The notes under the pieces are model-generated. The model searched no databases, was not told where the DNA came from, and saw nothing but the letters and a program-made list of their open reading frames with translations. Below are positions 1 through 64,000 of a stretch of DNA of 64,000 nt, piece after piece. The stretch covers positions 8,248,001 to 8,312,000 of the forward strand of contig OZ249436.1 of assembly GCA_965235115.1 (NCBI GenBank). The letters run 5' to 3'. Every line of letters begins with the position of its first letter. Within the stretch, counting starts at the first letter, position 1. This stretch comes from Laetmonice hystrix. Its lineage: Eukaryota. The position numbers and the translations under genes were made by a program.

Positions 1-106
1 TTCATACGTTTTCCCCACAAAAAGATTTATTTAAAAAAAATCAAAGCCCCCTGCCCAATTTCTTATCTTTGCGTTCTTCCCATCTGGACAGACCACATAC
101 ATCACT

Positions 107-242
107 TTTAGGGCCAAGATACACAGACCGATTTACGGCACCAATTTTGAGATATGGGCGATTTTTCTCCATAGGAAAACTAGAGAAAAATCGGCCGTAT
201 CACAAAATCGGCCCTAAATCGATTTGTGTATCTGGGCCTTTA
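107..242. mobile_element. Short foldback MITE
   Basis: Imperfect palindrome over its whole length: TAGGGCCAAGATACACAGACCGATTTA...GATTTTTCTC pairs with GAGAAAAATC...TAAATCGATTTGTGTATCTGGGCCTTTA. TA occurs at both ends. Confidence 0.75.
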
Positions 243-587
243 GGAATCGCACAGGGGTACATGCAGGTACCGGTATTAAAGGCAGAGATTCTTTGCAGTT
301 GCACCCCCCCACCCAGCCCAGCATGCAATGGTTCACTTTGGAAGGTCATCTGGTGGGCATAATTTGAACTAAAGTATCTCACTGAAAATTCCTACTCTTC
401 ATGCAGTACCTAAAAAATAATGCCCTAACTTTCACCAGCTTGGGTTTTTTTTTAATTTTTATTTTTTTACGTTTACAAAATTAGTACATGTACATTATTT
501 TATTTTAACCTATGATGGGCAGGATTATCAGAAGAGCTTTCACAATGCCACACAGAAAAGAAGAACACTTTTGCTTTCATTTTCACG

Positions 588-593
588 TTTATT
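588..593 (-). promoter_or_regulatory. Candidate polyadenylation signal of NDUFA13
   Basis: AATAAA on the minus strand about 330 bp after the stop codon; a second copy lies near 499-504. Confidence 0.45.
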
Positions 594-921
594 ACAGTTC
601 CACTTTTTGACTTTACTGAGAGGCCCGATGGATGTAACTTGTATTTACAAATTTCAGCACCAGTAGTGTTTGATAAAAATCATCACAACTCCCCAGTACA
701 TGTACATATCAGCAACTATACAACTACCTTACCGTATTCAAACACTTCTGTGTCTAGTGCACATGTTCCTCGTTTTCTCATTGTTCCATTGTCCCACAGT
801 CCCTTTCAAAATATCTTGTCCTTGAAGTTGAAGGCTGCTGCCAGTAATTGTTCACAAAACAAGGTTCTGGCTGAGGATGGTGGGAGGGTTAGCCCTGAAG
901 ACCTTCTGGCCGTTTGTTTCC

Positions 922-1126
922 TCAATGTTTACGTTTCTCGTAGAGCCGATCATACATCGTCTTCCAGGGAGCGTGGGCGAAATATTCCGGCGGGGTGACT
1001 TCATTGAATCTGTTGGCCAGGTTGTGATAGACCGGGGTGCCATAGTATGTGCCAGTCTCCCAGCCTGGTACATCCTTCATCAGCTCGTTCTCATCATCAC
1101 GGTTCTTCCGTAATTGTGAAAGGAAC
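922..1126 (-). CDS. NDUFA13: NDUFA13 last coding exon
   Basis: TTTCAG acceptor at 1127-1132. Encodes FLSQLRKNRDDENELMKDVPGWETGTYYGTPVYH...EKRKH* with the MKDVPGW motif. The four exons sum to 447 bp, or 148 aa plus stop. Confidence 0.95.
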
Positions 1127-1244
1127 CTGAAACAGTGGTTTAATGATAAGGCTTCAAGAACATTGAGTGACGGGTGGTCTTCATCCATTATTTGTAGTAG
1201 ATGTTCATCTTTTCCAGATATGAATTGTCGAAAACGTCCCTGAA

Positions 1245-1640
1245 CTTGATTGACCTCACAAGGTCACTCAATGTACAGGGAAATAGTAACAAATGAAACT
1301 AATATGACTTCCTAACCTTAGTTTATGGAAAGGACATGGTTATCTTCAACACTTATATTTAATCTGAACACAAAATAAATTGGCACGCTTGTTGCCTCTC
1401 ATATGCCTTCTCTTGTCACCAAGTTTGAGAAATCCAGACAATATGTCAGCGTTATTGCTCCAAATGTCATTATCTGTAAATGTTTTGGAGGTACAGGCCA
1501 TTAAAATTTTCAAGGTCACAGGTCATGGGAAATGGCACCAAACGAAAGTTCATATATGAATTCCTATCTCTAAATAATAGTAACTATTGCGTTATCTTGC
1601 ACCGTTTTCAAGATATGTGCCAAAACAATAATATTTGAAG
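1245..1640 (-). mobile_element. Degenerate fragment related to the ~150 bp core repeats of the 8274-9910 element
   Basis: 1551-1620 (CATATATGAATTCCTATCTCTAAATAATAGTAACTATT...) aligns to the reverse complement of 9838-9904 (CATATATGACTTCCTATCTGTCTATAATAGTAACTATA...). Shared AGGTCA/TGACCT motifs. Ends are uncertain. Confidence 0.6.
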
Positions 1641-2122
1641 GTTCAATAAACAATTATGTCCACCATGTCCCCATATTTGCTCTTAAGAGAGGATATATAG
1701 GCATACATTGCCCCTTCAGTGATCTAGCTAGAAGAAAATCTCAGCGTGGAGTGAACTGCCCGTTTGGGCTAGGTATGCAATTGTGACACAAGAAGTGCGT
1801 CGGGGAAAACAATATTAATAAAATTTTACACTTACTATTTGGAAGTTATTTGAAAATAACTGATTTCAAAATGATTATGTGATATAGTTGGAATTCTTCT
1901 GATAAAAATACGGGCAACCACTTTGAATTACAGACAACCACTACCACATAAAGTAGTACCCGTGGACAACTGGCACTTCAAAGTGTGATTTGTTGAGCAC
2001 TGAAAAAGCATGTTGCCCCATGTCGGTGCAGATGGACCCATGACCCATGACATGGACCCATGGATGCCATTCGCATCCAGTGTGGATTCACCTTAACTTC
2101 ACTACACCATGCTGTTACTTAC

Positions 2123-2194
2123 ATTCGATGTCGTTCAGCCAAGATGAAAGGCTGTAGAGCAATACGAGCATCAGTCGTTTCCAGCTCTTGCTTG
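2123..2194 (-). CDS. NDUFA13: NDUFA13 coding exon 3
   Basis: AAACAG acceptor and AT|GTAAGT donor; 72 bp, phase 2 to 2. Encodes KQELETTDARIALQPFILAERHR(M), matching the ARIAL-x-P-xx-x-AE family motif. Confidence 0.94.
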
Positions 2195-2470
2195 CTGTTT
2201 GAATTATAACAAGAATAGGTACATTTAACCTACCTTCTAATAATTATGACTACGCAGGTTACTCCCTATACTGTACCGATTGATATTTGCCTAAGTATCA
2301 AGGGGGCAAATTCTACTAAGGCAGACGATATCACAACTGTGCCGCTGGACATTTAGAACAATAAGCTCCATAATATGTATTTATAAATTAAACACGACAC
2401 AACCAAATTCTTTCACAAAAAACTAATTATAGACAAATATCATGATATGATGTGGCTTCCCATTACTGTA

Positions 2471-3332
2471 TATATCGGGTGGATAAAAAAAAACGCCCCG
2501 AACTTTAAACTTTAATATTTCAAAAACTATGCATTATAATTCAATAAAATTTCTCTTAATATCACTTCATTATATTATCTCTGGTATATTAAAGTTTCAG
2601 CTCAATAGCTTTGATATTAATCCCGTGGCGCTAAAAACAAAAATCAGTGTCTAAAAACGAAATGCCGGAATTAGGTCAAATATCATGCAGCTGCCAGGTG
2701 TCCAATTTGACACCTGTTTGATGCACCGCATTGTACCTTGGGTAAAAAAAAGTCAATATTTAGTTTTTGCATGTTTTACAATATGTATCATGTTGTGGAC
2801 CACTAGATATAATAAAATATGTGCTATTCCTAGTACTTTTAGAGAAAAACAGATGTTTAATGTGCCAAACCCTACACAGAAACTGCAACATTAGGACGAT
2901 TATGACTGTAACGAGAAGTTCAAGGGAAATCGTATCATTATCATGTTTAGCAACACGTTCAGAACGCTGCTTATTTCCCAATAATGGGAAGATAATTCCC
3001 TATCAGAGATCAGGAAGTGCATTGGCGCATGTAAAAAGAGACTGAGAGCAGTATGAAGTGAAAACGGGGGACCGATTGACCACCTACTTAGTGTGAGGCC
3101 AGGGACTCTGGTGCGACTACCACTCGCTTTAGTCCGGCATTGCGCTTTTGTACAATGATTTTTGTTTTTAGCGCTACGGAAAGATTATCCAAGCTATTGA
3201 GTTGTAACATTAACAACTAAGAGACAACATCATGAAGTGATAGTAAGAAAAATTTCATTGAATTACAATCAATACTTTTTGAAATATTGGAGTTTAAAGT
3301 TCGGGGCGTTTTTTTTTATCCACCCGATATAT
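2471..3332. mobile_element. Non-autonomous Tc1/mariner-like element with long (~200 bp) terminal inverted repeats, in intron 2
   Basis: TATATCGGGTGGATAAAAAAAAACGCCCCGAACTTTAAAC at the left end and its reverse complement ending at about 3332. Similarity continues inward to about 2675 and 3128. TA-rich ends; no transposase ORF. Confidence 0.85.
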
Positions 3333-3664
3333 GCAGTTTTAATATCTTGGCCCACCAGGCCAATCCAAAATAAAGTTACGGTCTTGGTAAGCAGTCCAAT
3401 GGCCCATCTAAAGTTGTCCAGGGCAGTGCATGCTTGTAGCATGTAATGCTTGTTAAGCAGACCAAGTCAGGGCTGTTTATTAACTTTAATTTAACCAATA
3501 GTTACATGTATACCAGTACAGGCTACTATTATCCTTTTATTCATTCATTCACAGGTCTCTCATTAAAATAACTGACCAGTTCATCTACAGACTTGATGTA
3601 TCAATATGCAATACTATTAGTGATCCCATGTATGATAACGTAATACAGAATTATACATACCCGA

Positions 3665-3711
3665 AGGTCCCGTATCCCATGAGGCCGAAGGCTGAATGGG
3701 ATACGGGACCT
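3665..3711. repeat. Perfect 16 bp stem hairpin
   Basis: AGGTCCCGTATCCCAT (3665-3680) pairs with ATGGGATACGGGACCT (3696-3711); the loop contains GCCGAAGGC. Confidence 0.8.
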
Positions 3712-4021
3712 CAAGGTTTTATCATTTGGTTCACTCATTAAAAAGCCCCCCCCCCCAAAAAAAAAACAGCTATTGGGATAGGCCTAGACCCTTGTTTACA
3801 TCTGATTGTGCCTTGTTTGATTCATTCATTGTCACGTCAGAATGATCAAACTTTGCACTCTGATTATGACTTCATAGTGTTGGAAGCTTCAAAACGAGGA
3901 GGCACCATGCAATGCAGGGTTAGCCACGCAATACGGGAATATATTTCTAACGAACTGACCAATCACGTTTCAGTATTCTGCCCAACCAAATCATAAATAT
4001 GTACAATGACAATGTACTTAC

Positions 4022-4100
4022 CGTTTAATTTTCCTCTCAAGCACATATAATGCGATTGCTATACCATTAATAGCAAAGACTGTTCCAAAAATTGCATATC
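4022..4100 (-). CDS. NDUFA13: NDUFA13 coding exon 2 (transmembrane helix)
   Basis: TTTCAG acceptor and CG|GTAAGT donor; 79 bp, phase 1 to 2. Encodes (G)YAIFGTVFAINGIAIALYVLERKIK(R) and joins exons 1 and 3 in frame. Confidence 0.92.
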
Positions 4101-5217
4101 CTGAAATGCAACATATATTTTAAGTTAGACCAAAGGTGAAAATGCTAGTTTGTATTCCCTCCGAGAAATATTCTAGACATAGTCTGTAGGAAAACATGGG
4201 CTGGGAGTATATGCCATACATGTTCTTACAAATTTCAGCGACTGCGGATTCAACTTTGAAATTATTAATGGGGAATGACAAACAAAATATGCACCATTTT
4301 GGTTTCCCATATAGCCAAAAGTCCTAGAGAGGGAGCCGAGGTGCACAGATGAGCTGGGGGAAACTTTGAAATATTTGTGCAGTTAGCTGCCTAAACAAAC
4401 TCCATGACATTTCATAATTAATAGAAGCGGCAAGTGGCACCTGGTATCTTGCCACGATCTTATTACATCTGGCATAAATATTTTTAAAGGGGGTCTTTGT
4501 CAAATTGTGTTATGCCAACTCTAATTACCATATTATCTGTTTGGTGAGGGGTCAGTGATAAGCCCTACTCGGAGGCAGGGACTAATACAAAGACTACAAT
4601 GACTACACCCGGGCCGGCGTATCATTATCAATGACTATCCCGCCGTGACCTGTTTTCGTCGTTCTCCTGATTTCGTCGGTCACGTGACTTTTGAAGACGC
4701 GAGCGTTTTGAGAATGTAAACAATACCAATTTGACAGCTCCATACCTGCTTGTTGCTCCTGGAATATTTTTTTTTCGAAATAGAGATAGATTCTCTACGC
4801 AAAGTAAGATTTTTTTTTTCATACCGTCGGAAGGTTATTTTCACCTATCTTGCTTATTACTTTTGACCAGTTGCCTAAAATGAGCTTAATACATAATTAT
4901 TGACGCATTAGGAGCAAGCCCTCCCGTCATCTGCTACCTCCATTCTCTGTCTAACATACGCATGATCCGTTTCCGCAGAAAAAAATGCCACCGTACCAGT
5001 TATTAACGACCGCCGACGAAAACTGGTGACGTAGTACACACGAAACAGTGAGTAGTCTAAGCGACCGCCAAGGTTGTTGACATTTATGACCGCTGTATTT
5101 ACTCAAGTGTATCGATCTTTTATACAGTTATGTCAGTTTTGATGCTGATTATACCAGGTATAATCAGCATATATCAGCAGATATGTTGGCCTTGTGAATA
5201 ATTTACAGATCTATTGT

Positions 5218-5819
5218 GGTTGCCAGAGGAGTCTGCTACGCGAGGAGTGTGCTACTCGTTCTGTGCTACGGCCTACGCGACTCAGCCGGGCCGCCGCGGC
5301 CCCGGTGCCCGTTAACTCGAACTTTACACTAGCAACATACATTTCTATGTTGTAGACTCTAGTCTAAGTGTGATAACGATGCGTAGCATAGTTTATGAAA
5401 AAACGCGAGTTTAAAATGTGTGTGTGCCAGCGGCAGCCTTCCCTCCCGTGGGGCGAACTGTGACGCCACCGTCCCTCTCAGAGCACTGCCGGGGTGGGGG
5501 GTGTCTGTGTGTGTAAGGACCGCAGTAGGCCTAGCATAGCCATAGGCCTACATTGGTGACCAATGACGGTGGACTCCACTCCACCGGGCCACCCCTTCCC
5601 GGCCCGGAGCCCGTTTCCCTACCCTCCCGACCGTCGGTTCCACACCGCGCCGCCCGCCTGTCACGGCACCACCCTCCCCTCCAGACCGTCGGCCCCGGCT
5701 CCAGTCCGCGGCCGCCCACTCCCACCATGCCGCCCCAAACCCTTCCCCGACCCGGCACAGCACACTCCTCTGAAAATACCGTAGCACACTCCTCGCGTAG
5801 CAGACTCCTCTGGATACCC
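5218..5819. mobile_element. GC-rich MITE with a 33 bp perfect inverted repeat, in intron 1
   Basis: CCAGAGGAGTCTGCTACGCGAGGAGTGTGCTAC (5223-5255) and its exact reverse complement (5781-5813). Outermost bases are degenerate; target-site duplication not resolved. Confidence 0.8.
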
Positions 5820-6132
5820 TACGGAAAGCTGAAACAAAACTGTAGTAGCTAGGCTAAATAAAACTACGCTCGCCCCTGGGTAGCACCCAAATCATATTAT
5901 TACACAGTGTTAGTGTATAATGCTCAGGGGTGCGGGTAAAAAAAAACAATCATAAATTATCGTTCTCGTTGCTTGATCATTTTGACAATGACTGAGACTG
6001 ACTCTGACTCTGAGTCTGAGTGACCTTGCCAGGCTTGGCCTTGGTCTCAGACCCATGATATTTCACAAATGTTAGCAATTCATACATTCTAACACACATG
6101 AAATTATGCATCAGATGTTCCTGTATACGTAC

Positions 6133-6223
6133 CACTCATACCAGTCTTTGGAAGTTTCTTCGCCCAATCAACCGGCCCGTAGCCACCCTCAGGTGGCATA
6201 TCTTGCCTAAACTTGGACGCCAT
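6133..6223 (-). CDS. NDUFA13: NADH:ubiquinone oxidoreductase subunit A13 (GRIM-19), coding exon 1
   Basis: Manual translation gives [30 protein letters not shown](G), containing the QDMPPxGGY N-terminal signature of the family. 91 bp, ending in a phase-1 G|GTACGT donor. Confidence 0.95.
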
Positions 6224-6540
6224 TGCTGGAACGACAGCCTTGGCCCTTGCCTCCTTCACTACCTCATGTATTTTGATTATCAATTGTTTATTTCAATATC
6301 ATCTAAAAACAAGGCTGTTCATTTCTATTTTTGAAACAAAAAAAAGTATAACAGAAATAATATAATATGGAAACAAACCTAAGTTCAAACCTAAACCCCA
6401 AAATAAGTACCATTATTTCAAGCGCGAGGTAACTCAAATTTGGTGGACTGGTCCCCTGTCCATCACGGAGCGAGCGCAGCGCCAGTGTAGCGTTGTGGTA
6501 GCTTTGGGAACCAGTGTACAAATTTGGCTGTATGGCATGC

Positions 6541-6556
6541 TCACCAGGTGGCGCCA
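6541..6556 (+). promoter_or_regulatory. CTCF-like motif upstream of NDUFA13
   Basis: TCACCAGGTGGCGCCA closely matches the CTCF core consensus CCACYAGRKGGCGC. Confidence 0.45.
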
Positions 6557-6693
6557 GTCTGTAAGGTAGACTGTTTTACTGTTCTCACGCTAGGGCGAGC
6601 CCCTGGCAGAGTACGATTAATGAGAAAATCGTTTCTCACATAGATCTAATCACATGTATATCTATGAGGGCCTATGTAGGAACCCCCCCAGGT

Positions 6694-6843
6694 CAGGGCC
6701 GGATCCAGGATTCTTAGAAAGGGGGGGGGGGTGGCCCCTGGAGAAGATTGCGAAGTACTGGTAAAATTCCGAGTTCAAAAAATCATTATTCTGCCAAAAA
6801 TAGGGGGCGTACGCCCCCCACGCCCCCCTTGGATCCGGCCCTG
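6694..6843. mobile_element. 150 bp hAT-like MITE with a 5 bp target-site duplication
   Basis: 14 bp terminal inverted repeat CAGGGCCGGATCCA / TGGATCCGGCCCTG; CAGGT directly flanks both ends (6689-6693 and 6844-6848). Confidence 0.85.
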
Positions 6844-7206
6844 CAGGTGGCTGGTTGGACCCGCAAACCGGCACCTAAACCCGCTGACCAGCGAGGACAG
6901 CCATATAGGACCCGCCTCTACTTTGTGTCGTTTGTTGAGGATCGATAGTCTGCGGCTTGATCACACGTCTACAGGCTAAATTAGTCAAATTAGCTCAAAA
7001 TACCTTAGGCCTATAGTAGGCCTAGACTCTACGCCTCAGACCAAGTTTGGTTAAGATATCTTGAAAACTGACTGAGATAGACGTAGCCTACTGTTTACTA
7101 CCGTAGGCCTAGATCTAGCCTACTACTAGGCCTACTACAACGCAAAGACCATACAATTTCAAGATCCCATCCCCCTGTAGGGTAGGGCCTACCGGTACAC
7201 AGATGC

Positions 7207-8273
7207 TACAACAGTAGCTAGTATTAGATCTATAGGGACGCCTCGTGTGTCATGTTTCATGCCTTTATTGTCCAGGAGGCAGGCCATACGTTTCGTCTAT
7301 CATCTACTACCATCTAATCTGTGTCCCCTACAGACTATCTGTAAGCGTCCGACAACGTTGTCAGGTCGTCCCAATGGCTGTTTGCCGTAAAGGTTTAATT
7401 AACAATGGCAAATGACGTTGTACGACTTTTGTATATCAGATATCCCATCCCCAAGTAACAAAAAATAAAGAAGATTGCAGAGATGTTGCAGGCAAAAAAC
7501 ACCAGGGTGCTCTAATGACGACTGCACTGCTACCTTCCGGCTACCGTTGGAATCACCACGTATATAAGCTTATAGGCTACCTGGCCGGGCTGGCGGGCAC
7601 CTGTGCCTCTTAAGCAAGCGACAGGTTAATGCAATGATAAGCGAAAAATGGCTACATTTTTGATACGTCAAATTGAAACTACGCCCCCCCCCCAAATTAT
7701 GATTCTTAGGCCTGATGTATAACTGTCAAACGCATCGGTCTCGTACGTTCGCTACAGATAAAAATGTTTGTGATATGCAGGCCTATATACTTTCCATTGG
7801 AATATCTTGTCCAAATTTTAACATTAGATGATCCTTGCCTGTACCTTTCATTTCCACTACCTCACTGTACTGTTTGCATAGGTACTAGGCCAGTCGGTAA
7901 GATGTAGGGACTTCCCACTCTACTGGTTGGCCTTCCACACGGCTTGGCCTCACAGTATACTGTTTGGCCTCACTCTACTGTTTGGCCTCACTGTAGTGTT
8001 CGCTTGGGTATACTAGGCCGGCCAGTACCTTGTAGGGATTCCTCACTGTACCGTTTGGCCTCCCTGTATTCCTTGGCCTCACTATACAACAGTAGCCAGT
8101 AGTATAGGGACGCCTCATGTGTCATGTTTCCATGCCTTTATTGTCCAGGAGGCAGGCCATAGAGGTCTACGTTTGGTCTATCATCTACTCCCATCTAATC
8201 TGTGTCCCCTACAGACTATCTGTAAGCGTCCGAAACCACGTTGTCAGGTCGTCCCAATGGCTGTTTGCCGTAA
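7207..8273 (-). repeat. Diverged inverted copy (~1.25 monomers) of the 845 bp satellite
   Basis: Its reverse complement aligns along the whole monomer. It is internally tandem: 7207-7390 recurs at about 8085-8273. It carries many substitutions and indels relative to the array. Confidence 0.95.
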
Positions 8274-8328
8274 TTACGTCTCCCCCCAGCTGGGGGAGAC
8301 GTTTTGTTTTGCACGCTGTTTCTGACCG

Positions 8329-8415
<87 letters not shown>

Positions 8416-8419
8416 TTTT

Positions 8420-8459
<40 letters not shown>

Positions 8460-8461
8460 TT
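8329..8461 (+). repeat. (CT)n-(CTTT)n microsatellite
   Basis: About 30 CTTT units with one interruption, read directly. Confidence 0.98.
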
Positions 8462-9530
8462 ATTTTCTTCTTTTTGGAATAACTCGGCCACTGTTAGAGA
8501 GGGAGTTATCAAATTTGAAATGCCCCGACAGAACCATCTGAAAAATCTTGGTTTCTACTTATAGTGCCATTTGACCTTTGACCTCTTCCGTGGCACGAAT
8601 GTGCCAACTTGTGCTGTGATCACGATAACGCGAGAAAAATAGCCTGAATCGATCCAAAATTGGTATGTCGGCCTTCTTTCATCCGGGGCTTGGACAAGTT
8701 CGAAAACCAGTTTGGTTGACCTAGAACTTTCAAGATGGCGACTGATCTAAAAAAAATGGCACGTGCCATTTTTTTGCCAAAGCCATAACTCGGAAAATAC
8801 TGGCTGGAATAACATCAAATTTGGTCAGCAGGGTCATCTATGTGCCAAATTTAGATTTCCCGGAGGACACGGTCGTGTGACCCCAGATGACCTCCGTGTG
8901 ACCTTCAACATTTTCGAAGTGGTTGGGCGCTTACTTGACATCAGCCCAAAAACTACCGGGGCTAGAAACTCCTAATTTGGGGAAAAGACAACTGTGGATA
9001 TTTTTTCGGGATTTTGCTATTTTTAGCACTTCATGACCTTTGACCTCAGTACCGTGCCAACCTTAGAGAAGCCTTTTATATCCCCCAAACCCCTGACCGT
9101 ATCTTTATGAAACTTGGTGGAGAAGAATCTCCAGGTCTTTGCCTACAACCGCTACATTAAGTGTTTTTCTCTACAGATAATAGTTTCCGACTTATGCGGC
9201 TGGAATTGGACCATCTTTCCGACACACAGCCACACAGCGCGTAAACAACTTGTTTCTGATTGGCTGTATGCTAATGAGTATCCAGAACTAGCGTGGGAAA
9301 AAAAAATTCGCCAGCGGGCCCGCTCCCAGTCACTGGCCTGTGCGCCTGTTCTCAGCCGTTGTCCCTGGCAACCCCCGCCAATCCCCAGTCAGGCGTCCTT
9401 CTCAGCCGCAGATCCCACAACTGAGTTACATAACACTTCCACGCTCCACCAACAACCACCAACTCCTTTACCACAGCCGGTACATCGCGCACACACACAC
9501 CCACACCCCTACCCACATACATACATACCT

Positions 9531-9906
9531 TATCGTCATCGGTATTTTCAGCTAGCAGTAACTTGGCAATAGAGCCAGATAGGGCCTTGAAGACAGATTG
9601 GAGTTATATATGGCCTTTAAAACCATTTTTAATTAGGTCACGTGACCCTACGTGACTCTATGACGTCATCGGTATTTTCAATTAGCAGTAACTTGGAAAT
9701 AGAGCCAGATAGGCCCATAGTTACTATTGAAGACAGATAGGAAGTCATTAGGCCTATGGCCTTTAAAATGACACAATTTTTAATTAGGTCACGTGACCCT
9801 ACGTGACTCTATGACGTCATCGGTACTTTCAATTAGCAATAACTTGGAAACAGAGCCAGATAGGCCTATAGTTACTATTATAGACAGATAGGAAGTCATA
9901 TATGGC
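9531..9906 (+). repeat. About 2.6 tandem copies of a 130-150 bp unit
   Basis: CGTCATCGGTA(T/C)TTTCA...GAGCCAGATAGG recurs near 9534, 9664 and 9815; TTTTTAATTAGGTCACGTGACCCTACGTGACTCTATGACG occurs twice. Confidence 0.9.
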
Positions 9907-9910
9907 GGCT

Positions 9911-12900
9911 TACAACGTCATTTGCCATTGTTAACTAAGCCTTTACGGCAAACAGTCATTGGGACGACCTGACAACGTTGTCTCACGCTTACAGATGGTC
10001 CGTAGGGGACACAGATTAGATGGGAGTAGATGATAGACGAAACGTATGGCCTGCCTCCTGGACAATAAAGGCATGGAAACATGAAACATGAGGCGTCCCT
10101 ATATTACTGGCTACTGTTGTATTCAAGCAAACGGTACAGGGAGGACAAACAGTACAGTGAGGAATCGCTACAAGGTACTGGCTGGCCTAGCACCCAAGCG
10201 AACACTACAGTGAGGCCAAAGAGTACAGTCAGGCCAAACAGCCAAGCAGTGTGGGCGGCCAACCAGTAGAGTGACAAGTCCCTACATCCTAGTACAATCT
10301 TTGATCTTACCGACTGGCCTAGTAGCCATGCAAACACTACAGTGAGGTAGTGGAAATGAAAGGTACAGGCGAGGACCATCTAATGTTAAAATCTGGAGAA
10401 GATACTCCAATGGGAAGTATACACATCACAACCATATATCTGTAGCGAACGTACGAGACCTATACGTTTGACAGTTATACATCTGGCCTAAGAATCATAA
10501 CTTTAGGGGGCGTAGTTACAATTTGACGTATCAGAAATGTAGCCATTTTTTCGCTTCTCATTGCTTTGACCTAAGAGCCACAGGTGCCCGCCAGCCCGGC
10601 CAGGTATACGTGGTGATTCCACCGTTAGCCGGAAGATGGCAGTGCAGTCGCCGCTTTCGCCGCCGCTTCAGTAGAGCTGCGCTGCACCCTGGTGTTTCTT
10701 GCCTGCAAGATCCCTGTACTCTTTCTTTGTTTGTTTCTTACTTGGGGATGGGATATCTGATATAGAAAAGGCGTACAACGTCATTTGCCATTGTTAACTA
10801 AGCCTTTACGGCAAACAGTCATTGGGACGACCTGACAACGTTGTCTCACGCTTACAGATGGTCTGTAGGGGACACAGATTAGATGGGAGTAGATGCTAGA
10901 CGAAACGTATGGCCTGCCTCCTGGACAATAAAGGCATGGAAACATGAAACATGAGGCGTCCCTATATTGCTGGCTACTGTTGTATTCAAGCAAACGGTAC
11001 AGGTAGGACAAACAGTACAGTGAGGAATCGCTACAAGGTACTGGCTGGCCTAGCACCCAAGCGAACACTACAGTGAGGCCACTACAGTCAGGCCAAACAG
11101 TACACTGTGAGGCCAAGCAGTGTGGGCGGCCAACCAGTAGAGTGACAAGTCCCTACATCTTACCGACTGGCCTAGTAGCCATGCAAACACTACAGCGAGG
11201 TAGAAGAAATGAAAGCTACAGGCGAGGACCATCTAATGTTAAAATCTGGAGAAGATACTCCAATGGGAAGTATACACATCACAACCATCTGTAGCGAACG
11301 TACGAGACCTATACGTTTGACAGTTATACATCTGGCCTAAGAATCATAACTTTAGGGGGCGTAGTTACAATTTGACGTATCAGAAATGTAGCCATTTTTT
11401 CGCTTCTCATTGCTTTAACCTAAGAGCCACAGGTGCCCGCCAGCCCGGCCAGGTATACGTGGTAATTCCACCGGTAGCCGGAAGATGGCAGTGCAGTCGC
11501 CGCTTTCGCCGCCGCTTCAGTAGAGCTGCGCTGCACCCTGGTGTTTCTTGCCTGCAAGATCCCTGTACTCTTTCTTTGTTTGTTTCTTACTTGGGGATGG
11601 GATATCTGATATAGAAAAGGCGTACAACGTCATTTGCCATTGTTAACTAAGCCTTTACGGCAAACAGTCATTGGGACGACCTGACAACGTTGTCTCACGC
11701 TTACAGATGGTCTGTAGGGGACACAGATTAGATGGGAGTAGATGCTAAACGAAACGTATGGCCTGCCTCCTGGACAATAAAGGCATGGAAACATGAAACA
11801 TGAGGCGTCCCTATATTACTGGCTACTGTTGTATTCAAGCAAACGGTACAGGGAGGACAAACAGTAAAGTGAGGAATCGCTACAAGGTACTGGCTGGCCT
11901 AGCACCCAAGCGAACACTACAGTGAGGCCAAAGAGTACAGTCAGGCCAAACAGCCAAGCAGTGTGGGCGGCCAACCAGTATAGTGACAAGTCCCTACATC
12001 TTACCGACTGGCCTAGTAGCCATGCAAACACTACAGTGAGGTAGTGGAAATGAAAGGTACAGGCGAGGACCATCTAATGTTAAAATCTGGAGAAGATACT
12101 CCAATGGGAAGTATACACATCACAACCATATATCTGTAGCGAACGTACGAGACCTATACGTTTGACAGTTATACATCTGGCCTAAGAATCATAACTTTAG
12201 GGTGCGTAGTTACAATTTGACGTATCAGAAATGTAGCCATTTTTTCGCTTCTCATTGCTTTAACCTAACAGCCACAGGTGCCCGCCAGCCCGGCCAGGTA
12301 TACGTGGTGATTCCACCGGTAGCCGGAAGATGGCAGTGCAGTCGCCGCTTTCGCCGCCGCTTCAGTAGAGCTGCGCTGCACCCTGGTGTTTCTTGCCTGC
12401 AATATCCCTGTACTCTTTCTTTGTTTGTTTCTTACTTGGGGATGGGATATCTGATATAGAAAAGGCGTACAACGTCATTTGCCATTGTTAACTAAGCCTT
12501 TACGGCAAACAGTCATTGGGACGACCTGACGACGTTGTCGCACGCTTACAGATGGTCTGTAGGGGACACAGATTAGATGGGAGTAGATGCTAGACGAAAC
12601 GTATGGCCTGCCTCCTGGACAATAAAGGCATGGAAACATGAAACATGAGGCGTCCCTATATTACTGGCTACTGTTGTATTCAAGCAAACGGTACAGGGAG
12701 GACAAACAGTACAGTGAGGAATCGCTACAAGGTACTGGCTGGCCTAGCACCCAAGCGAACACTACAGTGAGGCCAAAGAGTACAGTTAGGCCAAACAGCC
12801 AAGCAGTGTGGGCGGCCAACCAGTAGAGTGACAAGTCCCTACATCTTACCGACTTGCCCAGTAGCCATGCAAACACTACAGTGAGGTAGTGGAAATGAAA

Positions 12901-15900
12901 GGTACAGGCGAGGACCATCTAATGTTAAAATCTGGAGAAGATACTCCAATGGGAAGTATACACATCACAACCATATATCTGTAGCGAACGTACGAGACCT
13001 ATACGTTTGACAGTTATACATCTGGCCTAAGAATCATAACTTTAGGGGGCGTAGTTACAATTTGACGTATCAGAAATGTAGCCATTTTTTCGCTTCTCAT
13101 TGCTTTAACCTAAGAGCCACAGGTGCCCGCCAGCCCGGCCAGGTATACGTGGTGATTCCACCGGTAGCCGGAAGATGGCAGTGCAGTCGCCGCTTTCGCC
13201 GCCGCTTCAGTAGAGCTGCGCTGCACCCTGGTGTTTCTTGCCTGCAATATCCCTGTACTCTTTCTTTGTTTGTTTCTTACTTGGGGATGGGATATCTGAT
13301 ATAGAAAAGGCGCACAACGTCATTTGCCATTGTTAACTAAGCCTTTACGGCAAACAGTCATTGGGACGACCTGACAACGTTGTCTCACGCTTACAGATGG
13401 TCTGTAGGGGACACAGATTAGATGGGAGTAGATGCTAGACGAAACGTATGGCCTGCCTCCTGGACAATAAAGGCATGGAAACATGAAACATGAGGCGTCC
13501 CTATATTACTGGCTACTGTTGTATTCAAGCAAACGGTACAGGGAGGACAAACAGTATGTGAGGAATCGCTACAAGGTACTGGCTGGCCTAGCACCCAAGC
13601 GAACACTACAGTGAGGCCACTACAGTCAGGCCAAACAGTACACTGTGAGGCCAAGCAGTGTGGGCGGCCAACCAGTAGAGTGACAAATCCCTACATCTTA
13701 CCGACTGGCCTAGGAGCCATGCAAACACTACAGTGAGGTAGTGGAAATAAAAGGTGCTGGCGAGGAGCATCTCATGTTAAAATCTAGAGAAGAAACTTCA
13801 ATGGGAAGTATACACATCACAACCATATATCTGTAGCGAACGTACGAGACCTATACGTTTGACAGTTATACATCTGGCCTAAGAATCATAACTTTAGGGG
13901 GGCGTAGTTTCAATTTGACGTATCAGAAATGTAGCCATTTTTCGCTTCTCATTGCTTTAACCGAAGAGCCGCAGGTGCCCGCCAGCCCGGCCAGGTATAC
14001 GTGGTGATTCCACCGGTAGCCGGAAGATGGCAGTGCAGTCGCCGCTTTCGCCGCCGCTTCAGTAGAGCTGCGCTGCACCCTGGTGTTTCTTGCCTGCAAT
14101 ATCCCTGTACTCTTTCTTTGTTTGTTTCTTACTTGGGGATGGGATATCTGATATAGAAAAGGCGTACAACGTCATTTGCCATTGTTAACTAAGCCTTTAC
14201 GGCAAACAGTCATTGGGACGACCTGACGACGTTGTCGCACGCTTACAGATGGTCTGTAGGGGACACAGATTAGATGGGAGTAGATGCTAGACGAAACGTA
14301 TGGCCTGCCTCCTGGACAATAAAGGCATGGAAACATGAAACATGAGGCGTCCCTATATTACTGGCTACTGTTGTATTCAAGCAAACGGTACAGGGAGGAC
14401 AAACAGTACAGTGAGGAATCGCTACAAGGTACTGGCTGGCCTAGCACCCAAGCGAACACTACAGTGAGGCCAAAGAGTACAGTTAGGCCAAACAGCCAAG
14501 CAGTGTGGGCGGCCAACCAGTAGAGTGACAAGTCCCTACATCTTACCGACTTGCCCAGTAGCCATGCAAACACTACAGTGAGGTAGTGGAAATGAAAGGT
14601 ACAGGCGAGGACCATCTAATGTTAAAATCTGGAGAAGATACTCCAATGGGAAGTATACACATCACAACCATATATCTGTAGCGAACGTACGAGACCTATA
14701 CGTTTGACAGTTATACATCTGGCCTAAGAATCATAACTTTAGGGGGCGTAGTTACAATTTGACGTATCAGAAATGTAGCCATTTTTTTCGCTTCTCATTG
14801 CTTTAACCTAAGAGCCACAGGTGCCCGCCAGCCCGGCCAGGTATACGTGGTGATTCCACCGGTAGCCGGAAGATGGCAGTGCAGTCGCCGCTTTCGCCGC
14901 CGCTTCAGTAGAGCTGCGCTGCACCCTGGTGTTTCTTGCCTGCAAGATCCCTGTACTCTTTCTTTGTTTGTTTCTTACTTGGGGATGGGATATCTGATAT
15001 AGAAAAGGCGCACAACGTCATTTGCCATTGTTAACTAAGCCTTTACGGCAAACAGTCATTGGGACGACCTGACAACGTTGTCTCACGCTTACAGATGGTC
15101 TGTAGGGGACACAGATTAGATGGGAGTAGATGCTAGACGAAACGTATGGCCTGCCTCCTGGACAATAAAGGCATGGAAACATGAAACATGAGGCGTCCCT
15201 ATATTACTGGCTACTGTTGTATTCAAGCAAACGGTACAGGGAGGACAAACAGTATGTGAGGAATCGCTACAAGGTACTGGCTGGCCTAGCACCCAAGCGA
15301 ACACTACAGTGAGGCCACTACAGTCAGGCCAAACAGTACACTGTGAGGCCAAGCAGTGTGGGCGGCCAACCAGTAGAGTGACAAATCCCTACATCTTACC
15401 GACTGGCCTAGGAGCCATGCAAACACTACAGTGAGGTAGTGGAAATAAAAGGTGCTGGCGAGGAGCATCTCATGTTAAAATCTGGAGAAGAAACTTCAAT
15501 GGGAAGTATACACATCACAACCATATATCTGTAGCGAACGTACGAGACCTATACGTTTGACAGTTATACATCTGGCCTAAGAATCATAACTTTAGGGGGG
15601 CGTAGTTTCGATTTGACGTATCAGAAATGTAGCCATTTTTCGCTTCTCATTGCTTTAACCGAAGAGCCGCAGGTGCCCGCCAGCCCGGCCAGGTATACGT
15701 GGTGATTCCACCGGTAGCCGGAAGATGGCAGTGCAGTCGCCGCTTTCGCCGCCGCTTCAGTAGAGCTGCGCTGCACCCTGGTGTTTCTTGCCTGCAAGAT
15801 CTCTGTACTCTTTCTTTGTTTGTTTCTTACTTGGGGATGGGATATCTGATATAGAAAAGGCGTACAACGTCATTTGCCATTGTTAACTAAGCCTTTACGG

Positions 15901-18900
15901 CAAACAATCATTGGGACGACCTGACAACGTTGTCTCACGCTTACAGATGGTCTGTAGGGGACACAGATTAGATGGGAGTAGATGATAGACGAAACGTATG
16001 GCCTGCCTCCTGGACAATAAAGGCATGGAAACATGAAACATGAGGCGTCCCTATATTACTGGCTACTGTTGTATTCAAGCAAACGGTACAGGGAGGACAA
16101 ACAGTACAGTGAGGAATCGCTACAAGGTACTGGCTGGCCTAGCACCCAAGCGAACACTACAGTGAGGCCAAAGAGTACAGTTAGGCCAAACAGCCAAGCA
16201 GTGTGGGCGGCCAACCAGTAGAGTGACAAGTCCCTCCATCTTACCGACTGGCCTAGTAGCCATGCAAACACTACAGTGAGGTAGTGGAAATGAAAGGTAC
16301 AGGCGAGGACCATCTAATGTTAAAATCTGGAGAAGATACTCCAATGGGAAGTATACACATCACAACCATCTGTAGCGAACGTACGAGACCTATACGTTTG
16401 ACAGTTATACATCTGGCCTAAGAATCATAACTTTAGGGGGCGTAGTTACAATTTGACGTATCAGAAATGTAGCCATTTTTTCGCTTCTCATTGCTTTAAC
16501 CTAAGAGCCACAGGTGCCCGCCAGCCCGGCCAGGTATACGTGGTGATTCCACCGGTAGCCGGAAGATGGCAGTGCAGTCGCCGCTTTCGCCGCCGCTTCA
16601 GTAGAGCTGCGCTGCACCCTGGTGTTTCTTGCCTGCAAGATCCCTGTACTCTTTCTTTGTTTGTTTCTTACTTGGGGATGGGATATCTGATATAGAAAAG
16701 GCGCACAACGTCATTTCCCATTGTTAACTAAGCCTTTACGGCAAACAGTCATTGGGACGACCTGACAACGTTGTCTCACGCTTACAGATGGTCTGTAGGG
16801 GACACAGATTAGATGGGAGTAGATGCTAGACGAAACGTATGGCCTGCCTCCTGGACAATAAAGGCATGGAAACATGAAACATGAGGCGTCCCTATATTAC
16901 TGGCTACTGTTGTATTCAAGCAAACGGTACAGGGAGGACAAACAGTATGTGAGGAATCGCTACAAGGTACTGGCTGGCCTAGCACCCAAGCGAACACTAC
17001 AGTGAGGCCACTACAGTCAGGCCAAACAGTACACTGTGAGGCCAAGCAGTGTGGGCGGCCAACCAGTAGAGTGACAAATCCCTACATCTTACCGACTGGC
17101 CTAGGAGCCATGCAAACACTACAGTGAGGTAGTGGAAATAAAAGGTGCTGGCGAGGAGCATCTCATGTTAAAATCTGGAGAAGAAACTTCAATGGGAAGT
17201 ATACACATCACAACCATATATCTGTAGCGAACGTACGAGACCTATACGTTTGACAGTTATACATCTGGCCTAAGAATCATAACTTTAGGGGGCGTAGTTT
17301 CAATTTGACGTATCAGAAATGTAGCCATTTTTCGCTTCTCATTGCTTTAACCGAAGAGCCGCAGGTGCCCGCCAGCCCGGCCAGGTATACGTGGTGATTC
17401 CACCGGTAGCCGGAAGATGGCAGTGCAGTCGCCGCTTTCGCCGCCGCTTCAGTAGAGCTGCGCTGCACCCTGGTGTTTCTTGCCTGCAAGATCTCTGTAC
17501 TCTTTCTTTGTTTGTTTCTTACTTGGGGATGGGATATCTGATATAGAAAAGGCGTACAACGTCATTTGCCATTGTTAACTAAGCCTTTACGGCAAACAAT
17601 CATTGGGACGACCTGACAACGTTGTCTCACGCTTACAGATGGTCTGTAGGGGACACAGATTAGATGGGAGTAGATGATAGACGAAACGTATGGCCTGCCT
17701 CCTGGACAATAAAGGCATGGAAACATGAAACATGAGGCGTCCCTATATTACTGGCTACTGTTGTATTCAAGCAAACGGTACAGGGAGGACAAACAGTACA
17801 GTGAGGAATCGCTACAAGGTACTGGCTGGCCTAGCACCCAAGCGAACACTACAGTGAGGCCAAAGAGTACAGTTAGGCCAAACAGCCAAGCAGTGTGGGC
17901 GGCCAACCGGTAGAGTGACAAGTCCCTCCATCTTACCGACTGGCCTAGTAGCCATGCAAACACTACAGTGAGGTAGTGGAAATGAAAGGTACAGGCGAGG
18001 ACCATCTAATGTTAAAATCTGGAGAAGATACTCCAATGGGAAGTATACACATCACAACCATCTGTAGCGAACGTACGAGACCTATACGTTTGACAGTTAT
18101 ACATCTGGCCTAAGAATCATAAATTTAGGGGGCGTAGTTACAATTTGACGTATCAGAAATGTAGCCATTTTTCGCTTCTCATTGCTTTAACCTAAGAGCC
18201 ACAGGTGCCCGCCAGCCCGGCCAGGTATACGTGGTGATTCCATCGGTAGCCGGAAGATGGCAGTGCAGTCGCCGCTTTCGCCGCCGCTTCAGCAGAGCTG
18301 CGCTGCACCCTGGTGTTTCTTGCCTGCAAGATCTCTGTACTCTTTCTTTGTTTGTTTCTTACTTGAGGATGGGATATCTGATATAGAAAAGGCGTACAAC
18401 GTCATTTGCCATTGTTAACTAAGCCTTTACGGCAAACAGTCATTGGCACGAACTGACAACGTTGTCGCACGCTTACAGATGGTCTGTAGGGGACACAGAT
18501 TAGATAGGAGTAGATGCTAGACGAAACGTATGGCCTGCCTCCTGGACAATAAAGGCATGGAAACATGAAACATGAGGCGTCCCTATATTACTGGCTACTG
18601 TTGTATTCAAGCAAACGGTACAGGGAGGACAAACAGTACAGTGAGGAATCGCTACAAGGTACTGGCTGGCCTAGCACCCAAGCGAACACTACAGTGAGGC
18701 CAAAGAGTACAGTTAGGCCAAACAGCCAAGCAGTGTGGGCGGCCAACCAGTAGAGTGACAAGTCCCTACATCTTACCGACTGGCCTAGTAGCCATGCAAA
18801 CACTACAGCGAGGTAGAAGAAATGAAAGCTACAGGCGAGGACCATCTAATGTTAAAATCTGGAGAAGATACTCCAATGGGAAGTATACACATCACAACCA

Positions 18901-21900
18901 TCTGTAGCGAACGTACGAGACCTATACGTTTGACAGTTATACATCTGGCCTAAGAATCATAACTTTAGGGGGCGTAGTTACAATTTGACGTATCAGAAAT
19001 GTAGCCATTTTTTCGCTTCTCATTGCTTTAACCTAAGAGCCACAGGTGCCCGCCAGCCCGGCCAGGTATACGTGGTAATTCCACCGGTAGCCGGAAGATG
19101 GCAGTGCAGTCGCCGCTTTCGCCGCCGCTTCAGTAGAGCTGCGCTGCACCCTGGTGTTTCTTGCCTGCAAGATCCCTGTACTCTTTCTTTGTTTGTTTCT
19201 TACTTGGGGATGGGATATCTGATATAGAAAAGGCGTACAACGTCATTTGCCATTGTTAACTAAGCCTTTACGGCAAACAGTCATTGGGACGACCTGACAA
19301 CGTTGTCTCACGCTTACAGATGGTCTGTAGGGGACACAGATTAGATGGGAGTAGATGCTAAACGAAACGTATGGCCTGCCTCCTGGACAATAAAGGCATG
19401 GAAACATGAAACATGAGGCGTCCCTATATTACTGGCTACTGTTGTATTCAAGCAAACGGTACAGGGAGGACAAACAGTAAAGTGAGGAATCGCTACAAGG
19501 TACTGGCTGGCCTAGCACCCAAGCGAACACTACAGTGAGGCCAAAGAGTACAGTCAGGCCAAACAGCCAAGCAGTGTGGGCGGCCAACCAGTATAGTGAC
19601 AAGTCCCTACATCTTACCGACTGGCCTAGTAGCCATGCAAACACTACAGTGAGGTAGTGGAAATGAAAGGTACAGGCGAGGACCATCTAATGTTAAAATC
19701 TGGAGAAGATACTCCAATGGGAAGTATACACATCACAACCATATATCTGTAGCGAACGTACGAGACCTATACGTTTGACAGTTATACATCTGGCCTAAGA
19801 ATCATAACTTTAGGGTGCGTAGTTACAATTTGACGTATCAGAAATGTAGCCATTTTTTCGCTTCTCATTGCTTTAACCTAACAGCCACAGGTGCCCGCCA
19901 GCCCGGCCAGGTATACGTGGTGATTCCACCGGTAGCCGGAAGATGGCAGTGCAGTCGCCGCTTTCGCCGCCGCTTCAGTAGAGCTGCGCTGCACCCTGGT
20001 GTTTCTTGCCTGCAATATCCCTGTACTCTTTCTTTGTTTGTTTCTTACTTGGGGATGGGATATCTGATATAGAAAAGGCGTACAACGTCATTTGCCATTG
20101 TTAACTAAGCCTTTACGGCAAACAGTCATTGGGACGACCTGACGACGTTGTCGCACGCTTACAGATGGTCTGTAGGGGACACAGATTAGATGGGAGTAGA
20201 TGCTAGACGAAACGTATGGCCTGCCTCCTGGACAATAAAGGCATGGAAACATGAAACATGAGGCGTCCCTATATTACTGGCTACTGTTGTATTCAAGCAA
20301 ACGGTACAGGGAGGACAAACAGTACAGTGAGGAATCGCTACAAGGTACTGGCTGGCCTAGCACCCAAGCGAACACTACAGTGAGGCCAAAGAGTACAGTT
20401 AGGCCAAACAGCCAAGCAGTGTGGGCGGCCAACCGGTAGAGTGACAAGTCCCTCCATCTTACCGACTGGCCTAGTAGCCATGCAAACACTACAGTGAGGT
20501 AGTGGAAATGAAAGGTACAGGCGAGGACCATCTAATGTTAAAATCTGGAGAAGATACTCTAATGGGAAGTATACACATCACAACCATCTGTAGCGAACGT
20601 ACGAGACCTATACGTTTGACAGTTATACATCTGGCCTAAGAATCATAACTTTAGGGTGCGTAGTTACAATTTGACGTATCAGAAATGTAGCCATTTTTTC
20701 GCTTCTCATTGCTTTAACCTAACAGCCACAGGTGCCCGCCAGCCCGGCCAGGTATACGTGGTGATTCCACCGGTAGCCGGAAGATGGCAGTGCAGTCGCC
20801 GCTTTCGCCGCCGCTTCAGTAGAGCTGCGCTGCACCCTGGTGTTTCTTGCCTGCAATATCCCTGTACTCTTTCTTTGTTTGTTTCTTACTTGGGGATGGG
20901 ATATCTGATATAGAAAAGGCGCACAACGTCATTTGCCATTGTTAACTAAGCCTTTACGGCAAACAGTCATTGGGACGACCTGACAACGTTGTCTCACGCT
21001 TACAGATGGTCTGTAGGGGACACAGATTAGATGGGAGTAGATGCTAGAGGAAACGTATGGCCTGCCTCCTGGACAATAAAGGCATGGAAACATGAAACAT
21101 GAGGCGTCCCTATATTACTGGCTACTGTTGTATTCAAGCAAACGGTACAGGGAGGACAAACAGTATGTGAGGAATCGCTACAAGGTATTGGCTGGCCTAG
21201 CACCCAAGCGAACACTACAGTGAGGCCACTACAGTCAGGCCAAACAGTACACTGTGAGGCCAAGCAGTGTGGGCGGCCAACCAGTAGAGTGACAAATCCC
21301 TACATCTTACCGACTGGCCTAGGAGCCATGCAAACACTACAGTGAGGTAGTGGAAATAAAAGGTACAGGCGAGGACCATCTAATGTTAAAATCTGGAGAA
21401 GATACTCCAATGGGAAGTATACACATCACAACCATATATCTGTAGCGAACGTACGAGACCTATACGTTTGACAGTTATACATCTGGCCTAAGAATCATAA
21501 CTTTAGGGTGCGTAGTTACAATTTGACGTATCAGAAATGTAGCCATTTTTTCGCTTCTCATTGCTTTAACCTAACAGCCACAGGTGCCCGCCAGCCCGGC
21601 CAGGTATACGTGGTGATTCCACCGGTAGCCGGAAGATGGCAGTGCAGTCGCCGCTTTCGCCGCCGCTTCAGTAGAGCTGCGCTGCACCCTGGTGTTTCTT
21701 GCCTGCAATATCCCTGTACTCTTTCTTTGTTTGTTTCTTACTTGGGGATGGGATATCTGATATAGAAAAGGCGTACAACGTCATTTGCCATTGTTAACTA
21801 AGCCTTTACGGCAAACAGTCATTGGGACGACCTGACGACGTTGTCGCACGCTTACAGATGGTCTGTAGGGGACACAGATTAGATGGGAGTAGATGCTAGA

Positions 21901-24900
21901 CGAAACGTATGGCCTGCCTCCTGGACAATAAAGGCATGGAAACATGAAACATGAGGCGTCCCTATATTACTGGCTACTGTTGTATTCAAGCAAACGGTAC
22001 AGGGAGGACAAACAGTACAGTGAGGAATCGCTACAAGGTACTGGCTGGCCTAGCACCCAAGCGAACACTACAGTGAGGCCAAAGAGTACAGTTAGGCCAA
22101 ACAGCCAAGCAGTGTGGGCGGCCAACCAGTAGAGTGACAAGTCCCTACATCTTACCGACTTGCCCAGTAGCCATGCAAACACTACAGTGAGGTAGTGGAA
22201 ATGAAAGGTACAGGCGAGGACCATCTAATGTTAAAATCTGGAGAAGATACTCCAATGGGAAGTATACACATCACAACCATATATCTGTAGCGAACGTACG
22301 AGACCTATACGTTTGACAGTTATACATCTGGCCTAAGAATCATAACTTTAGGGGGCGTAGTTACAATTTGACGTATCAGAAATGTAGCCATTTTTTTCGC
22401 TTCTCATTGCTTTAACCTAAGAGCCACAGGTGCCCGCCAGCCCGGCCAGGTATACGTGGTGATTCCACCGGTAGCCGGAAGATGGCAGTGCAGTCGCCGC
22501 TTTCGCCGCCGCTTCAGTAGAGCTGCGCTGCACCCTGGTGTTTCTTGCCTGCAAGATCCCTGTACTCTTTCTTTGTTTGTTTCTTACTTGGGGATGGGAT
22601 ATCTGATATAGAAAAGGCGCACAACGTCATTTGCCATTGTTAACTAAGCCTTTACGGCAAACAGTCATTGGGACGACCTGACAACGTTGTCTCACGCTTA
22701 CAGATGGTCTGTAGGGGACACAGATTAGATGGGAGTAGATGCTAGACGAAACGTATGGCCTGCCTCCTGGACAATAAAGGCATGGAAACATGAAACATGA
22801 GGCGTCCCTATATTACTGGCTACTGTTGTATTCAAGCAAACGGTACAGGGAGGACAAACAGTATGTGAGGAATCGCTACAAGGTACTGGCTGGCCTAGCA
22901 CCCAAGCGAACACTACAGTGAGGCCACTACAGTCAGGCCAAACAGTACACTGTGAGGCCAAGCAGTGTGGGCGGCCAACCAGTAGAGTGACAAATCCCTA
23001 CATCTTACCGACTGGCCTAGGAGCCATGCAAACACTACAGTGAGGTAGTGGAAATGAAAGGTACAGGCGAGGACCATCTAATGTTAAAATCTGGAGAAGA
23101 TACTCCAATGGGAAGTATACACATCACAACCATCTGTAGCGAACGTACGAGACCTATACGTTTGACAGTTATACATCTGGCCTAAGAATCATAACTTTAG
23201 GGGGCGTAGTTACAATTTGACGTATCAGAAATGTAGCCATTTTTCGCTTCTCATTGCTTTAACCTAAGAGCCACAGGTGCCCGCCAGCCCGGCCAGGTAT
23301 ACGTGGTGATTCCATCGGTAGCCGGAAGATGGCAGTGCAGTCGCCGCTTTCGCCGCCGCTTCAGCAGAGCTGCGCTGCACCCTGGTGTTTCTTGCCTGCA
23401 AGATCTCTGTACTCTTTCTTTGTTTGTTTCTTACTTGAGGATGGGATATCTGATATAGAAAAGGCGTACAACGTCATTTGCCATTGTTAACTAAGCCTTT
23501 ACGGCAAACAGTCATTGGCACGAACTGACAACGTTGTCGCACGCTTACAGATGGTCTGTAGGGGACACAGATTAGATGGGAGTAGATGCTAGACGAAACG
23601 TATGGCCTGCCTCCTGGACAATAAAGGCATGGAAACATGAAACATGAGGCGTCCCTATATTACTGGCTACTGTTGTATTCAAGCAAACGGTACAGGGAGG
23701 ACAAACAGTACAGTGAGGAATCGCTACAAGGTACTGGCTGGCCTAGCACCCAAGCGAACACTACAGTGAGGCCAAAGAGTACAGTTAGGCCAAACAGCCA
23801 AGCAGTGTGGGCGGCCAACCAGTAGAGTGACAAGTCCCTACATCTTACCGACTGGCCTAGTAGCCATGCAAACACTACAGCGAGGTAGAAGAAATGAAAG
23901 CTACAGGCGAGGACCATCTAATGTTAAAATCTGGAGAAGATACTCCAATGGGAAGTATACACATCACAACCATATATCTGTAGCGAACGTACGAGACCTA
24001 TACGTTTGACAGTTATACATCTGGCCTAAGAATCATAACTTTAGGGGGCGTAGTTACAATTTGACGTATCAGAAATGTAGCCATTTTTTTCGCTTCTCAT
24101 TGCTTTAACCTAAGAGCCACAGGTGCCCGCCAGCCCGGCCAGGTATACGTGGTGATTCCACCGGTAGCCGGAAGATGGCAGTGCAGTCGCCGCTTTCGCC
24201 GCCGCTTCAGTAGAGCTGCGCTGCACCCTGGTGTTTCTTGCCTGCAAGATCCCTGTACTCTTTCTTTGTTTGTTTCTTACTTGGGGATGGGATATCTGAT
24301 ATAGAAAAGGCGTACAACGTCATTTGCCATTGTTAACTAAGCCTTTACGGCAAACAGTCATTGGGACGACCTGACAACGTTGTCTCACGCTTACAGATGG
24401 TCTGTAGGGGACACAGATTAGATGGGAGTAGATGCTAAACGAAACGTATGGCCTGCCTCCTGGACAATAAAGGCATGGAAACATGAAACATGAGGCGTCC
24501 CTATATTACTGGCTACTGTTGTATTCAAGCAAACGGTACAGGGAGGACAAACAGTAAAGTGAGGAATCGCTACAAGGTACTGGCTGGCCTAGCACCCAAG
24601 CGAACACTACAGTGAGGCCAAAGAGTACAGTCAGGCCAAACAGCCAAGCAGTGTGGGCGGCCAACCAGTATAGTGACAAGTCCCTACATCTTACCGACTG
24701 GCCTAGTAGCCATGCAAACACTACAGTGAGGTAGTGGAAATGAAAGGTACAGGCGAGGACCATCTAATGTTAAAATCTGGAGAAGATACTCCAATGGGAA
24801 GTATACACATCACAACCATATATCTGTAGCGAACGTACGAGACCTATACGTTTGACAGTTATACATCTGGCCTAAGAATCATAACTTTAGGGTGCGTAGT

Positions 24901-27900
24901 TACAATTTGACGTATCAGAAATGTAGCCATTTTTTCGCTTCTCATTGCTTTAACCTAACAGCCACAGGTGCCCGCCAGCCCGGCCAGGTATACGTGGTGA
25001 TTCCACCGGTAGCCGGAAGATGGCAGTGCAGTCGCCGCTTTCGCCGCCGCTTCAGTAGAGCTGCGCTGCACCCTGGTGTTTCTTGCCTGCAATATCCCTG
25101 TACTCTTTCTTTGTTTGTTTCTTACTTGGGGATGGGATATCTGATATAGAAAAGGCGTACAACGTCATTTGCCATTGTTAACTAAGCCTTTACGGCAAAC
25201 AGTCATTGGGACGACCTGACGACGTTGTCGCACGCTTACAGATGGTCTGTAGGGGACACAGATTAGATGGGAGTAGATGCTAGACGAAACGTATGGCCTG
25301 CCTCCTGGACAATAAAGGCATGGAAACATGAAACATGAGGCGTCCCTATATTACTGGCTACTGTTGTATTCAAGCAAACGGTACAGGGAGGACAAACAGT
25401 ACAGTGAGGAATCGCTACAAGGTACTGGCTGGCCTAGCACCCAAGCGAACACTACAGTGAGGCCAAAGAGTACAGTTAGGCCAAACAGCCAAGCAGTGTG
25501 GGCGGCCAACCGGTAGAGTGACAAGTCCCTCCATCTTACCGACTGGCCTAGTAGCCATGCAAACACTACAGTGAGGTAGTGGAAATGAAAGGTACAGGCG
25601 AGGACCATCTAATGTTAAAATCTGGAGAAGATACTCCAATGGGAAGTATACACATCACAACCATCTGTAGCGAACGTACGAGACCTATACGTTTGACAGT
25701 TATACATCTGGCCTAAGAATCATAACTTTAGGGGGCGTAGTTACAATTTGACGTATCAGAAATGTAGCCATTTTTCGCTTCTCATTGCTTTAACCTAACA
25801 GCCACAGGTGCCCGCCAGCCCGGCCAGGTATACGTGGTGATTCCATCGGTAGCCGGAAGATGGCAGTGCAGTCGCCGCTTTCGCCGCCGCTTCAGCAGAG
25901 CTGCGCTGCACCCTGGTGTTTCTTGCCTGCAAGATCTCTGTACTCTTTCTTTGTTTGTTTCTTACTTGAGGATGGGATATCTGATATAGAAAAGGCGTAC
26001 AACGTCATTTGCCATTGTTAACTAAGCCTTTACGGCAAACAGTCATTGGCACGAACTGACAACGTTGTCGCACGCTTACAGATGGTCTGTAGGGGACACA
26101 GATTAGATGGGAGTAGATGCTAGACGAAACGTATGGCCTGCCTCCTGGACAATAAAGGCATGGAAACATGAAACATGAGGCGTCCCTATATTACTGGCTA
26201 CTGTTGTATTCAAGCAAACGGTACAGGGAGGACAAACAGTACAGTGAGGAATCGCTACAAGGTACTGGCTGGCCTAGCACCCAAGCGAACACTACAGTGA
26301 GGCCAAAGAGTACAGTTAGGCCAAACAGCCAAGCAGTGTGGGCGGCCAACCAGTAGAGTGACAAGTCCCTACATCTTACCGACTGGCCTAGTAGCCATGC
26401 AAACACTACAGCGAGGTAGAAGAAATGAAAGCTACAGGCGAGGACCATCTAATGTTAAAATCTGGAGAAGATACTCCAATGGGAAGTATACACATCACAA
26501 CCATATATCTGTAGCGAACGTACGAGACCTATACGTTTGACAGTTATACATCTGGCCTAAGAATCATAACTTTAGGGTGCGTAGTTACAATTTGACGTAT
26601 CAGAAATGTAGCCATTTTTTCGCTTCTCATTGCTTTAACCTAACAGCCACAGGTGCCCGCCAGCCCGGCCAGGTATACGTGGTGATTCCACCGGTAGCCG
26701 GAAGATGGCAGTGCAGTCGCCGCTTTCGCCGCCGCTTCAGTAGAGCTGCGCTGCACCCTGGTGTTTCTTGCCTGCAATATCCCTGTACTCTTTCTTTGTT
26801 TGTTTCTTACTTGGGGATGGGATATCTGATATAGAAAAGGCGCACAACGTCATTTGCCATTGTTAACTAAGCCTTTACGGCAAACAGTCATTGGGACGAC
26901 CTGACAACGTTGTCTCACGCTTACAGATGGTCTGTAGGGGACACAGATTAGATGGGAGTAGATGCTAGAGGAAACGTATGGCCTGCCTCCTGGACAATAA
27001 AGGCATGGAAACATGAAACATGAGGCGTCCCTATATTACTGGCTACTGTTGTATTCAAGCAAACGGTACAGGGAGGACAAACAGTATGTGAGGAATCGCT
27101 ACAAGGTATTGGCTGGCCTAGCACCCAAGCGAACACTACAGTGAGGCCACTACAGTCAGGCCAAACAGTACACTGTGAGGCCAAGCAGTGTGGGCGGCCA
27201 ACCAGTAGAGTGACAAATCCCTACATCTTACCGACTGGCCTAGGAGCCATGCAAACACTACAGTGAGGTAGTGGAAATAAAAGGTACAGGCGAGGACCAT
27301 CTAATGTTAAAATCTGGAGAAGATACTCCAATGGGAAGTATACACATCACAACCATATATCTGTAGCGAACGTACGAGACCTATACGTTTGACAGTTATA
27401 CATCTGGCCTAAGAATCATAACTTTAGGGTGCGTAGTTACAATTTGACGTATCAGAAATGTAGCCATTTTTTCGCTTCTCATTGCTTTAACCTAACAGCC
27501 ACAGGTGCCCGCCAGCCCGGCCAGGTATACGTGGTGATTCCACCGGTAGCCGGAAGATGGCAGTGCAGTCGCCGCTTTCGCCGCCGCTTCAGTAGAGCTG
27601 CGCTGCACCCTGGTGTTTCTTGCCTGCAATATCCCTGTACTCTTTCTTTGTTTGTTTCTTACTTGGGGATGGGATATCTGATATAGAAAAGGCGTACAAC
27701 GTCATTTGCCATTGTTAACTAAGCCTTTACGGCAAACAGTCATTGGGACGACCTGACGACGTTGTCGCACGCTTACAGATGGTCTGTAGGGGACACAGAT
27801 TAGATGGGAGTAGATGCTAGACGAAACGTATGGCCTGCCTCCTGGACAATAAAGGCATGGAAACATGAAACATGAGGCGTCCCTATATTACTGGCTACTG

Positions 27901-30900
27901 TTGTATTCAAGCAAACGGTACAGGGAGGACAAACAGTACAGTGAGGAATCGCTACAAGGTACTGGCTGGCCTAGCACCCAAGCGAACACTACAGTGAGGC
28001 CAAAGAGTACAGTTAGGCCAAACAGCCAAGCAGTGTGGGCGGCCAACCAGTAGAGTGACAAGTCCCTACATCTTACCGACTTGCCCAGTAGCCATGCAAA
28101 CACTACAGTGAGGTAGTGGAAATGAAAGGTACAGGCGAGGACCATCTAATGTTAAAATCTGGAGAAGATACTCCAATGGGAAGTATACACATCACAACCA
28201 TATATCTGTAGCGAACGTACGAGACCTATACGTTTGACAGTTATACATCTGGCCTAAGAATCATAACTTTAGGGGGCGTAGTTACAATTTGACGTATCAG
28301 AAATGTAGCCATTTTTTTCGCTTCTCATTGCTTTAACCTAAGAGCCACAGGTGCCCGCCAGCCCGGCCAGGTATACGTGGTGATTCCACCGGTAGCCGGA
28401 AGATGGCAGTGCAGTCGCCGCTTTCGCCGCCGCTTCAGTAGAGCTGCGCTGCACCCTGGTGTTTCTTGCCTGCAAGATCCCTGTACTCTTTCTTTGTTTG
28501 TTTCTTACTTGGGGATGGGATATCTGATATAGAAAAGGCGCACAACGTCATTTGCCATTGTTAACTAAGCCTTTACGGCAAACAGTCATTGGGACGACCT
28601 GACAACGTTGTCTCACGCTTACAGATGGTCTGTAGGGGACACAGATTAGATGGGAGTAGATGCTAGACGAAACGTATGGCCTGCCTCCTGGACAATAAAG
28701 GCATGGAAACATGAAACATGAGGCGTCCCTATATTACTGGCTACTGTTGTATTCAAGCAAACGGTACAGGGAGGACAAACAGTATGTGAGGAATCGCTAC
28801 AAGGTACTGGCTGGCCTAGCACCCAAGCGAACACTACAGTGAGGCCACTACAGTCAGGCCAAACAGTACACTGTGAGGCCAAGCAGTGTGGGCGGCCAAC
28901 CAGTAGAGTGACAAATCCCTACATCTTACCGACTGGCCTAGGAGCCATGCAAACACTACAGTGAGGTAGTGGAAATGAAAGGTACAGGCGAGGACCATCT
29001 AATGTTAAAATCTGGAGAAGATACTCCAATGGGAAGTATACACATCACAACCATCTGTAGCGAACGTACGAGACCTATACGTTTGACAGTTATACATCTG
29101 GCCTAAGAATCATAACTTTAGGGGGCGTAGTTACAATTTGACGTATCAGAAATGTAGCCATTTTTCGCTTCTCATTGCTTTAACCTAAGAGCCACAGGTG
29201 CCCGCCAGCCCGGCCAGGTATACGTGGTGATTCCATCGGTAGCCGGAAGATGGCAGTGCAGTCGCCGCTTTCGCCGCCGCTTCAGCAGAGCTGCGCTGCA
29301 CCCTGGTGTTTCTTGCCTGCAAGATCTCTGTACTCTTTCTTTGTTTGTTTCTTACTTGAGGATGGGATATCTGATATAGAAAAGGCGTACAACGTCATTT
29401 GCCATTGTTAACTAAGCCTTTACGGCAAACAGTCATTGGCACGAACTGACAACGTTGTCGCACGCTTACAGATGGTCTGTAGGGGACACAGATTAGATGG
29501 GAGTAGATGCTAGACGAAACGTATGGCCTGCCTCCTGGACAATAAAGGCATGGAAACATGAAACATGAGGCGTCCCTATATTACTGGCTACTGTTGTATT
29601 CAAGCAAACGGTACAGGGAGGACAAACAGTACAGTGAGGAATCGCTACAAGGTACTGGCTGGCCTAGCACCCAAGCGAACACTACAGTGAGGCCAAAGAG
29701 TACAGTTAGGCCAAACAGCCAAGCAGTGTGGGCGGCCAACCAGTAGAGTGACAAGTCCCTACATCTTACCGACTGGCCTAGTAGCCATGCAAACACTACA
29801 GCGAGGTAGAAGAAATGAAAGCTACAGGCGAGGACCATCTAATGTTAAAATCTGGAGAAGATACTCCAATGGGAAGTATACACATCACAACCATATATCT
29901 GTAGCGAACGTACGAGACCTATACGTTTGACAGTTATACATCTGGCCTAAGAATCATAACTTTAGGGGGCGTAGTTACAATTTGACGTATCAGAAATGTA
30001 GCCATTTTTTTCGCTTCTCATTGCTTTAACCTAAGAGCCACAGGTGCCCGCCAGCCCGGCCAGGTATACGTGGTGATTCCACCGGTAGCCGGAAGATGGC
30101 AGTGCAGTCGCCGCTTTCGCCGCCGCTTCAGTAGAGCTGCGCTGCACCCTGGTGTTTCTTGCCTGCAAGATCCCTGTACTCTTTCTTTGTTTGTTTCTTA
30201 CTTGGGGATGGGATATCTGATATAGAAAAGGCGCACAACGTCATTTGCCATTGTTAACTAAGCCTTTACGGCAAACAGTCATTGGGACGACCTGACAACG
30301 TTGTCTCACGCTTACAGATGGTCTGTAGGGGACACAGATTAGATGGGAGTAGATGCTAGACGAAACGTATGGCCTGCCTCCTGGACAATAAAGGCATGGA
30401 AACATGAAACATGAGGCGTCCCTATATTACTGGCTACTGTTGTATTCAAGCAAACGGTACAGGGAGGACAAACAGTACAGTGAGGAATCGCTACAAGGTA
30501 CTGGCTGGCCTAGCACCCAAGCGAACACTACAGTGAGGCCAAAGAGTACAGTTAGGCCAAACAGCCAAGCAGTGTGGGCGGCCAACCGGTAGAGTGACAA
30601 GTCCCTCCATCTTACCGACTGGCCTAGTAGCCATGCAAACACTACAGTGAGGTAGTGGAAATGAAAGGTACAGGCGAGGACCATCTAATGTTAAAATCTG
30701 GAGAAGATACTCCAATGGGAAGTATACACATCACAACCATCTGTAGCGAACGTACGAGACCTATACGTTTGACAGTTATACATCTGGCCTAAGAATCATA
30801 ACTTTAGGGGGCGTAGTTACAATTTGACGTATCAGAAATGTAGCCATTTTTCGCTTCTCATTGCTTTAACCTAAGAGCCACAGGTGCCCGCCAGCCCGGC

Positions 30901-33900
30901 CAGGTATACGTGGTGATTCCATCGGTAGCCGGAAGATGGCAGTGCAGTCGCCGCTTTCGCCGCCGCTTCAGCAGAGCTGCGCTGCACCCTGGTGTTTCTT
31001 GCCTGCAAGATCTCTGTACTCTTTCTTTGTTTGTTTCTTACTTGAGGATGGGATATCTGATATAGAAAAGGCGTACAACGTCATTTGCCATTGTTAACTA
31101 AGCCTTTACGGCAAACAGTCATTGGCACGAACTGACAACGTTGTCGCACGCTTACAGATGGTCTGTAGGGGACACAGATTAGATGGGAGTAGATGCTAGA
31201 CGAAACGTATGGCCTGCCTCCTGGACAATAAAGGCATGGAAACATGAAACATGAGGCGTCCCTATATTACTGGCTACTGTTGTATTCAAGCAAACGGTAC
31301 AGGGAGGACAAACAGTACAGTGAGGAATCGCTACAAGGTACTGGCTGGCCTAGCACCCAAGCGAACACTACAGTGAGGCCAAAGAGTACAGTTAGGCCAA
31401 ACAGCCAAGCAGTGTGGGCGGCCAACCAGTAGAGTGACAAGTCCCTACATCTTACCGACTGGCCTAGTAGCCATGCAAACACTACAGCGAGGTAGAAGAA
31501 ATGAAAGCTACAGGCGAGGACCATCTAATGTTAAAATCTGGAGAAGATACTCCAATGGGAAGTATACACATCACAACCATATATCTGTAGCGAACGTACG
31601 AGACCTATACGTTTGACAGTTATACATCTGGCCTAAGAATCATAACTTTAGGGGGCGTAGTTACAATTTGACGTATCAGAAATGTAGCCATTTTTTTCGC
31701 TTCTCATTGCTTTAACCTAAGAGCCACAGGTGCCCGCCAGCCCGGCCAGGTATACGTGGTGATTCCACCGGTAGCCGGAAGATGGCAGTGCAGTCGCCGC
31801 TTTCGCCGCCGCTTCAGTAGAGCTGCGCTGCACCCTGGTGTTTCTTGCCTGCAAGATCCCTGTACTCTTTCTTTGTTTGTTTCTTACTTGGGGATGGGAT
31901 ATCTGATATAGAAAAGGCGCACAACGTTATTTGCCATTGTTAACTAAGCCTTTACGGCAAACAGTCATTGGGACGACCTGACAACGTTGTCTCACGCTTA
32001 CAGATGGTCTGTAGGGGACACAGATTAGATGGGAGTAGATGCTAGACGAAACGTATGGCCTGCCTCCTGGACAATAAAGGCATGGAAACATGAAACATGA
32101 GGCGTCCCTATATTACTGGCTACTGTTGTATTCAAGCAAACGGTACAGGGAGGACAAACAGTACAGTGAGGAATCGCTACAAGGTACTGGCTGGCCTAGC
32201 ACCCAAGCGAACACTACAGTGAGGCCAAAGAGTACAGTTAGGCCAAACAGCCAAGCAGTGTGGGCGGCCAACCGGTAGAGTGACAAGTCCCTCCATCTTA
32301 CCGACTGGCCTAGTAGCCATGCAAACACTACAGTGAGGTAGTGGAAATGAAAGGTACAGGCGAGGACCATCTAATGTTAAAATCTGGAGAAGATACTCCA
32401 ATGGGAAGTATACACATCACAACCATCTGTAGCGAACGTACGAGACCTATACGTTTGACAGTTATACATCTGGCCTAAGAATCATAACTTTAGGGGGCGT
32501 AGTTACAATTTGACGTATCAGAAATGTAGCCATTTTTCGCTTCTCATTGCTTTAACCTAAGAGCCACAGGTGCCCGCCAGCCCGGCCAGGTATACGTGGT
32601 GATTCCATCGGTAGCCGGAAGATGGCAGTGCAGTCGCCGCTTTCGCCGCCGCTTCAGCAGAGCTGCGCTGCACCCTGGTGTTTCTTGCCTGCAAGATCTC
32701 TGTACTCTTTCTTTGTTTGTTTCTTACTTGAGGATGGGATATCTGATATAGAAAAGGCGTACAACGTCATTTGCCATTGTTAACTAAGCCTTTACGGCAA
32801 ACAGTCATTGGCACGAACTGACAACGTTGTCGCACGCTTACAGATGGTCTGTAGGGGACACAGATTAGATGGGAGTAGATGCTAGACGAAACGTATGGCC
32901 TGCCTCCTGGACAATAAAGGCATGGAAACATGAAACATGAGGCGTCCCTATATTACTGGCTACTGTTGTATTCAAGCAAACGGTACAGGGAGGACAAACA
33001 GTACAGTGAGGAATCGCTACAAGGTACTGGCTGGCCTAGCACCCAAGCGAACACTACAGTGAGGCCAAAGAGTACAGTTAGGCCAAACAGCCAAGCAGTG
33101 TGGGCGGCCAACCAGTAGAGTGACAAGTCCCTACATCTTACCGACTGGCCTAGTAGCCATGCAAACACTACAGCGAGGTAGAAGAAATGAAAGCTACAGG
33201 CGAGGACCATCTAATGTTAAAATCTGGCGAAGATACTCCAATGGGAAGTATACACATCACAACCATATATCTGTAGCGAACGTACGAGACCTATACGTTT
33301 GACAGTTATACATCTGGCCTAAGAATCATAACTTTAGGGTGCGTAGTTACAATTTGACGTATCAGAAATGTAGCCATTTTTTCGCTTCTCATTGCTTTAA
33401 CCTAACAGCCACAGGTGCCCGCCAGCCCGGCCAGGTATACGTGGTGATTCCACCGGTAGCCGGAAGATGGCAGTGCAGTCGCCGCTTTCGCCGCCGCTTC
33501 AGTAGAGCTGCGCTGCACCCTGGTGTTTCTTGCCTGCAATATCCCTGTACTCTTTCTTTGTTTGTTTCTTACTTGGGGATGGGATATCTGATATAGAAAA
33601 GGCGTACAACGTCATTTGCCATTGTTAACTAAGCCTTTACGGCAAACAGTCATTGGGACGACCTGACGACGTTGTCGCACGCTTACAGATGGTCTGTAGG
33701 GGACACAGATTAGATGGGAGTAGATGCTAGACGAAACGTATGGCCTGCCTCCTGGACAATAAAGGCATGGAAACATGAAACATGAGGCGTCCCTATATTA
33801 CTGGCTACTGTTGTATTCAAGCAAACGGTACAGGGAGGACAAACAGTACAGTGAGGAATCGCTACAAGGTACTGGCTGGCCTAGCACCCAAGCGAACACT

Positions 33901-36900
33901 ACAGTGAGGCCAAAGAGTACAGTTAGGCCAAACAGCCAAGCAGTGTGGGCGGCCAACCAGTAGAGTGACAAGTCCCTACATCTTACCGACTGGCCTAGTA
34001 GCCATGCAAACACTACAGCGAGGTAGAAGAAATGAAAGCTACAGGCGAGGACCATCTAATGTTAAAATCTGGCGAAGATACTCCAATGGGAAGTATACAC
34101 ATCACAACCATATATCTGTAGCGAACGTACGAGACCTATACGTTTGACAGTTATACATCTGGCCTAAGAATCATAACTTTAGGGTGCGTAGTTACAATTT
34201 GACGTATCAGAAATGTAGCCATTTTTTCGCTTCTCATTGCTTTAACCTAACAGCCACAGGTGCCCGCCAGCCCGGCCAGGTATACGTGGTGATTCCACCG
34301 GTAGCCGGAAGATGGCAGTGCAGTCGCCGCTTTCGCCGCCGCTTCAGTAGAGCTGCGCTGCACCCTGGTGTTTCTTGCCTGCAATATCCCTGTACTCTTT
34401 CTTTGTTTGTTTCTTACTTGGGGATGGGATATCTGATATAGAAAAGGCGTACAACGTCATTTGCCATTGTTAACTAAGCCTTTACGGCAAACAGTCATTG
34501 GGACGACCTGACGACGTTGTCGCACGCTTACAGATGGTCTGTAGGGGACACAGATTAGATGGGAGTAGATGCTAGAGGAAACGTATGGCCTGCCTCCTGG
34601 ACAATAAAGGCATGGAAACATGAAACATGAGGCGTCCCTATATTACTGGCTACTGTTGTATTCAAGCAAACGGTACAGGGAGGACAAACAGTACAGTGAG
34701 GAATCGCTACAAGGTACTGGCTGGCCTAGCACCCAAGCGAACACTACAGTGAGGCCAAAGAGTACAGTTAGGCCAAACAGCCAAGCAGTGTGGGCGGCCA
34801 ACCAGTAGAGTGACAAGTCCCTACATCTTACCGACTTGCCCAGTAGCCATGCAAACACTACAGTGAGGTAGTGGAAATGAAAGGTACAGGCGAGGACCAT
34901 CTAATGTTAAAATCTGGAGAAGATACTCCAATGGGAAGTATACACATCACAACCATATATCTGTAGCGAACGTACGAGACCTATACGTTTGACAGTTATA
35001 CATCTGGCCTAAGAATCATAACTTTAGGGGGCGTAGTTACAATTTGACGTATCAGAAATGTAGCCATTTTTTTCGCTTCTCATTGCTTTAACCTAAGAGC
35101 CACAGGTGCCCGCCAGCCCGGCCAGGTATACGTGGTGATTCCACCGGTAGCCGGAAGATGGCAGTGCAGTCGCCGCTTTCGCCGCCGCTTCAGTAGAGCT
35201 GCGCTGCACCCTGGTGTTTCTTGCCTGCAAGATCCCTGTACTCTTTCTTTGTTTGTTTCTTACTTGGGGATGGGATATCTGATATAGAAAAGGCGCACAA
35301 CGTCATTTGCCATTGTTAACTAAGCCTTTACGGCAAACAGTCATTGGGACGACCTGACAACGTTGTCTCACGCTTACAGATGGTCTGTAGGGGACACAGA
35401 TTAGATGGGAGTAGATGCTAGAGGAAACGTATGGCCTGCCTCCTGGACAATAAAGGCATGGAAACATGAAACATGAGGCGTCCCTATATTACTGGCTACT
35501 GTTGTATTCAAGCAAACGGTACAGGGAGGACAAACAGTATGTGAGGAATCGCTACAAGGTATTGGCTGGCCTAGCACCCAAGCGAACACTACAGTGAGGC
35601 CACTACAGTCAGGCCAAACAGTACACTGTGAGGCCAAGCAGTGTGGGCGGCCAACCAGTAGAGTGACAAATCCCTACATCTTACCGACTGGCCTAGGAGC
35701 CATGCAAACACTACAGTGAGGTAGTGGAAATAAAAGGTACAGGCGAGGACCATCTAATGTTAAAATCTGGAGAAGATACTCCAATGGGAAGTATACACAT
35801 CACAACCATATATCTGTAGCGAACGTACGAGACCTATACGTTTGACAGTTATACATCTGGCCTAAGAATCATAACTTTAGGGTGCGTAGTTACAATTTGA
35901 CGTATCAGAAATGTAGCCATTTTTTCGCTTCTCATTGCTTTAACCTAACAGCCACAGGTGCCCGCCAGCCCGGCCAGGTATACGTGGTGATTCCACCGGT
36001 AGCCGGAAGATGGCAGTGCAGTCGCCGCTTTCGCCGCCGCTTCAGTAGAGCTGCGCTGCACCCTGGTGTTTCTTGCCTGCAATATCCCTGTACTCTTTCT
36101 TTGTTTGTTTCTTACTTGGGGATGGGATATCTGATATAGAAAAGGCGTACAACGTCATTTGCCATTGTTAACTAAGCCTTTACGGCAAACAGTCATTGGG
36201 ACGACCTGACGACGTTGTCGCACGCTTACAGATGGTCTGTAGGGGACACAGATTAGATGGGAGTAGATGCTAGACGAAACGTATGGCCTGCCTCCTGGAC
36301 AATAAAGGCATGGAAACATGAAACATGAGGCGTCCCTATATTACTGGCTACTGTTGTATTCAAGCAAACGGTACAGGGAGGACAAACAGTACAGTGAGGA
36401 ATCGCTACAAGGTACTGGCTGGCCTAGCACCCAAGCGAACACTACAGTGAGGCCAAAGAGTACAGTTAGGCCAAACAGCCAAGCAGTGTGGGCGGCCAAC
36501 CAGTAGAGTGACAAGTCCCTACATCTTACCGACTTGCCCAGTAGCCATGCAAACACTACAGTGAGGTAGTGGAAATGAAAGGTACAGGCGAGGACCATCT
36601 AATGTTAAAATCTGGAGAAGATACTCCAATGGGAAGTATACACATCACAACCATATATCTGTAGCGAACGTACGAGACCTATACGTTTGACAGTTATACA
36701 TCTGGCCTAAGAATCATAACTTTAGGGGGCGTAGTTACAATTTGACGTATCAGAAATGTAGCCATTTTTTTCGCTTCTCATTGCTTTAACCTAAGAGCCA
36801 CAGGTGCCCGCCAGCCCGGCCAGGTATACGTGGTGATTCCACCGGTAGCCGGAAGATGGCAGTGCAGTCGCCGCTTTCGCCGCCGCTTCAGTAGAGCTGC

Positions 36901-39900
36901 GCTGCACCCTGGTGTTTCTTGCCTGCAAGATCCCTGTACTCTTTCTTTGTTTGTTTCTTACTTGGGGATGGGATATCTGATATAGAAAAGGCGCACAACG
37001 TCATTTGCCATTGTTAACTAAGCCTTTACGGCAAACAGTCATTGGGACGACCTGACAACGTTGTCTCACGCTTACAGATGGTCTGTAGGGGACACAGATT
37101 AGATGGGAGTAGATGCTAGACGAAACGCATGGCCTGCCTCCTGGACAATAAAGGCATGGAAACATGAAACATGAGGCGTCCCTATATTACTGGCTACTGT
37201 TGTATTCAAGCAAACGGTACAGGGAGGACAAACAGTACAGTGAGGAATCGCTACAAGGTACTGGCTGGCCTAGCACCCAAGCGAACACTACAGTGAGGCC
37301 AAAGAGTACAGTTAGGCCAAACAGCCAAGCAGTGTGGGCGGCCAACCGGTAGAGTGACAAGTCCCTCCATCTTACCGACTGGCCTAGTAGCCATGCAAAC
37401 ACTACAGTGAGGTAGTGGAAATGAAAGGTACAGGCGAGGACCATCTAATGTTAAAATCTGGAGAAGATACTCCAATGGGAAGTATACACATCACAACCAT
37501 CTGTAGCGAACGTACGAGACCTATACGTTTGACAGTTATACATCTGGCCTAAGAATCATAACTTTAGGGGGCGTAGTTACAATTTGACGTATCAGAAATG
37601 TAGCCATTTTTCGCTTCTCATTGCTTTAACCTAAGAGCCACAGGTGCCCGCCAGCCCGGCCAGGTATACGTGGTGATTCCATCGGTAGCCGGAAGATGGC
37701 AGTGCAGTCGCCGCTTTCGCCGCCGCTTCAGCAGAGCTGCGCTGCACCCTGGTGTTTCTTGCCTGCAAGATCTCTGTACTCTTTCTTTGTTTGTTTCTTA
37801 CTTGAGGATGGGATATCTGATATAGAAAAGGCGTACAACGTCATTTGCCATTGTTAACTAAGCCTTTACGGCAAACAGTCATTGGCACGAACTGACAACG
37901 TTGTCGCACGCTTACAGATGGTCTGTAGGGGACACAGATTAGATGGGAGTAGATGCTAGACGAAACGTATGGCCTGCCTCCTGGACAATAAAGGCATGGA
38001 AACATGAAACATGAGGCGTCCCTATATTACTGGCTACTGTTGTATTCAAGCAAACGGTACAGGGAGGACAAACAGTACAGTGAGGAATCGCTACAAGGTA
38101 CTGGCTGGCCTAGCACCCAAGCGAACACTACAGTGAGGCCAAAGAGTACAGTTAGGCCAAACAGCCAAGCAGTGTGGGCGGCCAACCAGTAGAGTGACAA
38201 GTCCCTACATCTTACCGACTGGCCTAGTAGCCATGCAAACACTACAGCGAGGTAGAAGAAATGAAAGCTACAGGCGAGGACCATCTAATGTTAAAATCTG
38301 GAGAAGATACTCCAATGGGAAGTATACACATCACAACCATATATCTGTAGCGAACGTACGAGACCTATACGTTTGACAGTTATACATCTGGCCTAAGAAT
38401 CATAACTTTAGGGGGCGTAGTTACAATTTGACGTATCAGAAATGTAGCCATTTTTTCGCTTCTCATTGCTTTAACCTAACAGCCACAGGTGCCCGCCAGC
38501 CCGGCCAGGTATACGTGGTGATTCCACCGGTAGCCGGAAGATGGCAGTGCAGTCGCCGCTTTCGCCGCCGCTTCAGTAGAGCTGCGCTGCACCCTGGTGT
38601 TTCTTGCCTGCAATATCCCTGTACTCTTTCTTTGTTTGTTTCTTACTTGGGGATGGGATATCTGATATAGAAAAGGCGCACAACGTCATTTGCCATTGTT
38701 AACTAAGCCTTTACGGCAAACAGTCATTGGGACGACCTGACAACGTTGTCTCACGCTTACAGATGGTCTGTAGGGGACACAGATTAGATGGGAGTAGATG
38801 CTAGACGAAACGTATGGCCTGCCTCCTGGACAATAAAGGCATGGAAACATGAAACATGAGGCGTCCCTATATTACTGGCTACTGTTGTATTCAAGCAAAC
38901 GGTACAGGGAGGACAAACAGTATGTGAGGAATCGCTACAAGGTACTGGCTGGCCTAGCACCCAAGCGAACACTACAGTGAGGCCACTACAGTCAGGCCAA
39001 ACAGTACACTGTGAGGCCAAGCAGTGTGGGCGGCCAACCAGTAGAGTGACAAATCCCTACATCTTACCGACTGGCCTAGGAGCCATGCAAACACTACAGT
39101 GAGGTAGTGGAAATAAAAGGTACAGGCGAGGACCATCTAATGTTAAAATCTGGAGAAGATACTCCAATGGGAAGTATACACATCACAACCATATATCTGT
39201 AGCGAACGTACGAGACCTATACGTTTGACAGTTATACATCTGGCCTAAGAATCATAACTTTAGGGTGCGTAGTTACAATTTGACGTATCAGAAATGTAGC
39301 AATTTTTTCGCTTCTCATTGCTTTAACCTAACAGCCACAGGTGCCCGCCAGCCCGGCCAGGTATACGTGGTGATTCCACCGGTAGCCGGAAGATGGCAGT
39401 GCAGTCGCCGCTTTCGCCGCCGCTTCAGTAGAGCTGCGCTGCACCCTGGTGTTTCTTGCCTGCAATATCCCTGTACTCTTTCTTTGTTTGTTTCTTACTT
39501 GGGGATGGGATATCTGATATAGAAAAGGCGTACAACGTCATTTGCCATTGTTAACTAAGCCTTTACGGCAAACAGTCATTGGGACGACCTGACGACGTTG
39601 TCGCACGCTTACAGATGGTCTGTAGGGGACACAGATTAGATGGGAGTAGATGCTAGACGAAACGTATGGCCTGCCTCCTGGACAATAAAGGCATGGAAAC
39701 ATGAAACATGAGGCGTCCCTATATTACTGGCTACTGTTGTATTCAAGCAAACGGTACAGGGAGGACAAACAGTACAGTGAGGAATCGCTACAAGGTACTG
39801 GCTGGCCTAGCACCCAAGCGAACACTACAGTGAGGCCAAAGAGTACAGTTAGGCCAAACAGCCAAGCAGTGTGGGCGGCCAACCAGTAGAGTGACAAGTC

Positions 39901-42900
39901 CCTACATCTTACCGACTTGCCCAGTAGCCATGCAAACACTACAGTGAGGTAGTGGAAATGAAAGGTACAGGCGAGGACCATCTAATGTTAAAATCTGGAG
40001 AAGATACTCCAATGGGAAGTATACACATCACAACCATATATCTGTAGCGAACGTACGAGACCTATACGTTTGACAGTTATACATCTGGCCTAAGAATCAT
40101 AACTTTAGGGGGCGTAGTTACAATTTGACGTATCAGAAATGTAGCCATTTTTTTCGCTTCTCATTGCTTTAACCTAAGAGCCACAGGTGCCCGCCAGCCC
40201 GGCCAGGTATACGTGGTGATTCCACCGGTAGCCGGAAGATGGCAGTGCAGTCGCCGCTTTCGCCGCCGCTTCAGTAGAGCTGCGCTGCACCCTGGTGTTT
40301 CTTGCCTGCAAGATCCCTGTACTCTTTCTTTGTTTGTTTCTTACTTGGGGATGGGATATCTGATATAGAAAAGGCGCACAACGTCATTTGCCATTGTTAA
40401 CTAAGCCTTTACGGCAAACAGTCATTGGGACGACCTGACAACGTTGTCTCACGCTTACAGATGGTCTGTAGGGGACACAGATTAGATGGGAGTAGATGCT
40501 AGACGAAACGTATGGCCTGCCTCCTGGACAATAAAGGCATGGAAACATGAAACATGAGGCGTCCCTATATTACTGGCTACTGTTGTATTCAAGCAAACGG
40601 TACAGGGAGGACAAACAGTATGTGAGGAATCGCTACAAGGTACTGGCTGGCCTAGCACCCAAGCGAACACTACAGTGAGGCCACTACAGTCAGGCCAAAC
40701 AGTACACTGTGAGGCCAAGCAGTGTGGGCGGCCAACCAGTAGAGTGACAAATCCCTACATCTTACCGACTGGCCTAGGAGCCATGCAAACACTACAGTGA
40801 GGTAGTGGAAATGAAAGGTACAGGCGAGGACCATCTAATGTTAAAATCTGGAGAAGATACTCCAATGGGAAGTATACACATCACAACCATCTGTAGCGAA
40901 CGTACGAGACCTATACGTTTGACAGTTATACATCTGGCCTAAGAATCATAACTTTAGGGGGCGTAGTTACAATTTGACGTATCAGAAATGTAGCCATTTT
41001 TCGCTTCTCATTGCTTTAACCTAAGAGCCACAGGTGCCCGCCAGCCCGGCCAGGTATACGTGGTGATTCCATCGGTAGCCGGAAGATGGCAGTGCAGTCG
41101 CCGCTTTCGCCGCCGCTTCAGCAGAGCTGCGCTGCACCCTGGTGTTTCTTGCCTGCAAGATCTCTGTACTCTTTCTTTGTTTGTTTCTTACTTGAGGATG
41201 GGATATCTGATATAGAAAAGGCGTACAACGTCATTTGCCATTGTTAACTAAGCCTTTACGGCAAACAGTCATTGGCACGAACTGACAACGTTGTCGCACG
41301 CTTACAGATGGTCTGTAGGGGACACAGATTAGATGGGAGTAGATGCTAGACGAAACGTATGGCCTGCCTCCTGGACAATAAAGGCATGGAAACATGAAAC
41401 ATGAGGCGTCCCTATATTACTGGCTACTGTTGTATTCAAGCAAACGGTACAGGGAGGACAAACAGTACAGTGAGGAATCGCTACAAGGTACTGGCTGGCC
41501 TAGCACCCAAGCGAACACTACAGTGAGGCCAAAGAGTACAGTTAGGCCAAACAGCCAAGCAGTGTGGGCGGCCAACCAGTAGAGTGACAAGTCCCTACAT
41601 CTTACCGACTTGCCCAGTAGCCATGCAAACACTACAGTGAGGTAGTGGAAATGAAAGGTACAGACGAGGACCATCTAATGTTAAAATCTGGAGAAGATAC
41701 TCCAATGGGAAGTATACACATCACAACCATATATCTGTAGCGAACGTACGAGACCTATACGTTTGACAGTTATACATCTGGCCTAAGAATCATAACTTTA
41801 GGGGGCGTAGTTACAATTTGACGTATCAGAAATGTAGCCATTTTTTTCGCTTCTCATTGCTTTAACCTAAGAGCCACAGGTGCCCGCCAGCCCGGCCAGG
41901 TATACGTGGTGATTCCACCGGTAGCCGGAAGATGGCAGTGCAGTCGCCGCTTTCGCCGCCGCTTCAGTAGAGCTGCGCTGCACCCTGGTGTTTCTTGCCT
42001 GCAAGATCCCTGTACTCTTTCTTTGTTTGTTTCTTACTTGGGGATGGGATATCTGATATAGAAAAGGCGCACAACGTCATTTGCCATTGTTAACTAAGCC
42101 TTTACGGCAAACAGTCATTGGGACGACCTGACAACGTTGTCTCACGCTTACAGATGGTCTGTAGGGGACACAGATTAGATGGGAGTAGATGCTAGACGAA
42201 ACGTATGGCCTGCCTCCTGGACAATAAAGGCATGGAAACATGAAACATGAGGCGTCCCTATATTACTGGCTACTGTTGTATTCAAGCAAACGGTACAGGG
42301 AGGACAAACAGTATGTGAGGAATCGCTACAAGGTACTGGCTGGCCTAGCACCCAAGCGAACACTACAGTGAGGCCACTACAGTCAGGCCAAACAGTACAC
42401 TGTGAGGCCAAGCAGTGTGGGCGGCCAACCAGTAGAGTGACAAATCCCTACATCTTACCGACTGGCCTAGGAGCCATGCAAACACTACAGTGAGGTAGTG
42501 GAAATGAAAGGTACAGGCGAGGACCATCTAATGTTAAAATCTGGAGAAGATACTCCAATGGGAAGTATACACATCACAACCATCTGTAGCGAACGTACGA
42601 GACCTATACGTTTGACAGTTATACATCTGGCCTAAGAATCATAACTTTAGGGGGCGTAGTTACAATTTGACGTATCAGAAATGTAGCCATTTTTCGCTTC
42701 TCATTGCTTTAACCTAAGAGCCACAGGTGCCCGCCAGCCCGGCCAGGTATACGTGGTGATTCCATCGGTAGCCGGAAGATGGCAGTGCAGTCGCCGCTTT
42801 CGCCGCCGCTTCAGCAGAGCTGCGCTGCACCCTGGTGTTTCTTGCCTGCAAGATCTCTGTACTCTTTCTTTGTTTGTTTCTTACTTGAGGATGGGATATC

Positions 42901-45900
42901 TGATATAGAAAAGGCGTACAACGTCATTTGCCATTGTTAACTAAGCCTTTACGGCAAACAGTCATTGGCACGAACTGACAACGTTGTCGCACGCTTACAG
43001 ATGGTCTGTAGGGGACACAGATTAGATGGGAGTAGATGCTAGACGAAACGTATGGCCTGCCTCCTGGACAATAAAGGCATGGAAACATGAAACATGAGGC
43101 GTCCCTATATTACTGGCTACTGTTGTATTCAAGCAAACGGTACAGGGAGGACAAACAGTACAGTGAGGAATCGCTACAAGGTACTGGCTGGCCTAGCACC
43201 CAAGCGAACACTACAGTGAGGCCAAAGAGTACAGTTAGGCCAAACAGCCAAGCAGTGTGGGCGGCCAACCAGTAGAGTGACAAGTCCCTACATCTTACCG
43301 ACTGGCCTAGTAGCCATGCAAACACTACAGCGAGGTAGAAGAAATGAAAGCTACAGGCGAGGACCATCTAATGTTAAAATCTGGAGAAGATACTCCAATG
43401 GGAAGTATACACATCACAACCATCTGTAGCGAACGTACGAGACCTATACGTTTGACAGTTATACATCTGGCCTAAGAATCATAACTTTAGGGGGCGTAGT
43501 TACAATTTGACGTATCAGAAATGTAGCCATTTTTTCGCTTCTCATTGCTTTAACCTAAGAGCCACAGGTGCCCGCCAGCCCGGCCAGGTATACGTGGTAA
43601 TTCCACCGGTAGCCGGAAGATGGCAGTGCAGTCGCCGCTTTCGCCGCCGCTTCAGTAGAGCTGCGCTGCACCCTGGTGTTTCTTGCCTGCAAGAACCCTG
43701 TACTCTTTCTTTGTTTGTTTCTTACTTGGGGATGGGATATCTGATATAGAAAAGGCGTACAACGTCATTTGCCATTGTTAACTAAGCCTTTACGGCAAAC
43801 AGTCATTGGGACGACCTGACAACGTTGTCTCACGCTTACAGATGGTCTGTAGGGGACACAGATTAGATGGGAGTAGATGCTAAACGAAACGTATGGCCTG
43901 CCTCCTGGACAATAAAGGCATGGAAACATGAAACATGAGGCGTCCCTATATTACTGGCTACTGTTGTATTCAAGCAAACGGTACAGGGAGGACAAACAGT
44001 AAAGTGAGGAATCGCTACAAGGTACTGGCTGGCCTAGCACCCAAGCGAACACTACAGTGAGGCCAAAGAGTACAGTCAGGCCAAACAGCCAAGCAGTGTG
44101 GGCGGCCAACCAGTATAGTAACAAGTCCCTACATCTTACCGACTGGCCTAGTAGCCATGCAAACACTACAGTGAGGTAGTGGAAATGAAAGGTACAGGCG
44201 AGGACCATCTAATGTTAAAATCTGGAGAAGATACTCCAATGGGAAGTATACACATCACAACCATATATCTGTAGCGAACGTACGAGACCTATACGTTTGA
44301 CAGTTATACATCTGGCCTAAGAATCATAACTTTAGGGGGCGTAGTTACAATTTGACGTATCAGAAATGTAGCCATTTTTTTCGCTTCTCATTGCTTTAAC
44401 CTAAGAGCCACAGGTGCCCGCCAGCCCGGCCAGGTATACGTGGTGATTCCACCGGTAGCCGGAAGATGGCAGTAGCCGGAAGATGGCAGTGCAGTCGCCG
44501 CTTTCGCCGCCGCTTCAGTAGAGCTGCGCTGCACCCTGGTGTTTCTTGCCTGCAAGATCTCTGTACTCTTTCTTTGTTTGTTTCTTACTTGGGGATGGGA
44601 TATCTGATATAGAAAAGGCGTACAACGTCATTTGCCATTGTTAACTAAGCCTTTACGGCAAACAATCATTGGGACGACCTGACAACGTTGTCTCACGCTT
44701 ACAGATGGTCTGTAGGGGACACAGATTAGATGGGAGTAGATGATAGACGAAACGTATGGCCTGCCTCCTGGACAATAAAGGCATGGAAACATGAAACATG
44801 AGGCGTCCCTATATTACTGGCTACTGTTGTATTCAAGCAAACGGTACAGGGAGGACAAACAGTACAGTGAGGAATCGCTACAAGGTACTGGCTGGCCTAG
44901 CACCCAAGCGAACACTACAGTGAGGCCAAAGAGTACAGTTAGGCCAAACAGCCAAGCAGTGTGGGCGGCCAACCAGTAGAGTGACAAGTCCCTACATCTT
45001 ACCGACTGGCCTAGTAGCCATGCAAACACTACAGCGAGGTAGAAGAAATGAAAGCTACAGGCGAGGACCATCTAATGTTAAAATCTGGAGAAGATACTCC
45101 AATGGGAAGTATACACATCACAACCATCTGTAACGAACGTACGAGACCTATACGTTTGACAGTTATACATCTGGCCTAAGAATCATAACTTTAGGGGGCG
45201 TAGTTACAATTTGACGTATCAGAAATGTAGCCATTTTTTCGCTTCTCATTGCTTTAACCTAAGAGCCACAGGTGCCCGCCAGCCCGGCCAGGTATACGTG
45301 GTAATTCCACCGGTAGCCGGAAGATGGCAGTGCAGTCGCCGCTTTCGCCGCCGCTTCAGTAGAGCTGCGCTGCACCCTGGTGTTTCTTGCCTGCAAGATC
45401 CCTGTACTCTTTCTTTGTTTGTTTCTTACTTGGGGATGGGATATCTGATATAGAAAAGGCGTACAACGTCATTTGCCATTGTTAACTAAGCCTTTACGGC
45501 AAACAGTCATTGGGACGACCTGACAACGTTGTCTCACGCTTACAGATGGTCTGTAGGGGACACAGATTAGATGGGAGTAGATGCTAAACGAAACGTATGG
45601 CCTGCCTCCTGGACAATAAAGGCATGGAAACATGAAACATGAGGCGTCCCTATATTACTGGCTACTGTTGTATTCAAGCAAACGGTACAGGGAGGACAAA
45701 CAGTAAAGTGAGGAATCGCTACAAGGTACTGGCTGGCCTAGCACCCAAGCGAACACTACAGTGAGGCCAAAGAGTACAGTCAGGCCAAACAGCCAAGCAG
45801 TGTGGGCGGCCAACCAGTATAGTAACAAGTCCCTACATCTTACCGACTGGCCTAGTAGCCATGCAAACACTACAGTGAGGTAGTGGAAATGAAAGGTACA

Positions 45901-48900
45901 GGCGAGGACCATCTAATGTTAAAATCTGGAGAAGATACTCCAATGGGAAGTATACACATCACAACCATATATCTGTAGCGAACGTACGAGACCTATACGT
46001 TTGACAGTTATACATCTGGCCTAAGAATCATAACTTTAGGGGGCGTAGTTACAATTTGACGTATCAGAAATGTAGCCATTTTTTTCGCTTCTCATTGCTT
46101 TAACCTAAGAGCCACAGGTGCCCGCCAGCCCGGCCAGGTATACGTGGTGATTCCATCGGTAGCCGGAAGATGGCAGTGCAGTCGCCGCTTTCGCCGCCGC
46201 TTCAGCAGAGCTGCGCTGCACCCTGGTGTTTCTTGCCTGCAAGATCTCTGTACTCTTTCTTTGTTTGTTTCTTACTTGAGGATGGGATATCTGATATAGA
46301 AAAGGCGTACAACGTCATTTGCCATTGTTAACTAAGCCTTTACGGCAAACAGTCATTGGCACGAACTGACAACGTTGTCGCACGCTTACAGATGGTCTGT
46401 AGGGGACACAGATTAGATGGGAGTAGATGATAGACGAAACGTATGGCCTGCCTCCTGGACAATAAAGGCATGGAAACATGAAACATGAGGCGTCCCTATA
46501 TTACTGGCTACTGTTGTATTCAAGCAAACGGTACAGGGAGGACAAACAGTACAGTGAGGAATCGCTACAAGGTACTGGCTGGCCTAGCACCCAAGCGAAC
46601 ACTACAGTGAGGGCACTACAGTCAGGCCAAACAGTACACTGTGAGGCCAAGCAGTGTGGGCGGCCAACCAGTAGAGTGACAAATCCCTGCATCTTACCGA
46701 CTGGCCTAGTAGCCATGCAAACACTACAGTGAGGTAGTGGAAATGAAAGGTACTGGCGAGGACCATCTAATGTTAAAATCTGGAGAAGATACTCAAATGG
46801 GAAGTATACACATCAGAACCATATATATCTGTAGCGAACGTACGGGACCTATACGTTTGACAGTTATACATCTGGCCTAAGAATCATAACTTTAGGGGGC
46901 GTAGTTACAATTTGACGTATCAGAAATGTAGCCATTTTTTCGCTACTCATTGCTCTAACCTAAGAGCCACAGGTGCCCGCCAGCCCGGCCAGGTATACGT
47001 GGTGATTCCACCGGTAGCCGGAAGATGGCAGTGCAGTCGCCGCTTTCGCCGCCGCTTCAGTAGAGCTGCGCTGCACCCTGGTGTTTCTTGCCTGCAAGAT
47101 CCCTGTACTCTTTCTTTGTTTGTTTCTTACTTGGGGATGGGATATCTGATATAGAAAAGCCGTACAACGTCATTTGCCATTGTTAATTAAGCCTTTAGAG
47201 CAAACACACATTGGGACGACCTGACGACGTTGTCGCACGCTTACAGATGGTCTGTAGGGGACACAGATTAGATGGGAGTAGATGCTAGACGAAACGTATG
47301 GCCTGCCTCCTGGACAATAAAGGCATGGAAACATGAAACATAAGGCGTCCCTATATTACTGGCTACTGTTGTAATCAAGCAAACGGTACAGGGAGGACAA
47401 ACAGTACAGTAAGGAATCGCTACAAGGTACTGGCTGGCCTAGCACCCAAGCGAACACTACAGTGAGGCCAAAGAGTACAGTCAGGCCAAACAGCCAAGCA
47501 GTGTGGGCGGCCAACCAGTAGAGTGACAAGTCCCTACATCTTACCGACTGGTCTAGTAGCCATGCAAACACTACAGTGAGGTAGTGGAAATGAAAGGTAC
47601 AGGCGAGGACCATCTAATGTTACAATCTGGAGAAGATACTCCAATGGGAAGTATACACATCACAACCATATATCTGTAGCGAACGTACGAGACCTATACG
47701 TTTGACAGTTATACATCTGGCCTAAGAATCATAACTTTAGGGGGCGTAGTTACAATTTGACGTATCAGAAATGTAGCCATTTTTCGCTTCTCATTGCTTT
47801 AACCTAAGAGCCACAGGTGCCCGCCAGCCCGGCCAGGTATACGTGGTGATTCCATCGGTAGCCGGAAGATGGCAGTGCAGTCGCCGCTTTCGCCGCCGCT
47901 TCAGCAGAGCTGCGCTGCACCCTGGTGTTTCTTGCCTGCAAGATCTCTGTACTCTTTCTTTGTTTGTTTCTTACTTGAGGATGGGATATCTGATATAGAA
48001 AAGGCGTACAACGTCATTTGCCATTGTTAACTAAGCCTTTACGGCAAACAGTCATTGGCACGAACTGACAACGTTGTCGCACGCTTACAGATGGTCTGTA
48101 GGGGACACAGATTAGATGGGAGTAGATGATAGACGAAACGTATGGCCTGCCTCCTGGACAATAAAGGCATGGAAACATGAAACATGAGGCGTCCCTATAT
48201 TACTGGCTACTGTTGTATTCAAGCAAACGGTACAGGGAGGACAAACAGTACAGTGAGGAATCGCTACAAGGTACTGGCTGGCCTAGCACCCAAGCGAACA
48301 CTACAGTGAGGGCACTACAGTCAGGCCAAACAGTACACTGTGAGGCCAAGCAGTGTGGGCGGCCAACCAGTAGAGTGACAAATCCCTGCATCTTACCGAC
48401 TGGCCTAGTAGCCATGCAAACACTACAGTGAGGTAGTGGAAATGAAAGGTACAGGCGAGGACCATCTAATGTTAAAATCTGGAGAAGATACTCCAATGGG
48501 AAGTATACACATCACAACCATATATCTGTAGCGAACGTACGAGACCTTAACGTTTGACAGTTATACATCTGGCCTAAGAATCATAACTTTAGGGGGCGTA
48601 GTTACAATTTGACGTATCAGAAATGTAGCCATTTTTCGCTTCTCATTGCTTTAACCTAAGAGCCACAGGTGCCCGCCAGCCCGGCCAGGTATACGTGGTG
48701 ATTCCATCGGTAGCCGGAAGATGGCAGTGCAGTCGCCGCTTTCGCCGCCGCTTCAGTAGAGCTGCGCTGCACCCTGGTGTTTCTTGCCTGCAAGATCCCT
48801 GTACTCTTTCTTTGTTTGTTTCTTACTTGGGGATGTGATATCTGATATAGAAAAGGCGTACAACGTCATTTGCCATTGTTAACTAAGCCTTTACGGCAAA

Positions 48901-51900
48901 CCGTCATTGGGACGACCTGACGACGTTGTCGCACGCTTACAGATGGTCTGTAGGGGACACAGATTAGATGGGAGTAGATGCTAGACGAAACGTATGGCCT
49001 GCCTCCTGGACCATAAGGGCATGGAAACATGAAACATGAGGCGTCCCGATATTACTGGCTACTGTTGTATTCAAGCAAACGGTACAGGGAGGACAAACAG
49101 TACAGTGAGGAATCGCTACAAGGTACTGGCTGGCCTAGCACCCAAGCGAACACTACAGTGAGGGCACTACAGTCAGGCCAAACAGTACACTGTGAGGCCA
49201 AGCAGTGTGGGCGGCCAACTAGTAGAGTGACAAATCCCTGCATCTTACCGACTGCCCTAGTAGCCATGCAAAGATTACAGTGAGGTAGTGGAAATGAAAG
49301 GTACAGGCGAGGACCATCTAATGTTAAAATCTGGAGAAGATACTTCAATGGGAAGTATACACATCACAAGCATATATCTGTAGCGAACGTACGAGACCTA
49401 TACGTTTGACAGTTATACATCTGGCCTTAGAATAATAACTTTAGGGGGCGTAGTTACAATTTGACGTATCAGAAATGTAGCCATTTTTCGCTTCTCATTG
49501 CTTTAACCTAAGAGCCACAGGTGCCCGCCAGCCCGGCCAGGTATACGTGGTGATTCCATCGGTAGCCGGAAGATGGCAGTGCAGTCGCCGCTTTCGCCGC
49601 CGCTTCAGCAGAGCTGCGCTGCACCCTGGTGTTTCTTGCCTGCAAGATCTCTGTACTCTTTCTTTGTTTGTTTCTTACTTGAGGATGGGATATCTGATAT
49701 AGAAAAGGCGTACAACGTCATTTGCCATTGTTAACTAAGCCTTTACGGCAAACAGTCATTGGCACGAACTGACAACGTTGTCGCACGCTTACAGATGGTC
49801 TGTAGGGGACACAGATTAGATAGGAGTAGATGCTAGACGAAACGTATGGCCTGCCTCCTGGACAATAAAGGCATGAAAACATGAAACATGAGGCGTCCCT
49901 ATATTACTGGCTACTGTTGTATTCAAGCAAACGGTACAGGGAGGACAAACAGTACAGTGAGGAATCGCTACAAGGTACTGGCTGGCCTAGCACCCAAGCG
50001 AACACTACAGTGAGGCCAAAGAGTACAGTCAGGCCAAACAGCCAAGCAGTGTGGGCGGCCAACCAGTAGAGTGACAAGTCCCTACATCTTACCGACTGGT
50101 CTAGTAGCTATGCAAACACTACAGTGAGGTAGTGGAAATGAAAGGTACAGGCGAGGACCATCTAATGTTAAAATCTGGAGAAGATACTCTATCAATGGGA
50201 AGTATACACATCACAACCATATATCTGTAGCGAACGTACGAGACCTATACGTTTGACAGTTATACATCTGGCCTAAGAATCATAACTTTAGGGGGCGTAG
50301 TTACAATTTGACGTATCAGAAATGTAGCCATTTTTCGCTTCTCATTGCTTTAACCTAAGAGCCACAGGTGCCCGCCAGCCCGGCCAGGTATACGTGGTGA
50401 TTCCATCGGTAGCCGGAAGATGGCAGTGCAGTGGCCGCTTTCGCCGCCGCTTCAGTAGAGCTGCGCTGCACCCTGGTGTTTCTTGCCTGCAAGATCTCTG
50501 TACTCTTTCTTTGTTTGTTTCTTACTTGAGGATGGGATATCTGATATAGAAAAGGCGTACAACGTCATTTGCCATTGTTAACTAAGCCTTTACGGCAAAC
50601 AGTCATTGGCACGAACTGACAACGTTGTCGGACGCTTACAGATGGTCTGTAGGGGACACAGATTAGATGGGAGTAGATGCTAGACGAAACGTATGGCCTG
50701 CCTCCTGGACAATAAAGGCATGGAAACATGAAACATGAGGCGTCCCTATATTACTGGCTACTGTTGTATTCAAGCAAACGGTACAGGAAGGACAAACAGT
50801 ACAGTGAGGAATCGCTACAAGGTACTGGCTGGCCTAGCACCCAAGCGAACACTACAGTGAGGCCAAAGAGTACAGTCAGGCCAAACAGCCAAGCAGTAGC
50901 CAGTAATATAGGTTAAAATCTGGAGAAGATACTCAAATGGGAAGTATACACATCAGAACCATATATATCTGTAGCGAACGTACGGGACCTATACGTTTGA
51001 CAGTTATACATCTGGCCTAAGAATCATAACTTTAGGGGGCGTAGTTACAATTTGACGTATCAGAAATGTAGCCATTTTTTCGCTACTCATTGCTCTAACC
51101 TAAGAGCCACAGGTGCCCGCCAGCCCGGCCAGGTATACGTGGTGATTCCACCGGTAGCCGGAAGATGGCAGTGCAGTCGCCGCTTTCGCCGCCGCTTCAG
51201 TAGAGCTGCGCTGCACCCTGGTGTTTCTTGCCTGCAAGATCCCTGTACTCTTTCTTTGTTTGTTTCTTACTTGGGGATGGGATATCTGATATAGAAAAGC
51301 CGTACAACGTCATTTGCCATTGTTAATTAAGCCTTTAGAGCAAACACACATTGGGACGACCTGACGACGTTGTCGCACGCTTACAGATGGTCTGTAGGGG
51401 ACACAGATTAGATGGGAGTAGATGCTAGACGAAACGTATGGCCTGCCTCCTGGACAATAAAGGCATGGAAACATGAAACATAAGGCGTCCCTATATTACT
51501 GGCTACTGTTGTAATCAAGCAAACGGTACAGGGAGGACAAACAGTACAGTAAGGAATCGCTACAAGGTACTGGCTGGCCTAGCACCCAAGCGAACACTAC
51601 AGTGAGGCCAAAGAGTACAGTCAGGCCAAACAGCCAAGCAGTGTGGGCGGCCAACCAGTAGAGTGACAAGTCCCTACATCTTACCGACTGGTCTAGTAGC
51701 CATGCAAACACTACAGTGAGGTAGTGGAAATGAAAGGTACAGGCGAGGACCATCTAATGTTACAATCTGGAGAAGATACTCCAATGGGAAGTATACACAT
51801 CACAACCATATATCTGTAGCGAACGTACGAGACCTATACGTTTGACAGTTTTACATCTGGCCTAAGAATCATAACTTTAGGGGACGTAGTTACAATTTGA

Positions 51901-54900
51901 CGTATCAGAAATGTAGCCATTTTTCGCTTCTCATTGCTTTAACCTAAGAGCCACAGGTGCCCGCCAGCCCGGCCAGGTATACGTGGTGATTCCACCGGTA
52001 GCCGGAAGATGGCAGTGCAGTCGCCGCTTTCGCCGCCGCTTCAGTAGAGCTGCGCTGCACCCTGGTGTTTCTTGCCTGCAAGATCCCTGTACTCTTTCTT
52101 TGTTTGTTTCTTACTTGGGGATGTGATATCTGATATAGAAAAGGCGTACAACGTCATTTGCCATTGTTAACTAAGCCTTTACGGCAAACCGTCATTGGGA
52201 CGACCTGACGACGTTGTCGCACGCTTACAGATGGTCTGTAGGGGACACAGATTAGATGGGAGTAGATGCTAGACGAAACGTATGGCCTGCCTCCTGGACC
52301 ATAAGGGCATGGAAACATGAAACATGAGGCGTCCCGATATTACTGGCTACTGTTGTATTCAAGCAAACGGTACAGGGAGGACAAACAGTACAGTGAGGAA
52401 TCGCTACAAGGTACTGGCTGGCCTAGCACCCAAGCGAACACTACAGTGAGGGCACTACAGTCAGGCCAAACAGTACACTGTGAGGCCAAGCAGTGTGGGC
52501 GGCCAACTAGTAGAGTGACAAATCCCTGCATCTTACCGACTGCCCTAGTAGCCATGCAAAGATTACAGTGAGGTAGTGGAAATGAAAGGTACAGGCGAGG
52601 ACCATCTAATGTTAAAATCTGGAGAAGATACTTCAATGGGAAGTATACACATCACAAGCATATATCTGTAGCGAACGTACGAGACCTATACGTTTGACAG
52701 TTATACATCTGGCCTTAGAATAATAACTTTAGGGGGCGTAGTTACAATTTGACGTATCAGAAATGTAGCCATTTTTCGCTTCTCATTGCTTTAACCTAAG
52801 AGCCACAGGTGCCCGCCAGCCCGGCCAGGTATACGTGGTGATTCCATCGGTAGCCGGAAGATGGCAGTGCAGTCGCCGCTTTCGCCGCCGCTTCAGCAGA
52901 GCTGCGCTGCACCCTGGTGTTTCTTGCCTGCAAGATCTCTGTACTCTTTCTTTGTTTGTTTCTTACTTGAGGATGGGATATCTGATATAGAAAAGGCGTA
53001 CAACGTCATTTGCCATTGTTAACTAAGCCTTTACGGCAAACAGTCATTGGCACGAACTGACAACGTTGTCGCACGCTTACAGATGGTCTGTAGGGGACAC
53101 AGATTAGATAGGAGTAGATGCTAGACGAAACGTATGGCCTGCCTCCTGGACAATAAAGGCATGGAAACATGAAACATGAGGCGTCCCTATATTACTGGCT
53201 ACTGTTGTATTCAAGCAAACGGTACAGGGAGGACAAACAGTACAGTGAGGAATCGCTACAAGGTACTGGCTGGCCTAGCACCCAAGCGAACACTACAGTG
53301 AGGCCAAAGAGTACAGTCAGGCCAAACAGCCAAGCAGTGTGGGCGGCCAACCAGTAGAGTGACAAGTCCCTACATCTTACCGACTGGTCTAGTAGCCATG
53401 CAAACACTACAGTGAGGTAGTGGAAATGAAAGGTACAGGCGAGGACCATCTAATGTTAAAATCTGGAGAAGATACTCTATCAATGGGAAGTATACACATC
53501 ACAACCATATATCTGTAGCGAACGTACGAGACCTATACGTTTGACAGTTATACATCTGGCCTAAGAATCATAACTTTAGGGGGCGTAGTTACAATTTGAC
53601 GTATCAGAAATGTAGCCATTTTTCGCTTCTCATTGCTTTAACCTAAGAGCCACAGGTGCCCGCCAGCCCGGCCAGGTATACGTGGTGATTCCATCGGTAG
53701 CCGGAAGATGGCAGTGCAGTGGCCGCTTTCGCCGCCGCTTCAGTAGAGCTGCGCTGCACCCTGGTGTTTCTTGCCTGCAAGATCTCTGTACTCTTTCTTT
53801 GTTTGTTTCTTACTTGAGGATGGGATATCTGATATAGAAAAGGCGTACAACGTCATTTGCCATTGTTAACTAAGCCTTTACGGCAAACAGTCATTGGCAC
53901 GAACTGACAACGTTGTCGGACGCTTACAGATGGTCTGTAGGGGACACAGATTAGATGGGAGTAGATGCTAGACGAAACGTATGGCCTGCCTCCTGGACAA
54001 TAAAGGCATGGAAACATGAAACATGAGGCGTCCCTATATTACTGGCTACTGTTGTATTCAAGCAAACGGTACAGGAAGGACAAACAGTACAGTGAGGAAT
54101 CGCTACAAGGTACTGGCTGGCCTAGCACCCAAGCGAACACTACAGTGAGGCCAAAGAGTACAGTCAGGCCAAACAGCCAAGCAGTAGCCAGTAATATAGG
54201 TTAAAATCTGGAGAAGATACTCAAATGGGAAGTATACACATCAGAACCATATATATCTGTAGCGAACGTACGGGACCTATACGTTTGACAGTTATACATC
54301 TGGCCTAAGAATCATAACTTTAGGGGGCGTAGTTACAATTTGACGTATCAGAAATGTAGCCATTTTTTCGCTACTCATTGCTCTAACCTAAGAGCCACAG
54401 GTGCCCGCCAGCCCGGCCAGGTATACGTGGTGATTCCACCGGTAGCCGGAAGATGGCAGTGCAGTCGCCGCTTTCGCCGCCGCTTCAGTAGAGCTGCGCT
54501 GCACCCTGGTGTTTCTTGCCTGCAAGATCCCTGTACTCTTTCTTTGTTTGTTTCTTACTTGGGGATGGGATATCTGATATAGAAAAGCCGTACAACGTCA
54601 TTTGCCATTGTTAATTAAGCCTTTAGAGCAAACACACATTGGGACGACCTGACGACGTTGTCGCACGCTTACAGATGGTCTGTAGGGGACACAGATTAGA
54701 TGGGAGTAGATGCTAGACGAAACGTATGGCCTGCCTCCTGGACAATAAAGGCATGGAAACATGAAACATAAGGCGTCCCTATATTACTGGCCACTGTTGT
54801 AATCAAGCAAACGGTACAGGGAGGACAAACAGTACAGTAAGGAATCGCTACAAGGTACTGGCTGGCCTAGCACCCAAGCGAACACTACAGTGAGGCCAAA

Positions 54901-57900
54901 GAGTACAGTCAGGCCAAACAGCCAAGCAGTGTGGGCGGCCAACCAGTAGAGTGATAAGTCCCTACATCTTACCGACTGGTCTAGTAGCCATGCAAACACT
55001 ACAGTGAGGTAGTGGAAATGAAAGGTACAGGCGAGGACCATCTAATGTTACAATCTGGAGAAGATACTCCAATGGGAAGTATACACATCACAACCATATA
55101 TCTGTAGCGAACGTACGAGACCTATACGTTTGACAGTTTTACATCTGGCCTAAGAATCATAACTTTAGGGGACGTAGTTACAATTTGACGTATCAGAAAT
55201 GTAGCCATTTTTCGCTTCTCATTGCTTTAACCTAAGAGCCACAGGTGCCCGCCAGCCCGGCCAGGTATACGTGGTGATTCCACCGGTAGCCGGAAGATGG
55301 CAGTGCAGTCGCCGCTTTCGCCGCCGCTTCAGTAGAGCTGCGCTGCACCCTGGTGTTTCTTGCCTGCAAGATCCCTGTACTCTTTCTTTGTTTGTTTCTT
55401 ACTTGGGGATGTGATATCTGATATAGAAAAGGCGTACAACGTCATTTGCCATTGTTAACTAAGCCTTTACGGCAAACCGTCATTGGGACGACCTGACGAC
55501 GTTGTCGCACGCTTACAGATGGTCTGTAGGGGACACAGATTAGATGGGAGTAGATGCTAGACGAAACGTATGGCCTGCCTCCTGGACCATAAGGGCATGG
55601 AAACATGAAACATGAGGCGTCCCGATATTACTGGCTACTGTTGTATTCAAGCAAACGGTACAGGGAGGACAAACAGTACAGTGAGGAATCGCTACAAGGT
55701 ACTGGCTGGCCTAGCACCCAAGCGAACACTACAGTGAGGGCACTACAGTCAGGCCAAACAGTACACTGTGAGGCCAAGCAGTGTGGGCGGCCAACTAGTA
55801 GAGTGACAAATCCCTGCATCTTACCGACTGCCCTAGTAGCCATGCAAAGATTACAGTGAGGTAGTGGAAATGAAAGGTACAGGCGAGGACCATCTAATGT
55901 TAAAATCTGGAGAAGATACTTCAATGGGAAGTATACACATCACAAGCATATATCTGTAGCGAACGTACGAGACCTATACGTTTGACAGTTATACATCTGG
56001 CCTTAGAATAATAACTTTAGGGGGCGTAGTTACAATTTGACGTATCAGAAATGTAGCCATTTTTCGCTTCTCATTGCTTTAACCTAAGAGCCACAGGTGC
56101 CCGCCAGCCCGGCCAGGTATACGTGGTGATTCCATCGGTAGCCGGAAGATGGCAGTGCAGTCGCCGCTTTCGCCGCCGCTTCAGCAGAGCTGCGCTGCAC
56201 CCTGGTGTTTCTTGCCTGCAAGATCTCTGTACTCTTTCTTTGTTTGTTTCTTACTTGAGGATGGGATATCTGATATAGAAAAGGCGTACAACGTCATTTG
56301 CCATTGTTAACTAAGCCTTTACGGCAAACAGTCATTGGCACGAACTGACAACGTTGTCGCACGCTTACAGATGGTCTGTAGGGGACACAGATTAGATAGG
56401 AGTAGATGCTAGACGAAACGTATGGCCTGCCTCCTGGACAATAAAGGCATGGAAACATGAAACATGAGGCGTCCCTATATTACTGGCTACTGTTGTATTC
56501 AAGCAAACGGTACAGGGAGGACAAACAGTACAGTGAGGAATCGCTACAAGGTACTGGCTGGCCTAGCACCCAAGCGAACACTACAGTGAGGCCAAAGAGT
56601 ACAGTCAGGCCAAACAGCCAAGCAGTGTGGGCGGCCAACCAGTAGAGTGACAAGTCCCTACATCTTACCGACTGGTCTAGTAGCCATGCAAACACTACAG
56701 TGAGGTAGTGGAAATGAAAGGTACAGGCGAGGACCATCTAATGTTAAAATCTGGAGAAGATACTCTATCAATGGGAAGTATACACATCACAACCATATAT
56801 CTGTAGCGAACGTACGAGACCTATACGTTTGACAGTTATACATCTGGCCTAAGAATCATAACTTTAGGGGGCGTAGTTACAATTTGACGTATCAGAAATG
56901 TAGCCATTTTTCGCTTCTCATTGCTTTAACCTAAGAGCCACAGGTGCCCGCCAGCCCGGCCAGGTATACGTGGTGATTCCATCGGTAGCCGGAAGATGGC
57001 AGTGCAGTGGCCGCTTTCGCCGCCGCTTCAGTAGAGCTGCGCTGCACCCTGGTGTTTCTTGCCTGCAAGATCTCTGTACTCTTTCTTTGTTTGTTTCTTA
57101 CTTGAGGATGGGATATCTGATATAGAAAAGGCGTACAACGTCATTTGCCATTGTTAACTAAGCCTTTACGGCAAACAGTCATTGGCACGAACTGACAACG
57201 TTGTCGGACGCTTACAGATGGTCTGTAGGGGACACAGATTAGATGGGAGTAGATGCTAGACGAAACGTATGGCCTGCCTCCTGGACAATAAAGGCATGGA
57301 AACATGAAACATGAGGCGTCCCTATATTACTGGCTACTGTTGTATTCAAGCAAACGGTACAGGAAGGACAAACAGTACAGTGAGGAATCGCTACAAGGTA
57401 CTGGCTGGCCTAGCACCCAAGCGAACACTACAGTGAGGCCAAAGAGTACAGTCAGGCCAAACAGCCAAGCAGTAGCCAGTAATATAGGTTAAAATCTGGA
57501 GAAGATACTCAAATGGGAAGTATACACATCAGAACCATATATATCTGTAGCGAACGTACGGGACCTATACGTTTGACAGTTATACATCTGGCCTAAGAAT
57601 CATAACTTTAGGGGGCGTAGTTACAATTTGACGTATCAGAAATGTAGCCATTTTTTCGCTACTCATTGCTCTAACCTAAGAGCCACAGGTGCACGCCAGC
57701 CCGGCCAGGTATACGTGGTGATTCCACCGGTAGCCGGAAGATGGCAGTGCAGTCGCCGCTTTCGCCGCCGCTTCAGTAGAGCTGCGCTGCACCCTGGTGT
57801 TTCTTGCCTGCAAGATCCCTGTACTCTTTCTTTGTTTGTTTCTTACTTGGGGATGGGATATCTGATATAGAAAAGCCGTACAACGTCATTTGCCATTGTT

Positions 57901-60900
57901 AATTAAGCCTTTAGAGCAAACACACATTGGGACGACCTGACGACGTTGTCGCACGCTTACAGATGGTCTGTAGGGGACACAGATTAGATGGGAGTAGATG
58001 CTAGACGAAACGTATGGCCTGCCTCCTGGACAATAAAGGCATGGAAACATGAAACATAAGGCGTCCCTATATTACTGGCTACTGTTGTAATCAAGCAAAC
58101 GGTACAGGGAGGACAAACAGTACAGTAAGGAATCGCTACAAGGTACTGGCTGGCCTAGCACCCAAGCGAACACTACAGTGAGGCCAAAGAGTACAGTCAG
58201 GCCAAACAGCCAAGCAGTGTGGGCGGCCAACCAGTAGAGTGACAAGTCCCTACATCTTACCGACTGGTCTAGTAGCCATGCAAACACTACAGTGAGGTAG
58301 TGGAAATGAAAGGTACAGGCGAGGACCATCTAATGTTACAATCTGGAGAAGATACTCCAATGGGAAGTATACACATCACAACCATATATCTGTAGCGAAC
58401 GTACGAGACCTATACGTTTGACAGTTTTACATCTGGCCTAAGAATCATAACTTTAGGGGACGTAGTTACAATTTGACGTATCAGAAATGTAGCCATTTTT
58501 CGCTTCTCATTGCTTTAACCTAAGAGCCACAGGTGCCCGCCAGCCCGGCCAGGTATACGTGGTGATTCCACCGGTAGCCGGAAGATGGCAGTGCAGTCGC
58601 CGCTTTCGCCGCCGCTTCAGTAGAGCTGCGCTGCACCCTGGTGTTTCTTGCCTGCAAGATCCCTGTACTCTTTCTTTGTTTGTTTCTTACTTGGGGATGT
58701 GATATCTGATATAGAAAAGGCGTACAACGTCATTTGCCATTGTTAACTAAGCCTTTACGGCAAACCGTCATTGGGACGACCTGACGACGTTGTCGCACGC
58801 TTACAGATGGTCTGTAGGGGACACAGATTAGATGGGAGTAGATGCTAGACGAAACGTATGGCCTGCCTCCTGGACCATAAGGGCATGGAAACATGAAACA
58901 TGAGGCGTCCCGATATTACTGGCTACTGTTGTATTCAAGCAAACGGTACAGGGAGGACAAACAGTACAGTGAGGAATCGCTACAAGGTACTGGCTGGCCT
59001 AGCACCCAAGCGAACACTACAGTGAGGGCACTACAGTCAGGCCAAACAGTACACTGTGAGGCCAAGCAGTGTGGGCGGCCAACTAGTAGAGTGACAAATC
59101 CCTGCATCTTACCGACTGCCCTAGTAGCCATGCAAAGATTACAGTGAGGTAGTGGAAATGAAAGGTACAGGCGAGGACCATCTAATGTTAAAATCTGGAG
59201 AAGATACTTCAATGGGAAGTATACACATCACAAGCATATATCTGTAGCGAACGTACGAGACCTATACGTTTGACAGTTATACATCTGGCCTTAGAATAAT
59301 AACTTTAGGGGGCGTAGTTACAATTTGACGTATCAGAAATGTAGCCATTTTTCGCTTCTCATTGCTTTAACCTAAGAGCCACAGGTGCCCGCCAGCCCGG
59401 CCAGGTATACGTGGTGATTCCATCGGTAGCCGGAAGATGGCAGTGCAGTCGCCGCTTTCGCCGCCGCTTCAGCAGAGCTGCGCTGCACCCTGGTGTTTCT
59501 TGCCTGCAAGATCTCTGTACTCTTTCTTTGTTTGTTTCTTACTTGAGGATGGGATATCTGATATAGAAAAGGCGTACAACGTCATTTGCCATTGTTAACT
59601 AAGCCTTTACGGCAAACAGTCATTGGCACGAACTGACAACGTTGTCGCACGCTTACAGATGGTCTGTAGGGGACACAGATTAGATAGGAGTAGATGCTAG
59701 ACGAAACGTATGGCCTGCCTCCTGGACAATAAAGGCATGGAAACATGAAACATGAGGCGTCCCTATATTACTGGCTACTGTTGTATTCAAGCAAACGGTA
59801 CAGGGAGGACAAACAGTACAGTGAGGAATCGCTACAAGGTACTGGCTGGCCTAGCACCCAAGCGAACACTACAGTGAGGCCAAAGAGTACAGTCAGGCCA
59901 AACAGCCAAGCAGTGTGGGCGGCCAACCAGTAGAGTGACAAGTCCCTACATCTTACCGACTGGTCTAGTAGCCATGCAAACACTACAGTGAGGTAGTGGA
60001 AATGAAAGGTACAGGCGAGGACCATCTAATGTTAAAATCTGGAGAAGATACTCTATCAATGGGAAGTATACACATCACAACCATATATCTGTAGCGAACG
60101 TACGAGACCTATACGTTTGACAGTTATACATCTGGCCTAAGAATCATAACTTTAGGGGGCGTAGTTACAATTTGACGTATCAGAAATGTAGCCATTTTTC
60201 GCTTCTCATTGCTTTAACCTAAGAGCCACAGGTGCCCGCCAGCCCGGCCAGGTATACGTGGTGATTCCATCGGTAGCCGGAAGATGGCAGTGCAGTGGCC
60301 GCTTTCGCCGCCGCTTCAGTAGAGCTGCGCTGCACCCTGGTGTTTCTTGCCTGCAAGATCTCTGTACTCTTTCTTTGTTTGTTTCTTACTTGAGGATGGG
60401 ATATCTGATATAGAAAAGGCGTACAACGTCATTTGCCATTGTTAACTAAGCCTTTACGGCAAACAGTCATTGGCACGAACTGACAACGTTGTCGCACGCT
60501 TACAGATGGTCTGTAGGGGACACAGATTAGATAGGAGTAGATGCTAGACGAAACGTATGGCCTGCCTCCTGGACAATAAAGGCATGGAAACATGAAACAT
60601 GAGGCGTCCCTATATTACTGGCTACTGTTGTATTCAAGCAAACGGTACAGGGAGGACAAACAGTACAGTGAGGAATCGCTACAAGGTACTGGCTGGCCTA
60701 GCACCCAAGCGAACACTACAGTGAGGCCAAAGAGTACAGTCAGGCCAAACAGCCAAGCAGTGTGGGCGGCCAACCAGTAGAGTGACAAGTCCCTACATCT
60801 TACCGACTGGTCTAGTAGCCATGCAAACACTACAGTGAGGTAGTGGAAATGAAAGGTACAGGCGAGGACCATCTAATGTTAAAATCTGGAGAAGATACTC

Positions 60901-63900
60901 TATCAATGGGAAGTATACACATCACAACCATATATCTGTAGCGAACGTACGAGACCTATACGTTTGACAGTTATACATCTGGCCTAAGAATCATAACTTT
61001 AGGGGGCGTAGTTACAATTTGACGTATCAGAAATGTAGCCATTTTTCGCTTCTCATTGCTTTAACCTAAGAGCCACAGGTGCCCGCCAGCCCGGCCAGGT
61101 ATACGTGGTGATTCCATCGGTAGCCGGAAGATGGCAGTGCAGTGGCCGCTTTCGCCGCCGCTTCAGTAGAGCTGCGCTGCACCCTGGTGTTTCTTGCCTG
61201 CAAGATCTCTGTACTCTTTCTTTGTTTGTTTCTTACTTGAGGATGGGATATCTGATATAGAAAAGGCGTACAACGTCATTTGCCATTGTTAACTAAGCCT
61301 TTACGGCAAACAGTCATTGGCACGAACTGACAACGTTGTCGGACGCTTACAGATGGTCTGTAGGGGACACAGATTAGATGGGAGTAGATGCTAGACGAAA
61401 CGTATGGCCTGCCTCCTGGACAATAAAGGCATGGAAACATGAAACATGAGGCGTCCCTATATTACTGGCTACTGTTGTATTCAAGCAAACGGTACAGGAA
61501 GGACAAACAGTACAGTGAGGAATCGCTACAAGGTACTGGCTGGCCTAGCACCCAAGCGAACACTACAGTGAGGCCAAAGAGTACAGTCAGGCCAAACAGC
61601 CAAGCAGTAGCCAGTAATATAGGTTAAAATCTGGAGAAGATACTCAAATGGGAAGTATACACATCAGAACCATATATATCTGTAGCGAACGTACGGGACC
61701 TATACGTTTGACAGTTATACATCTGGCCTAAGAATCATAACTTTAGGGGGCGTAGTTACAATTTGACGTATCAGAAATGTAGCCATTTTTTCGCTACTCA
61801 TTGCTCTAACCTAAGAGCCACAGGTGCCCGCCAGCCCGGCCAGGTATACGTGGTGATTCCACCGGTAGCCGGAAGATGGCAGTGCAGTCGCCGCTTTCGC
61901 CGCCGCTTCAGTAGAGCTGCGCTGCACCCTGGTGTTTCTTGCCTGCAAGATCCCTGTACTCTTTCTTTGTTTGTTTCTTACTTGGGGATGGGATATCTGA
62001 TATAGAAAAGCCGTACAACGTCATTTGCCATTGTTAATTAAGCCTTTAGAGCAAACACACATTGGGACGACCTGACGACGTTGTCGCACGCTTACAGATG
62101 GTCTGTAGGGGACACAGATTAGATGGGAGTAGATGCTAGACGAAACGTATGGCCTGCCTCCTGGACAATAAAGGCATGGAAACATGAAACATAAGGCGTC
62201 CCTATATTACTGGCTACTGTTGTAATCAAGCAAACGGTACAGGGAGGACAAACAGTACAGTAAGGAATCGCTACAAGGTACTGGCTGGCCTAGCACCCAA
62301 GCGAACACTACAGTGAGGCCAAAGAGTACAGTCAGGCCAAACAGCCAAGCAGTGTGGGCGGCCAACCAGTAGAGTGACAAGTCCCTACATCTTACCGACT
62401 GGTCTAGTAGCCATGCAAACACTACAGTGAGGTAGTGGAAATGAAAGGTACAGGCGAGGACCATCTAATGTTACAATCTGGAGAAGATACTCCAATGGGA
62501 AGTATACACATCACAACCATATATCTGTAGCGAACGTACGAGACCTATACGTTTGACAGTTTTACATCTGGCCTAAGAATCATAACTTTAGGGGACGTAG
62601 TTACAATTTGACGTATCAGAAATGTAGCCATTTTTCGCTTCTCATTGCTTTAACCTAAGAGCCACAGGTGCCCGCCAGCCCGGCCAGGTATACGTGGTGA
62701 TTCCACCGGTAGCCGGAAGATGGCAGTGCAGTCGCCGCTTTCGCCGCCGCTTCAGTAGAGCTGCGCTGCACCCTGGTGTTTCTTGCCTGCAAGATCCCTG
62801 TACTCTTTCTTTGTTTGTTTCTTACTTGGGGATGTGATATCTGATATAGAAAAGGCGTACAACGTCATTTGCCATTGTTAACTAAGCCTTTACGGCAAAC
62901 CGTCATTGGGACGACCTGACGACGTTGTCGCACGCTTACAGATGGTCTGTAGGGGACACAGATTAGATGGGAGTAGATGCTAGACGAAACGTATGGCCTG
63001 CCTCCTGGACCATAAGGGCATGGAAACATGAAACATGAGGCGTCCCGATATTACTGGCTACTGTTGTATTCAAGCAAACGGTACAGGGAGGACAAACAGT
63101 ACAGTGAGGAATCGCTACAAGGTACTGGCTGGCCTAGCACCCAAGCGAACACTACAGTGAGGGCACTACAGTCAGGCCAAACAGTACACTGTGAGGCCAA
63201 GCAGTGTGGGCGGCCAACTAGTAGAGTGACAAATCCCTGCATCTTACCGACTGCCCTAGTAGCCATGCAAAGATTACAGTGAGGTAGTGGAAATGAAAGG
63301 TACAGGCGAGGACCATCTAATGTTAAAATCTGGAGAAGATACTTCAATGGGAAGTATACACATCACAAGCATATATCTGTAGCGAACGTACGAGACCTAT
63401 ACGTTTGACAGTTATACATCTGGCCTTAGAATAATAACTTTAGGGGGCGTAGTTACAATTTGACGTATCAGAAATGTAGCCATTTTTCGCTTCTCATTGC
63501 TTTAACCTAAGAGCCACAGGTGCCCGCCAGCCCGGCCAGGTATACGTGGTGATTCCATCGGTAGCCGGAAGATGGCAGTGCAGTCGCCGCTTTCGCCGCC
63601 GCTTCAGCAGAGCTGCGCTGCACCCTGGTGTTTCTTGCCTGCAAGATCTCTGTACTCTTTCTTTGTTTGTTTCTTACTTGAGGATGGGATATCTGATATA
63701 GAAAAGGCGTACAACGTCATTTGCCATTGTTAACTAAGCCTTTACGGCAAACAGTCATTGGCACGAACTGACAACGTTGTCGCACGCTTACAGATGGTCT
63801 GTAGGGGACACAGATTAGATAGGAGTAGATGCTAGACGAAACGTATGGCCTGCCTCCTGGACAATAAAGGCATGGAAACATGAAACATGAGGCGTCCCTA

Positions 63901-64000
63901 TATTACTGGCTACTGTTGTATTCAAGCAAACGGTACAGGGAGGACAAACAGTACAGTGAGGAATCGCTACAAGGTACTGGCTGGCCTAGCACCCAAGCGA
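9911..64000 (+). repeat. Tandem satellite array, monomer ~845 bp (mostly 840-863 bp; one 745 bp variant), 64 full copies plus a partial, open at the window end
   Basis: The monomer begins TACAACGTCATTTGCC and ends GATATAGAAAAGGCG. ORF-track anchors recur every ~845 bp; copies differ by a few shared SNPs and short indels. Confidence 0.99.
48859..64000 (+). repeat. Higher-order repeat domain: 3288 bp tetramer (852+847+745+844) three times, then a 4135 bp pentamer variant, then a partial unit
   Basis: Variant-specific anchors at 49029, 52317, 55605 and 58893 (spacing 3288), then 63028 (spacing 4135). The short monomer recurs at 50728, 54016, 57304 and 61439. Confidence 0.95.

What the first reader, a model, noticed from the sequence alone, without database searches (positions are those of the whole stretch)
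50894..50912. Inverted templated insertion at the HOR junction: signature of polymerase template switching
Relative to a normal monomer, 116 bp are replaced by AGCCAGTAATATAG. With its flanks, CAGTAGCCAGTAATATAGG (50894-50912) is the exact reverse complement of CCTATATTACTGGCTACTG at 50745-50763, about 130 bp upstream. Microhomology is 4 bp (CAGT) on entry and 1 bp (G) on exit. Known: short locally templated inverted insertions with microhomology typify polymerase theta-mediated end joining and MMBIR/FoSTeS. The scar is copied into every complete HOR unit (54186, 57474, 61609) and creates a new 19 bp inverted repeat in each.
Basis: partly seen in the sequence, partly recalled or inferred. Interest (0 to 1): 0.7.

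Follow-up and report, generated by a model that had tools for sequence, protein, structure and literature searches.

The report
Template-switch scar in young satellite repeat
In a long satellite DNA array, a 14-letter patch copied backwards from the repeat itself marks a one-off repair join of a well-known kind, and this join may be the very event that started a new four-unit repeat block.

Summary
In an ~847-bp satellite, 4 of 63 full monomers have 116 bp replaced by 14 bp. With 4+1 flanking bases, this patch is an exact 19-bp reverse complement of a site in the monomer (chance about 6e-6). It is a textbook single inverted template switch, as in Pol theta/snap-back SD-MMEJ or a replication switch; sequence cannot name the enzyme. 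Three corrections: the donor 19-mer occurs at 58 of 65 array sites, so '130 bp upstream' is only the nearest; 'entry' and 'exit' are interchangeable; and the loop exceeds the 30-bp SD-MMEJ criterion. New here: the monomer type that follows each scar first appears at 46772 behind an intact, different monomer, so the higher-order block starts within 23 bp of the scar exit (0.7% by chance). The scar may therefore be the junction of the ~3.3-kb tandem duplication that founded the block (about 55%) rather than an in-place deletion (about 38%). Alt-EJ origin of such duplications is already proposed for maize CentC and shown outside satellites in worms. Public contigs support the intact monomer as the common form but neither confirm nor refute the scar. 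The scan's notes showed no earlier report of this.

The parts
50894..50912 (+). First scar: 4-bp flank match + 14-bp filler (50898-50911) + 1-bp flank match; right arm of a new 19-bp inverted repeat
50745..50763 (-). Nearest possible template of the filler (left arm); the same 19-mer is at 58 of 65 donor sites in the array
54182..54200 (+). Second scar copy (template-site copy at 54033-54051)
57470..57488 (+). Third scar copy (template-site copy at 57321-57339)
61605..61623 (+). Fourth scar copy (template-site copy at 61456-61474)
46772..47710 (+). 939-bp exact copy of the sequence that follows the scar (monomer m43 plus the start of m44), with no scar in front; left edge of the higher-order block. 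First private allele at 46795, 23 bp after the position equivalent to the scar exit
46656..46771 (+). Intact 116-bp segment of monomer m42, which is not of the scar-bearing monomer type
46772..50911 (+). First unit, 4140 bp, five monomers (m43-m47); m44 and m45 (47622-49325) are mosaics that stand for the single monomer m49 of later units
50912..57487 (+). Two 3288-bp four-monomer units (847+852+844+745)
57488..61622 (+). 4135-bp unit with one extra monomer (m59, 60034-60880), an in-register hybrid of the scar-type 5' part and the preceding type's 3' part
61623..64000 (+). Fifth unit, cut by the window end; the right end of the block is not visible
9907..64000 (+). Satellite array, 63 full anchor-to-anchor monomers: 59 of 840-863 bp and 4 scarred ones of 745 bp
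7207..8273 (-). Diverged inverted relic of the same satellite (81-87% identity); imperfect candidate donor

Best explanation
The scar records one non-homologous join that closed a tandem duplication and so founded the higher-order repeat. Step 1 (inferred): a break or collapsed fork at the m42|m43 border; the 3' end is extended on the sister through about four monomers and stops 116 bp short of a whole number. Step 2 (shown as a sequence relation; direction not shown): an end ending in CAGT pairs with an inverted ACTG site of a monomer and 15 bases are copied. Step 3 (inferred): the end is released and joined with 1 bp of homology to the start of m43, which duplicates about 3.3 kb out of register. 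Step 4 (shown): ordinary in-register exchanges then multiply the unit with its scar and later alter single units (m44/m45, m59). Pol theta-type end joining is the somewhat likelier enzyme route (about 55%, against about 40% for a replication-fork or MMBIR switch); this is inference from published signatures. The scar has no evident function.
For: Filler is an exact inverted copy, P about 6e-6. m43 equals m48 at every column and carries 16 columns private to that type, the first 23 bp after the scar exit, yet it follows an intact monomer of another type. A uniformly placed edge would fall there in 23 of 3288 bp, 0.7%. The exact match between units 1 and 2 starts at 46772/50912. m45 is the only one of 21 T242 monomers that lacks the linked T350/A382/C463/A468 alleles, as expected if it is a later hybrid inside unit 1. 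The primer side extends to 7 bp with a 1-nt bulge and ranks second among upstream sites for the last 8 nt; mismatch-containing primers are accepted for Pol theta (PMC13015775, passages). TMEJ-closed tandem duplications of about 0.1-10 kb with occasional templated insertions are shown in helq-1 worms, and mostly 10-20 kb ones in brc-1/brd-1 worms (PMC8654963, PMC7368036, passages). Loose ends in 3 of 4 laid runs read the intact 116-bp segment before 50912, so the long monomer is the common and presumably ancestral form.
Against: Unit 1 is not a clean copy: identity with unit 2 breaks after 939 bp and resumes in m45. m42 and m44 differ at only 3 places, which also fits m43 having been copied in later between two sister monomers. 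A large heterology can itself stop a conversion tract, so 0.7% overstates the case. In worms no TD was seen in 240 wild-type generations, and in brc-1/brd-1 mutants TDs were about tenfold rarer than deletions. The fold-back pair is not favoured in the pre-event strand (pair probability 0.0002), and a closer site at about 50822 pairs better with the last 10-12 nt. The template lies about 150 bp from the join, beyond the 30-bp SD-MMEJ criterion. No listed contig crosses the scar.
Confidence: 0.53

Rival explanations
1. The same template switch was a plain in-place deletion-insertion (116 bp out, 14 bp in) in one monomer. The four-monomer unit arose separately by in-register exchange, its real left edge lies inside m45, and m43 is a later copy whose tract stopped at the scar.
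For: Deletions are the commoner TMEJ outcome. m42 and m44 are near-identical (3 differences) and flank m43. Continuous identity with later units runs only from m45 onward. In Arabidopsis, all 56 large centromeric indels in the mutation-accumulation lines and all but one of 275 in natural lines kept the repeat register (10.1101/2025.06.02.657473, passages).
Against: It needs about five events against about three, and an edge within 23 bp of the scar exit by chance or by a barrier effect. It must also explain the unique recombinant state of m45.
Confidence: 0.38
2. The filler is not from a short copying step but is the remnant of a larger inversion, or of an exchange with an inverted copy of the satellite elsewhere, later trimmed to 14 bp.
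For: An inverted relic lies at 7207-8273 with an 18/19 match. The family is very abundant: about 50,000 contigs were laid in each of two runs, so exact inverted donors probably exist.
Against: The relic has a mismatch inside the filler. All four scars are identical with no longer inverted form. It needs two rare events.
Confidence: 0.06
3. Assembly or sequencing artefact.
For: No read or contig evidence for the junction was obtained.
Against: Four copies sit in units that differ by private substitutions (3 in 11,563 bp) and by whole monomers (3288, 3288, 4135 bp). The scar is always tied to one monomer haplotype.
Confidence: 0.03

Closest known systems
Snap-back SD-MMEJ (McVey lab; PMC5728401, passages read)
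   Same: An inverted primer repeat, short synthesis and a microhomology repeat together create a new, longer inverted repeat containing the insertion.
   Different: The template is about 150 bp from the join, not within 30 bp. The locus is a natural satellite, with no genetic test.
TMEJ-closed tandem duplications in C. elegans brc-1/brd-1 and helq-1 mutants (PMC7368036, PMC8654963, passages read)
   Same: Kilobase head-to-tail duplication whose junction has minute microhomology and sometimes a templated insertion.
   Different: There they are repair-mutant events shown to need polq-1. Here the duplication reading is inferred, the array is natural, and the junction was amplified afterwards.
Short-range template switch, four-point model (Loytynoja and Goldman; Walker et al. 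PMC7954356, passages read)
   Same: Order 3-2-1-4 with one reverse-complement fragment giving a single inverted repeat, a majority pattern in apes. The model is mechanism-agnostic.
   Different: Point 4 lies 116 bp ahead, or about 3.3 kb behind if it is a duplication. The donor is ambiguous because the sequence is repeated.
Maize CentC higher-order repeats as adjacent duplications (Wolfgruber et al. PMC4806543, passages read)
   Same: Proposes alternative end joining, naming Pol theta, for adjacent duplications that yield higher-order repeats.
   Different: In the passages read, the CentC evidence is adjacency and homology-mediated monomer loss; no templated inverted filler at a CentC duplication edge appeared. 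The whole text and supplements were not read.
In-register BIR/unequal-exchange models of HOR origin (10.1101/731471; PMC8997354; 10.1101/2025.06.02.657473; PMC13011684; passages read)
   Same: They explain the later multiplication of the unit and the hybrid monomers m44, m45 and m59.
   Different: These are homology-driven and keep monomer length. This junction does not.

Membership tests
SD-MMEJ-consistent junction (PMC5728401) | Repeat motif (primer + insert + microhomology) of at least 4 bp | tested here: met
   19 bp (criterion)
SD-MMEJ-consistent junction (PMC5728401) | Primer repeat and microhomology repeat each at least 1 bp | tested here: met
   4 bp and 1 bp
SD-MMEJ-consistent junction (PMC5728401) | Break-distal end of the motif within 30 bp of the join | tested here: not met
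   The nearest template ends at 50745, about 150 bp from the join. It works like snap-back but is not filed as SD-MMEJ.
TMEJ templated insertion | Insertion of at least 5 nt identical to sequence in the immediate vicinity of the junction | tested here: inconclusive
   14 nt, exact, nearest copy 130 bp away; 58 equal donors; no distance threshold seen in the passages read
TMEJ templated insertion | Dependence on polymerase theta | not testable with these tools
   Needs genetics; no genome is held even to look for the gene
TMEJ-closed tandem duplication | Junction joins the end of a segment to its own start, with the original copy upstream lacking the junction | tested here: inconclusive
   Left side fits (m42|m43); unit 1 is internally altered and the right end lies beyond the window
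Short-range template switch (four-point model) | Derived sequence = left flank + reverse-complement fragment of nearby ancestral sequence + right flank | tested here: met
   model passages
MMBIR/FoSTeS | Replicative restart from a stalled or collapsed fork, often with several switches (description from PMC13015775 and PMC7403614 passages) | not testable with these tools
   Only one switch out and one back is visible; fork state leaves no mark in sequence
Higher-order repeat | Multi-monomer unit repeated with units more alike than their monomers (definition as in PMC8997354 passage and own knowledge) | tested here: met
   3 private differences in 11,563 bp among copies of units 2-5, against 19 differences from m43 to its nearest other type and a mean of 11.3 among m00-m42

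The most novel reading that the evidence does not exclude
This is a preserved birth certificate of a higher-order repeat: one out-of-register duplication, closed by a Pol theta-like template switch, seeded a new multi-monomer unit that homology-driven exchange then amplified. If such scars mark the edges of young HOR blocks more widely, HOR birth and HOR growth use different repair pathways, and the scars give datable markers.
Probability: 0.5. Interest if true: 0.45.

Novelty: new member of a known kind. Interest (0 to 1): 0.3.

Why it matters
How higher-order repeats first arise in satellite arrays is mostly argued from models, because in-register events leave no junction. A templated-insertion junction at the edge of a very young block would be direct sequence evidence that end joining can found one, as proposed for maize. 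It also suggests a cheap screen: look for scarred monomers whose downstream neighbour first appears unscarred at the block edge. As a single case in one array it is an illustration, not a new mechanism, and the scar type itself is common.

Tried and rejected
No genome is held, so the right end of the block, other scar copies and the POLQ gene could not be examined. Run search: 10 runs listed, 2 holding half or more of the words, all as contigs; I laid 4 of the 10. No listed piece or joint crosses the scar, but 98,248 pieces were not shown. All contigs covering 50433 read another letter than the scar-type monomer's private allele, so these runs look like other individuals or relatives; this is no evidence against the scar. 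An exact scan of metagenome contigs gave 0 hits for the scar and 0 for the normal junction used as control, so it is uninformative. Direct-strand origin of the filler was rejected: best + strand match in a normal monomer is 9 of 14. m59 as the unscarred ancestor was rejected: its 3' part is of the m50 type. Screen for other scars: none of 28 other distinct variant clusters had an inverted match spanning the cluster longer than 11 bp. A pre-formed hairpin favouring the switch was not supported. Rfam found 0 matches in 1-13000, which includes several monomers. Four ORFs of 100 aa or more in 1-11300 were listed and not pursued. Literature searches for a templated insertion founding a satellite HOR listed 5, 17, 3, 2 and 5 papers; none of the titles, abstract starts or passages I read describes such a case, but the library covers open-access papers only and no supplements were read. 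Scan notes: nothing by words or by sequence.

Full report
Setting. From about 9907 to the end, the window is a tandem array with 63 full monomers; 59 are 840-863 bp and four are 745 bp. A diverged inverted relic lies at 7207-8273. No genome is held. The family is a very abundant repeat in one coded organism, with about 50,000 contigs laid per run in two runs of one sample. An unchecked scan note calls the genome a spiralian invertebrate.

Observation. All stated facts hold: exact 19-bp reverse complement, 130-bp gap, 116 bp replaced by 14 bp, perfect flank matches of 4 and 1 bp, four copies. None of 20,000 random 14-mers matched a monomer over more than 12 bp, and the analytic chance is 6e-6. 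The best direct-strand match is 9 of 14. None of 28 other variant clusters has a comparable inverted match. The filler is therefore templated, and it is a one-off in this array.

The template sequence is exact at 58 of 65 sites, so any of those monomers on the opposite strand could be the donor. The relic is a worse donor, at 18 of 19. Direction cannot be read from sequence: on the other strand the 1-bp side primes and the 4-bp side closes. The 4-bp side extends to 7 bp with one bulge, but a closer site pairs better with a longer tail and the fold-back is not favoured at equilibrium. By the published three-part test the junction meets two criteria for SD-MMEJ and fails the 30-bp distance. It fits the mechanism-agnostic four-point template-switch model, order 3-2-1-4. 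Pol theta, MMBIR and fork switching are not separable here.

What the neighbours add. Every scar is followed by one distinctive monomer type (m48, m52, m56, m61) with 16 private columns. Its first copy, m43, is identical to m48 but is preceded by an intact monomer, m42, that does not resemble the scar-bearing type. The first private allele is 23 bp after the scar exit, so the block's left edge lies in 23 of 3288 bp, 0.7% if edges were uniform. This is what a tandem duplication predicts: the original start has no junction and every later start has one. On this reading nothing was deleted; copying ran about four monomers, stopped 116 bp short of register, made the short inverted excursion and rejoined at its own start. 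A displaced kilobase-long single strand would also make a 130-nt loop available (inference).

Evidence the other way. Unit 1 is 4140 bp, not 3288; its identity to unit 2 breaks after 939 bp and resumes inside m45. m42 and m44 differ at three places only. One can therefore read m43 as a later copy placed between two sister monomers, its tract halted by the scar, with the true edge inside m45 and the scar an ordinary deletion. That needs more events, and m45 is the single recombinant among 21 T242 monomers, which fits a later change in unit 1. But deletions are the commoner outcome in worms. I put the two readings at about 0.53 and 0.38.

Age and spread. Copies of units 2-5 carry 3 private differences in 11,563 bp, against a mean of 11.3 differences per pair over about 760 columns among m00-m42, so the block is far younger than the array's monomer types. 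No mutation rate is available for an absolute date. m59 is an in-register hybrid, showing that homology-driven exchange went on after the scar formed.

Outside data. In 3 of 4 laid runs, loose ends before 50912 read the intact segment, so the long monomer is the common form. No listed contig crosses the scar, most pieces were not shown, and the scar-type allele at 50433 was absent, so the scar is neither confirmed nor refuted. Metagenome scans were empty for both scar and control.

Comparison with print (passages only, no supplements). Snap-back insertions that create inverted repeats: PMC5728401. Short template switches in apes: PMC7954356. Pol theta-dependent tandem duplications with occasional templated insertions: PMC7368036 and PMC8654963. 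Mismatch-tolerant priming: PMC13015775. Alternative end joining proposed for adjacent duplications that give CentC HORs: PMC4806543, also summarised in PMC8997354. Microhomology junctions copied among satellite clusters: PMC7403614. In-register models and data: 10.1101/731471, 10.1101/2025.06.02.657473, PMC13011684. Five searches showed no paper describing an inverted templated filler at the founding junction of a satellite HOR, within an open-access library and at the depth stated.

Verdict. Real, and a known kind of scar. Its modest interest lies in the position: it is roughly even odds that it marks the birth of this higher-order repeat, an idea already in print but seldom visible in sequence. 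The end of the block, just outside the window, should decide it.

Noticed in passing
window 10289-10303: A 15-bp insertion between two ATC in the first partial monomer. Only a 7-bp piece matches nearby sequence (direct), which is chance level; it could be a patchwork repair insertion.
   Followed up: partly
window 9534-9907: The array starts abruptly mid-monomer after a 151-bp tandem repeat (about 2.5 copies) whose tail also matches 1551-1616 inverted; perhaps another repeat or mobile element.
   Followed up: no
window 7207-8273 (-): About 1.2 diverged monomers of the same satellite in opposite orientation, 1.6 kb from the array start.
   Followed up: partly
window 44455-44490: Perfect 17-bp tandem duplication in monomer m40 only.
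   Followed up: partly
window 50170-50200 and copies (m47, m51, m55, m59, m60): A 3-bp insertion that creates a tiny GATA/TATC inverted repeat; could be a mini snap-back but is at chance level.
   Followed up: partly
window 11112-43400: Many in-register block duplications among m00-m42 (for example 3727 bp exact at 20586/26507, a seven-monomer offset), with no junction scars.
   Followed up: partly
window 2465-3337, 5218-5818, 112-238: Inverted-repeat pairs (205-bp arms at 84%, 38-bp arms at 95%, 28-29-bp arms) that look like miniature inverted-repeat elements or hairpins.
   Followed up: no
each monomer, e.g. 49928-50030: Internal ~18-bp sub-repeats, with two alternative forms of the sub-repeat block among monomers; the scar's left break sits at the end of this block.
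   Followed up: no
window 8332-8460: (TCTT)32 microsatellite between the relic and the array.
   Followed up: no
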